Source: Planctomycetota bacterium
GTDB taxonomy: Bacteria; Planctomycetota; DG-23; JAZDKG01
DNA: 64,000 bases
NCBI GenBank assembly: GCA_043803205.1
Contig: JAZDKG010000044.1
Coordinates: 2,503 to 66,502 of the forward strand
Reading direction: 5' to 3'
Translations under genes and position numbers: made by a program
In this document: positions 1-64,000 of the stretch, piece after piece
Layout of the letters: each line of letters starts with the position of its first letter
Numbering within the stretch: position 1 is the stretch's first letter
Notes under the pieces: generated by a model
The model's input: the letters and a program-made list of their open reading frames with translations, nothing else
Told to the model about the DNA's origin: nothing
The model's database searches: none

Positions 1-1126
1 CAGGCGGGTTGTCCAAGTGCTTCGGCACCTTCGCGAGGTCCGCATGGGGTTCTTCGAAAAGGCCAAGCTCAAACTTCGCGAGGAGCACGCGGCGGACCGC
101 CGTATCGATGGTTGTCTCGCTCACGAGACCCTCTCGTAGAGCGCAAAGCAGGTTCTCGCCGAAGCATTCCGCGGCGGGCATTTCGACGTCGAGGCCCGCT
201 TCGAGCGCCATCACCCCCGCCTCCTTCGCGTCGCACGCGACCTTGTGGAAGGTCGCCAGCATACTGATGCTGCCGTAGTCCGAAAAGACGAACCCCTTGA
301 AACCCCACTCTTCGCGGAGGATGCCGGTGAGGAGTCGGCGATCCCTCGCGCAGGGAATGCCGTCGACGGTGTGGTACGCGTTCATGAGGGATCGGGCCTT
401 GCCCAGCTTTACCGCGGCCTCGAACGGGAAGAGGAAGACCTCTCGGAATTCCCGTTCCCCGACGTGCACGGGTGCGCAGTTGCGTCCACCTTCGGGGAGG
501 CCATGCGCTGCGAAATGCTTGGGGGTCGCGAGGATGCCGGTCCTTGGATCCTCGCCCTGAAGCCCCTGTATGTACGCCGTTCCCATCCTGGCGACGAGGT
601 ACGGATCCTCTCCCATCGTTTCCTCGGTCCGCCCCCATCGGGGGTCGCGCGCGATGTCGAGCACGGGGGAGAGGCCCTGGGTGGCGCCGATCGCGCGCAC
701 CTGTCCTCCAATCACCCGCGTGATCTCGGAGAGGAGTTCGGGATTCCACGTGCTCGCCAGGCCGATCGCCTGGGGGAAAGTGGTGGCGCTCCTCGCGGTG
801 AAACCGCTGAGACACTCCTCGTGGACGATTGCGGGGATGCCGAGGCGGGTCTTCTTCACGAGGAAGGTCTGCAGGTCGGCGATGAAGCGGGCCGCGTCTC
901 TGGGCGAAAGCCCCTCCGGGGCGGCGCCGACGCGCGTGATCTGTCCGACGCCCTTGGGGAGAAGCTTCTTCGCCTTGGTCTGGCTGAATCTTCCGCGGGT
1001 CATAAGGTTCCCTGTCGGCACGCCGCTGAGCTGGGCGACCTTTTCCCCAATCGTCATCCGGGCGAGGAGGTCCTCAACTCTCTGAGCGACGGGGAGCCCT
1101 GCGTTGCGGTACGCGGCCTTTGCCAT
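1..1126 (-). CDS. Glycoside hydrolase family 3 (BglX/NagZ-like beta-glycosidase), N-terminal part; C-terminus lies beyond the window edge
   Basis: Absent from the ORF track because there is no stop in the window. My own minus-strand translation from the ATG at 1126-1124 gives MAKAAYRNAGLPVAQRVEDLLARMTIGEKVAQL...GIPAIVHEECLSG...LDIARDPRWGRTEETMGEDPYL...KHFAAHG...GFKGFVFSDYG. These are typical GH3 N-terminal barrel motifs, including the nucleophile-region SDY. Confidence 0.8.
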   Translation of the reverse strand, partial: MAKAAYRNAGLPVAQRVEDLLARMTIGEKVAQLSGVPTGNLMTRGRFSQTKAKKLLPKGVGQITRVGAAPEGLSPRDAARFIADLQTFLVKKTRLGIPAIVHEECLSGFTARSATTFPQAIGLASTWNPELLSEITRVIGGQVRAIGATQGLSPVLDIARDPRWGRTEETMGEDPYLVARMGTAYIQGLQGEDPRTGILATPKHFAAHGLPEGGRNCAPVHVGEREFREVFLFPFEAAVKLGKARSLMNAYHTVDGIPCARDRRLLTGILREEWGFKGFVFSDYGSISMLATFHKVACDAKEAGVMALEAGLDVEMPAAECFGENLLCALREGLVSETTIDTAVRRVLLAKFELGLFEEPHADLAKVPKHLDNPP

Positions 1127-1262
1127 GTAGCTTCTCCTTTTGTGAGTTTCATCGTCGAGTGCGCCGGAAAGGCAGAGAACCCCGGCCAGTGCGACGCGGA
1201 AGAGAGTATGGTATCGTCTGGAAGCTATGTTGGCAAGCGGTCGGGCGGGGGGGCGATCGGCT

Positions 1263-1946
1263 CTAGACCTTGTCCTTGGGGATGGTGTGCGTGCGCTTGT
1301 GGCGGAGGATGTCGCCCTTGGCCATGTAGATGACGTCCTCGGCGATGTTAACGGCGTGGTCGGCGATGCGCTCGAGATGACGGGAAAGGTTGAGCATGTT
1401 GACGAGGGGCATGACGCGCTCCGGGTGGGCTCGAATGGCGCTCTCCACGTCGACGTAGACGCCTCGGTGGATGACGTCCACCTCGTCGTCGGTCTTCCGA
1501 ACGGAATCGGCGAGCTCCGCGTCCATGTTGACGAGGGCGTCCAGGCTATGCTCGAGCATCGATCGGACGCGCTTCGTCTGCGCGGCGACGTCGAAGGTGA
1601 TCTCCTTGAGGGGCGGCTCCTGGGACAGGAACTTCGCCTGCTCGGCGATGTTAACCGCGAGGTCCCCGATCCGCTCGAGGTCGTTGTTGATCTTGAGGAC
1701 GGCGACGACGTATCGCAGGTCGAAGGCCACCGGCTGGTAGAGCGCGAGGGTCTTGAGACACTCCTCCTCGACGTCGATCTCCATCTGGTCGATCGTCGAG
1801 TCGGATTCAATGACCTTGTCCGCGATGCGCACGTCGCGGCTGGTGACGGCCCGCGTCGCCTTCTCCAGACTCTCCTCGACGAGCGCGCCAAGAGAGAGGA
1901 TCATCTTCTTGAGGGAGTCCACCTGTTTCTGCAAGTGTACCGACAT
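1263..1946 (-). CDS. phoU: Phosphate transport system regulatory protein PhoU
   Basis: 227-aa ORF with duplicated PhoU helical repeats (DQMEIDVEEECLKTLALYQPVAFDLRYV; LSRHLERIADHAVNIAEDVIY). It is the last gene of the pst operon and has a GGGAGGAG RBS upstream of the ATG. Confidence 0.9.
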   Translation of the reverse strand: MSVHLQKQVDSLKKMILSLGALVEESLEKATRAVTSRDVRIADKVIESDSTIDQMEIDVEEECLKTLALYQPVAFDLRYVVAVLKINNDLERIGDLAVNIAEQAKFLSQEPPLKEITFDVAAQTKRVRSMLEHSLDALVNMDAELADSVRKTDDEVDVIHRGVYVDVESAIRAHPERVMPLVNMLNLSRHLERIADHAVNIAEDVIYMAKGDILRHKRTHTIPKDKV

Positions 1947-1971
1947 GCGGCGCTCCTCCCGGAGGGTTTTC

Positions 1972-2316
1972 CTAGAACCGGCCTCCCCCGCGATGCGCGA
2001 CGGCGACGAAGTAGCGTCGGTCGGACAGTCCGATCTCGCCTTTCGGTCCCATGACGAGCTCGGATTCCTTGAAGTCGAAGTCGGCCGGGAGCACGTTGAT
2101 CACCTCGACCCGCGTCCACGGGACGATGCGTCTCCCGAGCGGCCCCACCGTGATCTCCTTGACCGAAGCGACGGAGCGGGCGAAGTGGAACGTGCGGCAG
2201 AGGAGTTCGATCGCCACGCCGTCTCTTGTCACCATCTCGCCGATAAAGAGGTGATTGTGGGCCTCGGGGTATGGCTTGACGACCCGGACCTTCCAGATTG
2301 CCTTGGTTTCCTTCAT
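1972..2316 (-). CDS. Uncharacterised 114-aa protein embedded in the pst operon
   Basis: Its ATG overlaps the pstB stop (ATGA at 2313-2316). Third codon positions are GC-rich like the neighbours. It ends 25 nt before the phoU start. No family recognised by eye. Confidence 0.65.
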
Positions 2317-3155
2317 CCGAACCTCCCTGAAATGTAGTCTTCGGTCTGTCTCTCCCTGGGGTTGGTGAAGATCTGCGTTGTTTCGCCGAACTCCACGATG
2401 CGTCCCTGGTAAAAGAAGGCGGTATAGTCGCTCACGCGCGCCGCCTGCTGCATGTTATGGGTCACAAGGACCACGGTGTATTTCGACTTAAGGGCCTCGA
2501 TCAGGTCCTCGATTTTGGCGGTGGCCACGGGGTCGATCGCGGAGCAAGGCTCATCCATGAGGAGGAGCTCCGGCTCGAGCGCGACGGCGCGTGCAATGCA
2601 GAGGCGCTGCTGCTGGCCGCCGGAGAGCGCCGTCCCCATCTCATCGAGTTTGTCTACGACTTCGTCCCACAGCGCGGCCCGGCGCAACGCGTTCTCCACG
2701 AGGCGGGCGAGCTCCGCCCTCGGCGTGCGAAAATGAAGCCGCAGCCCGTACGCCACGTTGTCGAAGATCGTCATCGGGAAGGGCGTCGGCTTCTGAAAGA
2801 TCATACCCACGCGCCGGCGAAGGTCCATGAGGTCCGTCGTCGAAGAAAGGATGTTTTCGCCGTCGAGGAGGATCTCGCCCGCAGCCCGCTGGTCGCGGTA
2901 AAGCTCGTAGATCCGATTGTAGGTGCGCAGGTGCGTCGACTTGCCGCATCCCGACGGGCCGATGATCGCCGTCACCCGCTGCTCGGCGATGTCGATGGAG
3001 TTGTCGAACAGGACCTGGTTGCGTCCGTAGTGGAAGTTGAGAGAGCGGACCGAGAGCTTGACGACTGATTTGCGGGAGGGCGGCGCCGCGGCCCTTTGTG
3101 CCAGGGCCTTTTCGTACGATGTCGCAAGATTCGCATGCGAGTGTTCCACGGTCAC
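2313..3155 (-). CDS. pstB: Phosphate ABC transporter ATP-binding protein PstB
   Basis: Walker [13 protein letters not shown] signature LSGGQQQR and Walker B LLLMDEP. The GTG at 3155 overlaps the pstA stop (GTGA). Track ORF 2313..4253 is an over-extension into pstA/pstC. Confidence 0.9.
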
Positions 3156-3997
3156 CTCGCCGTCTTCCTGAGGATGGCCCGCGACGCGACGGTCACAAGC
3201 AACACGCCGGTCGTGATGAGCAGGGACGCCCCCCACGCCTTGGCCTTCCAGTCCTCGTAGGGGGACATAGCGTAGTTGTAGATCGTCACCGTTAGGTTCG
3301 CCGTCGGCTGCGAGAGCGCGTTGGGCCAGTAAGGGCTGTTCAGCGCCGTGAAGAGGAGAGGCGCGGTCTCCCCGCTCACCCGCGCGATGGCCAGGAGCGC
3401 GCCCGTGAGGAGGCCGCCCTTGGCGGCCCGACACACGACGCCGAGGGTCGCCTTCCACTTGGGAACGCCGAGGCCCAGTGCCGCCTCGCGCAGGTCGTCC
3501 CCGACGAGGTTGAGCATGTCCTCGGTCGTGCGGGCGACGACCGGCAGCATGATGATCGCCAGCGCCGCCGCCCCCGCGTATCCCGAGTAGCGGGAGAAGG
3601 GGAGGACGAGGAGGGTGTAGACGAAAATGCCGATGATGATCGAGGGCGTGCCCATGAGGATGTTGGCGAGCATCCGAACTAACGTCGCGAAATGTCCGTG
3701 CTTGCCGTACTCCGCAAGGTAGATCCCGGCGAGCATTCCCGCCGGGACGCCGAAGAGGGTTGCCAGCCCCGTGAGGACGGCGGTCCCGAGGATGGCGTGT
3801 CCTACGCCTCCTCCGGGCTCCCCGGGAGGAGTCTGGGCCTTCGTGAAGAAATCCCAGTCGAACGCGCGCGCTCCGCGATGCAGCACCGACACGAGCACCC
3901 AGAGAAGGAAAGTGATCGCGATCAACGCGCCCAGTGCCGACAAGGCTAGGACTGCTCGGTTCGCGGCTTTGCGGGCGGCGGGGCTTCGCGGGTTCAT
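3152..3997 (-). CDS. pstA: Phosphate ABC transporter permease PstA
   Basis: 281-aa polytopic membrane protein carrying the BPD-transporter EAA-like loop ([19 protein letters not shown]). Its ATGA overlaps the pstC stop. Confidence 0.9.
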
Positions 3998-4968
3998 TTC
4001 GTCCTCCCGAGCTTCCCCCGGAGGCTTCGCAGCCAGAGCTGCGCGAGGATCTGAAAGAAGAGGGTGATGCAGAAGAGGATGAGGCCCAGCTCGATGAGCA
4101 CGCTGCGCGACAGGGGCTCGGCGATCGATTCGCCGAACTCGTTCGCGAGCGTCGAGGCGATGCTGTTCCCCGCCTCAAAGAGGCTCGCGGAAACCCGGTG
4201 CGAGTTTCCGATGACGAAGGTGACGGCCATCGTCTCACCGATGGCCCGCCCAAGACCGAGGAAACACGCGCCCAGAAGCCCCTGGATCGCGTACGGGAGG
4301 CTCACTTGGCGCGTTACCTCCCACGTGGTGGCGCCCAGCCCGTGCGCCGACTCCTTCACCACCGGAGGGACCATCGAGAGCACGTCGCGGGAGACGGCGC
4401 TCATGTAGGGGAGGATCATGACGGCGAGGATGATCCCGGCGGTGAGCATCCCGATCCCCATCGGCGGACCCTGGAAGAGCGGGAGGAAGCCGAGAGTCCT
4501 CCCAAGGCACGGCTGCACGTGTTGGCGCATGAAGTCGCTAAAGACGAAGAGCCCCCACATGCCGAAGATGATGCTCGGGACGGCCGCGAGGAGTTCGATC
4601 GCGACCCCGACGGGTCTGCCCAGAAGGGGATGCGCCAACTCCACGAGGAAGATGGCGATCCCCAGGCTCAGCGGCACGGCGAGGGCCATCGCGATGAGCG
4701 TGCTTGCGAGCGTTCCGAAGATGGAGCTTGCGGCGCCGTAGTCCTCCCGTACGGGGTTCCAGGCAGCGGACCAGAGGAAGGAGGCCCCGAAGCGCCGGAT
4801 GCTTTCGCGGGAATTCACGGCTAGTTGCCAGAAGATCGCGGCGACGACGGCGACGATCGCAAGAGCGCACGCCAGCACGAGCCAGCGGAAGAGCGGATCG
4901 CCGAGGTTGCGTTTTCTTGTGTCCTTCATTTCCGCATCCGCCGGCCTCGACGGGCGAGGCCCCCTCAC
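3994..4968 (-). CDS. pstC: Phosphate ABC transporter permease PstC
   Basis: Polytopic permease (…[24 protein letters not shown]…). The GTG at 4968 overlaps the pstS stop (GTGA). An alternative ATG at 4929 (MKDTRKRN…) is equally plausible. Confidence 0.85.
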
Positions 4969-6026
4969 TTCGTCCAGACCGTCCGCCCTCCCGAGCGCAC
5001 CTTGTCGCGCCAGGTCGTCTCGACGAGGTCGATGACCTCGGGCGGAAGGGGGACGTAATGGAGATCTTTCGCCAGGCTATCGCCCTGGCGCATGCACCAA
5101 TCGAAGAACTCGAGCATCGCCCGGGCGCGTTTCGCGTCGGTCTGGTCGGTGTAGATGAGGATGAAGGACGCGCCGACGATGGGCCAGGAGTCCTCCCCTG
5201 GCTGGTCGATCAGAACCATGTAGTAGCCGGGCGCGTTCTTCCAGTCGGCGTTGGCGGCTGCGGATGAGAAGGTGTCGATGGTGGGCTGGAGGAAGTTCCC
5301 GGCGCGGTTCTTGAGCCGGACGTGCGAGAGGTTGTTCTGAAGAGCATACGCGAACTCGACGTACCCGATCGCGCCGGGGAGCTGCTTCACGTAGTTGGCG
5401 ACCCCTTCGTTGCCCTTGCCGCCTGTGCCGGTCGGCCAGGCGACGGCCTTCGAGGCCCCCACGCGCTCTTGCCACTCCTTGGAGACCTTGGCCAAGTAGC
5501 TCGTGTAGATCCAAGTCGTCCCTGACTTGTCGGCCCGGTAGACCACCGTGATGGGGGAGTCGGGGAGGGCGAGCCCCGGGTTGAGCTTCCGAACCGCTTC
5601 GTCGTTCCAGGTCCTGATCTTTCCGAAGAGGATGGCGACGAGGGTTTCGCCATCGAGCTTGAGGTCTCCGGGTCTGACGCCGGGAATGTTCACGACCGGT
5701 ACCACCCCGCCCACGATCATGGGGAACTGGACGAGGCCGGCGTCGCGCAGGTCGGCATCCTTGAGGGGCTCGTCGGAGGCTCCGAAATCGATCGTTTTGA
5801 CCTTGATCTGGGCGATCCCGCCGCCGCTCCCGATGGACTGGTAGTTTAGCTTGACGCCCGTGAGCTGCTCGTACTTGTACGCCCATTTTGAGTAGATCGG
5901 GTAAGGGAAGCTGGCGCCGGCGCCCGTGATGAGCGTCTCCTCTTCGGCGAAGGCGACCGCGCTCAGGAGCCCCAGGCCGAGGATCGTCATCGCCAGCGCC
6001 ACGTGAAAGAACACCGTGCCTCTCAT
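4965..6026 (-). CDS. pstS: Periplasmic phosphate-binding protein PstS
   Basis: Start MRGTVFFHVALAMTILGLGLLSAVAFA (signal peptide) lies behind a GGAGGGAGG RBS. PstS-type motifs are TGAGASFPYPIY, YQSIGSGGG and GASD. The track start at 6113 is probably too far upstream. Confidence 0.85.
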   Translation of the reverse strand: MRGTVFFHVALAMTILGLGLLSAVAFAEEETLITGAGASFPYPIYSKWAYKYEQLTGVKLNYQSIGSGGGIAQIKVKTIDFGASDEPLKDADLRDAGLVQFPMIVGGVVPVVNIPGVRPGDLKLDGETLVAILFGKIRTWNDEAVRKLNPGLALPDSPITVVYRADKSGTTWIYTSYLAKVSKEWQERVGASKAVAWPTGTGGKGNEGVANYVKQLPGAIGYVEFAYALQNNLSHVRLKNRAGNFLQPTIDTFSSAAANADWKNAPGYYMVLIDQPGEDSWPIVGASFILIYTDQTDAKRARAMLEFFDWCMRQGDSLAKDLHYVPLPPEVIDLVETTWRDKVRSGGRTVWTK

Positions 6027-6134
6027 TTCTCGGACCTCCCTCCTGGTTCGGTACTTATCGTAGGGTTGTTCTGTTAGCGTTTGGTTAGGGTCGCATGAGA
6101 ATCCTGTCGGCATGTGTTTCTCCTCCTTTTCCCT

Positions 6135-7409
6135 CTAGAACTTGAACGTCACGTCGATCTGGAGACGTTCGTATTCCTTTGAGCCTTCCACACCGAGCGT
6201 GTTGTTGAAATAGCTGATCCCGGCCAGCACGTTCTTCGTGAGCTGGTAGTCGAAGCCGACCTCACTTCCTTTGCCGTCCGTCCCGCCCCCCCGGAAGTCG
6301 CTGTCAGTAAAGACGCCCACTACGGCATCCTTCTCGATGTTGCGGTAGTTGTACCGGAACTGCCAGGAGCCCGGGTCCTTGCACTTCCCGACGGTTGCGC
6401 CCGCGAGCCAGCCCGTGTTGCTGCCGTTCGGAGCGCCGAGGTTCTGGACCCAGTCGGCGAAGACGGCGACAGGGACGCCGCCGATGTCCGTTCCCAGCTC
6501 GATGAAGGGCTCGAACTCGCGGAAGTCGTAGGCGTAACGTCCGCCCGAGGTAGTGTTGCCGAAGCTCTTCGAGGTGTTGTAGAAGGTCTTGGCACCGTCC
6601 GCCTGGGTGAAGTCGAAATAGCCGAGCCCGGCGCGGGCGTACCACTTGGATTCTTCGGGCTGGAACTTGAGCCCTGCCTGCACGCCCCAGAGAATGCTGT
6701 CAAGAGCCCCGGAGTTCTCGCGGACCCAGAACCCGCCTGCGGAGCCGAAAGGCTCGAAGGCGCCCCACTTTCGTGCGAACTTCACGGCAAGCCCCTCGGG
6801 GCGCAGGTCGCCATCCCAGATGAGCTCGGTGCTCCCCGGGGCGTAGAAGGGGTTCTTCATTTTTCCGCCGATCACGTGGAGCCCCGACACCCGCGAAGGA
6901 TGCCAGTCGAAGTACGCGAGATCGATCCAGACACTCTTGCTGGAGAAGCCGGAGGTGAGGGTTTGGTTGAGGGAGGCGGGGTCCTGTCCCTGTTCCAGCT
7001 CGGCCTTCGGTTCGTATTTGCCGGTCGCCACGGACAGCCCCACGTCGATGTCGTCCGTGACCTTCGCTGTAACGTCGAGGTTGGCCTTGATGCGGTGGCG
7101 GTTGCGGTCCGGCTTGTCCGTCTCGGCGATCCGCTCGTGACGATAGCGCAGACCCCCGCCTACCTTGACCTTCTCGGTCCACTTCGAGGAGTATCCCTTC
7201 TTCTCGTCTTCCTTCTTCTTGAAGTCGGCCTCGGTCTTCTTTGACTCCATCTCCGCGATCCGGGCCACGAGATTCTGGATGATCTTCCCCTGCTCTTCGA
7301 CGATTTGGCTGAGTTTGCGGATTTCCTCCGCGTTGGTTGTCTCGTCGGCACGCGCTGCGAGACAGCCCAGCACGACCGCTAGACACAACACCGCTGCCGG
7401 CCTCTTCAT
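6135..7409 (-). CDS. Outer-membrane porin, probably phosphate-regulated; N-terminal coiled coil plus beta-barrel
   Basis: Signal peptide MKRPAAVLCLAVVLGCLAARA, a charged heptad-like segment (EEIRKLSQIVEEQGKIIQNLVARIAEMESKK), alternating beta-strand pattern and a C-terminal ...DVTFKF aromatic end. Strong AGGAGG RBS. It is the first gene of the pst transcription unit. Confidence 0.7.
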   Translation of the reverse strand: MKRPAAVLCLAVVLGCLAARADETTNAEEIRKLSQIVEEQGKIIQNLVARIAEMESKKTEADFKKKEDEKKGYSSKWTEKVKVGGGLRYRHERIAETDKPDRNRHRIKANLDVTAKVTDDIDVGLSVATGKYEPKAELEQGQDPASLNQTLTSGFSSKSVWIDLAYFDWHPSRVSGLHVIGGKMKNPFYAPGSTELIWDGDLRPEGLAVKFARKWGAFEPFGSAGGFWVRENSGALDSILWGVQAGLKFQPEESKWYARAGLGYFDFTQADGAKTFYNTSKSFGNTTSGGRYAYDFREFEPFIELGTDIGGVPVAVFADWVQNLGAPNGSNTGWLAGATVGKCKDPGSWQFRYNYRNIEKDAVVGVFTDSDFRGGGTDGKGSEVGFDYQLTKNVLAGISYFNNTLGVEGSKEYERLQIDVTFKF

Positions 7410-7516
7410 GGTTTGACCTCCTGTTCAAGAAAGGCTCTTGACAACCTTCCTTGTACCGAGAGGTGTTTAGGCGGTTGTGAGGGGGAAACTAGATTTGGGT
7501 GAAAGAGCGGATTTGG

Positions 7517-9289
7517 TTAGGGGCGGGGGAGGTGGATCCGGAAGACGCTGCCGACGCCCACGGCGCACTCGACGCTGACTCGGCCCCCGTGCGCCTGGGC
7601 GATGTGCTTGACGATCGACAGTCCCAGCCCCGTTCCGCCGAGCTTGCGGCTGCGCGCCTTGTCCGCGCGGTAGAACCGCTCGAACAGGTGCGGGAGATGC
7701 TCCGGGGCGATGCCGCAGCCGTGGTCCGTGACGGTCACGACGACCGCGCCCTCCTGCTCCTCGGCCGCGACCTCGATGTCGTTTCCCTCGGCGCTGTATT
7801 TGATGGCGTTGTCGATGAGGTTCACGACGGCCTGCGTGAGAAGCACCGCGTTGATGCGTCCCTCAAGGCCCTTCGGACAGACCTGGAGAACGCGGATCTT
7901 CTTGTCGGCGGCCTTCTCCGCGCAGGCGTCGACCGCCGCCGCCAGCGCGTCGCACATGGGGCCGGCCGAAAGCGGGATCTGCGCGGCCTGCGCGTCCTCC
8001 TCGATCCTGGAAAGGCTGAGCAGGTCGTCGATGATTGAAGCTAAGCGGTCCGCCTGCCTGGCGATGATCTCCAGGAACGGGCGCGCGTCCCCCGTTTTCT
8101 CCGGCGGCTCCGAGAGGAGGGTCTCGACGAAGCCCTTGATGGATGTGACGGGAGTGCGCAGCTCATGGGACACGTTCGCAACAAACTCGGTGCGCATCCG
8201 CTCAAGCCGGCGGAGCCTTGTCACGTCGTTCAGAACCACGAGCGCTCCGATGGGTCGTCCCCCGGCGTCCTTGAGGACCGTTCCGTTGGCCTGGAGGTGC
8301 GCCTCCCTCTCGCCTGGAAGCAGGATCTCCCCCTCCACGATCTCCTCCCCCGTGAGCGCCCTGCGCACGAGGCGCTCCAGCTCCGGATTGCGCACGACCT
8401 CCTGGATGGTTCTGCCTTGAGCGTGGTCGGCCGAGAACTTGAGGAGCTGCGAGGCTGCATGGTTGAGGGTGATGACCTTCTCGTCCGCGTCCACCGCGAT
8501 CACCCCTTCCGCCATGCTGGAGAGGACCGCCTCCTTCTCGTTGTGCTGCCGGACGAGGGAGTGAATCCGCGCGTCGAGCTCGCCGGCCATCTTGTTCATC
8601 GTCTCGGCGAGCAAGGCGAGCTCCTCGGAGTGCTCCGCGGACAGGCGATGGCCGAGGTCGCCGCGGGCGAACCGCTCGGCGCCGCGACGAAGCTCGGCAA
8701 GGCGCCGGCTGACCGGCCGGCTTGCCAGCAAACTCACGGCAGCGGCCAGCACGGCCGCGATCCCCGCGCCCATGGCGACCTGAATGTAGATCCCCTGGAG
8801 CTCCCGGTCGAGCGGATCGATCGGAAGGGCCGTCCGTATCACCCCCGCGGTCTCGCCATCTGTCTGGAGGGCGATCGCGACGTACATCATCCTCTTGCCC
8901 AGGGTGTGGCTGTAGCGCGTGGTCCTCCCCGTCTCGAGGGCCAGGGCGCGCTTCACCTCCGGGCGGTCGCCGTGGTTGTCCATCCGGGCCGGATCCTCAT
9001 CGCTGTCGGCGACGACCTTTCCGTTCGGCAGGATCACGGTCGCCCTGGTGGAGGTGTTCTCCTTGACCTCCTTGCAGAGCGCGTCAAGGCGAGACATGTC
9101 TCCGGCGCCCAGGCTCTGTAATGCCTGTTGGGCGACGAGGCGCGCGCGCGCCTCGAGCGTCGCGCCCGTCTCCCGGAGGTAGAATTCCTTGAGGGTGCGT
9201 GAGGCGTACCACGTCACGCCGGCCAGCGCCGCGAGCAAGACGGCTAGATACCAGGGGTATAGTTGCCAGAGGAGCCGCCTCCTGCGCAT
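7517..9289 (-). CDS. phoR: Sensor histidine kinase, PhoR-like (TM-sensor-TM, HAMP, PAS, HisKA, HATPase)
   Basis: H-box SHELRTPVTSIKGF, N box NLIDNAIKYS, and G boxes DHGCGI and GGTGLGLSIV. It follows phoB after a 3-nt gap and is adjacent to the pst operon. Confidence 0.8.
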   Translation of the reverse strand: MRRRRLLWQLYPWYLAVLLAALAGVTWYASRTLKEFYLRETGATLEARARLVAQQALQSLGAGDMSRLDALCKEVKENTSTRATVILPNGKVVADSDEDPARMDNHGDRPEVKRALALETGRTTRYSHTLGKRMMYVAIALQTDGETAGVIRTALPIDPLDRELQGIYIQVAMGAGIAAVLAAAVSLLASRPVSRRLAELRRGAERFARGDLGHRLSAEHSEELALLAETMNKMAGELDARIHSLVRQHNEKEAVLSSMAEGVIAVDADEKVITLNHAASQLLKFSADHAQGRTIQEVVRNPELERLVRRALTGEEIVEGEILLPGEREAHLQANGTVLKDAGGRPIGALVVLNDVTRLRRLERMRTEFVANVSHELRTPVTSIKGFVETLLSEPPEKTGDARPFLEIIARQADRLASIIDDLLSLSRIEEDAQAAQIPLSAGPMCDALAAAVDACAEKAADKKIRVLQVCPKGLEGRINAVLLTQAVVNLIDNAIKYSAEGNDIEVAAEEQEGAVVVTVTDHGCGIAPEHLPHLFERFYRADKARSRKLGGTGLGLSIVKHIAQAHGGRVSVECAVGVGSVFRIHLPRP

Positions 9290-9292
9290 GGC

Positions 9293-9979
9293 CTACTCCC
9301 TGAACCGGTACCCCACGCCCCGCACGGTCTCGACGCACTCCCCCGCGTCGCCGAGCTTCTTGCGCAGTCCCGCAATCTGCACGTCCACGGAACGGTCGGT
9401 CACCGGATAGTCGTCGCCATGGACGGCGCTGACGATCCGGCTGCGCGTGAAAACCCAGCCGGGCCGACGCGCCAAGAGATGCAGCACGCGGAACTCGGTG
9501 GAGGTGAGGTCCACGGGCTTGCCCGAGACCGTGACTTCGTGTCGTCCGGGATGGATGATGACGTCGTGGACGCGCAGCGGGGAGTCCTCGCGCACGGGCT
9601 CTCGGGCCTTGCGCCGCAGCACCGCGCGGATTCTGGCCAGCAGCACCCGGGGACTGAAGGGCTTGGTCACGTAGTCGTCGGCCCCGAGTTCCAGGCCCGC
9701 CACGATGTCCGGCTCCTCTCCTTTAGCGGTCAGCATGACGATCGCGATCCCCTGCGTCTTGGCGTCGCTCTTGAGGATGCGACAGACCTCCAGACCGTCG
9801 AGCTCCGGCAGCATGAGGTCCAGGACGACGAGCGCCGGCACCTGCAACCTAGCGATCTCGATCCCGTCTTCGCCGGTCGTCGCGTTCAGGACCCGGTACC
9901 CGTCCTTGGACAGGTTGTACCCCACAAGCTCATGGATGTCCTCGTCGTCCTCGACCACGAGGATCTTTTCCCTGCTCAT
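9293..9979 (-). CDS. phoB: OmpR/PhoB-family response regulator
   Basis: Receiver motifs (ILVVEDDEDI, VVLDLMLPELDG, ADDYVTKPF) and a winged-helix C-terminus (VDVQIAGLRKKL...VRGVGYRF). AGGAGG RBS. Confidence 0.85.
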   Translation of the reverse strand: MSREKILVVEDDEDIHELVGYNLSKDGYRVLNATTGEDGIEIARLQVPALVVLDLMLPELDGLEVCRILKSDAKTQGIAIVMLTAKGEEPDIVAGLELGADDYVTKPFSPRVLLARIRAVLRRKAREPVREDSPLRVHDVIIHPGRHEVTVSGKPVDLTSTEFRVLHLLARRPGWVFTRSRIVSAVHGDDYPVTDRSVDVQIAGLRKKLGDAGECVETVRGVGYRFRE

Positions 9980-10095
9980 CGTTTCCTCCTGACCGAGTGA
10001 TTCGCCGCAGGATCAGAGTATCGGCATTCGTGTTAGGAAACGGTCAGGCCTCCGTGAGTTTCTTGTTTCTATCGCGCGTGCGCGTGTCGGTCCCC

Positions 10096-10887
10096 TCACT
10101 TCCCCTTTGTCCAGATGTTGGGCGCGACGATTCTCTGAACGAACGACGGGCTTGTGGCCGTCACGTGCAGTCCGATGTGTCCCTCGCACCTGATGCCCGA
10201 CGAACAGTCGATCTGTTGGAGGCGGGTCTCGTAGAGCTGCCCCTCCTCGGAAGCCAGGTCGGTGGGGGGGGCGAAACCCGTCCTGCCCGCCGTGGGCTCG
10301 AAACCGCGGTCCACGTTCCCGACGAGCGACGTCCCGATCCCCAGGAAGACCACGTCCCGGCGGGAATAATAGTGGTAGATCCCTCGTCGCGCGTGCGATA
10401 GAGCCTTAGCGAGGTTGTAGTCTTGGCTGAGCGACGGCGCCAGCAACACCGCTCCCTCCACCTCGAAACCCTCTGGGAGGTCTTCGAGCGTCCAGACGGC
10501 CACCCCTCCTCCGGCCGAATGGCCCACAAGCCAGACAGGGCGATCCGGATACTCCTTGGCGTATCCCAGAATCCGCTGGGAGATGAGTTCCGCCTGCTTT
10601 CGATTGCGCGCAATGTCAATCTGATGTCCGATGAAGAGCGGAGCAACGCCTGTCGTCCAGTCGTAGCTTTCCAGTGCGTAGGGGACGCCGGCCTTCGCCA
10701 GGCCCCGGATGACCTGTCGGTTGAGCATGCCTTTGCCTTGGATACCGGGGAGCACCAGCACGAGGCCCTGCTGGTACCTCTGCGCCGAAGTGTAGTTCGC
10801 GCACCCGGTGGCGCAGGCTGCGAGCGCCGCCAGGGCCACCAGCGTTCTCACCGGAAGTGTGCTGAAACCGCGGGTCATGCCCGGCAT
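10096..10887 (-). CDS. Lipoprotein alpha/beta-fold hydrolase
   Basis: Lipobox LAACATGC after the start MPGMTRGF (GAGG RBS) and nucleophile elbow GHSAGG. The track start at 10965 is probably too long. Confidence 0.6.
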   Translation of the reverse strand: MPGMTRGFSTLPVRTLVALAALAACATGCANYTSAQRYQQGLVLVLPGIQGKGMLNRQVIRGLAKAGVPYALESYDWTTGVAPLFIGHQIDIARNRKQAELISQRILGYAKEYPDRPVWLVGHSAGGGVAVWTLEDLPEGFEVEGAVLLAPSLSQDYNLAKALSHARRGIYHYYSRRDVVFLGIGTSLVGNVDRGFEPTAGRTGFAPPTDLASEEGQLYETRLQQIDCSSGIRCEGHIGLHVTATSPSFVQRIVAPNIWTKGK

Positions 10888-10988
10888 CTTACGCCTCGAG
10901 CCTGCGCTCGCCAATCCTTTTCCTTTTGACAAACTCGCCCGGGCGGATACCCTTGCCCCTTCCATTCCGAATCTTCGAAAGCCCTCCC

Positions 10989-12176
10989 ATGAAACGCTCA
11001 GGCGCGCTCGTCGTCATCTTCCTCATCAACATCGTCATGGAGATCACTTTCGTCACCGGGTATGTCGCGGGAGAGACGCTGACTCGCCTTTTCGGCATCA
11101 GTGCCCGTGAGCTGGGCCTTTTCTGGGCGATCTCAAACGTCGGGTGGCTCGTCAGCAGTCCGCTTGCCGGATGGTTCTCCCACCGGTTCGGCCCGTTCGG
11201 TGTCCTCGTCGTGGGACTGCTGGCGGGTCTGCCGGCGGTGGGGGTGGTCGCCTGCGCCCACGGGTATGCGGCCCTTCTCGTCGGGTCCGTCGCGATGGGG
11301 GTAACGCTCGCGTTCGCGTCGAACGCGAACGCGACGCTCCTAGCGGCGTTCTACCCGGAGAAGCTTCGTCGCGTCACGTCGCTCGCCGCGGCGCTCTGGT
11401 TTACCGGGTCGGGGCTCGCGGCCGCCGCGATCGGCTCGTGGCTCGTCGTCGCGGAGAGGAGGGGCTGGACGGCGTGGGCGTGGCGCGCGCCCTACTTCAT
11501 CGACATCCTCCTCCTCGCCGCCTGCGCTTTCGCAGGCTGGATCATGATCGGCCCGGCCGCGCGAAAGTTCGCGCTCCCGGCGGTCGCTCCGACCGACAGC
11601 TCCCCATCCCGATCGCGGGAGTGGCTCTGGATCATCCCCCTCGCCGCACTGCACGGCATCATGGTCATCACCCTGTCCAATTGGACCACTAAGATGGCGC
11701 AGGAGAAGTTTCAGATCGATGAACGCTCGGCCGCGCTCGTGCTGAGCGCGCTCCTGATGGGGATGGCCGTGGGGCGTCTTCTCCTTGCGTCGGTACGACT
11801 GCCCGTGGATGAGCGCAGTCTGCTCGCCGTAAGTGCCTTCGCAGGAGCGGCATGCTTCTCCCTGGGACTGATCCTTCCGGACTACAAACTGACGCTTGTG
11901 GCGATGGGCGTCGGGGGGTTTTTCTCCTGCGCGACCTATCCCTGCATCATCGCCCTCATCGGGCACCGCTTTGCGCACGGCAAGGCTTGGGTCTTCGGGT
12001 TCATGGGCGCCTCAGTGTCTTTGGGAGGGATCATCGGACCGTCGTTGGCGGGCGTGCTCGCGGACCGCGGGCTCCCATTGCATCGTGCCCTGGTATTGAG
12101 CCCGCTTGCGGCGGCGGCATTGGGGGCGCTGGCGGCGTTCTGGAGGCTGCGCGATCCGCCTCCCCCACGGCCATGA
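10989..12176 (+). CDS. MFS transporter
   Basis: About 12 hydrophobic segments and an MFS-like loop (PLAGWFSHRFGPFGV). ATG at 10989; the track start at 10926 is a TTG. Confidence 0.7.
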   Translation: MKRSGALVVIFLINIVMEITFVTGYVAGETLTRLFGISARELGLFWAISNVGWLVSSPLAGWFSHRFGPFGVLVVGLLAGLPAVGVVACAHGYAALLVGSVAMGVTLAFASNANATLLAAFYPEKLRRVTSLAAALWFTGSGLAAAAIGSWLVVAERRGWTAWAWRAPYFIDILLLAACAFAGWIMIGPAARKFALPAVAPTDSSPSRSREWLWIIPLAALHGIMVITLSNWTTKMAQEKFQIDERSAALVLSALLMGMAVGRLLLASVRLPVDERSLLAVSAFAGAACFSLGLILPDYKLTLVAMGVGGFFSCATYPCIIALIGHRFAHGKAWVFGFMGASVSLGGIIGPSLAGVLADRGLPLHRALVLSPLAAAALGALAAFWRLRDPPPPRP

Positions 12177-12254
12177 AGTCCGTTCTCCCCTTCCATTGGC
12201 CATGGAGCACCCCTATACTTCGGCCGACATCTTCCGGGAAACGGAAACGTATCG

Positions 12255-14093
12255 ATGGACGTCCCGACCGAACATGTCCCGCCCTCTCGACGATCCGTCG
12301 CGGTCGCCCTGGTCGTTCTCGCTTGCGCGTGCGTCGCCGCGTACTCGAATACCTTCCATGTCCCCTTCCAGTTCGACGACGTCTTCTGTCTCGTGCGCTC
12401 CAAGGCTCTTCACGACCCGGTGGACGTGCGGGCCGTGTTCGACTACTACCCCTCGCGTTTCCTCGCCATGTGGACCTTCGCTCTCAACTACTCGCTGGCG
12501 GGCGAGAACGTCGTCCCCTATCACGTCGTGAACCTCGGCCTCCACGTCGGCGCATCCTTCCTCGTCTTCTTCCTCGTCCTGGAAACCTTGCGCCGGACCC
12601 ATCCGCTTCCGGAGTTGACCAGCATTCTCGTCGCCGGGTCGACCGCCGGAGTCTTTGCGCTTCATCCTCTTACTACGGAAGCCGTCACGTACATCTGGCA
12701 GCGCATGGAGGTGGCATCGGCGCTTCTGGGCCTCGCGGCCTGCCTGCTTTACCTTCGCGCCGTCGCTCGGGACGGACCCGTCAGGCGCGTCCCCTACGGG
12801 CTGGCGCTTCTCTTCGCGCTCCTCGCCGCCGCCTTCAAGGAGACCGCCGCCGCGATTCCCCTGCTCATCTTCCTCCTGGATCTCTTCCTCGTTGAGCGCC
12901 CCGTGCATCCCCTTCGCGCGCGGATGCGCCTAGCGGCCCCGTTCCTCTGCGCGTTCGCTCTGCCGACTCTCCTCATTGCCCTTACCGGCAAGCTCTGGAA
13001 CGAGGCTCCCATCGAGCACATCGGCGCCGGCACCTTCCTCTCGCCCTGGCGGTATCTTCTCACGCAGCTCAAGGGGGCGATGCTCTACCTCAAGCTCGTG
13101 ATCGTCCCCGTCGGTCAGAATATCGAGCATGACATCGCGCCCGCTTCCACGCTGCTTGACGTGCGCGTTCTCCTTGCGGCGCTGACCCTGGCCGTCCTCG
13201 TGGCGCTTTCCCTGTTGGCCAGACGCCGGTCGGCACTGATCCCGCTCGGCGTCCTCTGGTGTTTCCTGGCGCTTGCGCCCTCGAGCTCGTTATTCCCGCT
13301 GGAGGACTTGGTGTTCGAGCACCGTATGTATCCGGCCCTCGCGGGGGTCGCGATTGCTGCGGCGGGAATCGCGGCGGCCTCACGCGCGCCCTTCGCATGC
13401 GCCGTTGTCTTCTCGGGCGTCGCCGTTTTTTTCGGATCCCTCACGCATGCCCGCAACGATGTGTGGCGCAGTCGCGCGTCCCTCTGGGCGGACTCGGTCG
13501 TCAAGAGCCCGGACCGCCTGCGGCCGCACCTCAACTACGGGGCGGCGCTTCTTGATCTCGCCGACCTCGACGCCGCCGAGAGAGAGTACCGGCGAGCGCT
13601 GGAATTGGGCGGCAATAACGTGGTGGCGCTCTACAACCTCTCCGAGATCGCGCTGGCGCGAGGGGATATCGACTCGGCGGAGCGCTTCGCCGCCGAGGCC
13701 GTGCGGACCGCGTCAGACCATGTGCCGGCGATCGTCCAAGCGGCGCAAGTGTGCATCGCGCGAGAGAAGTTCTCGGAAGCGCGGGGCCTCCTCGAGAGAG
13801 CGCTTGCTCTCCAGAGCGAGTACCCGACGGCCAACAATCTGCTCGCGGTTCTCCTCATGCGCTCGGGCGATCTTGACCGCGCGGAAGCGCTCCTCGACCG
13901 GGCCATCGCATCCGCCCCCGACTGGCCCAACCCGTACTACAACCGAATCATGATCGAGCAACTCCGCAACCGTCCAGACGCCGCGGTCCGACGGGCCCGC
14001 GAATTCGTCTCGCGGTTCCCGCAGCATCCGAAGGCGGTCCAGATCGTGCGTTCGCTCCAGTCGCTGGAATCGCCTCCGTCCGGATCACCGTGA
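12255..14093 (+). CDS. TMTC-like membrane protein: N-terminal GT-C-type (DUF1736-like) polytopic domain plus C-terminal TPR repeats
   Basis: N-terminal AYSNTFHVPFQFDDVF motif typical of bacterial TMTC/PMT-like proteins, about 9 TM segments, and C-terminal TPR units (AEREYRRALELGGNN..., ARGLLERALALQSEY..., AEALLDRAIASAPDW...). Confidence 0.7.
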   Translation: MDVPTEHVPPSRRSVAVALVVLACACVAAYSNTFHVPFQFDDVFCLVRSKALHDPVDVRAVFDYYPSRFLAMWTFALNYSLAGENVVPYHVVNLGLHVGASFLVFFLVLETLRRTHPLPELTSILVAGSTAGVFALHPLTTEAVTYIWQRMEVASALLGLAACLLYLRAVARDGPVRRVPYGLALLFALLAAAFKETAAAIPLLIFLLDLFLVERPVHPLRARMRLAAPFLCAFALPTLLIALTGKLWNEAPIEHIGAGTFLSPWRYLLTQLKGAMLYLKLVIVPVGQNIEHDIAPASTLLDVRVLLAALTLAVLVALSLLARRRSALIPLGVLWCFLALAPSSSLFPLEDLVFEHRMYPALAGVAIAAAGIAAASRAPFACAVVFSGVAVFFGSLTHARNDVWRSRASLWADSVVKSPDRLRPHLNYGAALLDLADLDAAEREYRRALELGGNNVVALYNLSEIALARGDIDSAERFAAEAVRTASDHVPAIVQAAQVCIAREKFSEARGLLERALALQSEYPTANNLLAVLLMRSGDLDRAEALLDRAIASAPDWPNPYYNRIMIEQLRNRPDAAVRRAREFVSRFPQHPKAVQIVRSLQSLESPPSGSP

Positions 14094-14106
14094 GGGGAGA
14101 CACGCG

Positions 14107-15207
14107 ATGTCGTCCGAACGTGTTGCGGAGGTGCGCGCGTTTCTAAAGGGGGGTCCGCAAGGCCGCGGCTTCGTCCGCTTGGACCCCAGCACTTACGCCG
14201 CTGTCTTCGCGGGAAGGCCGGGCGGGACACCCACCATCGAGGACGAGATTGCATTTCACAGGGCGTTCCCGAACGATGCGATGCCCGCTTTGCTTCTGGA
14301 TTTCGAAAAGCTCACGCCTGACCTATGCTGGAGGAGGCGCCTTGTCAGAAGGGATGACGATGGAAGGGCCACCTGGGAAGAGACGGTGACCATTCCCAGC
14401 GGCGAGAAGCGCCGGATCGTGGTTGATCAACCCGGCACCCAGCCCTGGCTCCTCGAGCCGGCGGTCAAGTCGGAGTCGGATTTCGACATAGTCGAGTTCT
14501 ACGCTGAAGCGATCCGCGAGCATGCTTCGTCGATCGCCGATGCTCTGAAGCAATATCCACCCCTTCTCGAATCCCTCGGCATGCTTCCAGCGGCGGCGAT
14601 CTTTAGCGCATTCGAGGCGTACTGGCTCATCAACTACCCGGACATGCCGCTCTTCTACATGGATTTTCCGCGGCGTTACCTCGCCTCCATCCGCAAGGTC
14701 CACGAGGCCAACCTCGTCCTCCTCGAAGCGCTCGCGGCCGTCGGCTTCGAACTCTTTTACGCGGGCTCCGCGGGTCTGGAGCTCCTTTCGCCGCGCATCT
14801 TCCGGGAGGCGATCGTCCCCTTCCAGCGGGAGTTCAACGACCGGGCCCGCGCTTTGGGCGTCCTCACCTCCTACCACGTGTGTGGTCACTCGGAGGGTTT
14901 GATCCGCCAGAAGATCATCGACGACATCCGACCGACCATCTTCGAGACGTGCTCCACACCGCCGTGCGGGGATAACCCGTCGCTGGGGGAGGCGGTTCGC
15001 GGGATCGCCGAGGATATCATCACGAAGGGCAACCTCCCGTTGGAGCTCCTGCGCAACGGCTCGCCGCGAGAGATCGCTGCCGCAGTGCGCGACATCGCTC
15101 GCGTAACAGGCGGCAGGAGGCACATCATCGGCCAGGCCGACGCCACCATTCTCACGGGGACGCCCTACGAGAACATCCGCGCCTTCTTGGACGCTGCAAG
15201 CCCGTGA
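14107..15207 (+). CDS. Uroporphyrinogen decarboxylase (URO-D)-like / MtaA-CmuA-type methyltransferase family protein
   Basis: 366 aa with overall URO-D-fold pattern (…FELFYAGSAGLELLSPRIFREAIVPFQREF…HVCGHSEGL…). AGGGGAG RBS 6 nt upstream. Confidence 0.6.
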   Translation: MSSERVAEVRAFLKGGPQGRGFVRLDPSTYAAVFAGRPGGTPTIEDEIAFHRAFPNDAMPALLLDFEKLTPDLCWRRRLVRRDDDGRATWEETVTIPSGEKRRIVVDQPGTQPWLLEPAVKSESDFDIVEFYAEAIREHASSIADALKQYPPLLESLGMLPAAAIFSAFEAYWLINYPDMPLFYMDFPRRYLASIRKVHEANLVLLEALAAVGFELFYAGSAGLELLSPRIFREAIVPFQREFNDRARALGVLTSYHVCGHSEGLIRQKIIDDIRPTIFETCSTPPCGDNPSLGEAVRGIAEDIITKGNLPLELLRNGSPREIAAAVRDIARVTGGRRHIIGQADATILTGTPYENIRAFLDAASP

Positions 15208-15581
15208 GGGAAGCACATGGTTTCCCCGCGCGGTCGGGCCTTTGGTGCGGCGAAATGCGGGTTCAGTTCCGAGTTTCTTTTCCACAGAGAGGACGTGAAG
15301 GTGGCCGGCAGGAAGGACGGCAAGGTCATTCGAGTCGGCGTTGTCGGGGTGGGGTGGGGAGCGTCGTTCGCGCGGAGCGACACGGCGGCTCTCGAGGTGC
15401 CAAACTTCCGCGGCGAAGCGGTTCGTGACAAGTGCCGCCATGATGATTGGAATCCCGATCCGGCCCGTCACAGGGCGGGACATCCGTGGTCCAGTGTTCT
15501 CGGCGACATACGTCCACCGCGGAAAGGTCTCGCTTTCGCACGCAAGGTGTGGAAGGATGCGGGACATAAGGGTTGGAGCAG

Positions 15582-17219
15582 ATGAGCGCGTTGAGCTACC
15601 CACAGCGCAAGGGCTCGATGGGACGCAGCGCCGCTGCCGCGTCGAGATGGGCGGTAGCGGCTATGATGCTCCTGGCGTCCATGGCCGCCGCTCAGGAACC
15701 GGTGGATCAATGGTCGGCTGATCTTGGAGGAGAGGCAATGATGAAGAAGCCGGGAGGCCCGCGAGGGCGGGTCATCTACAACCTCGATTGCAGCGAGTTC
15801 TTCGTCGGCACGTTCGGTCCGGTTGCGCCCGAGACGATCGACAAGTTCGTCGACAGGCACGCTGTTCTCGGCATCACGGATCTCTTCATCAACGTGAACG
15901 CGCAGCGCACGAATTATCGCAGCGACGCGTGGGAATCGAATTGGGACGGTTACGATCCGAAGGCGGGAGACGATCAGCCGTTTTTCGCGGGGATCGATCC
16001 GAAGCGGAAGTTCGAGGCACAGTTGTTCAAGAACGTGCTCGCGCTTCACGAACAGGGGTGCGACTACGCGAAGCGCATGATCGACCGTGCGCGTCAAGAC
16101 CGTCTGAGGGCATGGATCTCGCTGCGGATGAATGACTCACACTATCCGGATCAGCCGAACCACCCGTTCCACAGCACGTTCTGGCGGTCCCATCCGGAAT
16201 GGCACCTCTCAAACAAGGGCCTTGACTACGAACAGCCGGAAGTGCGCGAGCACTACATGAAACTGATCCGGGAAGTGTGTTCCCGCTACGACCTCGACGG
16301 TCTGGAGCTAGACTACCTGCGATTCTGGCTGTATTTCCGTTCCGGAAGGGAGCACAAGTGCGCGGAGCTGATGACGGAGTTCGTCGAGGAAGCGAGGGAG
16401 GCGACGCGCGGGGCGGCAAGGCGTCTGGGGCATCCCGTGGCGCTCGCGGTGCGCGTGCCGTCGACCCCCTGGATAGCGCGCCGACACGGATTGGACGCGG
16501 TCGCGTGGACGAAGGCGGGACTGGTGGATATGGTGATTGCTGCGCCGTGGTGGTCGTCCGTCGATAGCGACGTGCCTGTGGAGACTTGGAAGGGCCTGCT
16601 CGCAGGCACGGACGCATCGGTTGCCCTGAGTCTGGAAGATGGGATCGATTCGGGTGCGAGCGGACGCCGAACCATGATGCACGAGGAGATGCGCGGGATT
16701 CTGTTGAGCGCCTGGCACCGCGGGGCGGATGCGGTGTATTTCTTCAATCTGTTCACGGGCCCGTATCAGCGTTGGCCGCGCGAAGATCATGATCAGTTGC
16801 TGAACGACGCTGGCTCTTACGCCGCTCTCTGTGCGGGGCCTCGACGCCACGTGCTGACGATCAGGAGCCCCTGGGCAACGGGGGAGCCGGGTGACGGGCG
16901 GTCGCTGCCCTACACGGGCACGGGCGGCGCATTCCGCGTTCACATCGGTCCGAAACCGTTGTCGCAGCAGAACGCCCGGATCGAGCTCGTAGTTCCGGGC
17001 CATGATGAGCCGCTGAGCGTGCGCCTCAATGGCGTTCTATGCCCTTGGTCGGGTCTCGCAGAGCCTGGACACATCGGGGCGTCAGGATGGACGGGACCTC
17101 AGCCGAAACGGCACGTGTACGACGTACCGTTGGATGCCCTCGAAGACGGCTACAACCTCATCGAGGCGAGCGCCGAGCGAGAGGTCAAGATCACGTGGGT
17201 TGAGATCTCAGTGCGATAA
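15582..17219 (+). CDS. Secreted glycoside-hydrolase-like TIM-barrel protein (GHL10/DUF187-like)
   Basis: Signal-like N-terminus (…RWAVAAMMLLASMAAAQEP) and a GHL10-like core (LRMNDSHY…GLDYEQPEVREHYMKLIREVCSRYDLDGLELDYLRF). The start is uncertain: TTG 15573, ATG 15582 or ATG 15618. Confidence 0.6.
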   Translation: MSALSYPQRKGSMGRSAAAASRWAVAAMMLLASMAAAQEPVDQWSADLGGEAMMKKPGGPRGRVIYNLDCSEFFVGTFGPVAPETIDKFVDRHAVLGITDLFINVNAQRTNYRSDAWESNWDGYDPKAGDDQPFFAGIDPKRKFEAQLFKNVLALHEQGCDYAKRMIDRARQDRLRAWISLRMNDSHYPDQPNHPFHSTFWRSHPEWHLSNKGLDYEQPEVREHYMKLIREVCSRYDLDGLELDYLRFWLYFRSGREHKCAELMTEFVEEAREATRGAARRLGHPVALAVRVPSTPWIARRHGLDAVAWTKAGLVDMVIAAPWWSSVDSDVPVETWKGLLAGTDASVALSLEDGIDSGASGRRTMMHEEMRGILLSAWHRGADAVYFFNLFTGPYQRWPREDHDQLLNDAGSYAALCAGPRRHVLTIRSPWATGEPGDGRSLPYTGTGGAFRVHIGPKPLSQQNARIELVVPGHDEPLSVRLNGVLCPWSGLAEPGHIGASGWTGPQPKRHVYDVPLDALEDGYNLIEASAEREVKITWVEISVR

Positions 17220-17528
17220 ATCATAATCACCGGCGCTCGGGCGAATCGAAGGCGGCGGGAGAGTGTGGGCGAGACCGGGCACAAGTGGTTTTCTGTTGTA
17301 ATCACATTCGCCGGAGAACAACGAATCTGTGCCAATTGGCATGCGAACTAACCCAAGGTCCGTGCAGTCAGATCTCCGGGCCTCTGTGGCTGTCAAGGCA
17401 CCTGAATGAAAAACCTTGCGTGTCCCGGCAGGCCTGCATCAGATGCCGGAATGTAACACATTATCCGGTAAAGGGATATGTCGACAGCGCTGGCGCGGGA
17501 ATTCGCGAAAAGAATTTCATTTTTTCGC

Positions 17529-17556
17529 TGGACAGGCGCGCGTTATAGGATAGACT
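17529..17556 (+). promoter_or_regulatory. Sigma70-like promoter candidate (TGGACA-N16-TAGACT) for the orphan unit
   Basis: Hexamers at 17529-17534 and 17551-17556, lying in an AT-richer intergenic island. Confidence 0.3.
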
Positions 17557-17780
17557 ACATATGTCGGATGTGGGCTTTGTGGTGTTTGTGGGCTCTGCCG
17601 ACGACGGGTTCTTTGAAAAACTTGTGACGGACGGGCAGAGTTGCCGTATTGAGTATCAGGCAGGCATAAGTAGCCCCCTATACCCCTCTGCGCCGCCGGA
17701 GACTGGGCACACGTTCCTCCTCGTTCCTAGTCTCCGGCATGCAATAATAGGTCACGTTACGCTGAGGGGTTGAAAACACG

Positions 17781-17815
17781 AAGGACGCCTCGAAAGAGGC
17801 GTCCTTTTTGTTTGT
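17781..17815. terminator. Bidirectional rho-independent terminator
   Basis: Perfect 11-bp stem AAGGACGCCTC / GAGGCGTCCTT with a GAAA loop, followed by TTTGTTTGT on the + strand and by TTCGTGTTTTC on the - strand. It sits 35 nt past the stop of the minus-strand GH gene. Confidence 0.65.
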
Positions 17816-17849
17816 ACCTCCATGCACCCAACTGGGCTCTTGGCAACGG

Positions 17850-20204
17850 TCAGGGGCTGTGCGATGGCGCAGGCGCGCGTCGAGGCTGCGGATTCGATCG
17901 CGTGTCGGACACGCGCAGCTCCATCTTGATGCGATGTGCGCCGCCGTCGCAGAAATGCTCCGGAACAGCACAACCTTCTACTCGTTCACCATCGATGGTA
18001 AGAAAGGATGGCGTGGCAACTCCCGTTGAAGATTCGCCATTCATGATCACGTCGAACCGCGTGCCGTGGAAGATCAGATTGCGGACGGAGCGCGCGGGCA
18101 GTTCGATGTCCTCGAAGGAGAGCTTACCATCGTCGGTGCGCACGCCAACCCGGGACAGGATGAGGTCTACGGCGTGACCCGCAGTCTCTGTGTACGCCCA
18201 GCCGCGCACCCAGTCGTTGTGCGGTCCCCACGCCTCCTGGGGGCCGTGCTTGAAGAGGGCGGCGAAGGTGCGCTCCCGAAGGGCGCGGCTCTCGCCTCGC
18301 AGGCCTTGCACGCGCAGGCCCTCGATCACGGGATGGTTGAGATACATCCACACGCCTCCGTCCCACCATCTGTTGGCGAAGTGGGGGTCGTTCAAGGCGA
18401 TTGTGGGGATCGGCGCCTCCGTCCAGAACTCGTCGGCATTGAAGAGGTGCTTGAGGAGGGCGCCCGTCTGTTCGTTGTCGGGGAAACCGCCGAAGAAGGC
18501 GACAAAGGCGTCGGCGGCGAGGATGTCGATGCGCTCATCTTTCGTTTCGTCCCGCACGAGGTAGATGCCCCGCGCGGGGTCCCAGAGTTTGAGGTTCGCA
18601 GCGGTTCGGATGGCGTCGGCGCCGGCGTCGAAGGCCTCGGCGTCGGAAGCGCGGCCGAGGACGCGCGCGATGGCGGCGAGGCTGCGGTAGTCCCGACTGA
18701 CGCAGGCGGAGTCCCCCACGCCGACGACGGAACGGGAGTCGGGAGTCGACCGACGGGTGATTTCGTCTGATTCCCCGATGAGGCCCGAGGAGGCGCGGCG
18801 GAGGTTGTCGCCGTCGGCATCGTACTGTCGCATGGTGCCCTCGACTTGGGCGACGGCTCGATCGTAGAAGCGCGCAAGGAAGTCCTTGTCGCCCGTAAGC
18901 TCGTACGTCTTCCAGATCTGCCAGGCGGTGTTCGTGCATTGCCCCGCCGAAGCCCCGCTGACGGCGAACTGGTTCTCGAGAATGCTGTCGACGAAAGCGG
19001 GATAGACGAAACGCATGCCGATAATCGCCATGATCTCGTCCCATTGCCAATAGCCGATGTAGTTGTACTTCGCGTCAGGGATGAGGCTTGCGCTGGCGAA
19101 GCCGGGGGCGTCGCCGGGGACGGTCGCCTGAAAGAGGGTCTGGGTGCAGGAGTAGTAGAGCTGGGCAAGCGGATCGTCGCCCTCGGGCTGAGGGCCGTTG
19201 GAAAGCAGGGCGTTCCACAACCCCTGCACCTCGGCGGCGGCGGCGGAATAATCGCGAGCCAAAGCGGCTTCGGCGCGCGTGCGAGCCTCCTCGGCGCTTG
19301 TCGTGCTCAGTCCAAGGGCGACCTTGAACTTGAGCGTTTCCCCCGGCGAGAGGTCGCCTGGAAGGAGAAGCGCGAAGGAGACGGGCTGGGAGTTGTCGGC
19401 GAGAGTTGCCTCCGAGGGTCCGACGGCTGAATGCAACAGCATCTGGGTGAGCGCTTCTCTGGGCGTGCCTTGACAGGCGAGGCCCTGCGGGACAGGACGG
19501 CTCAGAACCCAGCAGGAATAGAAGGTGACTTGCTTGCGGGTGGGAAGGTCCACAAAGGTGTCGGAGCTCTCGGCGAGGGAGCGCGCCGGGTCCACCCGCA
19601 TATGTCTGGGGACCTTGGGATCCCGGCACATGTAGGCCGGCGATCCCGCGAAACCTTCGTGGGCGCCGAAGGCGGCAAGGCTGATCCGCAAGGCCGTGGG
19701 ACTCGGGTTCGCGAGTTCGATCTCGGAGAGCACGGAGTCGGGGGTTGGCATGGTGGTGCGGGCGCTGGCGGACAGGTTGGCGGGTTCGCCTTTGAGTTTG
19801 TCGATCGCTCCGGAGGTGACGAGTTCATGGGGCGCCCAGACTCTGCCCCGGAAAGGATTGACGGGCTTTGCATCGTCGAGGACTACGACTGCGAAGGCGG
19901 GGTTCAGATTCCATGCGGTGAAAGACCGCACGTAGCCGATGGGAGCGCACTCGCCGCCGAGTTCCTTGTCCTGCCAGAGCGCGGGTCCCCTGGCGGCGAC
20001 ACCGCAGAGGGAGAGGGGGAGCGAAAGAGTCTCGTGTCCCGGCGCGTCGCGCAGAAAGTCGCAGTAGTCGCGAAGGATCCCTCCGCTATAGCGGGCGGGC
20101 TCGGTCTCGAGAAGACAAGCCGGCCTTGCCTCTCCACCCTCTTGTGCCAACAAAGGCAAGGAGAAAAGAAGAACGATGAGAGGAAGCGCATGCTTGGTTA
20201 TCAC
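17850..20204 (-). CDS. Secreted six-hairpin (alpha/alpha)6 glycoside hydrolase, GH63 / MGH1-like
   Basis: The GTG at 20204 is preceded by GGAGG and yields the signal peptide ITKHALPLIVLLFSLPLLAQ. Also has a YIGYWQWDEIMAIIG motif (WxWD of GH63-like enzymes) and a long alpha-helical catalytic region. The track start at 20345 (TTG) is probably too long. Confidence 0.7.
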   Translation of the reverse strand: MITKHALPLIVLLFSLPLLAQEGGEARPACLLETEPARYSGGILRDYCDFLRDAPGHETLSLPLSLCGVAARGPALWQDKELGGECAPIGYVRSFTAWNLNPAFAVVVLDDAKPVNPFRGRVWAPHELVTSGAIDKLKGEPANLSASARTTMPTPDSVLSEIELANPSPTALRISLAAFGAHEGFAGSPAYMCRDPKVPRHMRVDPARSLAESSDTFVDLPTRKQVTFYSCWVLSRPVPQGLACQGTPREALTQMLLHSAVGPSEATLADNSQPVSFALLLPGDLSPGETLKFKVALGLSTTSAEEARTRAEAALARDYSAAAAEVQGLWNALLSNGPQPEGDDPLAQLYYSCTQTLFQATVPGDAPGFASASLIPDAKYNYIGYWQWDEIMAIIGMRFVYPAFVDSILENQFAVSGASAGQCTNTAWQIWKTYELTGDKDFLARFYDRAVAQVEGTMRQYDADGDNLRRASSGLIGESDEITRRSTPDSRSVVGVGDSACVSRDYRSLAAIARVLGRASDAEAFDAGADAIRTAANLKLWDPARGIYLVRDETKDERIDILAADAFVAFFGGFPDNEQTGALLKHLFNADEFWTEAPIPTIALNDPHFANRWWDGGVWMYLNHPVIEGLRVQGLRGESRALRERTFAALFKHGPQEAWGPHNDWVRGWAYTETAGHAVDLILSRVGVRTDDGKLSFEDIELPARSVRNLIFHGTRFDVIMNGESSTGVATPSFLTIDGERVEGCAVPEHFCDGGAHRIKMELRVSDTRSNPQPRRAPAPSHSP

Positions 20205-20361
20205 GTTGAGCCTCCACGCGAGGAGCTCTCCCGGCGGAGACGACCCCCGCAATGTAGCTGTTCGTCCCCCAAGGGGCAAGGGAGGGGTGCGGAGCCTTGC
20301 AGCAATGGTCAATGCGCTGTATGATTCAAGAACATGATGGAACAATCGGTGTATTAGGGGC

Positions 20362-20390
20362 TTGACCGGCAGGACAGAGGGCAGTAATCT
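20362..20390 (+). promoter_or_regulatory. Sigma70-like promoter candidate (TTGACC-N17-TAATCT) for the ATPase-kinase operon
   Basis: Hexamers at 20362-20367 and 20385-20390, about 125 nt upstream of the ATG at 20515. Confidence 0.35.
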
Positions 20391-20514
20391 TATCTGTCAG
20401 GGGGAGGCTGGGAGTTCGAGGTACGGAGGGGGCGGCTCGGTTTTGGTGTGTGACGGGGGCGGCTGGCGATAGGCTCGGAAACGGAAGGTCGGCCTGAAGA
20501 GGGGATCGTACGGG

Positions 20515-22497
20515 ATGACAACGGACGCCAAGAAGGGCAAGTTCGGGGAACTCCTGGTACAGGCTGGGCTCGTTACGCAGGCCCAGCTCGATCAGGCGCT
20601 CCAGGTTCAGAAAGAGCAGGAGGACCGCCAGAGCATCGGGAGGATCTTGGTCGATCTGGGGTATCTGACACAGAGGAGACTGCGCGGGGCGGCGAAGAGG
20701 TTCGGGAAGCGCTTGCTCGTCGGGGAGCTTCTGGTGACGGAGGGGGCGATCACGCGCAAGCAATTGGAGAAAGCTCTGCGGGAGCATAAGGCGACCGGGC
20801 ACTCGTTGGGGAAGGTCCTCGTCGGCGCAGGCGTCGTGAGCGAGGATGACCTCGCTCGGGCGTTGGGCAGACAGCTCGATATGCCATATATGGTTCCGCA
20901 CGCCGGGATGGTTGACATGCAGGTGTTCACCCGCTTGCCGGAGCAATTCATCCGGAGCAACTCGGTGCTTCCCGTCGCGGAGAAGGACGGGGAGGTCACG
21001 GTGGTGGTGGCGGACCCCGTGGACGGCGGGCTCATCCAGAGACTGGAGAAGGTGCTGGGGGAGAACCTGCGTCTGACTACGTCCAGCAAGTCCCGCATCG
21101 ACAAGGTGATCGAGGAGTTGATGTTCCGGAGGGAACTGGGCATCGGCGCGCAGGGGATGCCGGAGGATGAGGAGGGGACGGCCTCCGTCAGCCTGTCGAT
21201 CGACAGCGTGTCGATGACGGGCGGACGCGGCGAGCGGGGCCACGAGAGCATCTTCGACGGGATCCTGCTGGACGCGGTGAAGAAAAAGGCGTCGGACATC
21301 CATTTCGAGCCCCAGCGGGACCGCGTGCGGGTCCGCTATCGCATCGACGGGATGCTCGTGGACGTGACGCGGGTCCCGCTTTCGCTGGCGGGCCCCTTTG
21401 TGCGACGCGCTAAGGCGCTGGCAAGGCTCAGCAGCTACGAGACCCGCAAGCAGCAGGAGGGGAGACTGTCGGTCGAGGTGGATGGAGAGCAGTTCGACCT
21501 GAGGGTTGGCACGTTTCCGTCGATCTTCGGCGAGACCATGGCGATCCATTGTTTCTCACGGGAGATCGGCAGGAGGAGGAGGCTGGACGACCTGGGGATG
21601 CACCCGGGGGTGCTGGCGACCTTCCGAGCTTCGGTCGAGCGCAGCCTCGGCGCGACGCTCTTTGTCGGACCGACGGGTTCGGGCAAGACGACGACCTTTT
21701 ATACGGTCCTGAGTCATCTAAACGACGGAACGCGGAAGATTATTTCTGTGGAGGCCCCGGTGGAGCTGACCCTGGAGGGGGTCGTCCAGCACAGCCTTCA
21801 GGAATACGAGCCGGCTGAAATGGTCGGGGGACTGCTGAGCGCGATGCAGCACGATCCGGACGTCATCGCGCTGGGCGCGATCGTGTCGGACGAGGTGGCG
21901 GAAAAGCTCCTCGAGGTGGCGATGATGGGACACAAGGTGTTCTCCACCATGCATGCGGAGGACGCTGTGAGCGCGCTCGTGCGGCTACGGAACCTGCGCG
22001 GCACCGGCTCGTTCCTCGCGTGCTGCACGATCGTCCTGGTGGCGCAGGTCCTCGCGCGCAGGACCTGCCGGCGCTGCGCCGAAGTCTACATCCCGTCCCC
22101 GAAACTCGTGAGCGAGTTCGAGGTCAAAGACGTGGATCTGGACGCAATCGATTTCCGCCGGGGGATCGGTTGCTCCGATTGCATGGGCACGGGCTTCCGG
22201 GGCAGGACCGCCATCTTCGAGGTGATGGAGGCCGGGGCGGAGATGCAGAAAGCCCTGCGCGAGGGGACAAACGTGCGGGAGATCCGACACGCGATGCGCA
22301 AGGGACCGAAGTTCGTCTCTCTGCGACAGGCGGGGTTCCTCAAGGCGGCTCAGGGACTGACAACCCTTGAAGAGGTGGCGCGGGTGATGGCGCCGGCGCG
22401 CGAGGAGGGTCTGGGCGGGGAGGCGCGTACCCTCGATGAGCTTTGCCGCTTGGCAAACGTCACCGTGGGACAGGGGTTCCGGGAAAGGAAGGGGTAG
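20515..22497 (+). CDS. Type II secretion / type IV pilus-family ATPase (GspE/PilB/MshE-like) with tandem MshEN/T2SSE_N motifs
   Basis: Walker A GPTGSGKTTT and Walker B/Asp box (PDVIALGAI). C-terminal tetracysteine module CRRCAEVY...CSDCMGTGFRGRTAIFEV. Four N-terminal 24-aa [RK]xGxxLVxxGxxxxxxLxxALxxQ-like motifs at residues 9-120. Confidence 0.85.
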   Translation: MTTDAKKGKFGELLVQAGLVTQAQLDQALQVQKEQEDRQSIGRILVDLGYLTQRRLRGAAKRFGKRLLVGELLVTEGAITRKQLEKALREHKATGHSLGKVLVGAGVVSEDDLARALGRQLDMPYMVPHAGMVDMQVFTRLPEQFIRSNSVLPVAEKDGEVTVVVADPVDGGLIQRLEKVLGENLRLTTSSKSRIDKVIEELMFRRELGIGAQGMPEDEEGTASVSLSIDSVSMTGGRGERGHESIFDGILLDAVKKKASDIHFEPQRDRVRVRYRIDGMLVDVTRVPLSLAGPFVRRAKALARLSSYETRKQQEGRLSVEVDGEQFDLRVGTFPSIFGETMAIHCFSREIGRRRRLDDLGMHPGVLATFRASVERSLGATLFVGPTGSGKTTTFYTVLSHLNDGTRKIISVEAPVELTLEGVVQHSLQEYEPAEMVGGLLSAMQHDPDVIALGAIVSDEVAEKLLEVAMMGHKVFSTMHAEDAVSALVRLRNLRGTGSFLACCTIVLVAQVLARRTCRRCAEVYIPSPKLVSEFEVKDVDLDAIDFRRGIGCSDCMGTGFRGRTAIFEVMEAGAEMQKALREGTNVREIRHAMRKGPKFVSLRQAGFLKAAQGLTTLEEVARVMAPAREEGLGGEARTLDELCRLANVTVGQGFRERKG

Positions 22498-22501
22498 AAC
22501 G

Positions 22502-25500
22502 GTGGGGAGAGCCCGAAGAAAAAAGGCGGAGCGACACCTCGCGGCCGGACAGTGGGAAGAGGCCGTCGCGCTGTACCGCAAAGACAAGGCTTGGGACGCC
22601 CTCGCCGACGCGCATGAGAAACGGGGCGAATACCTCGAGGCGGCGGAGGCCGCAAAGGAGGCGCGACAGAGCGAGAGGGCGGCGGAGCTCTACGAAAAGG
22701 CGGGGGCGTACCGTCAGGCCGCGGAGATCTGGATCTCCATGTCGCGGGGAGAGCGGGCGGCCGTCGCCCTCGAAAAGGCGAAGCACTTCGAAGCTGCGGC
22801 GGACGTCTACGCGCGGATCGGCAGGCCGGCACAGGCGGCCGCCATGCTGGCCAGCGCGGGAAAGCATGCGGAGGCGGGGAAGCTCTACGAGCAGGCGGCG
22901 GAATTCGCCAGCGCCCTCGAAATGTACGAGTTGGCGAATCAGCCGGAGCGCATGGCTGTGATGTTGGAGGGATTGAACGATTTCGAGGGGGCGGCCCGAG
23001 TGCAGCTTCGCATGGGCGAGAAAGGCAAGGCCGCCGAGCTTTTCGAGCGGGCGCAGCGACCCATCGAAGCGGCCCAGTGTTACCTCGAACTGGGGGAGTT
23101 TCGCAAGGCGGGTGAGCTTCTAGCGGGGGCGGAACATGTCCTGGCGGCCGCCGAGGCCTATGAAAAGGACGAGACGACTCTCGGACAGGCTGCGGAGCTT
23201 TTCCGGACCGTGCTGCGGGGAGAGGAAGCTTGGCGGCAAGAAGTGCAGGGGCCGGCCCTCTGCCTCGGCATGTCGGAGTGCGGCCGGTTCATCGGCGTGG
23301 GGGCGGCTCAGAAGTTGAGGATGTTCGACGAGGAGGGCGAGCTTCTCTGGTGCTTCGTTCCGACTTGGGGCGGAGAGCCGCGGTGCTTGGCCGTCTCGCC
23401 GGCGGGTCTTGTGGCGCTCGGGTGCGACGACGAGTATCTGTACCTCCTCACGACGGAAAAAAAACTCCTCTGGGCTCAGAAGCTCCCGGGAGAGGCGATG
23501 AAGGTGAGCATGGATGCCGAGGGCAAGGTGATCGCATGCGTCACCCGGGGAAACGAGCTCGTGTGTCTCAGCGGCGATGGCAATCGGAAGTGGAATCATC
23601 ATGAAGAGAGCATCATCTGGGACGTGTCGGTGGCGCGGGACGGCAAAATGATCGCTCTGGGTCTGGGGGACGGCCGGTGCGTGGTGATGACGGAGCGCGG
23701 CGAGAAGGTGGGGGAGTACCAGGCGGCCAAGTGGGTGCACAGCGTGTCCCTGGGGGACCGAGGGTCCTGTGTCGCGTTGGGGACGGGGATGCAGGGGGTG
23801 GAGCTTGTGGCCGGCGAGACGTGGCGACCGGTGTGGTCGGTGCAGGGGGAGAGCTTCGTTCACAACGTGGCTCTGACCGCGGATCGCAAGGTGCTGGCGG
23901 TGGCGGATGCGGAGGCGGTCCTGCGGGACGAGTCCGGGACGGTGATCTGGAGGTACGACGGGCAGGAGCGACTTCTGGGGGGATGCGTGGATGCGGCCTT
24001 GACGCGCGCCGCGTTTCGATGCGCGGGCAAGAAGGTCCTGCGCGTGAACGTGGGCGACTGCAGGGTGCAGGCGGCGCGGGACTTCGCGGGCGCCGGGAAA
24101 CAACGCGAGGCGGGAGAGCTGTACGAGGAAATGGGCGATCACGAGGCCGCGGCGGAGATGTTCAGCCAGGCCGGGGATTACGCGCGCGCCGGGCACAACA
24201 CGGAGAGCGCGGGACTCTCCCTCGAGGCGGCGGAACTGTACGAGCGGGCGGGTGAGTTCGAGAAGGCGGGGAAGCTCTTCGAGGGGCAGGGCGAGCTCGC
24301 GCGCGGGGCGGTGTGTTTCAAGAAGGCGGGAGAGCTTCTCAAAGCGGCGGAGCTCTACGAGCGCAGCGGCGACCTCGAGAAGGCCTGCGAGCTCTTCGAG
24401 CAGGGAAAAGAGCACGGGAAGGCTGGAGCGCTTTACCGGGCGCTCGGCGACAGGACGGGGGCCATCCGGGCGCTCTCGTGTCACGTGGAGGCGCATCCCG
24501 AGGACTGGGAGAGACGCTTCGAGCTGGGGACGCTTCTGGAGGCCGACGGACAGTACGACCTCGCTCTCGGACAGTTCCAGCAGACGGCGGGCATCGAAGA
24601 GTGCCGTAAGAGGGCGGTCGTGCACGTGGCGGGGTGCTTCATGGGGAAGGGGATGTACGAGATCGCCGTCGAGCGCTACAAGGCCGCCATCGAGGGGAGC
24701 GAGGCCGTCACGTGGGAAAACCGGGAGGTCTATTACGGGCTGGGCAGGGCCTACCACCTCGCGGGACACTACCCGGAAGCGAAGCGAATCTACGAGAGCA
24801 TCCTCGCGATCGACTACCGTTACAAGGATGTCGCCGAGCGCCTGGAGGACGTGCGAAAGCTGAGCTCCGTATTCGGGCAGTCGGCGGCCGCCTCGCAGAT
24901 GGGAAGCTACGCCAGCACGATGGTCGCGGATCCGGGCTTCCAGAACCTCTCGGCCGAGAAGAAGGAAAGGTACGTCCCGCTCCGCAAGCTGGGCGAAGGG
25001 GGCATGGGCACGGTCTACCTCGCCGAGGACAAGCGGCTCAATCGGAAAGTGGCCCTCAAGATGCTTGCCGCGGGGCTGCGTGCAGACGAGAAGATGCGGC
25101 TCCGGATCGTCCAGGAGGCCCAGCTCAGCGCGCAGGTCGTCCACCCGAACGTGGTCGCCGTCTTCGACGTGGGCGAAGAGCAGGGCTGCTCCTACGTGAG
25201 CATGGAATACGTGGAGGGCGACACCCTTCGCGACCTCCTCGAAGAGAAGGAAACTTACACCCCCGGCGAGTGCGTGGAGCTTCTCCTGCAGATCACGGGC
25301 GGACTTGCGTGCGCTCATGAGAAAGGCGTGTCCCACCGGGACATGAAGCCCGAAAACATCATGGTGACGAAGAACGGGACCGCAAAGATCATGGATTTCG
25401 GACTGGCGATCCTTGCCGGCGCGACGAGGCTCACCATGCCCGGCGGGGTCAGCGGGACTCCTCTCTACATGGCGCCTGAGCAGATCCGCGGGGAGTCCAA

Positions 25501-25765
25501 GCTCACCCCGGCCGTGGACGTGTACGCGGTGGGCTGCCTCGCGTATGAGCTTCTTGTGGGACGACCGCCCTTCGCGCAGGGGAACGTCGCGACGCAGCAC
25601 CTGCATCAGCCGCCCAAGAGTCTGAGGGAGCTGCGCCCCGAGGTGCCCGAGGCCCTGGAGGGAGTGATCCTCAAGTGCCTCGAGAAAGAGCCGGCGGACC
25701 GGTATGCAAACGGGGGAAGCCTCTACGCCGCCCTCCAGGAGGTGGCGAGAGGCTTGGGGGCATAG
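22502..25765 (+). CDS. Multidomain Ser/Thr protein kinase: 13-residue helical repeats - beta-propeller - 13-residue repeats - TPR - C-terminal Hanks kinase
   Basis: The GTG at 22502 lies 4 nt after the ATPase stop, behind AAGGAAGGGG; the ATG at 22436 would overlap the ATPase by 62 nt. Kinase motifs are GEGGMGTVY, VALK, HRDMKPENI, DFG and APE. No TM segment. Confidence 0.85.
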   Translation: MGRARRKKAERHLAAGQWEEAVALYRKDKAWDALADAHEKRGEYLEAAEAAKEARQSERAAELYEKAGAYRQAAEIWISMSRGERAAVALEKAKHFEAAADVYARIGRPAQAAAMLASAGKHAEAGKLYEQAAEFASALEMYELANQPERMAVMLEGLNDFEGAARVQLRMGEKGKAAELFERAQRPIEAAQCYLELGEFRKAGELLAGAEHVLAAAEAYEKDETTLGQAAELFRTVLRGEEAWRQEVQGPALCLGMSECGRFIGVGAAQKLRMFDEEGELLWCFVPTWGGEPRCLAVSPAGLVALGCDDEYLYLLTTEKKLLWAQKLPGEAMKVSMDAEGKVIACVTRGNELVCLSGDGNRKWNHHEESIIWDVSVARDGKMIALGLGDGRCVVMTERGEKVGEYQAAKWVHSVSLGDRGSCVALGTGMQGVELVAGETWRPVWSVQGESFVHNVALTADRKVLAVADAEAVLRDESGTVIWRYDGQERLLGGCVDAALTRAAFRCAGKKVLRVNVGDCRVQAARDFAGAGKQREAGELYEEMGDHEAAAEMFSQAGDYARAGHNTESAGLSLEAAELYERAGEFEKAGKLFEGQGELARGAVCFKKAGELLKAAELYERSGDLEKACELFEQGKEHGKAGALYRALGDRTGAIRALSCHVEAHPEDWERRFELGTLLEADGQYDLALGQFQQTAGIEECRKRAVVHVAGCFMGKGMYEIAVERYKAAIEGSEAVTWENREVYYGLGRAYHLAGHYPEAKRIYESILAIDYRYKDVAERLEDVRKLSSVFGQSAAASQMGSYASTMVADPGFQNLSAEKKERYVPLRKLGEGGMGTVYLAEDKRLNRKVALKMLAAGLRADEKMRLRIVQEAQLSAQVVHPNVVAVFDVGEEQGCSYVSMEYVEGDTLRDLLEEKETYTPGECVELLLQITGGLACAHEKGVSHRDMKPENIMVTKNGTAKIMDFGLAILAGATRLTMPGGVSGTPLYMAPEQIRGESKLTPAVDVYAVGCLAYELLVGRPPFAQGNVATQHLHQPPKSLRELRPEVPEALEGVILKCLEKEPADRYANGGSLYAALQEVARGLGA

Positions 25766-25822
25766 GGGACCTTTCGACCAGGAAGTTGCCGGCGATTCCG
25801 CGGACGCGCCGTCGGGCTGGAG

Positions 25823-26221
25823 CTACTTGCCGAGGATCGCGCCGACCCTCCTTAGCAGCCGGTCGCTCTCCACGGGCTTTTCGAGGTAACCCGCGGGCTC
25901 GACGCCGTAGTACGAGCGCACGTCGGCCGCGGAGAAGCGCACGCCGAGCTTTTCCCCGACGCCCGTGAGAAAACACACGGGGATGCGCCGCAGGACCTCG
26001 TCCTGCACAAGCTCATTGAAGATCTCGAAACCGTTCTTCCCGGGCATCTGCACGTCCATGAGGATGAGGTCGGGTTTCTCCTTGCGGGCGGCGGCCAGTC
26101 CCGCGTCTCCGTTGGGCGCGCTCACGACGGTATAGCCGCCTGCTTCGAGCATGGCGGCGACGCCCTGAACGGCGTCCGGCTCATCGTCGACAACCAGGAT
26201 CTTCTTCGGTGCGGGTGGCAT
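25823..26221 (-). CDS. Stand-alone CheY-like response regulator (receiver only), copy 1
   Basis: MPPAPKKILVVDDEPD...DLILMDVQMPGKNG...LEKPV. 132 aa with an AAGGAG RBS, 29 nt downstream of the FHA-GAF kinase. Confidence 0.85.
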   Translation of the reverse strand: MPPAPKKILVVDDEPDAVQGVAAMLEAGGYTVVSAPNGDAGLAAARKEKPDLILMDVQMPGKNGFEIFNELVQDEVLRRIPVCFLTGVGEKLGVRFSAADVRSYYGVEPAGYLEKPVESDRLLRRVGAILGK

Positions 26222-26250
26222 TTCGGGGTCTCCTTTCTCTTGAACTACGC

Positions 26251-27891
26251 TTACTGCTCGTCCGAACTTTCCGGGGGAGTGGAGGCATCGGTCGGCGGCG
26301 CCAGCGGGAGGCGGAGGATAAAGGTGGTGCCGCGGCCGACCTCGGAGTCGACTTCGATCTCCCCGTGGTGTTCCCGGATGATTTTGTGGACGACCGGGAG
26401 CCCCAGGCCGGTTCCCTTGGCGCCTTTCGTCGAAAAGAAATCCTGGAACAGGCGGGCCTTGACCTCGGGGGACATGCCCGAGCCCGTGTCCTGGATCATG
26501 ACGGCGAAGCGGCCGGACGCGTTCGGCGCCGCCGTCCGCAGGCACACCTCGGAGGATGGAGTCTGCGCGCAGGCGTCCACAGCGTTGGAGACGAGGTTGA
26601 GGATGCAGCGGTAGACGGACACGGGATCGACGCTCGCCTGCGGCAGCGCGTCATCCAGGTCGTATCGGATCGTTGTGCCCTGGGAGGCGGCCTTCTCGCG
26701 GTACAGGTCGCCGACGGTGCGGATGAGGTCGTTGATGTCGGTGGCCTCATACCGCGGGACCCGCTGCTTCCCGTAGGACAGCATGTCCAGCACCAGGTCG
26801 CTGAGAAAGCCGCTGTTTCGCTTCGTGATATCCCATCCCTGGAGGATCTTGGCGCGGTCGTCCGTCTCGATCCCGCGGTCCACGATGAAGGACCCGCCCT
26901 TGATGCCGTTCAGGATGTTCTTGATGCAGTGGGCTAGGCGCGAGACGGCCTCCCCGATCGCGGCCATGCGCTGCGCGCGCAGCGCCTCCTGATGGAGCTT
27001 GGCGTTGCGCAGCGCTACGGCGAAGACGGCCGCAAGACACACGATGAGCTGCAGGTCATCCTTCTCGAAAGCGCGGCCGGGACGGCGTGTAGCGACGTAG
27101 ATCAAGGCCAGAACCTCGCCGTCGACGGCGGCCGGTGCGCAGAGGACGGAGGTGGTCGCTGTGCTCACGAGGCTCTGCGAGCCCTGGAAACGGGAGTCGT
27201 CCAGCGCGCAGGCGCTTAGGATCGCCTCCCGGGTGTCGCAGGCGTGCCGCAGAATGGTATTGGACGGAGCGAGATCCGCTCCCTCTGCGCCCTTTCGCGA
27301 CGCCACGATCGAGAAGCCCGTGTTCCCGACGTCGGGCGTAAGGATGAAAGCGCTGTCTGCTTGCGAGAAGGTCTTGAAAAGCTCGTTTAGGATCGCCTCG
27401 GACAGGGACTCCACGGTGAAGCCCCCGACCGCCGCGCGGCTGACGCTGTAGAGGACCTGCAGGCGTCGCCGCAGCGCGCCGACCGGGTCGCTGACGCCCG
27501 AGGCGCTGGAGAGATCGTCGGAGGCTCGCGTCGCGATGAGCGTCGCGGTATCCATGCGCAGGGAGGTGCGCGGCGCCTCGGGCGGACCGGCCGGGGCCTG
27601 ATCCTCGTCCACGAAGACGAGCGTGAACTGGTGGATCTTGATCGTATCACCTGGGGACAGGCGCGCCCGGCGGACCATCTTCCCGTTGAGGAAAGTGCCG
27701 TTGACGCTCTTCAGGTCTTCGAGATAGTAGCCGTCTTCTCCGGTGGTGATGCGGGCGTGACTGCTGGAGACAAACGGATGCTTCAACGGAATCTGGCTCT
27801 GCGGGCTGCGGCCGAGGACGTCGTTGCCGGTCAGACGGAAAAGCTCGTTCCGTGGGGCGCCGCCGTCGTTGATCAGTCGCAGTCCGGCCAT
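26251..27891 (-). CDS. Cytoplasmic FHA-GAF-histidine kinase
   Basis: Start MAGLRLIND at 27891. FHA motifs are VLGRSP...SSSHARI...NGTFLNG. The central region is GAF-like. H-box RLAHCIKNIL, N box NLVSNAVDA, and G boxes DTGSGM and GTGLGLPVV. No TM segment. Track ORF 26251..28701 is over-extended. Confidence 0.8.
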   Translation of the reverse strand: MAGLRLINDGGAPRNELFRLTGNDVLGRSPQSQIPLKHPFVSSSHARITTGEDGYYLEDLKSVNGTFLNGKMVRRARLSPGDTIKIHQFTLVFVDEDQAPAGPPEAPRTSLRMDTATLIATRASDDLSSASGVSDPVGALRRRLQVLYSVSRAAVGGFTVESLSEAILNELFKTFSQADSAFILTPDVGNTGFSIVASRKGAEGADLAPSNTILRHACDTREAILSACALDDSRFQGSQSLVSTATTSVLCAPAAVDGEVLALIYVATRRPGRAFEKDDLQLIVCLAAVFAVALRNAKLHQEALRAQRMAAIGEAVSRLAHCIKNILNGIKGGSFIVDRGIETDDRAKILQGWDITKRNSGFLSDLVLDMLSYGKQRVPRYEATDINDLIRTVGDLYREKAASQGTTIRYDLDDALPQASVDPVSVYRCILNLVSNAVDACAQTPSSEVCLRTAAPNASGRFAVMIQDTGSGMSPEVKARLFQDFFSTKGAKGTGLGLPVVHKIIREHHGEIEVDSEVGRGTTFILRLPLAPPTDASTPPESSDEQ

Positions 27892-27935
27892 GCGCGACTC
27901 CGATTGTGTTCCCGAAAAGATGCGCTCAGGAGTAC

Positions 27936-27963
27936 AGGCTACATGGTAGGATTCCAGGTCAAA
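27936..27963 (-). promoter_or_regulatory. Promoter candidate (TTTGAC-N16-TAGCCT) for the FHA-GAF kinase / RR operon
   Basis: Read on the minus strand; about 45 nt upstream of the ATG at 27891. Confidence 0.3.
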
Positions 27964-28012
27964 TGCGCAAGTGTTTTTCGTCGCCGTCGGACCTTGTCGG
28001 CCAAAGCGGGGC

Positions 28013-28040
28013 TTGCAAAAGGGCTCACCTGACATAGACT
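28013..28040 (+). promoter_or_regulatory. Promoter candidate (TTGCAA-N16-TAGACT) for ptb
   Basis: Hexamers at 28013-28018 and 28035-28040. The ptb ATG at 28093 has an AAGGAG RBS. Confidence 0.35.
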
Positions 28041-28092
28041 GGCGGCGCCTGCCGAGAGGAATTGCGCAGGGGCGGAACAAGGAGAAGACAAC

Positions 28093-29034
28093 ATGAAGAA
28101 CTTCGATACGCTGCTGGAGCTTGTCGAGAAACACCCCGTGCGGAAAGTCGCGGTCGCCGTGGGACAGGACCCGTCTGTGATCGCCGCCGTCGAGGAGGCT
28201 AGAAAGCGCAGCATCGCTGATGCGGTCCTCGTGGGGGACGAGGAGAAAATCCGGGAGGCGGCACACGATGTGGGGGCCAGCCTCGAGGGGACGAAGATCA
28301 CGCACGAAGCGGACCCCATCCATGCGGTTGCCGCCGCCGTCCGGCTCGTGTCGTCGGGAGAGGCGGATATCCTGATGAAGGGATACATCCACACGGATGA
28401 TTTCCTCCGCGGAGTCCTGAACAAGGAGTATGGGCTCCGGACGGGCTCGATCATGAGCCACGTGTTCATCGCCGAGCTCCGTCAGCCCGAGAAGCTCCTC
28501 TTCGTCACCGACGGGGCCATGAACATCGCCCCCGACCTTGAGCAGAAGTCGGCGATCCTTTTGAACGCCGTCTACCTGGCCAAGTCGTTCGGGGTGATGC
28601 AGCCGAAAGTCGCCGTCCTGGCGGCGGTCGAGTTGGTGAACCCGGCGATGCCCGCGACGATGGACGCCGCGGCGCTGGCAAAAATGGCGGACCGGGGACA
28701 ATACGTGCCCGCGTGCATGGTCGACGGCCCGTTCGCCCTCGACAACGCCGTCTCAGCCGCCGCCGCGCGGCACAAGAAGATTGGGGGACCGGTGGCCGGG
28801 GAGGCGGACATCTTGCTCGTCCCCACCATCGAGGCGGGGAACATGCTGGCGAAATCCCTCGTCTACTTCGGGGCGCGAAGGCTCATCGGTCTCCTCGTCG
28901 GCGCGAAGGCGCCGGTGGTGCTGACAAGCCGGGCGGACTCGATGGAATCAAAAATGCTCTCCATCGCAGGTGCGGTCCTGATGGTGAACATGAAGAGGGC
29001 GCTCGCGCTCAAGGTGGGCAAGGTCCATTACTGA
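28093..29034 (+). CDS. ptb: Phosphate butyryltransferase / phosphate acyltransferase (PTA_PTB family)
   Basis: 313 aa with PTA_PTB pattern (ADILMKGYIHTDDFLR..., FVTDGAMNIAPDLEQK, MVDGPFALDNAVS, ADILLVPTIEAGNMLAKS). There is no butyrate or acetate kinase next to it. Confidence 0.8.
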   Translation: MKNFDTLLELVEKHPVRKVAVAVGQDPSVIAAVEEARKRSIADAVLVGDEEKIREAAHDVGASLEGTKITHEADPIHAVAAAVRLVSSGEADILMKGYIHTDDFLRGVLNKEYGLRTGSIMSHVFIAELRQPEKLLFVTDGAMNIAPDLEQKSAILLNAVYLAKSFGVMQPKVAVLAAVELVNPAMPATMDAAALAKMADRGQYVPACMVDGPFALDNAVSAAAARHKKIGGPVAGEADILLVPTIEAGNMLAKSLVYFGARRLIGLLVGAKAPVVLTSRADSMESKMLSIAGAVLMVNMKRALALKVGKVHY

Positions 29035-29051
29035 GAGCGCTGGGGCGGCCT

Positions 29052-29450
29052 CTAGGTCCTGAAGACCTTCCGGACGGTAGCGAGAAGCAGCTCGGGGTCC
29101 ACGGGTTTCTCAACGCAGGCATCCGGTTGATCCCCGAGGAACCCCCCCACGTCGCTCGCCGAGAGATGAATCCCCGTCTTCTCTCCGATCCCCGTGACAA
29201 ACACGACCGGAACATTCCTGAGCGCAGGATCGGCGCGCAGTTCCGTGAAGACTTCGAAGCCGTTCTTCCCGGGCATCTGGACGTCAAGAAGGATCAGATC
29301 GGGCTGGAGCTTTCGGGCGGCGGCCAAGCCTGCCTCCCCGTCCCGGGCGCTGGCGACGGCGTAGCCGCCCGCTTCGAGGACGGCGGCGGTCCCCTTTACA
29401 GCGTCGGGTTCGTCGTCGATGACAAGGATCCTCTTGGGGGCATCGGGCAT
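29052..29450 (-). CDS. Stand-alone CheY-like response regulator (receiver only), copy 2 (paralogue of 25823..26221)
   Basis: MPDAPKRILVIDDEPD...DLILLDVQMPGKNG...VEKPV. Same 132-aa length as copy 1 and alignable to it without gaps. Confidence 0.85.
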   Translation of the reverse strand: MPDAPKRILVIDDEPDAVKGTAAVLEAGGYAVASARDGEAGLAAARKLQPDLILLDVQMPGKNGFEVFTELRADPALRNVPVVFVTGIGEKTGIHLSASDVGGFLGDQPDACVEKPVDPELLLATVRKVFRT

Positions 29451-29503
29451 TGCGGGGCTCCTTGCGATGGGGCTCGGGCTGCGGCGACGGGGAAGTCGCA
29501 GGA

Positions 29504-29531
29504 ATGATACCGGTGCAGAAGGGGAAGGCAA
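29504..29531 (-). promoter_or_regulatory. Promoter candidate (TTGCCT-N16-TATCAT) for receiver copy 2
   Basis: Read on the minus strand, within the 106-nt gap between the RND pump stop and the receiver start. Confidence 0.3.
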
Positions 29532-29556
29532 GGCGGGACGGAGCAATTCCGGCGCG

Positions 29557-32500
29557 TCAGGGGGCGCGACGGCCGAGGCGGAATTCCTGGAGCGCGCAGT
29601 AGAGGACGGGGGTGACGAACATGGCGAGGAGCTCGACTGTCATGCCGCTGACGATCGGGATGGCCATGGGAATCATGACATCCGCGCCTTTGCCGCTCGA
29701 GGTGAGGACGGGGAGCAGCGCGAGGACTGTGGTGGCGGTGGTCATGAAGCAGGGACGCACGCGCTTTCGGGCCCCTTCGAGAACGAAGGAGCGCACCTCG
29801 GCGATGGAGGAGGGGGCGCGGGCGGCAAAGATCTGGTTCAAGTAGGTCGTGATGACGACGGCGTCGTCGGTGGCAAGCCCGAAGAGGGCGATGAAACCGA
29901 CCCAGACGGAAACGCTCAGGTTGTACTGACGGAAGTGGAAGAGCTCCCGGAGGTTGTGGCCGAGAAGGCTGATGTCGAGGAACCAGGGCTGCCCGACGAG
30001 CCACAGCCCGATGAAGCCCCCGGCCCAGATGAAGGCGACCTGCGCGAAGATGAGGAGCGTGACGGGGGTGGAACGGAACTGGAAGTAGAGGATGAGGAAG
30101 ATGATGAAGAGGCTTGCGGGGAGGAGCACGGAGAAGCGTTTCTGGAAGTTGAGCTGGTTCTGGTAGCTTCCGGCGAAGGCGTAGTGGGTGCCCGGAGGCA
30201 GGACGAGTTCGCCCGAGGCGATCTTGGCCTCCAAGTAGCGCTGGGCTTCCTCGACGACGTCCACTTCGGCGTAGCCTGGGCGTTTGTCGAAGAGGACGTA
30301 GGAGACGAGGAAGGTGTCCTCGCTCTTGATCTCCTGCGGGCCCGGGACGTAGCGGATGGAGGCGAGCTGAAGGAGGGGGATCTGGGCGCCCTCGGAGGAG
30401 GGGACCAAGATGCGGCCGAGGGCCTCGACGGAGTCGCGCAGCTCGCGCTGGTAGCGCACGCGGACGCCGTAACGCTCGCGTCCCTCGACCGTGGTGGTGG
30501 CGCGGATGCCTCCCACCGCGATCTCGATGACGTCCTGCACGTCGCGGATGTTGACCTTGTAGCGGGCGATTCGTTCGCGGTCGATGTCGATCTCGAGGTA
30601 GGGTTTGCCGACGACGCGGTCGGGGATGACGGCGTCGGCCTCGACGCTGGGGACGTCCTTGAGGAAGCGGGCGATGTCGTAGCCGACGCGTTCGATAGCT
30701 TCGAGGCTTTGGCCTCGGACCTTGACGCCCATGGGGGCGCGCATGCCGGACTGGAGCATGACGATACGGGCGGCGATGGGCTGGAGTCGGGGGGCGGAGG
30801 TGGAGCCCGGGACGTCGGCGACTCGGACGATCTCGCTCCAGATGTCGTCGGGGGAGCGGATGTGGTCGCGCCAGAGACGCGGACGCTTCCCGGTCTGGGG
30901 GTCGGGAGGCCCGTACTCGTCCTTGTAGGTGACGAGGGTCTCGATCATGGAGATGGGGGCGGGGTCCAGCGCGGTCTCGGCGCGGCCGATCTTGCCGACG
31001 ACGGTGTCGACCTCGGGGATGGCGCGGATCGCGCGGTCCTGTTTCTGGAGGATGTCGAGGGCTTGGCCGAGCGAGGCGTGGGGCATGACGGTGGGCATGA
31101 AGAGGTAGGAGCCCTCGTCGAGAGAGGGCATGAACTCGCGCCCGATCCCCGGGAAGGCGTGCTGGCCGGCGACCCACAGCGGGACGGAGCGCGTTTTTTC
31201 CTGGGAAATGCCGACTTTCTGGAGACCGGCTGGGATCCAAGCAAAGACGCGGGCAAACCCGAGCCACACGACGAGGCCGAAGACGATGACGACGGCGGGG
31301 ATGGAGAGGAAGACGACCTTGTGGCGCAGGAAGGCGGGGAGGATGCGGGGATATAGGTCCACGATGATGAAGCGGAGGCTGCACCAGGAGAGGTTGATGA
31401 CCGACACGAAGACGAGGTTCTTGAGTAGGCTCGTGCCGAGCCCCAGGGGCATCCAGTGGAGTGTCAGGAGCGCCAGGACGAAGAACGCGGCCAAGACGGA
31501 CGTGAAGAAGGGCATCCTTCTGAGGAGCTTCTTGGGAAGACGGGGTTCGAGCAGGAGGTAGCAGGCGGCGAGGACGATGGGGAGGCCGGCCCAGAGGGAG
31601 ATGCGCCAGCCCGCGAAGAGGCCGACGAGGAAGAGGCCCGCGTAGGCGACAGTCCTTGCCTTGACCGGCATCCTGCGGCGCTTGAAGAGGATGTGGGCGA
31701 AGGCGGGGAGCACCGTGAGGGCGGCGAAGACGGAGGCGAAGAGGGCGAAGGTCTTCGTGTAGGCTAGGGGCTTGAAGAGTTTTCCCTCGGGGCCGGTGAG
31801 GGCGAAGATGGGGAGGAACGATACGAGGGTGGTGGCGATGGCGGTGACTACGGCGCCGCCCACCTCGCTGGCGGCGCGGTAGATGACATCGAGGGGGTCC
31901 TCGTCGGGATGGGCTTCGTTGAAGTGGCGGACGATGTTCTCGCAGAGGATGATCCCCATGTCCACCATGGAGCCGATGGCGATGGCGATCCCGCCAAGAC
32001 TCATGAGGTTCGAGTCGACCTTGAAGATCTTCATCAGGATGAAGGCCGTGAAGATGGCGAGTGGGAGGTTGGCGCTGATGAGGATGTTGGAACGGAAGTG
32101 CGCAAGAAGCAGGAACACGACGAAACACGTGATGAGGATTTCCTCGACGAGGGCGTTCTTCAGGGTGCCGAGGGTCTGCTTGATGAGATCTGTCCGGTCG
32201 TAGAAGGGGACGATCTGAACTTGCGAGGAGGAGCCGTCGGGGAGGGTCTTGCGGGGGAGGCCGGGCTGGATCTCATTGATCTTTTCCTTGAGGCGGGCGA
32301 TCACGGCGAGAGGGTTTTCCCCGTGACGGACGACGACGCTTGCGCCGACGACCTCCGTGCCTTCCTTGTCGAGAGCTCCGCGGCGCAGCGCCGGACCGAG
32401 GGAGATGGTTGCGACGTTCTTCACGTAGATGGGGACGTTCTCGACGGTCTTGAGGAGGATGTTCTCGACGTCCGAGAGTTTCTTCAGGAACCCTTTGCCG

Positions 32501-33261
32501 CGGATGATGTATTCGACGCCGTTCCACTCGATTGTCTCGGCGCCGACGTCGATGTTGGCGCGCTGGACGGCCAGGAAGACGTCCTGAAGCATGACGCCGT
32601 GGGCGCGCATGGCGTCCGGGTTGACGTCGATCTGGTATTCCTTGACGTAGCCTCCGATGGAGGCGACTTCGCTGACCCCCTCCGTGGATTGGAGCGCGTA
32701 GCGGATGTACCAGTCCTGGATGGAGCGCAGTTCCCGGAGGTCGAAGCCTTTCCCCTCGACGGTGTACCAGAAGATCTGGCCGAGGGCGGTGGCGTCGGGC
32801 CCGAGGGCGGGGACGACGCCCTCCGGGAGCTGTTGCTGGGCGACGTTAAGACGTTCGAGGAGGCGGGAGCGGGCCCAGTAAAAGTCGACGTCATCGTGGA
32901 AGATGACGTAGACGGTGGAGAAGCCGAACATGGAGTAACTGCGGACCGTCTTGACGCCGGGGATCCCCTGGAGGGACACGGTGAGGGGGTAAGTGACCTG
33001 GTCCTCCACGTCCTGTGGAGAGCGGCCCGGCCAGTCGGTGAACACGATCTGCTGGTTCTCACCGATGTCGGGGATGGCGTCCACGGGAATGGGTTCGCGG
33101 GGGAAGCCCTTCCAAGGGGGTTGGAAGGGCATGACGTAAAGACCCCAGCCGATGAGGAAGGCGAGGAGGAGGAAGACGACGAGCTTGTTCTCGAGGCAGA
33201 AGCGGATGGTGCGGTTGACGACGCCTCTTATCTCGGGACGTTCGGCGGCGGGGGCGTTCAC
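29557..33261 (-). CDS. Heavy-metal-efflux RND transporter, CusA/CzcA family, enlarged (1234 aa)
   Basis: CusA/CzcA-like N-terminus (…VDAIPDIGENQQIVFTDWPGRSPQDVEDQVTYPL…) and RND repeats. The GTG start overlaps the adaptor stop (GTGA). Extra hydrophobic block at about residues 527-705. Confidence 0.85.
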   Translation of the reverse strand: MNAPAAERPEIRGVVNRTIRFCLENKLVVFLLLAFLIGWGLYVMPFQPPWKGFPREPIPVDAIPDIGENQQIVFTDWPGRSPQDVEDQVTYPLTVSLQGIPGVKTVRSYSMFGFSTVYVIFHDDVDFYWARSRLLERLNVAQQQLPEGVVPALGPDATALGQIFWYTVEGKGFDLRELRSIQDWYIRYALQSTEGVSEVASIGGYVKEYQIDVNPDAMRAHGVMLQDVFLAVQRANIDVGAETIEWNGVEYIIRGKGFLKKLSDVENILLKTVENVPIYVKNVATISLGPALRRGALDKEGTEVVGASVVVRHGENPLAVIARLKEKINEIQPGLPRKTLPDGSSSQVQIVPFYDRTDLIKQTLGTLKNALVEEILITCFVVFLLLAHFRSNILISANLPLAIFTAFILMKIFKVDSNLMSLGGIAIAIGSMVDMGIILCENIVRHFNEAHPDEDPLDVIYRAASEVGGAVVTAIATTLVSFLPIFALTGPEGKLFKPLAYTKTFALFASVFAALTVLPAFAHILFKRRRMPVKARTVAYAGLFLVGLFAGWRISLWAGLPIVLAACYLLLEPRLPKKLLRRMPFFTSVLAAFFVLALLTLHWMPLGLGTSLLKNLVFVSVINLSWCSLRFIIVDLYPRILPAFLRHKVVFLSIPAVVIVFGLVVWLGFARVFAWIPAGLQKVGISQEKTRSVPLWVAGQHAFPGIGREFMPSLDEGSYLFMPTVMPHASLGQALDILQKQDRAIRAIPEVDTVVGKIGRAETALDPAPISMIETLVTYKDEYGPPDPQTGKRPRLWRDHIRSPDDIWSEIVRVADVPGSTSAPRLQPIAARIVMLQSGMRAPMGVKVRGQSLEAIERVGYDIARFLKDVPSVEADAVIPDRVVGKPYLEIDIDRERIARYKVNIRDVQDVIEIAVGGIRATTTVEGRERYGVRVRYQRELRDSVEALGRILVPSSEGAQIPLLQLASIRYVPGPQEIKSEDTFLVSYVLFDKRPGYAEVDVVEEAQRYLEAKIASGELVLPPGTHYAFAGSYQNQLNFQKRFSVLLPASLFIIFLILYFQFRSTPVTLLIFAQVAFIWAGGFIGLWLVGQPWFLDISLLGHNLRELFHFRQYNLSVSVWVGFIALFGLATDDAVVITTYLNQIFAARAPSSIAEVRSFVLEGARKRVRPCFMTTATTVLALLPVLTSSGKGADVMIPMAIPIVSGMTVELLAMFVTPVLYCALQEFRLGRRAP

Positions 33262-34799
33262 TGGTGGGCTCCGTGACCGCCGACGGAGGGCGTCTGGCCC
33301 GCATGGCCGGCATGGGGAGAGGGAGGCGGACCTCCTCCGGGTCCCATCATGCTGGGCTTGGCCTGGATCTGGAGGGAAGCGTCGATCTTGAAGTTGCCCC
33401 GGGTCACGACACGCTCGCCTTCCTTGAGCCCTGATAGGACGAGGTAATAGTCCCCCGCTCGGGGTCCAAGGGTGATTTCGCGCCCGACGTAGGAGACGCC
33501 CTTATCGGAGCGCTCTTCGACATAGACGACGGCGCGCTCGCCCGTAAGAAGGGGCGCCGTGATCGGGATGCTCGGGACCATGCGGGCTGGAGCCTCGGGG
33601 GGGCCGAAGCCGAGGGAGGCGGTATCGACGAGGGGCATTTCGCAGATGTCGCAGGCGCCGGGGGAGTCTTTCACGATCTCGGGGTGCATGGGGCACATCC
33701 ATTTCCCGGCGAGGTCCGGCTCACGGACGCGACCCGCCTCATCGAGGGCGACCTCGATGCGGGCGCGCACGAACATGCCGGGCTTGAGACGCTCGCCGGG
33801 ATTGGGGATGTTGACGCGCACCTTGACGGTGCGGGTCATCTCGTCGAGGACGGGCTGGATGAACGCGACCCGCCCGTGGAACGTTTCGCCCGGGAACGCG
33901 TCGCTCTCGAACGTCACGGTCTGGCCGTACCGGACCCAGGGGATGTCAATCTCGTAGGCGTCCAGCAAGGCCCAGACAGCAGAGAGGTCGGCGATGGTGA
34001 AGAGACGGTCGCCCGCCTGAACGTATTGTCCCTCGAACGCCTCGCGCGCGATGACGGTCCCGCCGATCGGCGCGTAGATGGTCATGTGGTCATCGGATCG
34101 ACCCGTGGATTGAAGGGCCTCGATCTGTCCGGGGAGGATGCCCCAGAGCTCGAGCTTCTTTCTGGTAGCCTCCTTGACCGAGAGAGCGTCGGCGGCCTCA
34201 TCGGGGTTGTTTGCTTGGACGGCGTTCCGCCAGCGGCGGAAGGCGATGAGGAACTCCTCCTGTGCGGTCCGGAGGTCGGGGCTGTAAACGTACGTGAGAT
34301 GATCGCCCTTTGCCACGCGCACGCCGACGTAGTTCACGTAGAGCCTGTCGATACGCCCCGGGACCCAGGCGGCGACGTGCGAGAGACGCGTTTCGTCGAC
34401 GTCGATCTTGCCGACCATGCGCACGGTGACGGAGAGGGGACGGTATTCCACGGGGGAGGTTTCGATTTCCGCGAGGGCTCGTTCGGCGTCGGAAAGGACA
34501 AGCACAGGGCCCTCGGTCTTTCCGCCCAGTTCGGTCTCATAGACTGGGACGAGATCCATGAAGCAGATGGGACACTTCCCTTCCCGGGGCTGGTTGATCT
34601 GGGGGTGCATGGAGCAGGTCCAGTAGCGGATGTGGCGATCGGAGGCGGTCTCGGCGGGCCGGCTGGCCGGGGCGGGCGCTGCGCTGCGCAGAGCGAGGCG
34701 ATGCCCTGCGACAATAGCGGCGACAAGGAGCGCTGCGAGCAGGATCAGACGGAGATAGCGAGGACGCTTAGCGGATGCAGGGGAAGGGGGGGCGTCCAT
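33258..34799 (-). CDS. Periplasmic adaptor (MFP/CusB-like) with two Cys4 heavy-metal-binding modules and a His-rich tail
   Basis: Start MDAPPSPASAKRPRYLRLILLAALL at 34799. Cys4 modules are CSMHPQI...CPICFMDL and CPMHPEI...CDICEMPL. Barrel-sandwich/lipoyl pattern. C-terminal PHAGHAGQTPSVGGHGAHQ. Confidence 0.8.
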   Translation of the reverse strand: MDAPPSPASAKRPRYLRLILLAALLVAAIVAGHRLALRSAAPAPASRPAETASDRHIRYWTCSMHPQINQPREGKCPICFMDLVPVYETELGGKTEGPVLVLSDAERALAEIETSPVEYRPLSVTVRMVGKIDVDETRLSHVAAWVPGRIDRLYVNYVGVRVAKGDHLTYVYSPDLRTAQEEFLIAFRRWRNAVQANNPDEAADALSVKEATRKKLELWGILPGQIEALQSTGRSDDHMTIYAPIGGTVIAREAFEGQYVQAGDRLFTIADLSAVWALLDAYEIDIPWVRYGQTVTFESDAFPGETFHGRVAFIQPVLDEMTRTVKVRVNIPNPGERLKPGMFVRARIEVALDEAGRVREPDLAGKWMCPMHPEIVKDSPGACDICEMPLVDTASLGFGPPEAPARMVPSIPITAPLLTGERAVVYVEERSDKGVSYVGREITLGPRAGDYYLVLSGLKEGERVVTRGNFKIDASLQIQAKPSMMGPGGGPPPSPHAGHAGQTPSVGGHGAHQ

Positions 34800-34803
34800 G
34801 GGG

Positions 34804-36234
34804 TCAGCTCCTTTGCGCGGGCGCGGGGGGCGCCTCCTCGGAGGAAGGTTGCTCTTGCTGCGGGGGCAGGATGGCGGGGACGGCTTGGGGCCAGCGGCCC
34901 AGGATGAGGAGGGAGATTTCGGCAAGGGTCATCTCGCGGCGGCCCGCGGCGGTGGCGTGCTCGATGTGATAGTTGAGGAACGTGCGCTCCGCGTCCAAAA
35001 GATCCAGGAAGGATGAGATACCCGCGGTATATCCGGCTCGGGCGGATTCGAGCGACGCCTGCGCCTTCGGCAAGAGCTGGTCGCGGTACAGACGCACGCC
35101 TCGGTCGGCCTCGCGCCAGGAGAAGGTCATTTCGGCGAACTGGATGGCGAGATTGAGTTCCTCGGCGGAGAGCCGCGCGCGGGCGGAGTCGAGGTCGGAG
35201 CGTCCACGGGCGATCTCGGCGGCGATCTTGTCGCGCCAGATCGGAAGGGTGACGCCGACGGAGGGCATGAGCGGGACGGGAGTCCCCGTTGCGCCAAGGC
35301 CGAGGCCCAAGGAGAAGTCGGGGACGGCGGTCTTGCGGGCGAGCTGGTAGAGGGCGACAGCTTCGAGGACCTCGGCGCGCATCCTGTTGAGTTGGGGGTT
35401 GCGGGCGAATGCCGTCTCCAGGAGGGAGTCCTCGGTGAGATCGCCGGGCGCGGCCTCGAGGCGGACGATGAACGGAGGGAGGTCGTGAGCGGGCGCAAGC
35501 CCCAGGGCGGACCGGAGGCGCGCTTCGAGAGGCCGCTGCGAGTCCTCGAGGTTCGCGAGGCGATTGCGGATCTCGTCGCGCTCCATCTGTGCGCGGAGGA
35601 CGTCCTGCTGCGTGACGGCGCCGACGGAAAGACGCTCGCGGGCGAGCCTTTCCAGCTCGTCGAGGAGAGCGAGGATTTCGCGGGTGCGGCGGATCTCTTC
35701 CTCGAGGACCCACATCTGATAGTACGCCTGTTTCACGCGGAGCGCGGTCGCGAGGAGCTCGTTTTCGAAGCTGGCGCGTTTCGCGAGCGCCTGGGCGTAG
35801 GCGGCGTCGGCGCGCAGCGAGAGCTTCCCAGGCCCGGGCCACATGGCCCCCGGCGAGGTCATGAGAGAGGGGGTGAGGGAGGCGAGGCCGCGCATTACCT
35901 CGACGTTGAGGGAGAGCATGGGGTCCGGGAGGGAACGGGCGGTGGTGATGGTTTCGACGGCGGCCTGCCAGTCATAGAACGTGGCTTCGACGCTCGGATT
36001 GTTAAGAAGGGCGTATTCGATGAGGTCGCGGAGGCTGGAGTCGGCGGAGAGGGCGGGCAGGGCCGCTGGCGTGCGAGTCGGCGGACGATAGACGGCCCTA
36101 GCGGTCTCGAGATCCTTGCGCGCCGCCTTTTCCTCCCGCGTGGCGATGCCCGCGCATCCGACAAGGAAGAGCAGCGCAAGAAGTGAGAAGAGACAAAGAT
36201 CCCGTCGGCGCACCTCCGCTATCCTTTGCCGCAT
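34804..36234 (-). CDS. Outer-membrane efflux lipoprotein (TolC/NodT/CusC family)
   Basis: Start MRQRIAEV... with lipobox LFLVGCAG, behind GGAGG. Two OEP repeats of long helices. It ends 4 nt before the adaptor start. The track start at 36288 lacks an RBS. Confidence 0.8.
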   Translation of the reverse strand: MRQRIAEVRRRDLCLFSLLALLFLVGCAGIATREEKAARKDLETARAVYRPPTRTPAALPALSADSSLRDLIEYALLNNPSVEATFYDWQAAVETITTARSLPDPMLSLNVEVMRGLASLTPSLMTSPGAMWPGPGKLSLRADAAYAQALAKRASFENELLATALRVKQAYYQMWVLEEEIRRTREILALLDELERLARERLSVGAVTQQDVLRAQMERDEIRNRLANLEDSQRPLEARLRSALGLAPAHDLPPFIVRLEAAPGDLTEDSLLETAFARNPQLNRMRAEVLEAVALYQLARKTAVPDFSLGLGLGATGTPVPLMPSVGVTLPIWRDKIAAEIARGRSDLDSARARLSAEELNLAIQFAEMTFSWREADRGVRLYRDQLLPKAQASLESARAGYTAGISSFLDLLDAERTFLNYHIEHATAAGRREMTLAEISLLILGRWPQAVPAILPPQQEQPSSEEAPPAPAQRS

Positions 36235-36347
36235 GAGGAGCAGTCCTCCACATGGATAACGTCGGCCCATAGGAGAGGTCACGGTCATTGGGCGCGGACA
36301 TTGTCGCGCCGGTACGAGGAAATGGCAAGGGACGAAGACGCCGCGGA

Positions 36348-39300
36348 TCAGTCAGCAGCTTCGCGGAGGAGATCCCGCAGGGAGCGGTAGTCGGTCTTGC
36401 CGGTGGCGAGGGCGGGGATCGAGTCGAGGGAGATGACGCGGCGGACGTTATGGAGGGGGGAGAGACCCGCGGAACGGATGAGGCGGTTCACGGTTTCGCG
36501 GTCGGCGGGGCGCACACAGAAAAGGACGATCTCAGGATGCTCGGGAGAGAGAGTCGCTTCGACGGCGAACGAGGGACGATCGTCCGCAAGCGGCGGAAAG
36601 TGGGAGCTGAGGGCGGCTTCGATCGCGGGCAGCGACAGCATTTCGCCTCCCAGCTTGATGAACCTCTTCAAGCGACCGTGGAAGGTGAGCACTCCCTCCC
36701 GACTCTCGGAGATGAGGTCCGCCGTCCGGTACCAGAGCTTTCCTTCGAAAGAGAGGAAGGGCGGCTCGCCTTCGTGGTTCAGGTAGCCGGCGAAGACGCT
36801 GGGGCCGCGGACGAGAAGGACACCCGGTGTGCCAGGGGCGACTCGGTGCGGCGCGTTGGGATCAAGGACGGCGTACTCGAGGGACGGGAGGATCCTTCCG
36901 ATCGTGCCGGGGCTGGGGCGCTCCTCGTCGTTTACGGAGATGATGGGGGAGCATTCGGTAACACCAAACCCCTCAAGCACGGTGACGCGGGGAAGCCGTT
37001 CGGACAGAACACGGTAGAGGGCGTCAGGGCATTTCTCCGCGCCCGTAACGACGAGACGCAGCGAGTCGAGATCATCGGGGGTGCAGGCGCGCAGGATCCC
37101 GGCGAGGAAGGTGGGCGTGCCCATGAGGAGGGTGCCCCGGTAGAGGCGGATGAGGCGCGCGATCCGCGGGCCCTCGGTCGGGTTGGGATGGTAGAAGGCC
37201 GGGACGCCTAGACACAGCGGCAGGACCATCGTGACGGTGAGCCCAAAGGAATGGAACGGGGGGAGGATGCCGGCAAGGGAGTCGTCCTGGCGGATGGTGA
37301 TGACGGAGGTGACGTCGCGAAGGTTGGAGAGGATGTTCTCGTGGGACAGGGGGACGGCCTTGGGGAGCGTCTCGGAGCCGGAGGTGAAGAGGATCGCGGC
37401 CGTGTCGGGGACGGATGCGCGACGAAGCGCCTTCCAGGAGACCCGCGCGCGCACCGCGGCGGCCAGTTTCCTGGGGACCGAGAAGGAGCGCGCGAGGTCC
37501 TCAATGTGGACAAATCGACCTTCGAGCCCGGAGAGTTCATACCCTTGTGAGGAGAGCCGTGCCGTGAGCGCGCGCGCGGTCACGATCTTCTCGGCGCCCA
37601 CGAGGTCGAGGCATCGAACGATGCTCCCGGAGCCGACGGTCCAGTTTACGAGGACCGGCGTTTTCCCGGCGAAGAGGGAGGAGAGATAGACGAGGTCGGC
37701 GGCGACGCCCGCCGGCAACATGATCGCCAGACGTTTCCCGGCGAGCGGCCGCAGGGCCGGGGTCAGGAGCAGGATGGCCGTGATGAGGTCGCGGTAGGTC
37801 TTCGCGCCTGCGACTTGGTCGGCGATGGCGATCCTGGAAGGGAAGCGCTCCGCCTGTGCCAGGAAGACTTGGGTGATGGTGGCGCCGTTGGGGAGAGGCG
37901 CGATGCGGGCGGACGAAACCGGTCTGAACCATGCGGTGGGCACGCTCTTCAGGTCCTCGCGGGTGGAGGAGATGGCGCGCCCGGAGGCGGCGAGAAGTGC
38001 GTCGGCGACGGTCTGGAGCGTTTCGACGTCGCCGGGGAGGAAGCCGAACTCGGACTGGAGCCATGAGAGGAGCTCGACGCGGCTCAGGCTGTCAAGCCCG
38101 AGATCGCGAGCTAGGTGCATCTCCTCGCGGATGTCGTGTGCACCCGTGATGCGTTCAAGCTGCGAAAGGACTGCGGAGCGCGTCGCGTCGGGGACGGCCG
38201 ATAGGTCGGCGTCCCGCAGTCGCGGGATGGGCCCGGCGGGTTCAGACAGCACTCGCCGGCCGCCCCCCTCCCACAAGGAGTAGGGGACGTAGGTGTTGGG
38301 GAGCGCGTCGGCGTTGTAGAAGGCTTCCAGCCGACGGTTGAGCGTTTCCCGGTCGGCCGAGCGCGGAAGGTCGTCCGGCTCGACGAATTCGATGGTGACG
38401 TCCCGGCGCGGGGCGAAAAAGACGCCGCTGGCGAGAAGCGAGAGCGCTCCCCGCGTGAGCGCCCGTGCGACGTTCGGGGACGAGCCCGAGGCCCAGCTAA
38501 AGGAACTTCCCCACAGGCCCGAGGTGCGGACGAGGACGACGCGGGCACCGGCGGCGCGAGAGAGGACGGTGTGCGCCCCGGAGTTCCCGCGAAGGTCTTC
38601 AAAGCGGCTGCGGTAAGCGTGGCCGGCCGGGTAGAGGAGGAGATTCTCCCCGGCCTCTAGACCACGGATGCTCTCCTCGAGAACCGCCCTGATCCCCTCG
38701 CGCGCCGCGGGACCGTAGAGGGCGAGGTCGGGGATCGTGCGGACGCCGATGCGCCGGGCGAAGAAACGGATGACGGGTCTGTCGACCTGGTTCCGGTCGG
38801 CGATGACGCGCGGGGCAAAGTGCTTGTGGAGAACAGCGGCGAGGATCACGGGGTCGATCAGGGCCGGGTGGTTCGGGAGGAAGAGGATCCCCGAGTTCCC
38901 GTGTGCAAGCACCGCGTCAAGGCCCCGCACTTGTACCCGGTATCGAAGGAAAAGGAGGAGGCGCGCGAAGAGACGCAGCAGGTTGTTGAGCGGCTTCCTG
39001 TCGGCCGTCGATAGCAGGATGAGGAGAAGAAGTCCGACGACAAAGGCGAGGCCGCCCAGGAGGGCGAAGCCCGTGGTCGGGCGCAGCTTCAGCGTGACGC
39101 AGAGGAGATTGAAGATCGGCCCGGAGATGAGGATGCCGAGGAACACGGCGAAGTTGGAGGCGGCGATGACCGTGCCCTTGCGACCGGGCGGGGGGCGCAC
39201 TTGCACGAAGGCCTCGCACGGGATCATGAAGAGCCCCCCTGCGAAACCCATGGCAGGCAGCAGGAAAAAGGAGGCCACGAGCGCGATCCGTTCGGGAAGC

Positions 39301-40256
39301 AGGGGGAGGAGAAGCATGGAAACCATGACGGCTCCCATCGCTAGGGCGGCGGGGGGAAGGACGCGAAGCGGTCTTCCCCGGGCCGCGAGCCGTCCCGCCG
39401 TCAGTCCCCCAAGGGCCAGACCTATGAGCTGAGATACGACGAGTGTGCTCGTAAAAGCTTTGCCAAGGGAAAGCTGGACCATGGCGAAGAAGTTGATGAG
39501 GAGAATAACGAGGGACCCCGCGAACCAGATGAAGACGTTCGAGAGGACGACCCCGGCGAGGAGCCGGTCGGTGCGGATGCGCCAGAGCTCGACGAGGGTT
39601 TGAAAGGGGCCGAGGACAGGGAACGCCGCGCCCGGAGAGGCGGCCGGCCGCCGGGGGACGCCGAAGCTGGCGAGCGCTCCGAGGAGCGCCACGACGACGG
39701 CGACGGCCGCGACGAGTACCCGGCCGAGGGGAATGCCCGCGAGCGACGGCGAGTCGCGGTCAAGGGCGAACCCCGCGCACGCGATCCCCGCGAGGATCGC
39801 GCAGGTGACGGCGGCCTTGAGGTAGGCGTTCGCGGTGGGGACGTAGGAGGCCGGGTAGAGCTCGGGAATGGACCCGTTGAGCGAGGGACTGAAGAGCGAG
39901 GATTGCAGACCCATGAGCCCGAGCATGAGAAGGATGAGGGGCCAGTTCCCCGAGGTGATGCCGATGGCGCCTGCGATCATAGCCGCGAGTTCCAGAAACT
40001 TCGCGGCGATCACGATGCGACGTTTGGAAAAGCGGTCGGCCATCCAGCCGGCGTAGGCGGCGAAGGCGAGGTACGGAAGGGAGAAAATGACGATCGCGTG
40101 TCCCTGGACGCGAGGTCTGTCGGCGGCGACCGCCAGCAACATCACCGCCTGCTTGAAGAAATTGTCGTTAAAGACGCCGAGGGAGTAGCTCCCGGCCATG
40201 GCTAAAAAGTTGCGTCGCGCTCGGCGGACCTGGTCGTGGAGGGAGGGTTCGCTCAT
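36348..40256 (-). CDS. Four-domain fusion: LplT-like MFS lysophospholipid transporter - PlsC acyltransferase - carrier protein (PP-binding) - acyl-ACP synthetase (Aas-like)
   Basis: N-terminal 12-TM MFS domain. PlsC HX4D motif (FLPNHPALIDP). PP-binding motif LARDLGLDSLSRVEL (Ser codon at 38088-38090). AMP-binding motifs (ILFTSGSETLPKAV; YRTADL; GEMLS). Probable start MSEPSLHD at 40256. Confidence 0.8.
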   Translation of the reverse strand: MSEPSLHDQVRRARRNFLAMAGSYSLGVFNDNFFKQAVMLLAVAADRPRVQGHAIVIFSLPYLAFAAYAGWMADRFSKRRIVIAAKFLELAAMIAGAIGITSGNWPLILLMLGLMGLQSSLFSPSLNGSIPELYPASYVPTANAYLKAAVTCAILAGIACAGFALDRDSPSLAGIPLGRVLVAAVAVVVALLGALASFGVPRRPAASPGAAFPVLGPFQTLVELWRIRTDRLLAGVVLSNVFIWFAGSLVILLINFFAMVQLSLGKAFTSTLVVSQLIGLALGGLTAGRLAARGRPLRVLPPAALAMGAVMVSMLLLPLLPERIALVASFFLLPAMGFAGGLFMIPCEAFVQVRPPPGRKGTVIAASNFAVFLGILISGPIFNLLCVTLKLRPTTGFALLGGLAFVVGLLLLILLSTADRKPLNNLLRLFARLLLFLRYRVQVRGLDAVLAHGNSGILFLPNHPALIDPVILAAVLHKHFAPRVIADRNQVDRPVIRFFARRIGVRTIPDLALYGPAAREGIRAVLEESIRGLEAGENLLLYPAGHAYRSRFEDLRGNSGAHTVLSRAAGARVVLVRTSGLWGSSFSWASGSSPNVARALTRGALSLLASGVFFAPRRDVTIEFVEPDDLPRSADRETLNRRLEAFYNADALPNTYVPYSLWEGGGRRVLSEPAGPIPRLRDADLSAVPDATRSAVLSQLERITGAHDIREEMHLARDLGLDSLSRVELLSWLQSEFGFLPGDVETLQTVADALLAASGRAISSTREDLKSVPTAWFRPVSSARIAPLPNGATITQVFLAQAERFPSRIAIADQVAGAKTYRDLITAILLLTPALRPLAGKRLAIMLPAGVAADLVYLSSLFAGKTPVLVNWTVGSGSIVRCLDLVGAEKIVTARALTARLSSQGYELSGLEGRFVHIEDLARSFSVPRKLAAAVRARVSWKALRRASVPDTAAILFTSGSETLPKAVPLSHENILSNLRDVTSVITIRQDDSLAGILPPFHSFGLTVTMVLPLCLGVPAFYHPNPTEGPRIARLIRLYRGTLLMGTPTFLAGILRACTPDDLDSLRLVVTGAEKCPDALYRVLSERLPRVTVLEGFGVTECSPIISVNDEERPSPGTIGRILPSLEYAVLDPNAPHRVAPGTPGVLLVRGPSVFAGYLNHEGEPPFLSFEGKLWYRTADLISESREGVLTFHGRLKRFIKLGGEMLSLPAIEAALSSHFPPLADDRPSFAVEATLSPEHPEIVLFCVRPADRETVNRLIRSAGLSPLHNVRRVISLDSIPALATGKTDYRSLRDLLREAAD

Positions 40257-40357
40257 CGGGCTCGCAGTCCCGTCAGAGGACAGCTTCGATCGGCGGGAAT
40301 AAGAAGTGTACGCCCGACAGCGGAAATGCAAAGGGATATTGCCGCAGGCGGCGTCGC

Positions 40358-40386
40358 TTGCGGTTTCGTCGAAGCAGGCTTAGAAT
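40358..40386 (+). promoter_or_regulatory. Promoter candidate (TTGCGG-N17-TAGAAT) for the LAB_N/GT cluster
   Basis: Hexamers at 40358-40363 and 40381-40386, about 60 nt upstream of the ATG at 40448. Confidence 0.35.
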
Positions 40387-40447
40387 GTCGACGGCGCCCG
40401 ATTCCGGAAGACTCCTGCATCATTCGGAAACACAAGGGAATTCGTCA

Positions 40448-40750
40448 ATGATCGACAAGATGCTCGGCAACCCATGGCTGTACGCGCTGGGCTTCTCGGG
40501 GCAGCTCGTATTCATGACGCGCTTCATCGTGCAGTGGATCGCGTCGGAGAGAAGGAAGCGCAGCGTAATCCCGATTACGTTCTGGTACCTGAGCATAGGC
40601 GGAGCTGCGCTGCTCCTCGTTTACGCCGTCATGGATCGAGACCCGGTGTTCATCGTCAGCCAGTCGCTGGGAATCGTCGTCTACTTTCGCAACCTCGTCC
40701 TGCTCTGGCGGGAGGGGACAAAAGAGTGCGAAGCCGAGAGAGCCGCTTGA
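40448..40750 (+). CDS. Small membrane protein with lipid-A-biosynthesis N-terminal (LAB_N) domain
   Basis: 100 aa with 3 TM segments and the LAB_N-like core GFSGQLVFMTRFIVQWIASERRKRSVIPITFWYLSIGG. Confidence 0.7.
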   Translation: MIDKMLGNPWLYALGFSGQLVFMTRFIVQWIASERRKRSVIPITFWYLSIGGAALLLVYAVMDRDPVFIVSQSLGIVVYFRNLVLLWREGTKECEAERAA

Positions 40751-41784
40751 AGGGATGGTGTGCCGCTGTTGCGGCGGCGGGCGCGGCGGGATGGCTGGCG
40801 CTATGCGCCGCCGCGTTCGTCGTCGCCGAAGCCAAGGGCGGGACGCTCGCGTGCGCCGGGAATGCGACGGTCCACGAGTTCGCGGCGAGTGGAAACGGGG
40901 AGTGGGCGGTTGTCGTCCTCGGCGAGGTCGCCGGAGGCTTCCCGTATCTGCGCGAGGTGGTGGCGAGAGCCCGGCGCTGGTCGCCGGCGGCCTTCGTCCT
41001 CGTCGGCGACGCGGCGATCAAGGGGGATGCCCGGCATCTGGCGCTGGCGACGAGAGAGCTTGAGAGATGCGTCGCGGACGCCAGGGTCTTCGCGGTCCCG
41101 GGCAGCAGGGAGAGCCGGAGCAATTTGGAGGGCGCTCAGGCGTTCCTTGACGCCTTCGGCGCGCGGACCTTCGATTTCCGAATCGGCGGCACGCGCTTTC
41201 TGGGAGTGGACAATACGACGGGGACGCCCGAGGCAGATGCGCTCGCGATGCTTGAGGAGAAGCTCGCGGAGGCGGATGCGGTCGGCGATGAAGTGATCGT
41301 TTGCGCTTATAGGGACCCCGCGCTGACCGGACACGATGGCGGACACACGCTTGCGGCGATCCTGCGCGAGTACCGGGTGGAATACGTCTTTACGGGCGAG
41401 GGAGGCAAGTCTTCCCTTGAAACGCGTGACGGGACGACCTTCGTGGGGGCGCCTCCTTCCGGGCAGCGCACGGTTGAGACGGACCAGACGCCCATTTCGT
41501 TCCTCGTGCTGCGACACGCGGAAGGGAAAACGCATGTAGCGCTGGAGCGGTTCTACCGTAAGAACGTCACGGAGCTTGAGGGGGCGTTTCTTCATCTAGC
41601 GCTTGCGCACGTCCGGCCGTTGGCGCGGGCTAGACCGGTCCCCTTCGTTGTCGTCTTGGCGGGGTGCGCAACGTACCTTGTCGTGTGGCTCGCGCGAATG
41701 AGGCGAGGGCTCACCCCGAAGCCCGCCGGACCAAGCTTGCGTACAGGAGGGTCTCACTCTGAAGGGCGAAGCAGTGGAGGTTGA
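40726..41784 (+). CDS. Membrane-anchored metallophosphoesterase (calcineurin-like)
   Basis: GTG at 40726 behind GGGAGGGG (alternative TTG at 40747). N-terminal TM segment. VLVGDAA..., GSRES, FTGEG motifs resembling the GD/GDxxD/GN-H pattern. C-terminal TM segment. Confidence 0.55.
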   Translation: MRSRESRLKGWCAAVAAAGAAGWLALCAAAFVVAEAKGGTLACAGNATVHEFAASGNGEWAVVVLGEVAGGFPYLREVVARARRWSPAAFVLVGDAAIKGDARHLALATRELERCVADARVFAVPGSRESRSNLEGAQAFLDAFGARTFDFRIGGTRFLGVDNTTGTPEADALAMLEEKLAEADAVGDEVIVCAYRDPALTGHDGGHTLAAILREYRVEYVFTGEGGKSSLETRDGTTFVGAPPSGQRTVETDQTPISFLVLRHAEGKTHVALERFYRKNVTELEGAFLHLALAHVRPLARARPVPFVVVLAGCATYLVVWLARMRRGLTPKPAGPSLRTGGSHSEGRSSGG

Positions 41785-43471
41785 AGGGAAAGCGCGGACG
41801 AGCCCCGCGACCGCGGGGCTGGTGGCACTGGCGTTGCTCCCGGCGATCGTGGGAATCTTCGCGGGGATCGTCGGCCCCGAAGACCTGGATCAGAGCGCTC
41901 AGGACAAGCAGCTCCTCTATGTGCTGGACATCCGGGAGAGCGGGAACGTCGTGCTTCCTCTGGAGCAGGGGTGCAAGTCGCCGACGAAGCCGCCTCTGTA
42001 TCCGTGGGCGATGACCTTGCTTGGCATGTGCATGGGGGGGCCGACCGCGGCAGCCGGGAAAGTCACGGCGGGCCTGATGGGCATCGCGACGGCTTGGCTC
42101 CTCTTCCTCATGGCCGCGGAGCGCTGGGGCGGATGGGCCGGGGTGGGTGCCGCTTGGATGTTCACGGTGTCGCACATCACGATGGGGCTCCTCACGCACA
42201 TCCGCCCCGACATGGCGTTGGCGCTCTGTGTGACGGCCGCGTTCTTCGCGCTGCATCGGGAGGAGATCGAGCCGGGAAGGGGTTCGTCGGGGCTCTTCTG
42301 GGCGGGGGTGAGCCTCTCCGTGCTGGCGAAGTGGCCCGTGGGCGCGATCGTGGTGCTCGGGACCTGCGCGGTCCTTTTCGTATCACGGGAGTGGCGAAAG
42401 AGGGTGTGGCGGATCGCGGCGACGAGGTGGGTGCTTCTCCTTCTCCTTCCCGCTGGCTGGTTCGCCCTTGCGTGCGTCATGGGGGGAACTGAATATCTGA
42501 AGAACGCGGTCCTGCCGGAGACGGTGGAGCGGGCGCTCGCGGTGGGAAGCCGCGCGCAGAAGAAGGCGTGGTGGCCCGGATACCTCGCTCTCGGGTTCTT
42601 GATACAGTTCGCTCCGTGGTCCGTTTTCACAGTCGGGGCGGTGGTGGAGCTCGTGTGGCGACGGATCAACGCGCAGGCGCGCCGGCTCGCCGTGCTTCCC
42701 TGTGCGTGGTTCCTTACGGGCCTCGTTTTCCACAATCTCTTTCGAGGACAGAGGGCGGACTATCTTCTGCCCTTTCTCCCGGCGGCGGCGATGTGCGCGG
42801 CGTGGGTAATGAGGGAAGGAGCAAAAGGGGTGCGGGGAGTGTTGCTTGTGATGGTGGGGCTGGGCGCCGTTGGGGCGGCCTTCTTGGGCATAGCTGCTCT
42901 CGCGGGACTCGAGCGGGCCCTGCCGGGAGTCGGCCGCCTGTTCGGCGCGACGCGCTGGGGGTGGGGTGGCGCACTTGTCTTCGTGGGCGCCGCACTTGCC
43001 TGCGTGGCGGTGGCCGACCGCCGCACCGCCGGCGAATTGCTCCGGAGCCGCGCGTTCCGCGCGTTGACAGCCGGCTTTCTCGTCATCCACGTCTTCTATG
43101 GCTTGGCGCTCTCCCCCGTGGCGCGGACGGGAGGGACCGCCCGGACGCGCGCCTTCGCGGATGAGGTGAATGCCTTGAGGAGCGAGGGGGACGAGATCGT
43201 GTTCTACGGAGCCCTCAGCAAGGCGATACGATTCCTCGTGAGAGTGAACGAGCCTGCGCTGGCGCTTCATGAGATCCCGTGGCGACTGGAGGCCTGCCGA
43301 GACGGCGCCCGCTTCTTCGTCATCACGACGGGCGCGGGCGAGCGCGAGATCGCGGAAAGCCGAGCAGGAAGATTCCGCGAAGTCCTTCGGCGGCGGATGG
43401 ACGTGGGTGAGGAAGACGTTTACGTGTTGCTGGAGTTCGTCGGGGGGAGGGGCATGGAGGACGCGACGTGA
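41774..43471 (+). CDS. GT-C fold glycosyltransferase (ArnT / PMT_2 / GT39-GT83-like)
   Basis: Polytopic, with a periplasmic-loop motif (…SPTKPPLYPWAMTL…) typical of ArnT-like enzymes. The GTG start overlaps the previous gene by 11 nt. Confidence 0.7.
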   Translation: MEVEGKARTSPATAGLVALALLPAIVGIFAGIVGPEDLDQSAQDKQLLYVLDIRESGNVVLPLEQGCKSPTKPPLYPWAMTLLGMCMGGPTAAAGKVTAGLMGIATAWLLFLMAAERWGGWAGVGAAWMFTVSHITMGLLTHIRPDMALALCVTAAFFALHREEIEPGRGSSGLFWAGVSLSVLAKWPVGAIVVLGTCAVLFVSREWRKRVWRIAATRWVLLLLLPAGWFALACVMGGTEYLKNAVLPETVERALAVGSRAQKKAWWPGYLALGFLIQFAPWSVFTVGAVVELVWRRINAQARRLAVLPCAWFLTGLVFHNLFRGQRADYLLPFLPAAAMCAAWVMREGAKGVRGVLLVMVGLGAVGAAFLGIAALAGLERALPGVGRLFGATRWGWGGALVFVGAALACVAVADRRTAGELLRSRAFRALTAGFLVIHVFYGLALSPVARTGGTARTRAFADEVNALRSEGDEIVFYGALSKAIRFLVRVNEPALALHEIPWRLEACRDGARFFVITTGAGEREIAESRAGRFREVLRRRMDVGEEDVYVLLEFVGGRGMEDAT

Positions 43472-44253
43472 GCGGGCCGTGGGAGCGCAAAGACAGCCCC
43501 GGAACCTGCGCCTTGACGGGCCTGAGCGTCGTCGCTCCCGTGCGCAACGAGGAGGGCAACATCGAGCCCCTCGTCCAGGAGATCGTCGCGGCGCTCTCGA
43601 AAATCCCCGTCCCCGGAGAGATCCTCTTCGTCGACGACGGGAGCACGGATGGAACGGCGCAGAGACTCCGGGGTTGTATGGAGAAGTGTGAATGCCTGCG
43701 CGTGGTGACGCTGCCGGGAAACCGGGGGCAGTCGTGGGCGACGTGGGTTGGAGTCCGCCAGGCGCGCATGAGCCACGTGGCGACGCTGGACGGCGACATG
43801 CAGAACGATCCCGCCGACCTCGTGGAGATGGTCAAGCGCGTCGGGGAGTACGACGTCGTCATCGGGCGGCGTAGGACACGACAGGACTCATGGAGGCGCC
43901 GGGCGGCGAGCCGGCTCGCGAACACCGTGCAGAGAATCGTTCTCAGGGACGGCGTGCGGGACACCGGCTGCTCGGTCAGGGTCTTCCCGCGCGAGGTGTT
44001 CCTCGCGCTGCCGGCGTTCCGCGGCATGCACCGCTTCCTGCCGGCGCTATTCCTGTATCAGGGGATGAGGATGCTTGAGATGGAGGTGAACCATCGCCCC
44101 AGACGCAGCGGGCGGGCGAAATACGGAACCCTCTCGCGTGCGTGGACGGCGTTCACCGACCTTCTCGGAATGGTGTGGCTCACGAGAAGGACGATTTGTC
44201 TGCTTGACCGGCAAGGGAAGCCCACCAGGGGAGAAGTCATAAGGGAACCGTAA
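43468..44253 (+). CDS. GT2 polyprenyl-phosphate glycosyltransferase (ArnC/GtrB/DPM1-like)
   Basis: LSVVAPVRNEEGNI..., FVDDGSTDGT and LDGDMQNDP (DXD). C-terminal membrane helices. GTGA overlap with the upstream GT-C gene. Confidence 0.85.
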   Translation: MSGPWERKDSPGTCALTGLSVVAPVRNEEGNIEPLVQEIVAALSKIPVPGEILFVDDGSTDGTAQRLRGCMEKCECLRVVTLPGNRGQSWATWVGVRQARMSHVATLDGDMQNDPADLVEMVKRVGEYDVVIGRRRTRQDSWRRRAASRLANTVQRIVLRDGVRDTGCSVRVFPREVFLALPAFRGMHRFLPALFLYQGMRMLEMEVNHRPRRSGRAKYGTLSRAWTAFTDLLGMVWLTRRTICLLDRQGKPTRGEVIREP

Positions 44254-44274
44254 GGGACAGGAGGCCGACGGACA

Positions 44275-45264
44275 ATGGCGAAACGAAAAGCGCTTGCCCG
44301 ACCGGGCCGATCGACCCCGCAGCTGCGGGGCTGGTGGCGACGCGTGGTCGTCACCGGAGGGGCCGGTTTCATCGGGAGCAACCTAGCCCTCGAGATCGAG
44401 CGCAGATACCCGAACGCGGAGGTCGTCGTGGTCGATGACTTCCGCAGCGGGAGCTTCGGCAACCTGCGGACCTTCCGGGGGGACGTGGTGGCGGCGGATG
44501 TGTCCCGGACCGACCTCGAGCACGTCTTTGGCGGCCGCGCACCCTCGAGCGTGTTCCATCTCGCCTCGATCACGGACACGACGGTTTCGGACGCGAGTCT
44601 CATGGTGCACGACAACGTGGAGGGGTTCCGCCGGGTGCTGCGCTGCGCGCTGGCGCTGCGTCTTCCCTTGGTTTACGCTTCGAGCGCGGCGACGTACGGG
44701 GTCGCCGGCCGGCGGATGTCCGAAGAGACCCCCGCGCGGCCGGCGAACGTCTACGCGTTCAGCAAGATGATCATGGACAACATCGCCCGGCGCGCGATCG
44801 CGGGCTCGCCGGGAGCGCGGATCACGGGCTTGCGGTACTTCAACGTTTACGGGCCCGGCGAATGGCACAAGAAGGACGCGGCGAGCATGATCTACAAGCT
44901 CGCCCGGCAGATCCTCGCGGGCGAACGTCCCTGGGTGTGCGCCCACGGGGAGCACAAACGCGATTTCGTCTACGTGAAGGACGTCGTCGAGGCGACAATC
45001 CTCGCGGCGGAGAGCCGACGGAGCGGGGTTTACAACGTGGGAAGCGGGCGGGCGCGGTCCTTCAACGAGGTGATCCAGATCCTCAACCGGGAACTGGGAG
45101 GACGGCGGGAGACGGAGTACGTCGAGAACCCCTACGCCTTCTATCAGCCGTTCACGGAGGCGGACCTCTCCGCGTGCGCCGCCGCGCTCGGGTACGCGCC
45201 CCGGTGGGGACTCGAGGAGGGAATCCGGGACTACCTGTCGGAGATCCGCGCGGCCGCGGGCTGA
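44275..45264 (+). CDS. NAD-dependent sugar epimerase, ADP-L-glycero-D-manno-heptose 6-epimerase (HldD/RfaD)-like
   Basis: VVVTGGAGFIGSN, YASSAATYG, YAFSK (YxxxK), LRYFNVYGP, KRDFVYV and FTEADL. These match the E. coli HldD motif order from memory. Confidence 0.8.
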   Translation: MAKRKALARPGRSTPQLRGWWRRVVVTGGAGFIGSNLALEIERRYPNAEVVVVDDFRSGSFGNLRTFRGDVVAADVSRTDLEHVFGGRAPSSVFHLASITDTTVSDASLMVHDNVEGFRRVLRCALALRLPLVYASSAATYGVAGRRMSEETPARPANVYAFSKMIMDNIARRAIAGSPGARITGLRYFNVYGPGEWHKKDAASMIYKLARQILAGERPWVCAHGEHKRDFVYVKDVVEATILAAESRRSGVYNVGSGRARSFNEVIQILNRELGGRRETEYVENPYAFYQPFTEADLSACAAALGYAPRWGLEEGIRDYLSEIRAAAG

Positions 45265-45273
45265 CCGTTCCCC

Positions 45274-46704
45274 TCACGCCCCCGCGGAGCGCAGGATGAC
45301 GTCGATCTCGCGGCGCGCCGACGGCTCGATCGGCGGTATCTCATGGGTGCGCAGAATCTCTCCGACGCGAGCGTGGGCGCGCTCGAGGAGCGGAGCGGCC
45401 TTCCGGTTCCACGTCTCGTAAGGCTCGTCGGAGAATAGGTCCGCGAACCAGACGTCGCCGGTGCGCAGGTGCTCCAGGGTGTGTGGGCTCGCCATGAAGG
45501 TCCCCTCCCGGATCCCGTCGGCGAGAAACTCCCGCGCCAGCGCGTCGGCAGTGACCGGCACGCCCCGGACCGCGTTCCCAAGGAGCGAGATCAGCTCGTT
45601 GTCGATGACGAGCTGCTCGGGGGATGAGGAGAGCGCATTGTCCAGCGCGCCGGCGCCCGACACCATGTTCGTGCCCGCTAGGACCGCGAAGAGGGCGCCC
45701 ATCATGCGCTCGGCGCCGGCCTGGAGGTCGGGTGCATGGCTTGCCGTTGAGAAGCCCCATCCGTTGGCCGGGATTCGAAAAGAGGCGGCGACCCGTGTGA
45801 GCGCTGCGGTCCCCAGCCCGGGCGCCGGGCCTGAGAAAACGGTGATCCCCCGGCGCATGTCGACCGGGAAGAGACGGCTGCACGCGACCACGGGCAGGCC
45901 CGGCCGAACGGTATAGGCGAGGGTCATGAGCGCCAAGTCCTCAGCCCATTCCTGGGCGACCGCGCCGGCAAGCGTGACGGGCGCAGTGGCGGCCAGCGTC
46001 GGACAGGAGAGAGGCGCCAGCGGCAGGTTCGCGCGGGCGCACTCCATGACGGCCAGCGCCTCCGGCTCGCTCAGGCGCATGGGACTGGTCGGAGAGACAT
46101 AGACGAGGGCTATGGGCTCACGGTCCAGCGCCTCGCGGGACCCTCGCACGACCTCGGCGATGCGCGCGACCCCACGAACCTCCTCGGGGGAACTCGCGGT
46201 GATATCGGACGGCTTGGTCGAGTGCTCGATGGCGTTGACGAAACGCCGTAGATTGGGTACCCCGACGCCGAGCTCGGCGGGGCTCACGGCGGAGTTCACC
46301 ACGTGGATGCCGTCGCAGGCGTCGGCCACCCGGACCATCACGCGGGCGTCCTCGAGCGTCGCCGGACGGCGACGAAGGGAGGGATACTCGATGAGGAAGG
46401 GCAGCCCCCCGGCCGGGCGGAAGTGGACGACGCCGGGGACCGCGCGGACGCGATGGGCGCCGTCTCGGCCGACGAGTTCAAACCCCTGTTGCGGAGCTTG
46501 CTTGAGGGTCTTCTCGATCAGGTCGTGAGGGTAGAGGATTCGCCCTTCCTTCTCGCGGGCGCCAGCGTCAAGGAGCGCGCGGCGCGGAGCTTCCCCCGCG
46601 ATCTCCATGCCGATCGTTTCAAGGATCTCGAGCGCCGTGTCGTGCACTTCGCGGACGGCCCGGTCATCGAGGACGGAGAAATCAAACATGGGGCGCCCTT
46701 TCAT
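45274..46704 (-). CDS. MttB-superfamily methyltransferase, non-pyrrolysine type
   Basis: N-terminus LDDRAVREVHDTALEILETIGMEI...APRRALLDAGA is typical of the MttB family. About 475 aa with a continuous ORF (no in-frame TAG). Start at ATG 46704 or 46689. Confidence 0.75.
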   Translation of the reverse strand: MKGRPMFDFSVLDDRAVREVHDTALEILETIGMEIAGEAPRRALLDAGAREKEGRILYPHDLIEKTLKQAPQQGFELVGRDGAHRVRAVPGVVHFRPAGGLPFLIEYPSLRRRPATLEDARVMVRVADACDGIHVVNSAVSPAELGVGVPNLRRFVNAIEHSTKPSDITASSPEEVRGVARIAEVVRGSREALDREPIALVYVSPTSPMRLSEPEALAVMECARANLPLAPLSCPTLAATAPVTLAGAVAQEWAEDLALMTLAYTVRPGLPVVACSRLFPVDMRRGITVFSGPAPGLGTAALTRVAASFRIPANGWGFSTASHAPDLQAGAERMMGALFAVLAGTNMVSGAGALDNALSSSPEQLVIDNELISLLGNAVRGVPVTADALAREFLADGIREGTFMASPHTLEHLRTGDVWFADLFSDEPYETWNRKAAPLLERAHARVGEILRTHEIPPIEPSARREIDVILRSAGA

Positions 46705-46803
46705 CGCAGTGCGCTCTGTGTTCCGGGACAAGGTCGGCGTTGCGGGCCCGAATGCTAACCGAGGGGGCGGGGGAAACTCCAGCGGAATTCCATGCACCTG
46801 GGG

Positions 46804-48105
46804 CTATCGGCGGCGGCGCGGATTGTCGAAGAGCTCCCGTTGCCACCGGCGGATCTCGCGGGCGAGGGGCGCCGAGATGCGCTTGGGGAACGGCCAGCTT
46901 CCGCGCCTTGCAAGGTCTGCGACGATCTCGCAGCCGGCGCCGGCCGCGCGGGAGATCTCGACGGCAGAACAGGCGTCGAGGTCGTTGTGCCGGGAGTGAT
47001 GGTACCAGGAAAGATCCCCGTGGGTCACCCGCGTGAGCCAGAGGCCCGGGATGCCCTTCGCCGCGAAGGGGAAGGCGTCCTGGTAAGGCGACGTCCCCGA
47101 GATCGTCTTTGCGAAGCGAAGCTTCTGTTCAACGATAGTGCGAACGTACCGGTGAAGAGCGGGTGTGCCGGTGACGAGCACCTCCGAGCGACCGATCCAG
47201 GGGGCTACGGCGTCGAAGTTCACGACGAGGGCGAAAGCGTCCAGGTCCGGGACCTGCTCCGCGACGTACCGGGAGGACCCGACGGAAAGCTGCTCCTCCG
47301 CGCCGAAGCATAGGAAGCGAATCGTGTGGAGACGCTTGCTGGAGCGCAGTCGGCGCGCCGCTTCGAGCACGGCGACGCAGCCGCTCGCGTCGTCGTCCGC
47401 GCCGGCGCCGACCGCGACGGAATCAAGGTGGGCCGAGAGAGCGATGATCTTCGCTCGACGCAGCGAGCCGGGGAGGTCGGCGCAGACGTTCCAGGAAAGG
47501 CCGTCCACGACGGTGCCGGTGGAGATGAGCCGCGCGCGGCGGACGCCACGACGGGCGATCGCCCACGCGTCGACGCTGCTGATGCAGGCCATGGGCTTGC
47601 GAACAAGGCGCATGAACTTCTCGCCCATTCCGTTGGCGATGGGCCACCGCGTCTGGAGACGCGTGTCCACGAAGAGGAGGGCACGAAGGGGCGAGTTCTG
47701 GAGGCGGATGAAGAGATCGGCGGATTCGCCGTAGAAGCCGTAGAAGAGCCCGATCTTGCCTCGCAGGCCCGAACAACGCAGGCCCTCCTCGTAGTCGATC
47801 GGCTCGATGGTGACGAGGTCCCCTTCGATGCCCGCCGCCGGCGTGGAAGCCGAGTGGGTGATGGGGATTGCGGCGATGCGATGGCGGGGGGGCGGGTCGA
47901 GTACGACCAGTTCACCGGCGCCCGGGATCCAGCGCTTGCAGCGGAAAGGCAGGATCGCGACGTTCTCGAGACCAAGTTCCCGAAAGCGCCCGGCGATGTA
48001 GCGAGCGGCCTTCTCTTCCCCCGCTGAGCCCGCAAGCCGGTTCCCGATGGTCCGGCAGAGGTATCTCATGTCACTTGCGATGGCGTCCACGGGAGGCCGG
48101 CGCAT
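46804..48105 (-). CDS. M28-family metallopeptidase (aminopeptidase) with PA-like insert
   Basis: Zinc ligand motifs SAHLDSV, GADDDASG and FGAEEQ, with a late HH. AAGGAG RBS. Confidence 0.8.
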   Translation of the reverse strand: MRRPPVDAIASDMRYLCRTIGNRLAGSAGEEKAARYIAGRFRELGLENVAILPFRCKRWIPGAGELVVLDPPPRHRIAAIPITHSASTPAAGIEGDLVTIEPIDYEEGLRCSGLRGKIGLFYGFYGESADLFIRLQNSPLRALLFVDTRLQTRWPIANGMGEKFMRLVRKPMACISSVDAWAIARRGVRRARLISTGTVVDGLSWNVCADLPGSLRRAKIIALSAHLDSVAVGAGADDDASGCVAVLEAARRLRSSKRLHTIRFLCFGAEEQLSVGSSRYVAEQVPDLDAFALVVNFDAVAPWIGRSEVLVTGTPALHRYVRTIVEQKLRFAKTISGTSPYQDAFPFAAKGIPGLWLTRVTHGDLSWYHHSRHNDLDACSAVEISRAAGAGCEIVADLARRGSWPFPKRISAPLAREIRRWQRELFDNPRRRR

Positions 48106-48192
48106 GCCCGTCTCCTTAACGAAGCGCCCTCTCGGACGGGGAGCCCGCGGGAAGGAACAGAACAGGGCCGCGGGGCGCAGCGGGGCTCCGCG

Positions 48193-48777
48193 TCACTCCG
48201 ACTTCTCTCGGTACTTGACGGAGCACCCCCACTGGGAAGTGCTGTTCTCCGGTATTTCTTTTCCGGCGAGGATCGCGTTGAGGGCGTCGGCAAGGTAGTT
48301 GGGCTCCTTGTGGCGGTTGTCCACGGCGCCCTCGTACAGGATCTTGTGCGTCGGGCTTACGACGAAGACGTGGGGCGTCGTGCTCGCGCCGTACGCTCGC
48401 GCAACCTCCTGCGTCTGGTCGTAAAGATAGGGGAAGGGGAAGCCCTTCTCCTTCGCGCGCTCGATCATCTGGGGAAAACCGTCGGCGCTGATGATGTCGG
48501 CCGGATTCGGGTTGACCGCCAGGAACACGATCCCCTTCGGCTGGAATTCCTTGGCGATCGCGATGAGGGTGTCCTCGTAACCCTTGGCGACGGGACAGTG
48601 GTTGCACGTGAAGACGACCGCGATCGCCTTCGCTTCGGGGTATCGCGCTAGGGAATGGTAAGTGTAGTCGACGCCGAAGAGCTTGAAGTCCGGGGCGTCG
48701 TCGCCGGGCTTGAGCTCCGCGAAAGCCGCCGGAACGAACAAGAGGAGCAAGACCGGCACAAGAGCGAAGCGTTTCAT
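48193..48777 (-). CDS. Secreted thioredoxin-fold protein (TlpA/AhpC-TSA-like)
   Basis: Signal peptide MKRFALVPVLLLLFVPAAFA, CxxC motif (CNHCP) and an AAGGAGG RBS. Track ORF 48193..49203 is over-extended. Confidence 0.85.
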   Translation of the reverse strand: MKRFALVPVLLLLFVPAAFAELKPGDDAPDFKLFGVDYTYHSLARYPEAKAIAVVFTCNHCPVAKGYEDTLIAIAKEFQPKGIVFLAVNPNPADIISADGFPQMIERAKEKGFPFPYLYDQTQEVARAYGASTTPHVFVVSPTHKILYEGAVDNRHKEPNYLADALNAILAGKEIPENSTSQWGCSVKYREKSE

Positions 48778-48904
48778 GAGGGACCTCCTTGGCTTGATGA
48801 ACGGAAAGAGCGATAGCCTCTCCCCGACACATTCTACCGGGAGGGGGCGGGCCGGGAAAGGGAGGCCAAGAGGGCGAATCCCTTCCGGCTTCCGGAAAAA
48901 CCGG

Positions 48905-48932
48905 TTGTGGGAGCGCCCTGTCTGCGTATCCT
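48905..48932 (+). promoter_or_regulatory. Promoter candidate (TTGTGG-N16-TATCCT) for the BNR-protein gene
   Basis: Hexamers at 48905-48910 and 48927-48932. Confidence 0.25.
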
Positions 48933-48985
48933 CCTGACGCGGCCCCGGGAAGACCGAACGCCGGATCAAGGTAAGGAGAAGCGTC

Positions 48986-50986
48986 ATGCGTCGTGTCTCA
49001 AGAAGTCCGTTGTATCTAGCCCTGTGTCTAGCATGGTTTACGCCCCTCGCGCTTGCGCAGGAGCCGGCGCCTGTGGAAATGCTCGAGTTCCGCGCGCCTG
49101 CGAGCCCGGGAGCGGTCGGAGCCCGTGTGTTGGATGTGGGCATAGAGATGGCCGCCCCGATCGGCTGGGCGACCTTCGTCGCGGGAAACGACGGACGGAT
49201 CATGATGATCGGGGATGGGAAGATCCTCTACAGTTCGGATAAAGGACAAACTTGGTCGGAGCCGGAGAAGACGTCGGTTGGTGTCGGGTATGTGATCCGG
49301 CTCAACTCGGGGCTTCTGGGGGGAATCTCGGGCGGACATTTCCATGTGAGCGCGGACGACGGGAAGACTTGGGAGCAGAGGGGGAGCTACAGCGTGGGGG
49401 GCGCGGCGGGCGGCCCGTACGTGAACGTGCTCATGCAGACGAAGAGCGGGCGCATCATCCTCCCCGTGCGGTGGTGCGGTGGCGCCGGGCACAACGGGCT
49501 CTACGACGCGTCGATGTCGTGGGGGACGCTCAACGGGAAGCTCACGCCCGTCGAGGGGCACGCGCACTATCCCGAGCCCGACAACGGGCATGTGTTCTAT
49601 TCGGACAACGAGGGGGGGACGTGGAACCGGAGCGAGGGCGGCATCCTGATCTGGCACAAGGAGGGGTACGGCGGGATGTGGCCGTGCGATGAGCCGAGCC
49701 TGATCGAGGGACGCAACGGGGACGTGTATCTTTTCATGCGGACGACTTTGGGACGGCTTTACGCCGCGCGCAGCGGCGCCTCGGACTACGTGAACCACGC
49801 CGGAGAACGGCACACGAATGCGCCCGGCGAGCGCTTCGACCACCCGCAGCCGACCGAGCTCGCATGCTCATACTCGCCGCCGACAATGGCGCGCATTCCG
49901 GAGACGGGGGATTGGCTTGTGATCTTTAACCAGGTCTCGGGCGACGAGATGCGGGGGAGCTATCGCAGGGGGAGGCTGTCCTCGGCGATCAGCGACGACG
50001 ACGGCAAGACTTGGAAGCACTTCCGCACTATCGACGCCGTAGTGCTCCCCCCGACGGGGAAGGTCGAGCCCGACCCGGAGCCCCAGATGACGCGCGGGCT
50101 GGACTACGTGGGGGTGCTGCCCGACGACTACGGGAGCGTATCCTACGCAACGGTGAGTGTGGTCGGTGACACGGCATTTGTGATCTGGGATCGGACGGTG
50201 GTGCGCCGGCGGCCGGGGGACGTAGCGGGCAGACGCCTCCGGGTGCTCCCGCTCTCCTGGTTCTACGGGGAGGAGCCGGAGCTCACGGGGCCAGCCCCCA
50301 AGCTGTATCTCAAGGTGTCGGCCCATGACGCGAAGGAGACGGTGAACACGTTCGAGATCCCGGCGCAGTATTACGACGGGAGGTTCTACGTGCATCTCGC
50401 GGACCTCGCGAAGTACCTCAAGAGCCCGATCGGCCGGCTGGGGTACAACATGTTCGCGCCCCTGCACCAGGTCATCACCTGCCTGGGCTGGAACCCCCTT
50501 TATGACACCGGCCACCTCGACGACGCGGAGAACCCGTCCATGACGGTGACCTGCACGCACCCCCACACGGAGGCGCGGGTCCCCCGTAGGCTTGCGAGCG
50601 CCGAAGTGGAGCCCGGGTCCGTTATCATCATGCCCTCGGAGGGCATCCCCGTGGAGCTCTATCAGGTTCCGGTGGGGACCAAGAAGGGCCTCACGGTACT
50701 GTGTCCTTTCGAGCCCGGCGAGATCAAGAAGGCGGCGCTCGAAATGATGGTCGACGACATCGACGAGCCGAAGGAAGCGACGATCCTGCTGAACGGGAAG
50801 ACCGCGATCGCCGTGGACGAGAGCGTGCTTGGCGAAGGCGCCGACCACTATGGCCGGCTCACGGTGCCGTCCGAGGGCCTCGTGAAGGGGAAGAACACCT
50901 TCGAGTTCACGTTCGCGGACAACCTGGCCGGGAGCACGCAGGGGTACATCATCATGCAGGCGTCGCTCGTGCTGGAGGTGAAGTAG
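48986..50986 (+). CDS. Secreted BNR/Asp-box beta-propeller protein (sialidase/GH33-like) with C-terminal extension
   Basis: Signal peptide and four Asp-boxes SxDxGxTW (SSDKGQTWS, SADDGKTWE, SDNEGGTWN, SDDDGKTWK). Confidence 0.75.
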   Translation: MRRVSRSPLYLALCLAWFTPLALAQEPAPVEMLEFRAPASPGAVGARVLDVGIEMAAPIGWATFVAGNDGRIMMIGDGKILYSSDKGQTWSEPEKTSVGVGYVIRLNSGLLGGISGGHFHVSADDGKTWEQRGSYSVGGAAGGPYVNVLMQTKSGRIILPVRWCGGAGHNGLYDASMSWGTLNGKLTPVEGHAHYPEPDNGHVFYSDNEGGTWNRSEGGILIWHKEGYGGMWPCDEPSLIEGRNGDVYLFMRTTLGRLYAARSGASDYVNHAGERHTNAPGERFDHPQPTELACSYSPPTMARIPETGDWLVIFNQVSGDEMRGSYRRGRLSSAISDDDGKTWKHFRTIDAVVLPPTGKVEPDPEPQMTRGLDYVGVLPDDYGSVSYATVSVVGDTAFVIWDRTVVRRRPGDVAGRRLRVLPLSWFYGEEPELTGPAPKLYLKVSAHDAKETVNTFEIPAQYYDGRFYVHLADLAKYLKSPIGRLGYNMFAPLHQVITCLGWNPLYDTGHLDDAENPSMTVTCTHPHTEARVPRRLASAEVEPGSVIIMPSEGIPVELYQVPVGTKKGLTVLCPFEPGEIKKAALEMMVDDIDEPKEATILLNGKTAIAVDESVLGEGADHYGRLTVPSEGLVKGKNTFEFTFADNLAGSTQGYIIMQASLVLEVK

Positions 50987-51025
50987 GAAGGGGGCCGGAA
51001 ACGGCCTGTCTTGCTGTGCCCGCAG

Positions 51026-52330
51026 TCAAGCGCCCTTCGGGGGGCTCGTCTTGTCGCCCTTCGAGCGCTGGAAGAAGACCCTGCCCGATACGCGGTAGAC
51101 CCCGGCCTTCCAGGGGCCCTTGAGGGGCTCGAGGCGCGCAACCTCACGGCATTTCAGGGGTCGGGCACCGAACCGCCTCTCAAAGTCGCACGCTAAGCGC
51201 ACGGCCTCCTCGCGGGAGGCCGCGCACACCCATACGTTCCGGTAGTAGCGCTGGGGCGGGGTGGCGGTGGAGGGCGTCTCGGGCTCGGTTTCCCGGAAAC
51301 ATTCGAGAAGTACTTGGTAGGTCGCGCCGTTCTGGAAGGGCGCGCCGAAGGCCTCGCGGTACTCCTCCAGGAGGTCTTGGGAAAGGTCCTCCGTGCGGTC
51401 GGCCTGGTCACACAGGAGATCGGCCTCGCTCTGAAGGCCGTTCGTGCGGAAGAGGTGCATCGCTTGGACGTAGGCGAAGGAGCGCCACTCGTCGTCATCG
51501 CTCTCGCGCGCGTCGCGGACCGCTTTCCAGATGATCGATGCGACGTCGGAGGATTTCTCGGCCGAGGCGATCTGGGCGCGCAGCAAGCTCCCGCCCGGGC
51601 AGTGGGGGGAGGCGCTCTCGATCTCCTTGAACTGCTCGCGCGCGGCAGCCACATCCCCCATGCGCAGTGCCGTGACCCCCCAGTTGTAACGTGCGAACGC
51701 GGGATCGCAGTTCCCGCCGGCCAGCGCCTTCTCGAACTCCGTGATCGCTTCGTCGTAACGATCCGCGTCGCTGTAGAGCGTGCCCAGGTTGACGCGCTCG
51801 TAATCGTCGTCGGGCGCCAGGTCTAGGTAGTGGAGGAGAGCCTCTTCGGCCTTTTCGACGCGGCCGAGGAGACGGTAGCATTCGGCGATCTGCGCGAAGG
51901 CCCGTACCCACTCGGAACTCGCCTCGTACGCCTTGCGGAACCGCTTGACGGCCTTCTCGTAGTATCCGAGCCGCTGAAGGCACAAGCCCCAGTTGTAGTT
52001 GACCCAGGGACTGGCGCGGTCCAGACGCGCCGCCCGGTGGTAGAAAAGGAGCGCTTCCTCGAGCCGGTCGGTCTCGCTCAGAACGTTCGCGTAGCCCACG
52101 AGGAGGCGCGCATGCTGTCCGACTCGTCGGGAGGCGTCCGAGAGGAGCGAGAGCGCCTCCTCATAGCGGGCGAGCATGGTGAGGGCCTCGGCCCGCAGGA
52201 GGCTGTAGTCGATGAACGTGTCGCCGTCGAGGGCGGCGGGCTTGAGCGTATCCAGGAGCTCGAGCGCTTCCTCGGGCTGACCGTCCTCAAGGAGATCGCG
52301 GGCTTCTTCGATGGTTTCTTTCTCGGTCAT
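51026..52330 (-). CDS. TPR-repeat protein with unknown C-terminal domain
   Basis: Multiple 34-aa TPR units (…YEEALSLLSDA…, LEEALLFYHRAARLD, YYEKAVKRFRKAYE, YDEAITEFEKALAG…). Its ATG overlaps the pdxA stop (ATGA). Confidence 0.75.
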   Translation of the reverse strand: MTEKETIEEARDLLEDGQPEEALELLDTLKPAALDGDTFIDYSLLRAEALTMLARYEEALSLLSDASRRVGQHARLLVGYANVLSETDRLEEALLFYHRAARLDRASPWVNYNWGLCLQRLGYYEKAVKRFRKAYEASSEWVRAFAQIAECYRLLGRVEKAEEALLHYLDLAPDDDYERVNLGTLYSDADRYDEAITEFEKALAGGNCDPAFARYNWGVTALRMGDVAAAREQFKEIESASPHCPGGSLLRAQIASAEKSSDVASIIWKAVRDARESDDDEWRSFAYVQAMHLFRTNGLQSEADLLCDQADRTEDLSQDLLEEYREAFGAPFQNGATYQVLLECFRETEPETPSTATPPQRYYRNVWVCAASREEAVRLACDFERRFGARPLKCREVARLEPLKGPWKAGVYRVSGRVFFQRSKGDKTSPPKGA

Positions 52331-53355
52331 GGCTGTGACTTCTCCGGCAAAGCGAGGAGCCGAGCGGATAGCTCCAGTGCCGCACGCAGGCTCGTAGTAG
52401 AGGCCCGCCCCGTCCAGGCGATGTCGAAGGCGGTACCGTGATCCGGTGACGTACGGACCACCGGGAGACCCAGTGTCACGTTCACGCCGTGATCGAAGGC
52501 GAGCATCTTGAAAGGGATGTGTCCCTGGTCATGGTACATCGCGATCGCTGCGTCATACCTCGGCCGCATGCTTTCCATGAACATTGTATCCGGAGGGAAA
52601 GGCCCTTCAATATCGATCCCCGCGCGACGGGCGCTCTCGACCGCGGGGCCGATGATCTTGACCTCCTCGGTCCCCATGAACCCGCCCTCGCCCGCGTGGG
52701 GGTTGAGGCCGCACACGGCCAACCGCCGCCGGGGGGCCTCCAGGCGGCTGAGGAACGAGTCGGTGAGGCGCGCCACTTCGAGGATGCGGTCTGCGGTGAT
52801 CCGCGGGAGCACCTCGCGTAGCGGCACATGTGTGGTCACGAAGGCGACCGCAAGCTCGGGGCTGTGCTGGAGCATGGCGAACGAGGAAACCGCCAAGCGC
52901 CGGGCGAGGTATTCGGTGTGGCCCGAGAAGTCGACCCCGGCGAGGTTGACGGCCTCCTTGCTCATCGGAGCGGTAACGAGGCCCTGGACGGCGCCGGCGC
53001 ACACAAGATCACACGCGCACGAGAGATACGCGAGCGCCGCCTTCCCGCACAGGGGGTCGGGCCCGCCCCGGGGGATCCGGCGCGCCTCGATCTCCGGCTC
53101 CTCCACGTGCAGGAACATGAGCTGCGCCGGACATCCTGCGACATCTTCACCGGCGACGCGGGGCAGGTCCTGGGGGTAGTGGCGGAGTTGCTCCGCCCGT
53201 CGGAAGACGGGCTCGGACCCGACGACAAGCAGACGGGCCCTGGGGAAAGGCACCGGGTCCGCCAAGACAGCAGCCACGATCTCGGGACCGATGCCGGCGG
53301 GATCGCCCATGGTCAGCGCTATCACGGGAGGAAGGTTTTGCGGGGCGCCAGGCAT
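52327..53355 (-). CDS. pdxA: 4-hydroxythreonine-4-phosphate dehydrogenase PdxA
   Basis: Start MPGAPQNLPPVIALTMGDPAGIGPEI behind GAGGGAG. Motifs GHTEY, GLNPHAGEGG, AMYHDQG and TSPDHGTAFDIA. The track start at 53604 is too long. Confidence 0.85.
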   Translation of the reverse strand: MPGAPQNLPPVIALTMGDPAGIGPEIVAAVLADPVPFPRARLLVVGSEPVFRRAEQLRHYPQDLPRVAGEDVAGCPAQLMFLHVEEPEIEARRIPRGGPDPLCGKAALAYLSCACDLVCAGAVQGLVTAPMSKEAVNLAGVDFSGHTEYLARRLAVSSFAMLQHSPELAVAFVTTHVPLREVLPRITADRILEVARLTDSFLSRLEAPRRRLAVCGLNPHAGEGGFMGTEEVKIIGPAVESARRAGIDIEGPFPPDTMFMESMRPRYDAAIAMYHDQGHIPFKMLAFDHGVNVTLGLPVVRTSPDHGTAFDIAWTGRASTTSLRAALELSARLLALPEKSQP

Positions 53356-53421
53356 GCGGACTCCCTCAATCAGTGCCCAAGGCCTCAATTTACCTGGAAC
53401 GGCCTGTCGCGTCCAGAGCGC

Positions 53422-53450
53422 TTGCATCGGGAGGAAGAAAAGGGGATAAT
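53422..53450 (+). promoter_or_regulatory. Promoter candidate (TTGCAT-N17-GATAAT) for the FHA/GYF protein gene
   Basis: Hexamers at 53422-53427 and 53445-53450. Confidence 0.35.
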
Positions 53451-53494
53451 AGCGAAGCTGGCGAGGGGGGTGCTTGGACGCCGGAGAAGCCTTC

Positions 53495-54883
53495 ATGGCG
53501 CGGCTCATCGTGCATCGCGACGAGGGAACGAGTGTTTTCGTCATCGACGGGGATCGGATGACGATCGGCCGCGACCACGCATGCGACGTGCGCCTGCCGC
53601 ACAAACAGGTTGCCCCGGTGCAGTGCGAGATCAGGAGATCGGGAGGGGACTACGTGATCGAGCAGATCGATCCCGACCTCTTTACCCTCCTCAACGGGTC
53701 GCTGGTGACGCAGGGGGTCCTCTCGGACGGCGATCGCTTGGAGGTGGCGAAGTTCCTGATCGAATTCCAGGGGGACAGGGATTTCGCGCGCGAGCCGTCG
53801 CTTTTCGAAATGGACGAGACGGCAGGGACTGTGGCCTCGAAGAAAGAGAAAACGCCGGCAGAGTCGGCGGATGCGAAGGACAAGGCGCAGCCCGCGGAGC
53901 GCCGGGCCCCGGTCGATGGGGCAAAGGGAAAGGCTCCGATCAGGGAGAATCCGGATGCGCAGGGGGCTGTCGCGGACGTGCCAAAGGTGTCTGACTCCCA
54001 GAAGGAGCGCAAGCCGGTGGAGGTCGTCTCCGATTGGCAGTCGATAAGACAGGATGAGGGCGCGGCGAAGACCCTCCAGGGCGCCGTCTGGTATTACACG
54101 ATCGGCGATGAGGAGAAGGGGCCGCTCACTCTCCCGGTGCTCGTTCGAAAGATTGACGAGGGCGAGATCACGGCGCAGACGCTTCTCCGGGGCCCGACGA
54201 ACCCGATTCGGGCTCAGAAAGCGAGCATGGTGCGGGGGGTGGCGCGGTTTTTCCGGGTCTGCCAGGGGTGTGGCGCCCGCGTAGAGGAGGATCAGGTCTT
54301 TTGTCACCAGTGCGGGGAGAATCTCACGCACAAGTTGGTGGAGCGAGGGAACGCGGCGAACAGCGGTCTGGCAAGGGAGGTGAGAAGGCGGTCCTGGAAA
54401 GGCGGGCTGGTCCTTCTTGCGGTGCTGGGGGTTGTGGGGGCGCTTGTGCCGGGCGGCCTCTGGCGGGCGGTCGTGGGGGCCGAGACGGCGGAGAAGATCG
54501 GCGCCAAGGTGGAAGGATTGGCAAACGTCATCGCCCGGGTGGCCGGGCCCGAGCACTTTGAGCGCTGGCGGGCGACTCTGGAGCAGGCGCGGATGTGCGC
54601 GATCGCCCTTCACGTGGGCGAAGCGGCCGAGCTTTACACGCGCATCGAAGAGGCGTTGCGGGGAACGTCCTTTGCCGAAAGCGCGCGGCGGGAGCGCGAA
54701 GAGGTGCTTTCCCAGCTTTACTCACGAGCGAGTGAGGCCGCCTCTAAGGGCCGGTTCGCCGACGCCCGGCGCAAGCTCGAGATCGCGTCGGAGGATCCGC
54801 TCTTCTTTGCGCTTTATCCGGCGGCCAAGGACAAAATGGCCCGCTGGGATGGGGCTGCGGGGAGCGAGGAGGGGGACCCCTAA
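53495..54883 (+). CDS. FHA domain - GYF_2-like - zinc ribbon - TM - helical C-terminal domain protein
   Basis: Start MARLIVH behind GGAGAAG. FHA core TIGRDHACDVRL...LLNG. WYYTIGDEEKGPLTLPVLVRKIDEGEI resembles GYF_2/DUF4339. Zinc ribbon CQGCGARV...CHQCG. One TM segment (GLVLLAVLGVVGALVPGGL). Confidence 0.75.
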   Translation: MARLIVHRDEGTSVFVIDGDRMTIGRDHACDVRLPHKQVAPVQCEIRRSGGDYVIEQIDPDLFTLLNGSLVTQGVLSDGDRLEVAKFLIEFQGDRDFAREPSLFEMDETAGTVASKKEKTPAESADAKDKAQPAERRAPVDGAKGKAPIRENPDAQGAVADVPKVSDSQKERKPVEVVSDWQSIRQDEGAAKTLQGAVWYYTIGDEEKGPLTLPVLVRKIDEGEITAQTLLRGPTNPIRAQKASMVRGVARFFRVCQGCGARVEEDQVFCHQCGENLTHKLVERGNAANSGLAREVRRRSWKGGLVLLAVLGVVGALVPGGLWRAVVGAETAEKIGAKVEGLANVIARVAGPEHFERWRATLEQARMCAIALHVGEAAELYTRIEEALRGTSFAESARREREEVLSQLYSRASEAASKGRFADARRKLEIASEDPLFFALYPAAKDKMARWDGAAGSEEGDP

Positions 54884-54989
54884 GAGATAGGCGAGGCGCT
54901 CTCGCACAAGAGGCGCGACGATGTGGTGTCCGGGGGGCTTGCGCTGCCCGGCGTTCTCTCGCTGGACGCCCGGGGGAAGGAGTCGACGA

Positions 54990-56003
54990 ATGACAAGGAT
55001 CTGGACCGTGGCGTTCTGTGGGGCTGGGAACGTCGTCCGGAATCATCACCTGCCCGCCCTCGAGGAGAGAGGCGACCGCTACCGGGTCGTCGGCTTCTTC
55101 GACGTCGACGGTCAAAAAGCCCGGGAGCGCGCCGGCGACAAGTACAAGGTCTACGGGCAGTACAGGGAGCTTCTCGCCGACCGTGACGTGGAGATCGTCG
55201 TGGTGGCGACGAAGCCCCTCGCGACGCACTACCCGGCGGCGCGGGATGCCCTCGCCGCGGGCAAGCACGTCCTCCTCGAAAAACCGATGGCGTCCACCAC
55301 CGCGGAGTGCGACGCGCTGCTCGATCTTGCGCGGGAAAAGGGACGCCTTCTCACCGTCCACCACAACCGCAGACTCGATCTGGACTTCCTTGCCATGCAG
55401 GACCTCATCCGCAAGGGCAAGGTGGGGGAGCCGGCCTTTATCGAAAACCGTGTGCCCTGCGACGGGTATGACGGGGGCGATTTCGTGGACTGGGGGGTGC
55501 ATTTAGCGGATCAGGCGCTCCTGCTCAACCGGAGCGCCCTGGTCGAGGTTTCGGGGTTCCTCGCCAAGCCGGCCGAAGGCGTGGCGAACGGAGGCTACGG
55601 CGAGGGGACGCTGCGCTTCGAGCGCCCGCCCCTCGTGCGAATCGCCATGATGCCGAGATGTCAGGAGTTCCTGCTCAACGGGACACCCGCCGCCGCGCGG
55701 TTCTACGTGGCGGGGAGCTTGGCCTCGTTTACCCAACGCGTGATCGAAGACCCGAGAGACCTTATGAATGCGACCGTGAGCTTCGACCGGGCGCGGCCCG
55801 ACTACGCGGTGCCGGCGTATCTGGAGGTCCGACGCAAAGGCTACTATGATTACCTGTACGAGAGCCTGTCGCAGGGCGCGCCCCTTCTCGTGAAGGCCGA
55901 GCAGGCGCGCAACGCGATCCGGCTGCTCGAGCTCTTGGGGGAGAGCGCGAAGGCGAATCGGGCGATACCCGCGAGCAAGATGCTCCCGGTCCCCGTGGAC
56001 TGA
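54990..56003 (+). CDS. Gfo/Idh/MocA-family oxidoreductase
   Basis: Rossmann N-terminus VAFCGAGNVVRNHHLPAL and EKPMA motif. AAGGAG RBS before ATG 54990. Confidence 0.85.
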   Translation: MTRIWTVAFCGAGNVVRNHHLPALEERGDRYRVVGFFDVDGQKARERAGDKYKVYGQYRELLADRDVEIVVVATKPLATHYPAARDALAAGKHVLLEKPMASTTAECDALLDLAREKGRLLTVHHNRRLDLDFLAMQDLIRKGKVGEPAFIENRVPCDGYDGGDFVDWGVHLADQALLLNRSALVEVSGFLAKPAEGVANGGYGEGTLRFERPPLVRIAMMPRCQEFLLNGTPAAARFYVAGSLASFTQRVIEDPRDLMNATVSFDRARPDYAVPAYLEVRRKGYYDYLYESLSQGAPLLVKAEQARNAIRLLELLGESAKANRAIPASKMLPVPVD

Positions 56004-56017
56004 TGAGAGGAGGCGAC

Positions 56018-56737
56018 ATGAGCGCAAAGACAAGGCGGACGCGAAAAGTGCTCCTCTTCGGAGGCGGCGCGGTCCACGACTGGCGCAAGGCCTGTCCGAT
56101 CCTGCGAAGGTACCTCGTTGCGATCGACGGATTCGCGGTCGATTACGTTAAAGAGGACTACGACGTGTTCCTCGCGGAGAGGATCGCGCACTACGATCTC
56201 GCCGTGCTCTACCATACCTGCGGCGAGTTGACTTCCGCGCGCAAGACCGGGCTCTTGGAGTGGCTGGCGGGCGGGAAGGGGCTGGTAGGGGTGCACGGGG
56301 CCGCCGACTCCTTCACGGCGTCCCCCGACTACGTGGCCATGATCGGGGGGGTCTTTCGAGCGCATCCGTTCCTGCGGGAATACGTCGTGAGCCTGGCCGA
56401 CACGAAACATCCCGTGACCAGGGGGATCGAAGGGCGTGTCGTCAAGCACTGGGAAAAGTGGCCGGTCTACGAGTACCCCGTCGTGGACGAGCAGTACCTC
56501 GTTGATTACGACCCGCGGATCCATGTACTCGCGTCCGCGATCTTCCGCGGGAAGGCGTGGCCGGTCGCGTGGACAAAGGGCTGGGGGAAGGGGAAGGTCT
56601 TCTACCTCGCCCTGGGACATAACCCGCAGGCGTGCCGCAGCTCGTTCTTTCGCGACCTGCTCATCGGCGGGGCTGTGTGGGCTGCCGACGGCAAACGCTA
56701 TGCGGAGCCGCCCACAAAGGCGTTCGCCATCGGGTGA
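56018..56737 (+). CDS. ThuA-like (trehalose-utilisation) domain protein
   Basis: KVLLFGGG..., GLVGVHGAADSF, MIGGVFRAHP and FYLALGHN. GAGGAGG RBS before ATG 56018. Confidence 0.8.
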   Translation: MSAKTRRTRKVLLFGGGAVHDWRKACPILRRYLVAIDGFAVDYVKEDYDVFLAERIAHYDLAVLYHTCGELTSARKTGLLEWLAGGKGLVGVHGAADSFTASPDYVAMIGGVFRAHPFLREYVVSLADTKHPVTRGIEGRVVKHWEKWPVYEYPVVDEQYLVDYDPRIHVLASAIFRGKAWPVAWTKGWGKGKVFYLALGHNPQACRSSFFRDLLIGGAVWAADGKRYAEPPTKAFAIG

Positions 56738-56777
56738 GGAGAGGGCTACCGGGCGGAGCGAGGGACGGAGGGAACGG

Positions 56778-57083
56778 ATGAGGGAGTTCTGGTTGTGCTT
56801 TGTGTCGCTCTTTGTGGGGCCGGCGGTGCTTACGACGACGCTCGTCCTCATGGGGGAGCACGGGGCGCAGATGACCGTGTTGGCGGTGACCGCCAACACG
56901 GCGATCACAGGGGTGGTGTTCTGGCTGTCGGAGCGGATCCACAGGTGTCTGGGGAAGGCGGGATCGAAAAGGCTGTCGAAGGCTGCGAGCCTGCTCCTGG
57001 CTGGAGCCGGTGGTGGCCCGGTATCGCAACGGGGAGATTCAACGCTTCTTCCGAGCCTATGCCGCCTTTGCGGAAGAAGCTGA
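56778..57083 (+). pseudogene. Truncated MarC/UPF0056-family membrane protein fragment (C-terminal half only)
   Basis: LFVGPAVLTTTLVLM...VLAVTANTAITGVVFWLSERIHRCLGKAGSKRLSKAASLLLAG resembles the C-terminal third of MarC-family proteins (normally about 200 aa). Similarity is lost near 57010, where the transposase-tail frame begins. Confidence 0.4.
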
Positions 57084-57223
57084 TCAAGATCGGAGCGAAA
57101 GTAGTTACAACAGCCCGGTATATCATCTTCCAGATGGCGGAAGTGGCCGTTCCTCGAAAGCTGTTCCGGGCAATCCTTGAACGGATTCGGCGGCTCAAAC
57201 AACCCACATGGGCGCCGGGATGA
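57050..57223 (+). mobile_element. Remnant: C-terminal tail of an IS1380/IS4-superfamily DDE transposase
   Basis: The frame ending at 57223 reads ...PPLRKKLIKIGAKVVTTARYIIFQMAEVAVPRKLFRAILERIRRLK. This matches the characteristic LRxxLxxIxAxVVxxARxxxxxL...F tail of IS1380-type transposases. No catalytic DDE region is present upstream. Confidence 0.45.
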
Positions 57224-57547
57224 CGGCGGCAGATACGGCTACGGCACGGAACTCAAAGGCGACTGACGAACTCTGCCCCCATCGCGGCGCAATGCGCCTC
57301 TGGGCCTCGAAAACGCCAAGATCGTCGTCACCAGAAGGCAGGACCAGCCGGTTGAGACGAGAATCTCGCTTGTTCTTGCGCCCGCAAGAGGCAACATACT
57401 GGCAAGTAGGTTCGCGATGATCGTGAACCGTCAGCGATCTGGGAAATCCCGGGGAATATGAAAAGGGGAGCGGATGAGCCGCGAAGACCCCAAGACACGA
57501 AGGAGCACGAAGGGATGGAGGAATATGAAAAAGGGGGTACTAGTGTC

Positions 57548-60500
57548 ATGAGAACGGCGAAGGCGACGGCGGGGGTTTGCACGATTGTGCTTGCAGGATT
57601 GTGGTGCTCGGTCGCGCATGCGGAGCTTTCAGCGACGGAAGATTCCGACAGTGTCGTCGTGAAGAACGAGTACTACTCGGTCACTTTTGACAAGAGCAAG
57701 GGAGGAACGATTTCGAGGCTTGGCGACCGGGAGGTCGAGCAGCTTGATCGCGCGGATCTGTACGCGGTGTCGCGCGATTCGGAGCCCGAGATCGCAGTCA
57801 CGAAGTCCGCTGACAAAGTCGAGGTGTCCGTCAAGGCGTATTACGTAATGAGGGGAGGGGCGAAGGCGGCGTCGGAACTGCAGGTCGAATACAGGTATAC
57901 GTTTCATGCGGATTCTCCGGTGATCGACTGCAAGGCGACGATTCGGCAGAAGCCGGTGCTGCTGCACGCGGACGTATCGGCGCTGCCGCAATGGAGGGAT
58001 CTCAGCGTACTCCATTTCGGAGACAAGGCCGGTTTCCGTGACAAGTTTGCGGGGGACAAGAAAGACATTCGAGTGTTTCTGAAACCGGGGCAGGCCGACA
58101 TCTTTGACGTGCCGAAGGAGGAGGCGGATGCATTTGCGCAGATGACGCTGCCGGCGATCGCGCGCGGGGAAGAGCTCATGGCGGAAACATTCAAGGATAA
58201 CAAACGGTGGACGGACATAAGCGGCACGTGGGTGTGCGGCGATGGAAGGATGTCCGAGGAGTCGCTGGTCGCTCAGTGGGCATGGACCGTTGCCGGTGAG
58301 CGTTCGTGGAAGGACTATATTGTCGAGGCGGAAGTTTTCTCCGTCGGGGGTGATGCTCACGTCTATGTCTGCAGCCGGTGGCAGGACGCGGATAACCACT
58401 ATGAGATGGAAGTGATCGAGTGGCCGACGTATTGCACGCGCATCAACCGGGTGCATGAAGGCAGGCGGACAAAGCTTGCGGAGGTGATGGACACGGGGGC
58501 GCTGAGGGCGTCGCCGCCGACGCGCCTGGGGTTAGCGGTGAGGGGGGCGGAGCTTGCGGCGTATCGGGACGGGGAACTGGTGCTTGAGGCGTCAGATGCC
58601 ACCTTCAGGAAAGGGCGCATTGCCTTAGGGGCGGCAAACGTGCACGCGGTGCAGTTCTTCGGCGTGATTGTGGATGCGCTGGAGCGGGAAGAGGGGGCGC
58701 CGCCGGCGGTCCGTCTTTCCCAAGTGGTTCCCAGCCGTCACGCGTTCTATCGGGAAGAAGCGGAGGCGGTGACGCGCTTCGTCGTGTCGTGCGAAGAGCC
58801 CGTCGAGCGACTGAAGGTTGATTTCGTCCTGAGAGAAGACCTCTACCCGACACACGGCGGGCTTCATCAGCAAACAACGGCTCTAGAGCCGCTCAAGAGG
58901 GGCGAAGAGCGGGAAGTGAGTTACAGGCTTGTTCCCGCGGAATGGCGATCGGGTGATTACACGATAGACGTGACGGTTCGGCAGGATTCCAAAATTCTAG
59001 CGCGCGATTCGGCAAGCATCTTCCTGCGAAGAAAGCCGAATCCAGATCGTTTCCCCATCACGAGTTATTACCCCAACGACCCCGAGCGTGTGGTCGAGCT
59101 TGGCTTCAATCAGGTGAAGATCGCGTATGAATCGGCTCAGACGCGGTGGTCAAACGGCAAGTGGGGCAAATCAGATGTTCCGCTTCATCTGCAGAGGCCC
59201 GGGGACGAGCATCGACTCCAAGCTGTCTACGACCAGTTTGATGAGTGCGTGAAGTGCGGGGCCTGGGGGTATGTGGACACTCAGTATTCTCTTCTTATTC
59301 CAACGGACGTGCCGGAGGCGCTTGCACTGAAGCGGGACGGGAGCGGCTTGCAGGACCATGACACGAACATGCACCGGGGCGGAATGCCGCATACGTATCT
59401 ATGGAATCGAGCGGTGATAGACAATCTGCAGGACTATTTTAGCAAGGCGGCGCAGGCGTACAAGGAGCTGCCTGCCTGGCATATGATCGATCTAGCGGGC
59501 GAGACGGACAACGTGAACGAGGTCTACGGCAATCCGGACTGGCTGGAGATGGCGAAGAAGGAACTGGGGTTTGAGGTGCCCGCTGACGTGTATCATGGGT
59601 TTGGGCCCAAGGGGAGGGCGCTTCCGAAGGACGGGATCGTGGAAAGCGACGATCCACATTACCGGTTTTACCGCTGGTGGTGGAAGCGCGGGGCGGGGTA
59701 CGGGATGCTTCACGCCAAAGTGGGGGAGGCAATCAAGAAGGTGCGGCCTGATGTGATTACCATGCATCAGCCGGCCTTGAGGCAGCCGTTCGTCGCGGGG
59801 CGGTTTGCGGGGGTGGACCAGCTTCAACAGTGGATCTACGCGTGGCCGAGTGTGGCGAGGTTGGCGATGGAAGCGGACCAGATGAAGCTGGTGGCGGCGG
59901 ATGGTCAAAAGACCGGCATCATGTTCCAGATGTATCAATGGGGGAACTGCGCGATTCCACGGGACGCGGCGATCTGGCCGTACGTCAAGGTGAAGGAAAT
60001 GCACCTTGCGCATTCGCCGGCGGCTATTCGCGAGGGGGCGTGGCTGGCGTTTTCACGAGGTATCGGCTCGATAGCGTATGACGCTCTTGCCGTCGGGGAT
60101 CCGGCGGGGACGGAGAGGATATTCCCGTCGCCGAAGGGAGATGTGCGAGGGAAGGCCAGGGGTTTCGGGTACCACTATATTCTCTATGCAAATCCCGATC
60201 TTGTTTCGGCGGTGAAGGAGTTGAACTTCAAGGTGCTGCAGCCGTATGGGATGATGACGAGGCGTCTGGAGCCGGCCGGAGCGGAGGTGGCCTTGCTGCT
60301 TTCGAACGGGAACCTGATGATGACGATGGGGGATTCGGAGAACTTCACGGCGCAGGAGGGGGGAGAGCTGTATGAGAAGTTGCAGGCGGCTCACGTGCCG
60401 GCGGAGGTCGTTTTTGACGAGACGCTCGAGCAGAAGGGACTTGAGGGTTACAAGGCGATTGCGCTGCCGGGATGCCGCGCGCTTCCGCGACACATCTACG

Positions 60501-61762
60501 AGATGATAAGACGGTTCGCGGAGAAGGGCGGCATTGTGATCGCCGACCAGCATCTCGTGCCTGAGTTTCCCAATGTGACACGCCTTGAGGCCGTCCGCGG
60601 GTCGCGCGCATGTCCCGGAGCGGAGGCGCAGGGGGCGATTCTGCAGCAGGCGCCCAAACTGCGCGAGGTTCTGGACGACAAGGTCACGCGCTGGGTCGAC
60701 TGCGATTCACCCTCCGTGGCATTGCAGGTTCTCAAGAACGGGCCTAACCGGCTTCTGTTTGTAATCAACACTCTGTGCGGGCCGGGCGACTACGTGGGTC
60801 GTATCTGGGGCATCGTCTTAGACGATGGAATTGCACAAGCAACCAAGGTGAGGATTCGCGAGAAGAACGTCGCCATCTATGACGTCCTATCCAGGGACGT
60901 GGTGGGGCCGTCAGCGGACGGGGAATGGCTTGTGTGGGATGTGGCCTTGGAGCCGGGGGACGGAAGGATATTCGCAGTTATGCCGGTGGACATCGGCACA
61001 ATTGATATCGACGTCGCTAAGGAGGCGCAAAGACCATCAGGCGTGCCAGTGAGTATACGGATCAACGACGCGAATGGGAATCCGTTTCCGGGACTGGCGC
61101 CGTTGCGCGTAACCGTCAAAGACAGCCAAGGGAAGGTGAGCGACTACGGTGACTACTACATGGCTTCGGACGGGAGCGCATCATTCACACTGCCGATCGC
61201 GAAGAATGATCCGTCGGGCGACTGGACGGTGACGGTGGAGGAACTGTTCGGCGGGAGAGAGGGGATTGCATTTTTCACTGTTTCCGCCGCCAAGGCGGTC
61301 TTGAAGGCCGAGGCGGCTCAGGAGTTCGTGCAGGTGCCCGAGATGTGGCTTTTCCGGACGGACCCGGAGAAGGTCGGGGAGAAAGAGAAGTGGTACAGTC
61401 CGGGGACGACGGTCGAGGGGTGGCGGCCCATCTCCACGCACAAGTTCTGGGACAGCGCGTTGGAATCGGCGCCGTACGTCGGCGACGGGTGGTATGCGGT
61501 TGATATAGTGATTCCAGAGGCGCCGGGGAAAAAGGTGTGGATGATATTCGGCGCGGTCGACGAGAACTACACGCTGTGGATCAACGGCGAGTATATCGGC
61601 AATAATCTCGATGTGGGAACAGCGATGTGGGACAAGGCGGTTGAGGTGGACATCACCGGCCGGTACAAGGCGGGGCAAGAGAACCACGTCGTGGTTCGGG
61701 TGAAGAACTCCGAGGCCGCCGGCGGCATATGGAAACCGGTCAGGATCATTGCGGAGCCGTAG
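57548..61762 (+). CDS. Secreted 1404-aa multidomain putative glycoside hydrolase (beta-sandwich, ConA/LamG-DUF1080-like, TIM-barrel-like core, GH42_M-like flavodoxin fold, C-terminal galactose-binding-like domain)
   Basis: Signal peptide MRTAKATAGVCTIVLAGLWCSVAHA. The ConA-like segment is WTDISGTWVCGDGRM...SWKDYIVEAEV...HYEMEV. C-terminus ...GWYAVDIVIPEAPGKKVWMIFGAVDENYTLWINGEYIG...HVVVRVKN resembles GH2_N sugar-binding domains. Confidence 0.7.
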   Translation: MRTAKATAGVCTIVLAGLWCSVAHAELSATEDSDSVVVKNEYYSVTFDKSKGGTISRLGDREVEQLDRADLYAVSRDSEPEIAVTKSADKVEVSVKAYYVMRGGAKAASELQVEYRYTFHADSPVIDCKATIRQKPVLLHADVSALPQWRDLSVLHFGDKAGFRDKFAGDKKDIRVFLKPGQADIFDVPKEEADAFAQMTLPAIARGEELMAETFKDNKRWTDISGTWVCGDGRMSEESLVAQWAWTVAGERSWKDYIVEAEVFSVGGDAHVYVCSRWQDADNHYEMEVIEWPTYCTRINRVHEGRRTKLAEVMDTGALRASPPTRLGLAVRGAELAAYRDGELVLEASDATFRKGRIALGAANVHAVQFFGVIVDALEREEGAPPAVRLSQVVPSRHAFYREEAEAVTRFVVSCEEPVERLKVDFVLREDLYPTHGGLHQQTTALEPLKRGEEREVSYRLVPAEWRSGDYTIDVTVRQDSKILARDSASIFLRRKPNPDRFPITSYYPNDPERVVELGFNQVKIAYESAQTRWSNGKWGKSDVPLHLQRPGDEHRLQAVYDQFDECVKCGAWGYVDTQYSLLIPTDVPEALALKRDGSGLQDHDTNMHRGGMPHTYLWNRAVIDNLQDYFSKAAQAYKELPAWHMIDLAGETDNVNEVYGNPDWLEMAKKELGFEVPADVYHGFGPKGRALPKDGIVESDDPHYRFYRWWWKRGAGYGMLHAKVGEAIKKVRPDVITMHQPALRQPFVAGRFAGVDQLQQWIYAWPSVARLAMEADQMKLVAADGQKTGIMFQMYQWGNCAIPRDAAIWPYVKVKEMHLAHSPAAIREGAWLAFSRGIGSIAYDALAVGDPAGTERIFPSPKGDVRGKARGFGYHYILYANPDLVSAVKELNFKVLQPYGMMTRRLEPAGAEVALLLSNGNLMMTMGDSENFTAQEGGELYEKLQAAHVPAEVVFDETLEQKGLEGYKAIALPGCRALPRHIYEMIRRFAEKGGIVIADQHLVPEFPNVTRLEAVRGSRACPGAEAQGAILQQAPKLREVLDDKVTRWVDCDSPSVALQVLKNGPNRLLFVINTLCGPGDYVGRIWGIVLDDGIAQATKVRIREKNVAIYDVLSRDVVGPSADGEWLVWDVALEPGDGRIFAVMPVDIGTIDIDVAKEAQRPSGVPVSIRINDANGNPFPGLAPLRVTVKDSQGKVSDYGDYYMASDGSASFTLPIAKNDPSGDWTVTVEELFGGREGIAFFTVSAAKAVLKAEAAQEFVQVPEMWLFRTDPEKVGEKEKWYSPGTTVEGWRPISTHKFWDSALESAPYVGDGWYAVDIVIPEAPGKKVWMIFGAVDENYTLWINGEYIGNNLDVGTAMWDKAVEVDITGRYKAGQENHVVVRVKNSEAAGGIWKPVRIIAEP

Positions 61763-61800
61763 GGGGAACGGTGTTTGGGTGATGAACGGGAGGAATCCAG

Positions 61801-63555
61801 ATGAAAGACGGTCGGACGCTTGAGTTGGCGCTTGTGGCGGCAGTCCTATTGGCGGGTGCGTGTGCGTGGGGAGAAGAGGAGCGGGTGATGGAGTGGCGGC
61901 AGTACCCGGTGCCGTATGGGACTCCCGATACAAAGCGCCCGCCGGACGAAGAGTTTCTCAAGCTCGTGCCGCCCCTCAAGAAGCTCGGCGCGATCAGCGA
62001 CGACGCCAAGGCGCTGGGCGTGGTCGTGTGGTGGGCGGACTACGGGCAGCTCCTCTTCTCTGAGCAGCCGCCGACCGACGAGGACCTCGCCCGCACGTCC
62101 GTGATCCGCACGCCCGCGGGCGAGGATGAGCCCGCGGTGCTGGCGCTGTGGGGCCTCCAGGACCTGGGCGAGGCGACGCTGCGCGCGAACGATCCCGTTT
62201 TCCCGGTGACGATCCGCACGGTGGAGTTTGAGCCGCGCAAGATCCCGGCGGACTATTTCAAATATCACATCGAAGGCGGACGCGTGGTCGGCATCTCCAC
62301 CTACTTGCCCGAGCGGTCCAACGTCCAGGTCAAGGCGGACGAGAATGTGGCGTTCTGGCTTACCGTGTCGGTTCCCGAAGACGCGCGGCCAGGCAACTAC
62401 GAAATCCCGCTGCGCCTGATCTTCAAGGACGCCAAGAAGGTCGTGACGCTTCCGGTGACGGTCGAGGTGCTCCCGTTCAAGTTGCCGCGCGCCAAGATCG
62501 CGTACGGGATGTACTTCCGCCCCTCGGAGAAGACGCTCAAGAACCCCCGCGATCGCACCCCGGAGAAACTCCGTTTCTACTGGCGCGACATGGCCAGGCA
62601 CGGGATGACGAGCGCTACGCTCTACAACTACACGCGCCTGCACGATAGCGAAGGGAATCTGAAGCTCGACGCTGTGCCGGTGCTCGCGTGGCTCCAGGAA
62701 ATGGTCGAGGAAGGCTTGGTCACGCCCGACGTGCCCGTCATGTTCCTAGACGGCGGCGGGTTCGATCTGGCGAATCCCAAGGCGCCCGAGATCCTCGCCG
62801 CGTTCAAGGCCGAGATCGCGAAGCGCCGCTGGCCGGAGTTCCTCTACTACGGTCCCGACGAGCCCGCGGTGAACGAACAAAGCCTGGCGAACTTCCGGCG
62901 ACTCGAACCCGTTCGCAAGGAGTTCCGTATCGTGACCGCGATCAGCGACCACGCCGCCAGCACATACGCGGACCTTCTCGATGTCTGGGTCGTGAACGCG
63001 GGGCGGACCGCGCCCGAAATCCAGGAACTCGCCGAGCGCAAGGGCGCGGAGCTTTGGAACTACACGTGTCATAACCGCGGGCGGGGCAATGCCCCCTTCC
63101 AAAGGTTCTATGCGGGGATCTACACGTGGGCGCTGCGCCTCAAGGGGAACTTCATCTGGGCGTACACGGAGAACTACACCCGGGAGCATGGGCAGTATCT
63201 CCCCTGGTCGCCCATCTACTGTTACGTGGTCCCCGGCGACGAAGGGGTGGTGCCCTCGATCGCTTGGGAGGCCCGCCGGGAAGGTGTCGAAGACCATCGG
63301 CTGCTGACTCTGCTCGAAGACCGGATCGCGCAACGCCCTGAGAACGACACGGCCCGGGAAGCCAAGACGTGGCTGGAGGAGGTGCGCGGCAAGGTCGATT
63401 GGTTCCTCGCGCGCAAGATGCCGCCCTCGCTCTACCCGTGGGACGGCCCCGAGCTCTACCCCTTGTGTCCCGACTTCGAGCCGAAAGAGTTGGCGCAGGT
63501 GCGCGCAAAGGCGATTAACTACTGCCTGACGCTCCTCGAAGGCGAGGGCGGCTAA
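61801..63555 (+). CDS. Secreted DUF4091 / GH123-like putative glycoside hydrolase
   Basis: Signal peptide (LALVAAVLLAGACAWG), a beta-sandwich region followed by a TIM-like region (…VWVVNAG…LWNYTCHN…FIWAY…). GGGAGGAA RBS. Confidence 0.6.
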   Translation: MKDGRTLELALVAAVLLAGACAWGEEERVMEWRQYPVPYGTPDTKRPPDEEFLKLVPPLKKLGAISDDAKALGVVVWWADYGQLLFSEQPPTDEDLARTSVIRTPAGEDEPAVLALWGLQDLGEATLRANDPVFPVTIRTVEFEPRKIPADYFKYHIEGGRVVGISTYLPERSNVQVKADENVAFWLTVSVPEDARPGNYEIPLRLIFKDAKKVVTLPVTVEVLPFKLPRAKIAYGMYFRPSEKTLKNPRDRTPEKLRFYWRDMARHGMTSATLYNYTRLHDSEGNLKLDAVPVLAWLQEMVEEGLVTPDVPVMFLDGGGFDLANPKAPEILAAFKAEIAKRRWPEFLYYGPDEPAVNEQSLANFRRLEPVRKEFRIVTAISDHAASTYADLLDVWVVNAGRTAPEIQELAERKGAELWNYTCHNRGRGNAPFQRFYAGIYTWALRLKGNFIWAYTENYTREHGQYLPWSPIYCYVVPGDEGVVPSIAWEARREGVEDHRLLTLLEDRIAQRPENDTAREAKTWLEEVRGKVDWFLARKMPPSLYPWDGPELYPLCPDFEPKELAQVRAKAINYCLTLLEGEGG

Positions 63556-63577
63556 GAAACCAGTGAAAGGAAAAACA

Positions 63578-64000
63578 ATGTCGCAGAAACCGCGTCCACC
63601 CATGATCCTTGCGGATGATTTCCTCCAGCGGAACAAGATCGCCTGGCGGATGGAGCCGGGGAAGAAGGACCCGAACAACCCTATCTTGTCGCCCAGGTAC
63701 CCTTGGGATTTGGGGGCGGTCTTCAGTCACGGGACGGCGCTCCTGGATCCGATCGACGGGCTCTACAAGATGTGGTACCTTTCCACGCCCAAGGAGAAGG
63801 GCCTCTACCGACAACTCACCTACGCCTATAGCGAGGACGGCGTGAAATGGGTGCGCCCGATGGTCGGGGTGTACCCGTTCGGGAAGCACAAGCGGACGAA
63901 CATCGTCCTGGGTACAAAGATGGGGGGCATCGTGTCGCAGGTGTCGGTGTTCATCCATCCCGACGCAGAGCCCGACAGGCGCTATGAGATGTTTTGCTAC
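63578..64000 (+). CDS. Five-bladed beta-propeller glycosidase-like protein (GH43/GH130 superfamily-like), N-terminal part; continues beyond the window
   Basis: Absent from the ORF track (no stop). My own translation from ATG 63578 gives MSQKPRPPMILADDFLQRNKIAWRMEPGKKDPNNPILSPRYPWDLGAVFSHGTALLDPIDGLYKMWYLS...YAYSEDGVKWVRP. Confidence 0.55.
   Translation, partial: MSQKPRPPMILADDFLQRNKIAWRMEPGKKDPNNPILSPRYPWDLGAVFSHGTALLDPIDGLYKMWYLSTPKEKGLYRQLTYAYSEDGVKWVRPMVGVYPFGKHKRTNIVLGTKMGGIVSQVSVFIHPDAEPDRRYEMFCY

Follow-up and report, generated by a model that had tools for sequence, protein, structure and literature searches.

A PilB-like protein with degenerate catalytic residues as the likely signalling partner of a giant Ser/Thr kinase in uncultured Planctomycetes

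What does a relative of the pilus and secretion motors do when its gene is followed immediately by that of a giant Ser/Thr kinase? This question is raised by a 64-kb stretch of planctomycete DNA (the whole of which is termed here ‘the window’). A first-pass annotation, made from the sequence alone, had proposed that a complete, possibly c-di-GMP-gated ATPase serves in this locus as a kinase partner rather than as a motor. The evidence for a kinase partner in place of a motor is strong, whereas neither the completeness of the enzyme nor its gating by c-di-GMP is upheld. The gene pair and its immediate surroundings are laid out as follows:

20362..20390, + strand: promoter-like site of the first-pass annotation, TTGACC-17 nt-TAATCT; a weak match (8/12 positions), not evidence
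20515..22497, + strand: PilB/GspE-family ATPase-like protein, 660 aa; PilB fold, degenerate catalytic residues
22481..22504, + strand: coupling junction, read from the sequence: SD-like GGGAAAGGAAGGGG, TAG stop (22495-22497), 4 nt, GTG at 22502
22502..25765, + strand: soluble Hanks-type Ser/Thr kinase, 1087 aa, GTG start

The junction is just as had been described: four nucleotides separate the stop codon of the ATPase gene from the GTG at 22502, and translation from that codon yields 1087 residues, the length of the corresponding database entry (P0125). Direct reading places a purine-rich, SD-like run (22481-22494) immediately 5' of the TAG stop, and the kinase would be co-produced with the ATPase-like protein through termination-reinitiation coupling. 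In relatives the two genes either overlap by 4 to 41 nt or are separated by 14 to 102 nt. The kinase was also correctly taken to be soluble, as it contains no TM-like segment (maximum KD19 1.45). The claimed promoter-like site, on the other hand, has to be dropped, since it lies under the threshold of a scan that returned no sigma-70-like site anywhere in 19800-26400.

Assignment of the upstream protein to the PilB/GspE family holds in profile searches, in which Pfam returns both MshEN and T2SSE (the latter with E=1.5e-83), and an AF2 model (pLDDT 78.6) has G. metallireducens PilB (GmPilB, 5tsh) as its top Foldseek match, with a target-normalised TM of 0.87. The domain order (MshEN/T2SSE_N, N2D, CTD) is that of PilB (G. 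metallireducens 5TSG/5TSH; T. thermophilus PilF) and of GspE/EpsE, with 31-35% identity and a core TM of 0.87. The protein nevertheless scores only about half of the PilB and GspE equivalog cut-offs, that is, far under both. Its diagnostic positions are these:

20875..21120, + strand: C-terminal subdomain of the MshEN/T2SSE_N domain, aa 121-202 (Pfam PF05157, E=5.4e-14)
21547..21549, + strand: His345, at the position of the arginine finger R286 of GmPilB (alignment to 5zfr/5tsg)
21667..21693, + strand: Walker A GPTGSGKTT, aa 385-393, intact (alignment A1)
21751..21765, + strand: Asp box EAPVE, aa 413-417; both Glu retained, Asp replaced by Ala
21877..21879, + strand: Ala455, at the catalytic glutamate position (E395 of GmPilB, E391 of M. 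xanthus PilB; alignment)
22066..22182, + strand: tetracysteine motif CRRC...CSDC, C518, C521, C553 and C556 (22-sequence alignment)
22429..22455, + strand: clade-specific C-terminal tail motif TLDELCRLA, aa 639-647, absent from canonical PilB/GspE

Held in common with PilB and GspE are the Walker A motif (alignment A1 shows no variation at G385, P386, G388, G390, K391 or T393), the Asp-box Glu that binds Mg (E417, equivalent to E357 of GmPilB), the His-box histidines, the tetracysteine motif of zinc type (all four residues invariant among the 22 aligned sequences) and the inter-chain Arg (R515, equivalent to R455 of GmPilB, which like E417 is invariant). The differences fall elsewhere. The catalytic Glu is Ala (DPDVIALG-A-IVSD, against DPDVIMVG-E-IRD in canonical PilBs), R286 is His, Ala stands for Asp in the Asp box, and HAED replaces HTND; in addition, the window protein carries an extra N-terminal MshEN_N unit and the conserved C-terminal tail. 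The role of the catalytic Glu position has been treated in several papers (PMC5424180, PMC11656802, PMC5544727): the residue is reported to be present in all extension ATPases (PMC11656802), and M. xanthus PilB mutated at this position binds ATP normally and is inactive (PMC5544727), while R286 of GmPilB senses the gamma-phosphate (PMC5424180). Because the catalytic glutamate and one arginine finger are missing, the window protein is probably a nucleotide-binding pseudo-ATPase. The ‘complete’ ATPase of the first-pass annotation therefore stands as regards its Walker A and tetracysteine motifs, and fails at Ala455, at His345 and at the Ala of the Asp box. A literature search turned up no report of another degenerate member of the PilB family.

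The same positions vary across the clade. At the catalytic Glu position, the nine members of the window's own sub-clade carry A, R, T, K, S, G, H, K or Q, and the occurrence of eight different residues among nine proteins suggests an absence of selection for catalysis; at the R286 position, eight of the nine carry His, and Arg is found in all other aligned sequences. All clade members P0001-P0017 have A, T or C in place of the Asp-box Asp; P0018, P0020 and canonical PilBs have Asp. Other sub-clades have been deprived of different catalytic residues: in L096 and L097 the Mg-coordinating Glu has become Ala and one His-box His has become Thr. The catalytic Glu and both arginine fingers are retained in sub-clade B (P0011-P0016) and in P0018, so that for some members of the family hydrolysis may remain important, and the ancestral ATPase-kinase pair, judged by these sequences, probably used an active ATPase. 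Conservation of the tail motif TLDELCRLA extends over P0001-P0018 and P0020, and in the model residues 640-647 form a predicted helix, in a block with a pLDDT of about 89.

Is the kinase gene a regular companion? The adjacency is kept in at least 13 loci whose flanks are unrelated to one another, and each clade ATPase (39-63% identity) with readable 3' sequence is followed by a kinase of about 1085-1163 aa (window, L001, L002, L004, L006, L007, L008, L094, L096, L097, L173 and the P0015 contig). In the reverse direction, an ATPase gene stands 5' of the kinases in L089 and L091; in L090 a contig edge lies just 5' of the kinase, and the 3' arrangement is that of L004. The pair is tightly coupled in most loci, and identity to the window drops jointly in ATPase and kinase, from 62/58% to 39/34%, a co-divergence that points to joint inheritance of the two within a single lineage. 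Searches returned about 17 ATPase and 15 kinase homologue clusters, with a sharp fall in score after each set, and the architecture is rare (about 20 clusters at 50% identity among 1.84 billion representatives). The clade is a small group of uncultured Planctomycetes, an assignment made from the RpoB of the relative L004.

These data refute a chance adjacency in a single genome, combined with N-terminal motifs that are merely the ordinary T2SSE_N domain of a PilB. Such an account could appeal to the abundance of Hanks kinases in Planctomycetes and to the MshEN/T2SSE_N domain that most PilB proteins carry; but the adjacency persists in at least 13 independent loci, as against one of 80 canonical PilB control loci with a kinase gene, and by comparison with canonical planctomycete PilBs the N-terminal bundle has been duplicated, which leaves this account with virtually no probability.

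The machine genes, for their part, are missing from the vicinity, as had been observed. Among the genes called between 10 and 49 kb of the window, Pfam detected neither a platform protein or pilin nor a secretin or prepilin peptidase; scanning the 64 kb in all six reading frames for prepilin motifs gave no pilin; and tblastn with a PilC found no platform gene in the window. Across loci, a T2SSF/PilC-like gene is present in none of the 13 of the module, and the window lacks one, versus 62 of 80 canonical PilB loci.

It could be argued that the protein still works as a motor, for a type IV pilus or type II secretion system whose other genes lie elsewhere, and that the kinase merely regulates it, for example by phosphorylation. 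Family membership by sequence and fold, the retained Walker A, Mg-binding Glu, His-box histidines and tetracysteine motif, and the catalytic Glu of sub-clade B and P0018 would all suit such a motor, and canonical PilB genes do sometimes stand apart from pil genes (PilC is absent from the flanks of 18 of the 80 control loci, many of these flanks being incomplete). Yet the window protein has lost its catalytic Glu and an arginine finger, the former position being occupied by eight residues in nine relatives; in other sub-clades the Mg-binding Glu or a His of the His box is gone; the equivalog scores are too low; PilC is never found beside the pair; and the canonical PilBs of Planctomycetes form a separate group (about 33% identity, about 570 aa). 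A motor encoded apart from its machine is accordingly improbable. Instead, since the residues that burn ATP are lost and the gene lies directly 5' of that of a giant kinase, the pilus-motor-like protein most likely serves the kinase as a signalling partner, rather than driving pili or secretion, a reading, drawn from sequence, to which the conservation of the pair, its mostly tight coupling, its co-divergence and its consistent separation from PilC/GspF all lead.

The kinase itself appears to be in working order. Pfam identifies TPR, beta-propeller and TPR elements followed by Pkinase, and these matches, together with alignment A4 (15 orthologues) and a 13-residue periodicity, define a layout of an Ala-rich solenoid of 13-residue repeats (about aa 1-250), a beta-propeller (about 255-500), a second solenoid/TPR arm (about 500-810) and the kinase domain:

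24974..25705, + strand: kinase catalytic domain, aa 825-1068 (Pkinase E=1.2e-54), catalytic motifs all intact

The G-loop, K853, E872, HRD (945-947), N952, DFG (965-967) and APE (991-993) are invariant among the 15 orthologues, and the activation-loop residues T975, T978 and T986 are conserved in the same alignment. The invariance of all of the Hanks motifs suggests an active Ser/Thr kinase.

Further linked genes lie downstream:

26251..27891, - strand: cytoplasmic FHA-GAF histidine kinase, 546 aa, start MAGLRL (Pfam FHA, GAF, HATPase_c)
28093..29034, + strand: phosphate acetyl/butyryl-transferase family gene (Pfam PTA_PTB, E=2.1e-50)
29052..29450, - strand: single-domain response regulator, REC only (Pfam Response_reg, E=9.6e-22)

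The histidine kinase gene, convergent with that of the Ser/Thr kinase, is an often-linked accessory that adjoins the pair in six of 13 loci (under half), with homologues in L001, L002, L006, L096 and L173; response regulator homologues adjoin the histidine kinase in L006, L096 and L173, and in L096 the order histidine kinase, response regulator, ATPase, kinase runs along a single strand. The transferase gene is tied to the module in two loci, a 77% identical homologue standing beside the response regulator and histidine kinase in L006.

A genomic context that differs in every genome might also bring to mind an anti-phage defence system, with the kinase as effector and the NTPase-like protein as sensor, and the kinase domain does match the PADLOC PD-T4-6 and mad6 kinase models and NCBIfam MADS6. 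The PADLOC matches, however, span only the generic Hanks domain (aa 814-1084), and the ATPase, histidine kinase and transferase have none; the neighbours are housekeeping or metabolic genes, with no mobile-element or defence genes seen in the module loci and the window; and the ATPase and kinase diverge in step and are tied to two-component signalling genes. A role in defence is, for these reasons, very improbable.

If the ATPase-like protein is a signalling partner, its amino terminus is a plausible site of input or docking. Two units precede the C-terminal MshEN subdomain:

20539..20703, + strand: MshEN_N-type unit 1, aa 9-63: motif 1 (K9...Q32), 7-residue spacer, motif 2 (S40...F63)
20716..20874, + strand: MshEN_N-type unit 2, aa 68-120: motif 3 (L68...H91), 5-residue spacer, motif 4 (S97...Q120)

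Four MshEN-like motifs had been claimed here, and their positions (24 residues each from aa 9, 40, 68 and 97, nt 20539-20874) are correct. The Gly/hydrophobic framework matches four times, against 0.03 expected from shuffles; both units exceed the NF053729 (NCBIfam) cut-off of 38 (55.1 and 66.6 bits); and the model has four helices at 10-66 and four more at 69-121. The strict published consensus, by contrast, is matched by none of the four, and the relaxed published pattern by motif 1 alone. As in V. cholerae MshE (5HTL), each unit has two 24-residue motifs on this framework, and the tandem arrangement resembles the GSPII-A/B/C domains of T. thermophilus PilF; unlike in MshE and PilF, motifs 1-4 have K, S, L and S for the Arg of motif position 1 and Q, F, H and Q for the Gln of position 24, and the spacer of unit 1 has 7 rather than 5 residues. 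Against MshE, unit 2 reads L68 for R9, H91 for Q32, S97 for R38 and Q120 for Q61.

With two of eight polar Arg/Gln contact positions kept, binding of c-di-GMP is doubtful. These positions are mostly substituted and not conserved across the clade, and a similarly substituted PilF domain (His at the motif I Gln position, Ser at the motif II Arg position) does not bind; the sequence thus lends no support to the proposed gating by c-di-GMP. A docking-surface role has been proposed for PilF GSPII-A, and by analogy the N-terminal bundles may be docking surfaces instead of ligand sensors. The wider idea of second-messenger gating gains support, again by analogy, from a distant homologous pair (L134), in which a cNMP-binding domain takes the place of the MshEN units and the kinase shares AAELYE-type repeats and the kinase domain with that of the window.

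On balance, the evidence leans towards a dedicated cytoplasmic signalling pair, in which an ATP-binding, non-hydrolysing, PilB-derived and probably ligand-sensing subunit controls or scaffolds the kinase. With the catalytic glutamate and an arginine finger lost, and the P-loop and Mg-binding Glu kept, this subunit would hold ATP without turnover, and would probably still oligomerise. Its two MshEN-type four-helix bundles would form an input or docking module, and it would bind the solenoid/propeller region of the kinase and so set kinase activity. One route might be the clustering of kinase subunits, leading to trans-autophosphorylation, with a small ligand or a partner at the N-terminal bundles as the putative trigger. 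The phospho-threonine output would probably be read by the FHA domain of the FHA-GAF histidine kinase, which would in turn act on the CheY-like response regulator.

Precedents exist for parts of this scheme. M. xanthus PilB, which also has an N-terminal MshEN domain, signals for EPS production independently of ATP hydrolysis (PMC5544727), that is, through its nucleotide or conformational state; it is a working motor encoded in a pil cluster, whereas the protein described here looks like a degenerate paralogue dedicated to one fixed partner, the kinase. Domain architectures in which MshEN is fused to Ser/Thr kinases have been listed (PMC5013675) and, compared by that listing, likewise tie an MshEN-type module to Hanks-kinase signalling, although here the bearer of the module is an entire PilB-like protein, which has a gene of its own, translationally coupled to that of the kinase. 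The degenerate-GGDEF protein FimX is a pseudoenzyme regulator (PMC11656802) that keeps ligand binding without catalysis, as is proposed here, in another fold and with another partner.

The ATPase-like protein might, alternatively, be a substrate of the kinase or a phospho-adaptor, modified for example in its linker (aa 205-245) and recruiting the FHA-GAF histidine kinase when phosphorylated. The linker is Ser/Thr-rich and predicted to be disordered (208-240), FHA-domain proteins are frequent neighbours, and tight co-expression suits an enzyme-substrate pair equally well as a regulator-enzyme pair. However, the linker varies in sequence among clade members, and the retained nucleotide-binding residues, the two sensor-type bundles and the cNMP-binding domain of L134 would be left unexplained, so that this role is unlikely. 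Substrate or adaptor function and the control of the kinase by the PilB-derived subunit are compatible and do not exclude each other.

Two adjoining genes on the forward strand stand out within the window (G+C ~65%) by their codon-position G+C:

20515-22497, forward strand: ATPase-like gene, an ORF of 660 amino acids.
22502-25765, forward strand: kinase gene, starting at GTG 22502, 1087 amino acids.

The TAG stop codon of the ATPase-like gene (22495-22497) lies between a purine-rich, Shine-Dalgarno-like run (22481-22494) and the GTG of the kinase gene, which follows 4 nt past the stop. The same start is used in a public database entry for the kinase (P0125, 1087 aa); starting instead at an in-frame ATG at 22436 would add 22 residues that are missing from the orthologues. 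Neither protein contains a transmembrane-like segment when scanned. The ORFs, the 4-nt junction and the soluble 1087-aa kinase had thus been placed correctly by the first-pass annotation of this DNA. Its promoter-like site (TTGACC-17-TAATCT) matches at 8 of 12 positions only, and a scan restricted to the sigma-70-like promoter type identified neither such a site in the region nor a terminator on the forward strand. Rfam and tRNA scans of the whole window returned no matches, and the window contains no rRNA, tRNA or marker gene.

When the ATPase-like protein was used as a search query, a clade of ~17 clusters (48-63% identity) was recovered, together with a more distant relative at 39% (P0018), before the matches passed to ordinary PilBs at ~33%. 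Every clade ATPase for which downstream DNA could be read is followed directly by a protein of 1085-1163 aa with the same architecture as the window kinase. The pair is found at loci L001, L002/L003, L004/L005, L006, L007, L008, L173 and the contig of P0015 (a clade ATPase), and, through a metagenome scan with a clade-specific ATPase segment, at L094, L096 and L097. A reverse search with the 813 non-kinase residues of the kinase returned 15 full-length orthologue clusters and then dropped sharply to unrelated repeat matches; among three of these kinases that were looked up, two (L089 and L091) are preceded by the ATPase gene, and the third (L090), which begins at a contig end, shares its downstream arrangement with L004. 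At the junction, the two genes overlap by up to 41 nt or lie up to 102 nt apart, and identities to the window proteins fall together (ATPase/kinase 62/58% down to 39/34%). The surrounding genes are wholly different from locus to locus (ribosomal protein genes, glycyl-radical enzymes, ruvAB, obg and others). The pairing noticed in the window is therefore conserved in relatives whose flanks are unrelated, and chance adjacency is refuted as an explanation.

The family is small: an exhaustive HMMER search of 1.84 billion cluster representatives recovered ~20 clusters colinear with the first 800 kinase residues. The RpoB protein of one relative (L004) shares 67-73% identity with named Brocadiia, Brocadiaceae and Planctomycetota MAG proteins, from which we infer that the family, including its member in the window, belongs to uncultured Planctomycetota. 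In the low-coverage contig L089 (2358-4182), the ATPase gene is split, with the Walker A region (aa ~352-440) missing between the two pieces; either the gene is a pseudogene or the contig is misassembled.

PilB/GspE-type ATPases are generally treated as the motors of pili and secretion systems. In the window, a Pfam search of the called genes between 10 and 49 kb detected no T2SSF, pilin, secretin or peptidase A24 domain, and a scan of every reading frame across the 64 kb gave no prepilin cleavage motif; elsewhere the window carries, among other things, glycoside hydrolases, a pho regulon and a Cus-like RND efflux operon. As a control, 80 canonical PilB loci (~33% identity) were taken from among the matches listed in a genome contig search with the whole-clade ATPase alignment, none of which belonged to the clade, and a verified T2SSF gene, from locus L080, was run as a PilC-like query against all loci.

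Genes found beside canonical PilB genes and beside the ATPase-kinase pair
80 canonical PilB loci: PilC-like gene in 62; Hanks kinase in 1.
13 module loci and the window: PilC-like gene in 0; Hanks kinase in 12 of the 13 loci and in the window.

In the metagenome scan, a PilC-like gene was likewise present at 39 of 75 non-clade loci, and a kinase at a single one of them (L134, a distant pair). The absence of platform, pilin, secretin and prepilin peptidase genes near the ATPase, as read from the sequence of the window, was thus borne out, and no T2SSF-like gene accompanies the pair at any of the 13 related loci.

The ATPase-like protein itself retains the architecture of the family. Pfam assigns an MshEN domain to aa 121-202 and a T2SSE domain to aa 246-623 (E=1.5e-83), and the core of an AF2 model (pLDDT 78.6) superposes on that of Geobacter metallireducens PilB (GmPilB; TM 0.87, rmsd ~3 Å); according to this model, the PilB fold, with its N2D and CTD, is intact. 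Its scores against the curated equivalog models amount to roughly half of the cut-offs (TIGR02538 PilB, 371 bits against 676; TIGR02533 GspE, 332 against 630). Individual residues were mapped onto GmPilB through PDB alignments, with their roles taken from McCallum et al. 2017. The Walker A motif is present (GPTGSGKTT, aa 385-393, with K391 invariant), as are the Mg-coordinating glutamate of the Asp box (E417, equivalent to E357 of GmPilB), the His-box histidines H473 and H480, the equivalents of R257 and of the first arginine finger R271 (the latter R330 here), the inter-chain arginine (R515) and the four invariant cysteines of the zinc motif (C518, C521, C553 and C556). Immediately past the atypical Walker B, Ala455 stands in place of the catalytic glutamate (E395 of GmPilB), and His345 takes the place of the second, gamma-phosphate-sensing arginine finger (R286); in addition, the EDPVE Asp has changed to Ala, T411 to Met and HTND to HAED. 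The description of this protein as a ‘complete’ ATPase was consequently wrong.

Published work describes the catalytic glutamate as fully conserved among these ATPases (PMC5424180, PMC11656802) and reports it in all extension ATPases (PMC11656802). Within the nine members of the window sub-clade, the corresponding position is occupied by A, R, T, K, S, G, H, K or Q, a variety that would be expected once selection for catalysis had gone. A second sub-clade (P0011-P0017) keeps the glutamate (Asp in P0017) and both arginines and shares the remaining changes, while a third (L096 and L097) keeps the glutamate and has lost other elements: its Mg-coordinating glutamate is Ala, its P-loop is altered (GPKG/GPKA), and a His-box histidine is Thr. 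The more distant P0018 and P0020 are canonical at these positions; of the two, only P0018 has a kinase as neighbour. P0020, the product of the nearest outgroup gene (L092, 8001-9905; 36% identity), shares the doubled N-terminal bundle and the C-terminal tail motif; its gene stands directly after a cytochrome oxidase (cox) operon, with no pilus genes adjoining.

A mutant of Myxococcus xanthus PilB at the corresponding glutamate binds ATP with wild-type affinity and is inactive (PMC5544727). Together with the lost catalytic residues, the retained Walker A motif and Mg-coordinating glutamate, and the intact predicted fold, this argues that the ATPase-like protein very probably binds nucleotide and does not hydrolyse it. 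The same losses argue against the idea that the protein serves as the motor of a pilus or type II secretion system encoded elsewhere and is regulated by the kinase; the gene searches covered the window and the related loci, and we judge such a motor role, served by a gene set remote from them, to be decidedly unlikely.

The first-pass annotation had also recognized four 24-residue motifs in the N-terminal region and raised the possibility of gating by c-di-GMP. A scan for the glycine and hydrophobic framework of the MshEN motif recovers all four at the positions originally assigned (aa 9, 40, 68 and 97; 0.03 matches in shuffled sequence). They are arranged as two units corresponding to the 53-residue MshEN unit of two 24-residue motifs, the spacer of unit 1 being 7 residues long instead of 5; each motif pair, taken alone, exceeds the cut-off of 38 bits of the NCBIfam ‘c-di-GMP motif, MshE-related’ model (55.1 and 66.6 bits), and the AF2 model places eight helices, as two four-helix bundles, in the first 121 residues. 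The framework is present in all four motifs, but none strictly matches the published consensus RLGxx(L/V/I)(L/V/I)xxG(L/V/I/F)(L/V/I)xxxxLxxxLxxQ, Arg and Gln contacts included (2, 5, 4 and 1 mismatches in motifs 1-4, counted manually), and motif 1 alone satisfies the looser pattern given in the MshEN paper (PMC5013675).

At the ligand contacts, two of eight Arg/Gln positions are kept. Relative to Vibrio cholerae MshE (5HTL), unit 2 has L68 for R9, H91 for Q32, S97 for R38 and Q120 for Q61, and unit 1 has K9, Q32, S40 and F63 at these positions. The contact residues vary freely across the clade, in which one orthologue (P0006) has two strict motifs. Unit 2 resembles the GSPII-A domain of PilF, which carries His at the motif I Gln position and Ser at the motif II Arg position, and which did not bind c-di-GMP even with its consensus restored; sequence is not by itself a predictor of binding. 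Set against this is the report that hydrophobic residues weigh more in binding than do the Arg and Gln (PMC5013675). Given the poorly kept contacts and the likeness to GSPII-A, c-di-GMP binding by the ATPase-like protein appears doubtful, and gating by that ligand as such gains no support from the sequence. Regular-expression searches of the window for GGDEF, EAL, HD-GYP and PilZ motifs gave spurious matches only, and thus no local c-di-GMP enzymes.

A broader form of the gating idea fares better, on the strength of the distant homologous pair at L134 (metagenome contig Ga0180009_10003542, 4366-9278). Its ATPase (780 aa) consists of an N-terminal cNMP-binding domain, the C-terminal MshEN subdomain and a T2SSE domain, with all catalytic residues intact; its kinase (~850 aa, with a hydrophobic N-terminal helix) begins at an in-frame GTG 14 nt past the ATPase stop and resembles the window kinase both in its AAELYE-type repeats (32% identity over 227 aa, E=3e-13) and in its kinase domain (34% identity). 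No PilC gene lies near this pair, and its flanks are unrelated. Judged by this homology, the coupling of PilB-family proteins to repeat-rich Hanks kinases predates the window clade or extends beyond it, and the ATPase can apparently carry either of two cyclic-nucleotide-type sensor domains as its N-terminal module. L134 provides the best support for second-messenger gating in general, but not for c-di-GMP in particular.

The kinase combines TPR/SNAP-like repeats, a beta-propeller, more TPRs and a C-terminal Pkinase domain (aa 825-1068, E=1.2e-54). Across 15 orthologues, the G-loop, VAIK Lys, alphaC Glu, HRD, catalytic Asn, DFG and APE motifs are invariant, and the activation-loop threonines T975, T978 and T986 are conserved. 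Two helical arms (aa ~40-250 and ~530-650; window 22502-23250 and 24100-24450) flank the propeller; both are made up of copies of an Ala-rich unit of 13 residues (AAELYEKAGxxxx), and invariant Ala columns recur with that period. A single-sequence AF2 model of aa 1-813 is of low quality (pLDDT 53), its secondary structure running alpha, beta, alpha; weak Pfam matches were to Clathrin, IFT122, WDR35 and SNAP. The layout recalls that of the PVC membrane-coat-like proteins (PMC2799638), in which an N-terminal beta-propeller precedes a stacked helical-repeat domain, whereas here the propeller lies between two solenoid arms. An analogy with NSF/SNAP (a hexameric ATPase beside a partner with a SNAP match) was also considered and set aside: generic helical repeats explain the SNAP match, and the catalytic residues of the ATPase are degenerate.

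A further gene stands convergent to the Ser/Thr kinase:

26251-27891, reverse strand: cytoplasmic FHA-GAF histidine kinase.

Homologues of this histidine kinase adjoin the pair at L001, L002, L006, L096 and L173 (six of 13 loci, the window included), and at L096 the histidine kinase, response regulator, ATPase and kinase genes follow one another on one strand. A single-domain, REC-only response regulator accompanies the histidine kinase at four loci, and a PTA_PTB gene does so at two; the latter is 77% identical between the window and L006, though the ATPases are 48% identical. The clusters occupy 26251-29450 in the window, 15354-18390 in L006, 1351-3365 in L096 and 12871-14942 in L173. FHA domains bind phospho-threonine. 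Taken with its adjacency to the pair, this suggests that the FHA domain reads the output of the Ser/Thr kinase.

A role of these genes in anti-phage defence is highly improbable: the PADLOC matches consist of generic kinase-domain hits, and neither the ATPase, the histidine kinase nor the PTA protein has a PADLOC match, so that no system with all of its component protein models is recovered.

In the mechanism that we propose, and consider slightly more likely than not, the two proteins would be made together through translational coupling; the PilB-derived protein, nucleotide-bound, non-hydrolysing and probably oligomeric, would be a regulatory subunit whose N-terminal bundles take input from a small ligand or a partner protein. 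It would control the kinase, plausibly by clustering its subunits for trans-phosphorylation of the activation loop, where the conserved threonines lie, and output would pass in part through the histidine kinase. M. xanthus PilB offers a precedent, in that its control of EPS production does not depend on hydrolysis (PMC5544727). A more far-reaching version, possible but well short of probable, is that the PilB-derived pseudo-ATPase acts as a second-messenger-gated oligomeric activation platform for a giant Hanks kinase whose propeller-and-solenoid layout looks coat-like, its exchangeable MshEN/cNMP sensor coupling cyclic-nucleotide levels to Ser/Thr phosphorylation, which would feed a two-component pathway in Planctomycetes through the FHA-GAF histidine kinase. 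That the ATPase-like protein is instead mainly a substrate or adaptor of the kinase is unlikely, and is compatible with the proposed mechanism.

Literature searches turned up neither a PilB-family pseudo-ATPase nor a gene pair joining a PilB-like protein to a Hanks kinase; MshEN-kinase fusions are listed in the MshEN paper (PMC5013675) as domain architectures only. The finding is of a PilB-family protein reused for signalling in uncultured organisms, each functional step being one that we infer. If correct, a lineage that has lost catalysis, kept nucleotide binding, separated from machine genes and become locked to a Hanks kinase would show that the fold of a motor can be turned over entirely to signalling, as a subunit, extending the single experimental hint from M. 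xanthus PilB. Specialists in pilus and secretion ATPases would not expect such a result, which lends itself to direct testing: the pair could be expressed in the laboratory and would help to address how giant soluble bacterial Ser/Thr kinases are switched on, what ligands degenerate MshEN-type domains bind, and how FHA domains wire Ser/Thr to His-Asp signalling. For annotation, a ‘PilB’ or ‘GspE’ call in a Planctomycete MAG does not by itself imply a pilus or T2SS.

Several other features of these contigs may be recorded. The Cus-like RND efflux operon (29557-36288, reverse strand) encodes an outer-membrane factor, a CusB-type adaptor with two heavy-metal-binding HMBD motifs and an AcrB/CusA-type pump of 1234 aa, and ends ~100 nt before the REC-only response regulator gene. 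A compact phosphate-starvation cluster (1263-10012, reverse strand), the genes of which were identified by reading their translations, comprises phoU, pstA, pstC, pstS, a porin-like outer-membrane protein, phoR and phoB. A gene for a secreted protein of 1434 aa (57458-61762) lies in a stretch with a G+C of ~0.60, against 0.65 for the window, and a weaker third-position G+C, and may have been horizontally acquired. Finally, an uninterrupted MttB-family (trimethylamine methyltransferase-like) gene in the window (45274-46704), glycyl-radical enzymes and a radical-SAM gene flanking the pair in L001, and pyruvate:ferredoxin oxidoreductase-type genes in L173 together point to anaerobic carriers.

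Follow-up and report, generated by a model that had tools for sequence, protein, structure and literature searches.

SNAP proteins have helices longer than those described here, in hairpins of about 40 residues; they lack a strict period and end in a bundle of helices. The clathrin leg is a solenoid of short helices of about 10–12 residues. In IFT proteins, the solenoid comes after two WD40 propellers and ends in Zn-finger/U-box-like domains (PMC13290226). Coat-like proteins of the Planctomycetes-Verrucomicrobia-Chlamydiae group have the propeller first and then the solenoid, one of them being located at internal vesicle membranes; neither a kinase nor a 13-residue period has been reported for them (PMC2799638). 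The Deinococcus Hanks kinase RqkA has its kinase domain N-terminal and its propeller C-terminal (bioRxiv 10.1101/2020.04.06.028845).

The gene considered here lies in a 64,000-nucleotide stretch of DNA ("the window") and appears to encode, in order, an 18-helix arm, a seven-bladed propeller, a 10-helix arm leading into ordinary TPRs, a flexible linker, and a Hanks kinase. Both arms are arrays of 13-residue units. The best explanation, which we hold with moderate confidence, is that these units are a minimal TPR-like solenoid block, in a scaffold or sensor kinase linked to an ATPase.

Gene and Domain Layout

The longest ORF (22436–25765, forward strand) translates into 1109 amino acids containing exactly the 13-residue units listed in the preliminary description. 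Residues are counted from its ATG at 22436, placing nucleotides 22523, 23215, 24071, and 24460 in residues 30, 260, 546, and 675. The true start is probably not this ATG but the GTG at 22502: it has GGAAGGGG just before it, the upstream stop is four bases away, and it agrees with the called 1087-aa protein and with ortholog N-termini. No transmembrane segment was found anywhere in the protein, which is predicted to be cytoplasmic. Scans of the window for tRNAs and Rfam families were both empty, and a promoter and terminator scan gave nothing exceeding chance.

Table 1. Features of the kinase gene and its neighbors (window coordinates; residues counted from ATG 22436).
Feature	Position	Strand	Remarks
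PilB/MshE-like T2SSE-family ATPase, 660 aa	20515..22497	+	Pfam T2SSE 1.5e-83, MshEN 5.4e-14
Multidomain Hanks-type Ser/Thr kinase gene	22502..25765	+	Probable GTG start; longest ORF from ATG 22436
Array 1	22523..23209	+	aa 30–258; 18 helices, 13-residue register
Seven-bladed beta-propeller, PQQ/BamB-like	23213..24058	+	aa 260–541; 28 strands, ~40 aa per blade
Array 2	24062..24460	+	aa 543–675; 10 helices, 13-residue register unbroken
Canonical TPR-type region	24461..24856	+	aa 676–807; helices longer, mostly 13–14 residues
Flexible linker	24857..24970	+	aa 808–845; AF2 pLDDT <50 at aa 809–830
Hanks-type Ser/Thr kinase domain	24971..25759	+	aa 846–1108
Response-regulator receiver protein	25823..26545	-	Convergent, downstream; Pfam Response_reg 3.3e-21
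FHA-GAF-histidine kinase	26251..28701	-	Convergent; Pfam FHA 4.4e-18, GAF, HATPase_c

The preliminary description had placed a beta-propeller between the arrays, and canonical TPRs followed by a C-terminal kinase after the second; Pfam and AF2 agree on all three (Table 1). The propeller exceeds the cut-off of Pfam PQQ_2 (PF13360; 43.7 vs. 27.6 bits), is modeled at pLDDT ~93–95 with four strands to each of its seven blades, and shows its autocorrelation peak at lag 40; its sequence matches in the PDB are designed PQQ-type propellers and the RqkA propeller (E ~2e-5). The canonical TPR region (AF2 helices H673–686 to H799–807) has a weak autocorrelation peak at lag 34 over aa 676–800. The kinase domain (Pfam Pkinase 1.2e-54, 185.9 bits; NCBIfam PknB-like kinase domain 1.8e-92) is intact and predicted to be active, with G-loop GEGGMGTV, VALK, HRDMKPEN, DFG, and APE motifs; in Foldseek its top matches are PknA and PknB, at TM ~0.8–0.88 normalized by target length.

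The 13-Residue Unit

Periodicity was scored as BLOSUM62 autocorrelation against 200 shuffles of the same composition. For array 1 this gave z-scores of 9.4, 8.8, 6.1, and 5.7 at lags of 39, 26, 52, and 13; for array 2 the corresponding values were 10.0, 9.5, 9.8, and 8.6, so that in both arrays lags 26 and 39 score above lag 13. The lag of 34 expected for canonical TPRs is not a peak in either. Translation and autocorrelation (z 5.7–10) thus confirm the two phased arrays of 18 and 10 units claimed earlier, and autocorrelation bears out a strict period of 13, distinct from those of TPR (34), Sel1, HEAT, and ANK repeats.

The unit consensus is A-A-E-L-Y-E-K-A-G-[ED]-[FY]-E-[EK], and of the 28 units 23 have Ala at position 1 and 16 have Gly at position 9. 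Aligning 16 orthologs shows a column of position-1 Ala at each 13-residue step and a conserved number and register of units; the three indels found in array 1 are of exactly 13, 39, and 13 residues. One 14-residue unit had been thought to break the register. Array 2 is in fact unbroken: its apparent 14-mer starts with Gly and places the conserved Ala second, at a site that reads R-A-A in the orthologs. The sole +1 shift is in array 1, between Ala 238 and Ala 252, ahead of its final, capping helix.

Tandem Repeats Finder found no nucleotide tandem repeat; the period is therefore held at the protein level, and recent duplication is ruled out as the origin of the arrays. A 39-residue, three-helix unit was also tried as the basic element, lag 39 being the strongest and one ortholog indel being of 39 residues; lag 26 is nearly equal in strength, however, and the best lag among family members varies (13, 26, 39, or 52).

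Predicted Structure of the Arrays

AF2 modeled the whole protein at pLDDT 85.7, with ~88–95 for the array 1 part. Because kinase matches swamped the full-length Foldseek list, array 1 was also modeled (pLDDT 95.8, pTM 0.80) and searched alone. Each 13-residue unit is predicted as one helix of about 10 residues and a 3-residue loop: array 1 has sixteen such helices plus an N-terminal and a C-terminal capping helix, and array 2 (H543–552 to H660–669) runs directly into the canonical TPRs. As modeled, the arrays are antiparallel helix-turn-helix units stacked as an alpha-solenoid. Since each 13-mer is one helix and one loop, and consecutive helices are antiparallel and near-equivalent in sequence, the structural hairpin is 26 residues long. 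Coiled-coil or amphipathic lipid-binding helices were considered and rejected in view of the Gly-containing loops every 13 residues, the buried Ala-Ala pairs, and the confident, compact AF2 model.

Foldseek searches with array 1 returned solely TPR-type solenoids (prob 1.00, E down to 1e-6), with the best TM-scores, 0.40–0.55, for IFT-A subunits. No solved solenoid exceeds a TM-score of 0.55, and the superhelix geometry is that predicted by AF2 from an alignment of 16 sequences.

The unit may be the smallest TPR-like solenoid block, with positions 11–13 and 1–7 forming the 10-residue helix and positions 8–10 an A-G-x loop. Ala-Ala (positions 1–2) would sit mid-helix, at the close packing between neighboring helices; Leu and Tyr/Phe at positions 4, 5, and 11 would fill the core, and Gly at position 9 would make the turn. 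The 26-residue hairpin would in effect be a 34-residue TPR minus 8 residues.

Relationship to Described Repeats

The earlier impression of a SNAP/TPR-like flavor is borne out by Pfam. The SNAP model (PF14938) scores 37.1 bits against a cut-off of 25, its best stretch (aa 552–616) covering profile positions 113–179 of 282, and TPR_WDR35 scores 33.2 bits against 27, with no single stretch passing alone (best stretch aa 76–109). TPR_IFT122 (30.1 bits, cut-off 75) and Clathrin (PF00637; 26.0 bits, cut-off 29.6) fall below their cut-offs, that for Clathrin being exceeded elsewhere in the repeat family; these two models, SNAP, and TPR_WDR35 are the ones matched by array 1. TPR_IF140-IFT172 is not in the top list for the kinase protein itself, but is recorded for most orthologs, and it exceeds its cut-off in the repeat-family members examined (27–59 bits). 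TPR_7, TPR_12, TPR_14, TPR_19, and TPR_2 also exceed their cut-offs, with best stretches at aa 633–798, mostly in the canonical region; that of TPR_14 (aa 633–672) is inside array 2. There is no dedicated Pfam model for the 13-residue repeat, and the matches are all partial and to models built on eukaryotic proteins.

Against the PDB, and bearing in mind that repeat profiles inflate E-values, the best natural match of the array 1 profile is IFT172 (1.2e-24), followed by IFT144/WDR19 (~1e-16 to 1e-13) and IFT140 (~1e-15 to 1e-12), with IFT122 also ahead of all non-IFT natural proteins; OGT (1e-8) and SNAPs (~1e-6) score lower. Array 2 has sequence matches to IFT144 and WDR19. The IFT172 match depends on residue order (71 bits, vs. 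-8 ± 5 for shuffles), and an idealized consensus TPR scores nearly as high (62 bits), its alignment needing a single gap of 8 residues in each 34-residue repeat (34 - 8 = 26). IFT172 has a local 13-residue periodicity of its own at aa 706–1135 (top lag 13, z 4.2), in runs of three or four 13-mers.

Their period had seemed to set the arrays apart from known repeat families, which the SNAP, TPR_WDR35, and IFT172 matches and the TPR-type Foldseek matches contradict: judging from profiles and models, they are a TPR-like alpha-solenoid, not a new fold, with a 26-residue hairpin of two near-equivalent 13-mers. The concern that 13 might be a sub-period of a described 26- or 39-residue unit is half borne out. 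The superfamily is TPR-like and the hairpin has 26 residues, but the literature search turned up no account of a 13- or 26-residue helical repeat, and nothing relevant on bacterial IFT-like TPRs; nor is a strict 13/26 period known from any described family.

Size and Spread of the Repeat Family

A survey of the repeat's distribution recovered 9046, 2310, and 453 protein clusters (50% identity) at E-values of 1e-3, 1e-10, and 1e-30. In the top 147, the best lag is a multiple of 13 in 98% of periodic sequence windows. Most fusion partners of the repeat are C-terminal kinases and UvrD helicases; other members have it joined to UvrD/GajB-like helicases, EAD7, and BamB+CHAT. The SNAP cut-off is passed in 41 of 49 members and Clathrin is matched at E ≤ 1e-5 in 34 of 49; orthologs also match Beta-prop_IFT122_1st. 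In the wider family, named relatives belong to Deltaproteobacteria, Vicinamibacteria, Thermoanaerobaculia, and CSSED10-310 MAGs; two scans of GTDB species-representative genomes, the query being the single protein in one and a 4-sequence alignment in the other, turned up no relative.

The Upstream ATPase and Neighboring Genes

The ATPase gene is directly 5′ of the propeller-containing kinase gene in the window and in all six loci examined, whose kinases range from orthologs to proteins as distant as 27% identity; the same arrays also occur in shorter kinases that lack the propeller, and these have no such ATPase adjoining. At its N-terminus the ATPase carries MshEN-type c-di-GMP-binding motifs in tandem (NCBIfam c-di-GMP_motif, 104 bits, 2 stretches), and it falls far below the NCBIfam cut-offs for PilB (371 vs. 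676) and GspE (332 vs. 630). Its clade comprises about 17 clusters, with a sharp drop to generic PilB beneath. Throughout the clade Walker A and the His-box histidine are conserved and Walker B is degenerate (here GAIVSD in place of GEIRD), while the Asp box has Ala, Thr, or Cys in place of its Asp except in the most distant member, P0285 (VEDPVE). With its c-di-GMP motifs, intact Walker A, and degenerate Walker B, it may be a nucleotide-sensing regulator, not a pilus motor.

Downstream are two convergent genes. The response-regulator ORF, probably over-extended at its 5′ end, has a counterpart at locus L008. The FHA-GAF-histidine kinase, whose real start is probably internal (orthologs are 538–556 aa), is found in the window, L001, and L008, and is missing from three of the six related loci.

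From gene order we infer both a binding partner and a signaling route. The co-transcribed PilB/MshE-like protein is most likely the kinase's binding partner; its C-terminal tail, specific to and conserved within its clade in alignment, is a candidate ligand of the TPR-like groove. The phospho-Thr output may be recognized by the neighboring histidine kinase through its FHA domain. The likely function would be that of a cytoplasmic scaffold kinase linked to this ATPase, the protein most likely acting as scaffold or sensor, with arms and propeller binding partners and positioning or gating the kinase domain. No link between MshEN and kinases was found in the literature.

Alternative Explanations

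Could the arrays be a repeat class unrelated to TPRs, with the 13-residue unit invented independently? The missing precedent for the strict period, the lack of a dedicated Pfam model, and the modest Foldseek TM-scores would fit. Several TPR-clan models nevertheless score above their cut-offs, the profile aligns to the consensus TPR and matches IFT172 at 1e-24, the predicted fold is of the alpha-alpha solenoid type, and array 2 is continuous with canonical TPRs; we consider independent invention clearly improbable. A window of ~65% G+C with many spurious overlapping ORFs, and arrays of 19–25% Ala and ~15% Glu, might raise the suspicion that the periodicity is an artefact, due to an Ala/Glu-rich composition or to a misread frame in high-GC DNA. 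This is refuted, and left with next to no probability, by composition-keeping shuffles (z up to 10), by a register kept in sixteen full-length orthologs and thousands of relatives, by confident AF2 models, and by a frame that runs into a bona fide kinase domain.

Another possibility is that solenoid and propeller together are a true IFT-A/IFT172 (protocoatomer-type) homolog, a membrane-associated coat or cargo adaptor to which a kinase was added. Among natural proteins in the PDB, IFT172, IFT144, IFT140, and IFT122 match best and give the highest TM-scores, IFT172 shares the lag of 13, Foldseek aligned the full model over 756 columns to a Leishmania IFT122 paralog, and the Beta-prop_IFT122_1st matches of orthologs point the same way. 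Against this, the order here is arm-propeller-arm, there is neither a membrane-binding element nor a transmembrane segment, coat-like neighbor genes are absent, and the propeller is PQQ/BamB-like, a kind of model that cross-matches widely; simple repeat motifs can also converge, and the consensus TPR scores nearly equal. On balance this reading seems unlikely. Even less likely is an anti-phage defense sensor kinase with the arrays as pattern-recognition surface. The PADLOC models PD-T4-6, mad6, and MkoA match the kinase protein, and some of the fusions noted above (the GajB-like helicases, EAD7, BamB+CHAT) are suggestive, but the PADLOC matches are confined to the generic kinase domain (aa 836–1108), so that defense is not supported, and the ATPase has none. 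Conserved unit number and register are unlike fast-evolving sensors, and the neighbors are housekeeping and signaling genes, the one phage-type integrase being ~4 kb downstream at locus L002.

Significance

Among natural alpha-solenoids, this one seemingly has the shortest unit that repeats regularly: a helix of 10 residues and a loop of 3, paired in a 26-residue hairpin. Its exact register over up to 18 copies, with length changing by whole units, is relevant to repeat-protein folding and design. The unit marks a large and uncharacterized family in bacteria, with 9000 or more clusters at 50% identity and labeled in databases merely as "TPR repeat protein," "SNAP," or "IF140/IFT172 TPR," and a dedicated model would improve annotation of many kinases and giant UvrD helicases. 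The constant pairing with a PilB-like protein with c-di-GMP motifs and degenerate Walker B suggests that c-di-GMP and Ser/Thr phosphorylation are connected in a way not yet studied. Resemblance to the IFT172/IFT-A arms, which belong to proteins that move cargo within eukaryotic cilia, offers a testable lead on the origin of eukaryotic solenoids. That the bacterial 13-mer arrays are true homologs of these arms, either as a regular prokaryotic form ancestral to the irregular eukaryotic ones or through ancient transfer, is a doubtful proposition at present; if true, the ciliary transport branch of the protocoatomer family would gain a traceable prokaryotic relative.

Comparison with Known Systems

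RqkA (PDB 7dxn/7eq5) likewise combines a Hanks kinase with a PQQ-type propeller, whereas here the kinase is C-terminal and the propeller embedded between solenoid arms. The coat-like proteins of Planctomycetes-Verrucomicrobia-Chlamydiae are also bacterial and also join a beta-propeller to alpha-helical repeats, but the order here is solenoid-propeller-solenoid, and sequence searches found no relation between them and the kinase protein. Clathrin heavy-chain repeats (VPS CHCR) are associated with beta-propellers in eukaryotes; the CHCR is, however, a unit of ~145 residues without a 13-residue register. SNAP/Sec17 has a similar A-x-x-Y-x-K-A-G motif, and Sec17 and gamma-SNAP are among the Foldseek matches, but the best SNAP stretch covers ~65 residues of the 282-position model (about a quarter), TM-scores are 0.14–0.22, and the SNAP architecture (the full model in a ~290-aa protein) is not that of an 1109-aa multidomain protein.

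Canonical TPRs (consensus CTPR, OGT, LGN, kinesin light chain) share the antiparallel helix-turn-helix solenoid, the small residues at helix-helix contacts, and the aromatic core, and the top Foldseek match of array 1 is a CTPR superhelix (E 1e-6). Their hairpin is of 34 residues with helices of ~14, in contrast to the 26 residues and near-equivalent A/B helices of 10 in the arrays, which lack the position-32 Pro; TM-scores to canonical TPRs are 0.14–0.31. With IFT172, IFT144/WDR19, IFT140, IFT122, and IFT121/WDR35 (PF24762, PF25170, PF25295; PDB 8bd7, 8bda, 8bbg, 8fgw, 8f5o/8f5p), the arrays have in common A-x-x-[YF]-x-x-x-G-x-[FYW] on short helices, and in both a solenoid is combined with a beta-propeller. 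The kinase protein has one PQQ-like propeller between two arms and then a kinase, in place of two propellers and then an arm; and the IFT solenoids are irregular, with insertions between runs of three or four 13-mers, whereas the arrays here keep 18 and 10 units in register.

The 13-residue repeat

The regularity reported in the preliminary description of this Hanks-type Ser/Thr kinase is both true and unusual: cutting the protein in 13s from residues 30 and 546 (counted, as there, from the ATG at 22436) reproduces its unit lists exactly. In BLOSUM62 autocorrelation against composition-preserving shuffles, array 1 gives z-scores of 5.7, 8.8, 9.4, and 6.1 at lags 13, 26, 39, and 52, and array 2 gives 8.6, 9.5, 10.0, and 9.8, unlike the stretch between them, where the maximum falls at lag 40. 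The unit consensus is A-A-E-L-Y-E-K-A-G-[ED]-[FY]-E-[EK], and 23 of the 28 units begin with Ala. When 16 full-length orthologs (BLASTP identities of 27-53%) are aligned, the columns that are invariant or nearly so are Ala every 13 residues, and the indels in array 1 are, without exception, exactly 13, 39, and 13 residues long. A 14-residue unit had been thought to break the register; array 2 proves to be unbroken, and the sole slip, of +1, lies in array 1 just ahead of the final capping helix. Recent duplication is ruled out as the source of the period, since Tandem Repeats Finder detects no tandem repeat at the DNA level; the 13-residue spacing is therefore held by selection at the protein level. 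Together, these observations show the repeat to be real and selection-maintained.

Structure prediction, proposed earlier as a check, gives one ~10-residue helix and a three-residue loop per 13-mer. AlphaFold2 models the full-length protein (16-sequence alignment) with a mean pLDDT of 85.7, and ~88-95 across the arrays; array 1 alone reaches pLDDT 95.8 and pTM 0.80. When the DSSP string is read against the sequence, the helix takes up unit positions 11-13 plus 1-7, leaving 8-10 for the loop (A-G-x), which places the conserved Ala-Ala mid-helix; in our reading of this mapping, the aromatic and Leu positions would point to the core. That the arrays form a short-helix TPR-like solenoid is, on these models, a confident prediction. 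AlphaFold2 and Pfam also bear out the architecture originally described: arrays around a propeller, followed by TPRs and a C-terminal kinase (see table). The kinase domain has all Hanks motifs, and its model superposes on PknA and PknB. The protein has no predicted transmembrane segment.

The longest ORF carrying the repeats overlaps the upstream ATPase gene by 62 nt, and the true gene is probably shorter, because codon 23 is a GTG lying 4 bases past the upstream stop and preceded by a ribosome-binding site (GGAAGGGG), the protein is called at 1087 aa in the public collection, and the N-termini of orthologs start at the equivalent position. A start at this GTG would imply that translation of the kinase is tightly coupled to that of the ATPase; in two related loci, L002 and L008, the genes overlap.

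Features of the window and of two related loci (window positions unless stated; residues numbered from ATG 22436)
Feature	Position	Strand	Remarks
Longest ORF with repeats	22436-25765	+	1109 aa
Kinase gene, probable extent	22502-25765	+	GTG start
Array 1	aa 21-258	+	18 short helices
Propeller	aa 260-541	+	28 strands, seven blades; Pfam PQQ_2 over cut-off
Array 2	aa 543-669	+	10 short helices
TPR-type region	aa 673-807	+	longer helices
Linker	aa 809-830	+	disordered
Kinase domain	aa 846-1108	+
T2SSE-family ATPase	20515-22497	+	MshEN domain, tandem c-di-GMP-binding motifs; directly upstream of kinase
ATPase aa 1-121	20515-20880	+	four successive MshEN-like motifs
FHA-GAF-histidine kinase and receiver	25823-28701	-
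FHA-GAF-histidine kinase region, L001	11311-12981 (L001)
FHA-GAF-histidine kinase region, L008	13325-15390 (L008)
TPR protein	12255-14093	+	ordinary 34-residue TPRs
TPR protein	51026-52330	-	ordinary 34-residue TPRs
MttB-family trimethylamine methyltransferase	45274-46797	-
URO-D-like protein	14107-15207	+
RND pump and fusion protein	29557-34925	-	probable metal efflux operon
Three-part fusion ORF	36348-40331	-	1327 aa
Glycoside-hydrolase-like genes	15573-20345 and 57458-63555
BNR/sialidase-like gene	48986-50986

Distribution of the repeat

A word-indexed search with residues 1-700 recovered 15 full-length orthologs, every one from metagenomes or MAGs, and ~100 additional proteins matching through the arrays alone: mainly ~800-aa kinases, together with UvrD helicases, cNMP-binding proteins, and BamB+CHAT proteins. 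Wherever array proteins have a recognizable HRD motif, the kinase is C-terminal (61 of 61). The survey of distribution called for in the preliminary description was made by searching 1.84 billion representatives exhaustively with the profile, which yielded 9046 array clusters at E 1e-3, 2310 at 1e-10, and 453 at 1e-30; of the 2134 periodic windows in the top 147 proteins, 2083 have a multiple of 13 as their best lag. A Pfam census covering 49 of these top proteins gave SNAP in 41, Clathrin in 34, TPR_IF140-IFT172 in 26, Pkinase in 23, UvrD-helicase in 10, PQQ_2 in 8, and EAD7 in 4. Given these cluster counts and the census, the 13-mer array is a widespread bacterial module. It belongs to a large, bacterial, uncharacterized family whose existing database labels are loose (TPR, SNAP, or IFT-like), and no description of a strict 13-residue period was found in the literature.

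Some family members (P0124, P0126, P0128, P0137, and others) are giants of 1400-2250 aa in which an N-terminal UvrD-type helicase is joined to 13-mer arrays of great length (seven or eight array-profile stretches per protein); others bear EAD7, cNMP-binding, or BamB+CHAT domains. The window encodes two further TPR proteins; the array profile matches neither, the kinase ORF being its sole match there.

The upstream ATPase and a possible signaling role

In every one of the six related loci examined, including those with orthologs at 27-38% identity, the PilB/MshE-like ATPase gene lies immediately 5' of the gene for the kinase ortholog; the shorter kinases that have these arrays but no propeller lack it as a neighbor. 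The protein has its own clade of ~17 clusters at 39-63% identity (P0269-P0285), beyond which lie generic PilB/GspE proteins, mostly at 27-36%. The clade keeps Walker A and the His-box histidine, while the Walker B GEIRD is degenerate (GAIVSD in the window; GRITSD, GKVVSD, GEITSD, etc. in others) and only the most distant member retains the Asp-box Asp. Clade members also share a conserved C-terminal tail (TLxELCxxAxL) that is lacking in canonical PilB. The N-terminal MshEN-like motifs follow the c-di-GMP-binding pattern hGxhLhxxGhhoxxxLxxAL, and NCBIfam c-di-GMP_motif matches two stretches; NCBIfam PilB and GspE scores are well under their cut-offs, and no pilus or secretion genes were found nearby. 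ATPase and kinase thus form a two-gene unit whose pairing is strictly conserved. The ATPase is an atypical PilB-like protein and, judging from its motifs, may serve as a pseudo-motor that senses nucleotide or c-di-GMP.

A convergent FHA-GAF-histidine kinase lies downstream in three of the seven loci examined (the window, L001, and L008), and both the window and L008 have a receiver protein alongside it; the starts of the window ORFs 25823-26545 and 26251-28701 are probably over-called, as the two overlap. By inference, the arms and propeller would act as a docking platform, and the PilB-like protein, possibly via its C-terminal tail, would be the ligand or regulator through which kinase output is coupled to c-di-GMP or ATP state; the resulting phospho-Thr signal would naturally be read by the neighboring FHA domain. 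PADLOC matches could instead be taken to indicate anti-phage defense, but they stay within the kinase domain, and this reading is therefore weak.

Other genes in the window

The MttB-family and URO-D-like genes, and a glycyl-radical enzyme carried by L001, hint at an anaerobic host. Glycoside-hydrolase-like genes (GHL10, MGH1-like, GH2 sugar-binding domain, GH123) and a BNR/sialidase-like gene suggest a polysaccharide-degrading lifestyle. A CusA/AcrB-type RND pump (1234 aa ORF) is accompanied by a CusB/HlyD-type fusion protein with heavy-metal-binding domains; another single ORF combines MFS transporter, acyltransferase, and AMP-binding (acyl-activating) domains, resembling a lysophospholipid transporter/acyltransferase-synthetase fusion.

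Relationship to TPR-like solenoids

The repeat was initially thought to fall outside known families, a claim overturned by Pfam, PDB profile, and Foldseek matches alike. The Pfam matches are to families of the TPR clan whose models derive from eukaryotic proteins: SNAP (37.1 bits, cut-off 25) and TPR_WDR35 (33.2, cut-off 27), with TPR_IFT122 (30.1, cut-off 75), Clathrin (26.0, cut-off 29.6), and TPR_GEMI5 (23.9, cut-off 33). When the array 1 profile is searched against all PDB sequences, the top match is IFT172 (1.2e-24); engineered consensus TPR constructs (1e-21 to 6e-10) are interleaved among the IFT matches (IFT144/WDR19 ~1e-16 to 1e-13, IFT140 ~1e-15 to 1e-12, IFT122 ~1e-10 to 1e-8), with OGT (1e-8) and SNAPs (~1e-6) far lower. 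Foldseek with the array 1 model returns TPR-type solenoids only (CTPR superhelix at E 1e-6, IFT-A subunits, OGT, Sec17/SNAP, LGN, kinesin light chain), at TM-scores that are low throughout and best, at 0.40-0.55, for the IFT-A subunits. In the alignment to consensus TPR, each 34-residue repeat requires one 8-residue gap, so that the hairpin, at 26 residues, amounts to a TPR in which every helix has lost roughly one turn.

Chlamydomonas IFT172 residues 706-1135 were rebuilt from the target lines of the profile-search alignments. Here too the top autocorrelation lag is 13 (z 4.2), with 13-mer runs such as IAQHYETTGALEE / AERYYIRADMARD / AVEMYSRAGKWEA. The array profile gives the IFT172 segment 71 bits, against -8 +/- 5 for residue shuffles and -16 for the reversed sequence, so the similarity is not compositional; an idealized consensus TPR of 12 repeats scores 62 bits with the same profile, and the resemblance is therefore specific among natural proteins, not unique. 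As to a possible homology with the IFT arms, this favors specific similarity, though repeats this simple could also converge. Confirmation of the IFT link, or of c-di-GMP-kinase coupling, would raise the importance of the repeat. Within the TPR-like superfamily, to which the arrays belong, IFT-type arms are their nearest natural relatives, and the repeat is best called a minimal, strictly periodic, new variant of the TPR-like solenoid.

Follow-up and report, generated by a model that had tools for sequence, protein, structure and literature searches.

The standing of acyl phosphates in two-component signaling has been debated for decades: they may be evolved, physiological inputs or only laboratory donors and sources of cross-talk. 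The evidence comes from a small number of genetic cases built on the housekeeping pta-ackA genes. In Myxococcus xanthus, EspA and EspC are FHA-domain histidine kinases that work with Ser/Thr kinases. Among the closest described systems is C. jejuni BumSR with its Pta-AckA input, in which BumR has two bona fide donors in vivo, acetyl phosphate and carbamoyl phosphate (PMC12469816). In this system, the acyl phosphate of a phosphotransacylase can charge the receiver aspartate and report carbon flux, and a cytoplasmic sensor acts from the opposite side to determine how much of the receiver is phosphorylated (PMC12469816). There are sensor-phosphatase systems that depend on acetyl phosphate or carbamoyl phosphate for phosphoryl groups (PMC12469816; PMC11796366). 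In Clostridium, butyryl phosphate was proposed as a donor for Spo0A (Zhao et al., 2005, as cited in 10.1101/106666), which likewise treats the product of Ptb as a receiver phosphodonor or signal.

The locus described here lies in a window of 64,000 nucleotides (the whole stretch of DNA analyzed) from a Planctomycetota bacterium. It would resemble BumSR in the features above. In BumSR, however, the donor comes from housekeeping pta or carAB, which are unlinked, and the regulator binds DNA, whereas in the window a single-domain receiver and its FHA-GAF kinase have next to them a surplus enzyme of the Ptb type, the third PTA_PTB enzyme of the genome, and such proximity is kept in many lineages. 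The enzyme belongs to the same family as Ptb of the Clostridium acetobutylicum Ptb-Buk pair. Unlike that pair, the window Ptb has no buk partner, the receiver is stand-alone, and the link is gene adjacency, which is unreported for Clostridium. The features are as follows.

22436-25765, plus strand: Ser/Thr kinase, 1109 aa, repeat/beta-propeller (Pkinase 186 bits, residues 847-1090)
25823-26221, minus strand: RR1, 132-aa single-domain receiver (translation; Response_reg 78.2 bits)
26251-27891, minus strand: FHA-GAF histidine kinase, 546 aa (FHA, GAF, and HATPase_c by Pfam)
27892-28092, no strand: divergent spacer between the kinase operon and ptb, 201 nt (sequence read)
28093-29034, plus strand: Ptb, phosphate butyryltransferase homologue, 313 aa (PF01515 172 bits)
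29052-29450, minus strand: RR2, 132-aa single-domain receiver (translation; Response_reg 77.7 bits)
29557-34925, minus strand: CusA/CusB-type metal efflux genes (TIGR00914 810 bits; HlyD_D23 248 bits)

RR1 and RR2 stand on either side of the kinase gene and ptb. The first-pass annotation had described them as paired 132-aa paralogues around ptb, and their translations bear this out (80/126 residues identical, 63%, with no gaps; BLASTP E=1e-57). The kinase gene is 29 nt upstream of RR1, and judged by spacing the two are in the same operon. Also as first described, ptb diverges from this operon, and RR2 converges on ptb with a 17-nt gap. The ptb ATG is preceded at 8 nt by AGGAG. A promoter-like site of its own had been attributed to ptb; the site exists (TTGCAA-16-TAGACT), but it is weak, matching 8 of 12 positions, and a consensus promoter scan of the ptb spacer called no site. 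RR2 is 106 nt downstream of cusA, and the spacer between them carries a promoter-like TTGCCT-16-TATCAT. The CusA/CusB genes are neighbors outside the module, and no CusA/CusB matches were present at any related ptb or receiver locus examined. The Ser/Thr kinase gene is convergent on RR1, and its product is a candidate source of phospho-threonine for the FHA domain of the histidine kinase. RR1, RR2, the kinase, and Ptb all appear to be cytoplasmic, based on no membrane domain being detected.

Judged by its profile and structure matches, the product of gene 28093-29034 is a bona fide Ptb homologue. It is well above the PF01515 (PTA_PTB) cut-off of 24 bits and matches the solved phosphate butyryltransferase 7VG9 full-length (residues 2-298, E=4e-84), and it falls narrowly under two equivalog cut-offs (TIGR02706, 388.4 vs 410.5; NF004472, 393.9 vs 399). 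There is no Acetate_kinase-family gene in the window. The only such gene in the genome, which is 96% complete, is on contig C211 directly after pta; the earlier view of ptb as an orphan of its acyl kinase thus holds, and the search for buk or ackA elsewhere in the genome ends at this one gene. Because the genome has three PTA_PTB enzymes and one acyl kinase, the window Ptb is surplus to the pta-ack pair. Possible acyl-CoA sources in the genome are one acyl-CoA dehydrogenase-like gene and three 2-oxoacid:ferredoxin oxidoreductase-type genes.

The histidine kinase is the only member of the FHA-GAF family in the whole genome. Orthologues with 36-39% identity share its N, G1, F, and G2 boxes, all of which are intact, and HATPase_c matches at 91 bits (Pfam). 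Pfam HisKA had no match in the window kinase and gave a sub-threshold 19.9 bits in one orthologue. The H-box is LAHCIKN, with Cys rather than an acidic residue at H+1, and about 25 orthologues share the motif AHC(I/V)KN, with Cys or rarely Tyr at H+1 and a retained Asn at H+4. Willett and Kirby reportedly found in 2012 that autokinase activity of HisKA kinases requires the acidic residue at H+1, and that phosphatase activity requires the residue at H+4. HisKA_2/HWE kinases are active without an acidic H+1. With all of its ATP-binding boxes kept, the protein is probably a genuine kinase, so that acyl phosphate would not be needed as a donor. Its FHA domain probably senses the state of a Ser/Thr kinase, and its GAF domain probably a small ligand. 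In 12 of the 20 listed ptb-receiver loci (about eight distinct lineages), the ptb, receiver, and kinase genes are flanked by Ser/Thr kinase genes with other architectures. As with EspA/EspC, an FHA domain on a histidine kinase near Ser/Thr kinase genes suggests a relay from phospho-threonine to His/Asp. In contrast to EspA/EspC, the window kinase is FHA-GAF with no PAS and no fused receiver, its H-box is of the AHC(I/V)KN type, and the NCBIfam EspA/EspC models (NF052573/NF052574) match its ATPase region at 107 vs a cut-off of 1400. The link of an FHA histidine kinase to a metabolic enzyme is new relative to EspA/EspC.

RR1 and RR2 have Response_reg as their sole domain, well above the PF00072 cut-off of 30.2. 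Each is the closest paralogue of the other in the whole genome (the next is at 43%), and they are sisters in the tree (support 99/98). They are lineage-specific duplicates. Identity at third codon positions is as low as 45%, which marks the duplication as old and rules out recent gene conversion. Divergence mainly in the C-terminal part, which had been noted earlier, is evident: identity is 77% over residues 1-70 and 42% over residues 71-132. Identical residues number 10/13 in alpha1 and 7/7 in the beta3-alpha3 loop, vs 3/8 in alpha4b, 1/4 in beta5, and 3/14 in alpha5, and the differences fall on the alpha4-beta5-alpha5 (output) face. The phospho-acceptor pocket (D12/D13, D56, T86, K115) is intact in both. 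RR1 has Tyr at the aromatic switch (position 112, three before the Lys) and keeps the family-conserved F96. RR2 has Cys112, and Leu96 where the family has Phe; position 112 is Tyr or Phe in 14 of the other 15 aligned family members and His in L052. The first-pass annotation had suggested that one receiver is fed by the kinase and the other by acyl phosphate. An old, functionally distinct pair of this kind does not agree with sisters that arose by lineage-specific duplication, and such a split of inputs gains no support from the pocket and the near-identical alpha1 kinase-docking helix, which are kept in both. Because the genome has a single cognate-family kinase, both may be served by it, and RR2, as a sister of RR1 with the same docking helix, need not be kinase-independent.

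Stand-alone receivers such as CheY, DivK, RR468, and Spo0F, which act on protein partners, have a (beta/alpha)5 fold; the window receivers are predicted to share this fold and have a complete active site. The predicted structure has pLDDT 82 and TM 0.8 to stand-alone receivers of these types, and the closest solved relatives are DivK, RR468, CheY, and PleD REC. In the family alignment (16 sequences), D56, T86, and K115 are invariant, and all members also keep the acidic pair. Unlike CheY-type receivers, the family has 29 residues from T86 to K115, 7 more than CheY, for which we count 22. The extra residues break alpha4 into a pair of short helices and include a motif specific to the family, EKTG(V/I)xFS. 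Receivers linked to ptb and receivers linked to the kinase form one clade (93/90) apart from the next receiver family. In a receiver-seeded scan of species genomes, made independently of the ptb-seeded one, a kinase gene is beside 13/22 family members and ptb beside 4/22. Most members have a kinase nearby and no ptb, and the main partner of the family is the FHA-GAF kinase family. One relative from the same class (G008) has the kinase-receiver pair and no detectable PTA_PTB gene.

Besides the window, at least 14 distinct lineages have a member of the receiver family next to a Ptb of this clade; the count is of Ptb clusters at 95% identity, from metagenome and genome contigs with both scans pooled. 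The link between ptb and the receiver family thus recurs in relatives, and the placement of ptb is not unique to this genome, a possibility that the first-pass annotation had raised against its own hypothesis. A full-text literature search found no published description of the linkage. Three gene orders occur. The receiver follows ptb on the same strand with gaps of 28-34 nt in six loci of the ptb-seeded metagenome scan (L045, L049, L050, L051, L052, and L102), once with ack behind it (L050). In the other two orders, ptb and the receiver converge, with or without a kinase gene upstream of the receiver (L070-L079 and L081 in the same scan). The RR-linked Ptb proteins fall in two sub-clades within one 31-row clade; type B is receiver-linked in 9/9, and around type A loci a 5-kb range contains no kinase gene. 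At the linked loci, Ptb identities are 64-84% and receiver identities 42-63%, and flanking genes beyond ptb, receiver, and kinase are otherwise not common to them. In genome G041, ptb followed by a receiver and an FHA-GAF kinase followed by a receiver are on separate contigs, so the two-receiver design recurs. Because the same receiver family adjoins Ptb across many lineages, the signaling pathway and the acyl-phosphate step of fermentation appear to be wired together, and coupling of the two-component system to the acyl-phosphate node, in whichever direction, has good support. At L127, the kinase and receiver genes are followed by a fusion of cNMP-binding, acetate kinase, and PduL domains, PduL being a non-homologous phosphotransacylase. 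This is the only receiver link among about 17 cNMP-Ack-PduL loci examined. An Ack-PduL fusion would favor channeling over release of acyl phosphate, which counts against a donor role.

We tentatively favor, without holding it to be probable, a signaling-metabolic module in which acyl phosphate made by Ptb feeds the receiver family alongside the FHA-GAF kinase. The module would consist of this kinase, the single-domain receivers, and a Ptb that interconverts acyl-CoA and acyl phosphate, with the acyl phosphate as a physiological phosphodonor. Because of this donor, receiver phosphorylation would report both kinase/phosphatase state and acyl-CoA/acyl-phosphate flux. After duplication, RR1 may have been kept in the kinase operon and RR2 at ptb, with loss of the aromatic switch residue in RR2. 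Most family receivers have no ptb and many Ptb orthologues have no receiver, which also counts against the donor reading. A stronger form, in which Ptb (Ack-PduL in one lineage) is a dedicated phosphodonor synthase, the receivers are charged by locally made acyl phosphate in addition to ATP via the kinase, the Cys-H-box sensor is mainly a signal-controlled phosphatase, and RR1 and RR2 split the inputs, is very doubtful; if true, His-Asp signaling would here have a metabolic input that is hard-wired in the genes.

The reverse direction is unlikely, if still a serious candidate, and fits the same data as acyl-phosphate feeding. Here the kinase-phosphorylated receiver would bind Ptb (or Ack-PduL) and alter its activity. 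Substrate-level phosphorylation or the activation of short-chain acids would then answer to signals from Ser/Thr kinases and GAF ligands, with RR1 and RR2 as either a branched pair or a phosphate sink sharing one kinase. Lacking an output domain, single-domain receivers act through binding partners, and Ptb is the sole recurrent non-signaling neighbor of the family. Type B loci and L127 have one receiver in a kinase operon beside the enzyme, as in an input-to-output chain; the cNMP-binding domain of the L127 enzyme marks the acyl-phosphate node as a regulated target in Planctomycetota; and the conserved alpha1 and single cognate-type kinase also agree with this direction. However, type A loci have no kinase close by, and Ptb cannot be the sole partner, because the conserved alpha4-beta5-alpha5 face is also found in members without ptb in the genome or locus. 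We know of no precedent for a receiver that regulates a phosphotransacylase, and a full-text literature search found none.

It is rather improbable that there is no direct biochemical link. In that case Ptb would be an ordinary fermentation enzyme served by the distant ack, and the genes would be neighbors because a single group of sediment Planctomycetota inherited their synteny or shares a transcriptional context for them. Seven of seven Ptb loci from reference genomes (six from the same class, for which 11 reference genomes were examined, and one from another class) have no receiver or kinase neighbor. Their neighbors are MgtE, lyase-like or hydrolase genes, or ack (G024), and among relatives ack is adjacent to ptb only in G024 and L050. 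A receiver is absent from about 45 distinct Ptb loci with sufficient flank, and with the linked Ptb confined to two sub-clades of one clade, independent origins may be only one or two. Against this, the linkage outlasts inversion (same strand vs convergent), placement of the kinase on either side, and complete turnover of all other flanks. In the receiver-seeded scan, ptb is at about 20% of loci vs about 0.1% expected within two positions (our estimate for one specific gene among about 4,000), and acetate-kinase genes also adjoin the receiver twice (L050 and L127).

A kinase-less variant in the style of BumSR, with a Cys H+1 sensor acting mainly as a phosphatase and Ptb acyl phosphate as obligatory donor, is highly improbable, since the absence of Glu/Asp at H+1 with H+4 Asn kept in all of the roughly 25 orthologues and the sensor-phosphatase precedents (PMC12469816; PMC11796366) are set against intact ATP-binding boxes, an H-x-[IV]-K-N motif resembling the HisKA_2/HWE H-box, and a majority of kinase-receiver pairs without nearby ptb.

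A receiver family kept by selection beside a phosphotransacylase through rearrangements, with its own kinase, is a natural test system for acyl-phosphate input. If the reverse direction is true, a stand-alone receiver would here, for the first time, place a substrate-level-phosphorylation enzyme under two-component control. Either direction would annotate the orphan ptb and, in widespread Planctomycetota of anoxic sediments, a receiver family that lacks an output.

The region has a G+C content of ~65% and lies on contig C44 of a metagenome-assembled genome of 4.4 Mb that is 96% complete. Its relevant features are:

22436-25765, + strand, Ser/Thr kinase (STK) of 1109 aa
25823-26221, - strand, RR1, single-domain receiver
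26251-27891, - strand, FHA-GAF histidine kinase (HK), starting at the Met where the FHA domain begins
201-nt divergent spacer between the HK gene and ptb
28093-29034, + strand, ptb (phosphate butyryltransferase homologue), 17-nt gap to RR2
29052-29450, - strand, RR2, single-domain receiver
29557-34925, - strand, cusA and cusB (metal efflux)

An 816-aa minus-strand ORF overlapping ptb was discarded as a high-GC artefact and is not a real gene. Membership of RR2 in the CusBA efflux operon was ruled out because Cus genes are absent around every related receiver or ptb locus and a promoter-like site separates cusA from RR2.

The encoded Ptb is a genuine member of the Ptb branch of the PTA_PTB family. 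It aligns along its full length with 7VG9, a solved phosphate butyryltransferase, and scores slightly below two curated Ptb cut-offs. The only Acetate_kinase-family gene of the genome adjoins a pta on contig C211, and an additional pta is on C116; this makes the window Ptb the third phosphotransacylase of the genome, and one without a kinase partner. This agrees with the first-pass annotation, which had noted that ptb lacks a cognate acyl kinase nearby.

Conservation of gene order was compared at several phylogenetic distances. The class of this genome is represented by only 12 species, and 11 same-class reference genomes were checked for synteny. Their Ptb orthologues (57-64% identity) have no receiver, HK, STK, or Cus gene within up to 8 kb, contig permitting; neighbors include MgtE, lyase-like, and hydrolase genes and differ between families. 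In a more distant genome (G024), an acetate kinase gene is followed by ptb. Taken alone, the same-class genomes suggested that the link between ptb and the receivers was refuted, but closer metagenomic relatives overturned this. A Ptb-seeded scan of metagenome contigs yielded 80 loci (55-84% identity), and in 17 of them a receiver of the RR1/RR2 family adjoins ptb. Type A loci (Ptb 78-84%) have ptb followed by the receiver on the same strand with a gap of 28-34 nt. In type B loci (Ptb 64-67%), the receiver is convergent on ptb and follows an FHA-GAF kinase with 36-39% full-length identity; receiver and ptb are separated by 28-224 nt in eight contigs (including L079) and by 2.4-3.9 kb in three. 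One type A contig (L050) carries an STK gene on the minus strand, then ptb, receiver, and ack on the plus strand, then pta on the minus strand. Linked loci from the metagenome and species-genome scans represent 14 Ptb clusters at 95% identity. In the Ptb tree, the type B loci group in a clade whose members are all receiver-linked (9/9, support 100); the window and the type A loci belong to a 10-row clade that also contains a few unlinked ones.

Species genomes were also searched independently, with the receiver alignment as the seed; this recovered 22 members of the family (42-57% identity), spread over Planctomycetota, Chloroflexota, Latescibacterota, Lentisphaerota, and Spirochaetota. HK is adjacent in 13 of these and ptb in four (three distinct lineages). 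Adjacency of ptb and a receiver of this family, part of the arrangement whose recurrence had been proposed as a check, was found in relatives from both starting points. When all ORFs flanking the receivers were clustered, the recurrent neighbors were HK, at 24 loci, Ptb, at 10, Ser/Thr kinases, at 8, and a common oxidoreductase type, at 4, with no others. Linkage of ptb and receiver persists through inversion, HK relocation, and full turnover of the remaining neighbors, so functional coupling of the receiver/kinase system and Ptb is well supported. A class relative (L036, G008:C572) has a GAF-HK gene followed by a receiver gene, and a PTA_PTB gene was not detected in its 91%-complete genome, indicating that the kinase-receiver pair can exist without Ptb.

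Of the 20 listed ptb-receiver loci, 12 (~8 distinct lineages) have Ser/Thr kinase genes of varied architecture adjoining the module. In G044 (L210, L215), one directly follows the FHA-GAF kinase gene, and in type A loci a 288-aa protein consisting only of a Ser/Thr kinase domain follows ptb and the receiver (L129:6307-7173; L132:3467-4333; L045:5186-6052). The window STK was rejected as a conserved partner; STKs beside ptb elsewhere have an N-terminal kinase domain or are the 288-aa kinase-only form and so are not its orthologues, and the gene class alone recurs. This adjacency fits phospho-threonine input via FHA.

Orthologues of HK in Planctomycetota and Lentisphaerota are FHA-GAF-HK proteins, and four examined orthologues are GAF-HK proteins without FHA (one Chloroflexota genome, one Latescibacterota genome, and the Planctomycetota loci L036 and L127). 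The kinase family has no Pfam HisKA match, and its ATP-binding boxes are conserved. In ~25 orthologues (drawn from L070-L078, L125-L144, and L205-L212), the H-box is AHC(I/V)KN, strictly conserved over five phyla and located near residue 330 in the window protein; position H+1 is Cys (rarely Tyr), in contrast to the Glu/Asp of HisKA kinases. This Cys, the neighbor of the phospho-histidine, could serve as a switch, by redox chemistry or by acylation. The FHA-GAF sensor module has a 69% identical paralogue in the same genome (C151:26567-28369; L033:6568-8370), fused to an FGE-sulfatase domain with no kinase core, and a 1761-aa ORF without a Pfam match comes after that gene.

The two receivers are both 132 aa, consist of the receiver domain only, and align without gaps, as was noticed at first reading; identity is 63% over 126 residues (E=1e-57). 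They are mutual best matches in the genome, the next receiver (on C186) being 43% identical. Third codon positions are 45% identical, indicating that the duplication is old. An AlphaFold model of RR2, built from a 16-sequence family alignment (pLDDT 82), has a normal (beta/alpha)5 fold in which a 7-residue insertion splits alpha4 in two. This insertion, within alignment residues 87-110, has an EKTG(V/I)xFS-like motif, produces two short helices with the lowest model confidence (pLDDT ~59), and is shared by the sister family to which the C186 paralogue belongs. Mapped on the model, RR1/RR2 identity is high in alpha1 (10/13) and the beta3-alpha3 loop (7/7) and low in alpha4b (3/8), beta5 (1/4), and alpha5 (3/14), or 77% over residues 1-70 and 42% over residues 71-132. 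The copies have therefore diverged chiefly on the output face, in keeping with the initial description. The acceptor pocket is intact in both, and alpha1, the helix by which receivers dock on kinases, is nearly the same; the genome encodes only one kinase bearing the family H-box. RR1 keeps Phe96, near-invariant across the family, and Tyr112 at the aromatic switch position; the corresponding residues of RR2 are Leu96 and Cys112. Y102C, the equivalent change in PhoB, occurs in a constitutively active double mutant, D53A/Y102C, whose structure is PDB entry 2JBA (described so by its title); this is no more than a lead. The nearest solved receivers are generic (PleD REC1, RR468, DivK, CheY, and PhoB) and do not point to a particular functional subfamily.

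Phylogenetic analysis clarified the history of the two copies. In a maximum likelihood tree of 48 rows, a single clade (93/90) unites the receivers linked to ptb with those linked to the kinase; gene contexts interleave within it, and the C186 paralogue falls in the sister family. RR1 and RR2 are sisters (99/98), which makes them lineage-specific duplicates. Orthology of RR2 to type A ptb-linked receivers and of RR1 to kinase-linked receivers, which an earlier 26-row tree did not separate, was thereby rejected. The first-pass annotation had proposed that one receiver is fed by the kinase and the other by acyl-phosphate, so that the locus integrates a metabolic signal; its gene observation is confirmed and its interpretation partly supported, in that the coupling of ptb to the receivers stands but two old, separately fed lineages are not supported. 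The two-receiver design recurs in G041, where ptb>RR and FHA-GAF-HK>RR lie on separate contigs with receivers from different sub-clades. In the simplest history, the window would derive from a type-B-like ancestor (ptb>< RR<HK) whose receiver duplicated, after which HK and one copy would have shifted to the opposite side of ptb.

A few regulators are documented to be phosphorylated in vivo by acetyl phosphate, BumR being the clearest case (PMC12469816), and butyryl phosphate was proposed as a Spo0A signal in Clostridium acetobutylicum (Zhao et al., 2005, as cited in 10.1101/106666). For none of these regulators is the phosphotransacylase gene retained beside the receiver, whereas ptb adjoins the receiver in the window and in many other lineages; full-text literature searching turned up no account of a gene pair joining ptb or pta to a receiver. 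Four mutually exclusive readings of the pair were weighed. The one we tentatively favor is that Ptb supplies the acyl-phosphate by which the receiver becomes phosphorylated. This chemistry is established for receivers generally, ptb>RR(>ack) operons occur without a kinase nearby, the window Ptb is surplus to pta-ack and lacks its own kinase partner, and a split into kinase-side and Ptb-side receiver copies arose twice.

The opposite direction, in which the phosphorylated receiver binds and regulates Ptb, is somewhat unlikely. Stand-alone receivers work through partner binding, Ptb is the only non-signaling protein among the recurrent receiver neighbors, and type B and L127 loci can be read as complete chains from input to output. 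L127, from Planctomycetota MAG M_DeepCast_400m_m2_048, has HK>RR followed by an 805-aa ORF (2229-4646, + strand) fusing a cNMP-binding domain, acetate kinase, and a PduL-type phosphotransacylase, an enzyme with its own regulatory domain. Such a fusion would be a cyclic-nucleotide-gated acyl-CoA-to-ATP enzyme. These domains, fused or adjacent, occur in about 16 of 400 sampled Planctomycetota genomes (also L229-L244). Except for L127, no receiver or HK gene lies within 1.5 kb of the ~17 loci with cNMP-binding and acetate kinase domains, with or without PduL, in these genomes; a general Ack-PduL link to receivers was rejected on this survey, leaving L127 as one suggestive instance. Near receiver-family loci, no other acyl-phosphate enzymes (pta, PduL) were found besides L050 and L127. 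An FHA-domain gene at L237:1119-1436 (G017:C177) precedes a cNMP-binding/acetate kinase gene by ~540 nt, which offers another hint that FHA domains and the acyl-phosphate node are connected.

For most HK>RR pairs ptb is absent from the vicinity, as is a receiver for many Ptb genes; this counts against both directions. Absence of any direct link between ptb and the receiver/kinase system is rather improbable. The family motif H-x-[IV]-K-N resembles H-boxes of kinases active without an acidic H+1, so low weight is given to the idea that HK could be a phosphatase-biased sensor by analogy with BumS (PMC11796366, PMC12469816). A looser form, in which the sensor is mainly a phosphatase, overlaps with phosphorylation by acyl-phosphate and is quite unlikely, and a phosphatase-only variant of the favored reading is more doubtful still. 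If Ptb-made acyl-phosphate does charge the receiver, its phosphorylation would integrate the kinase/phosphatase state with acyl-CoA flux.
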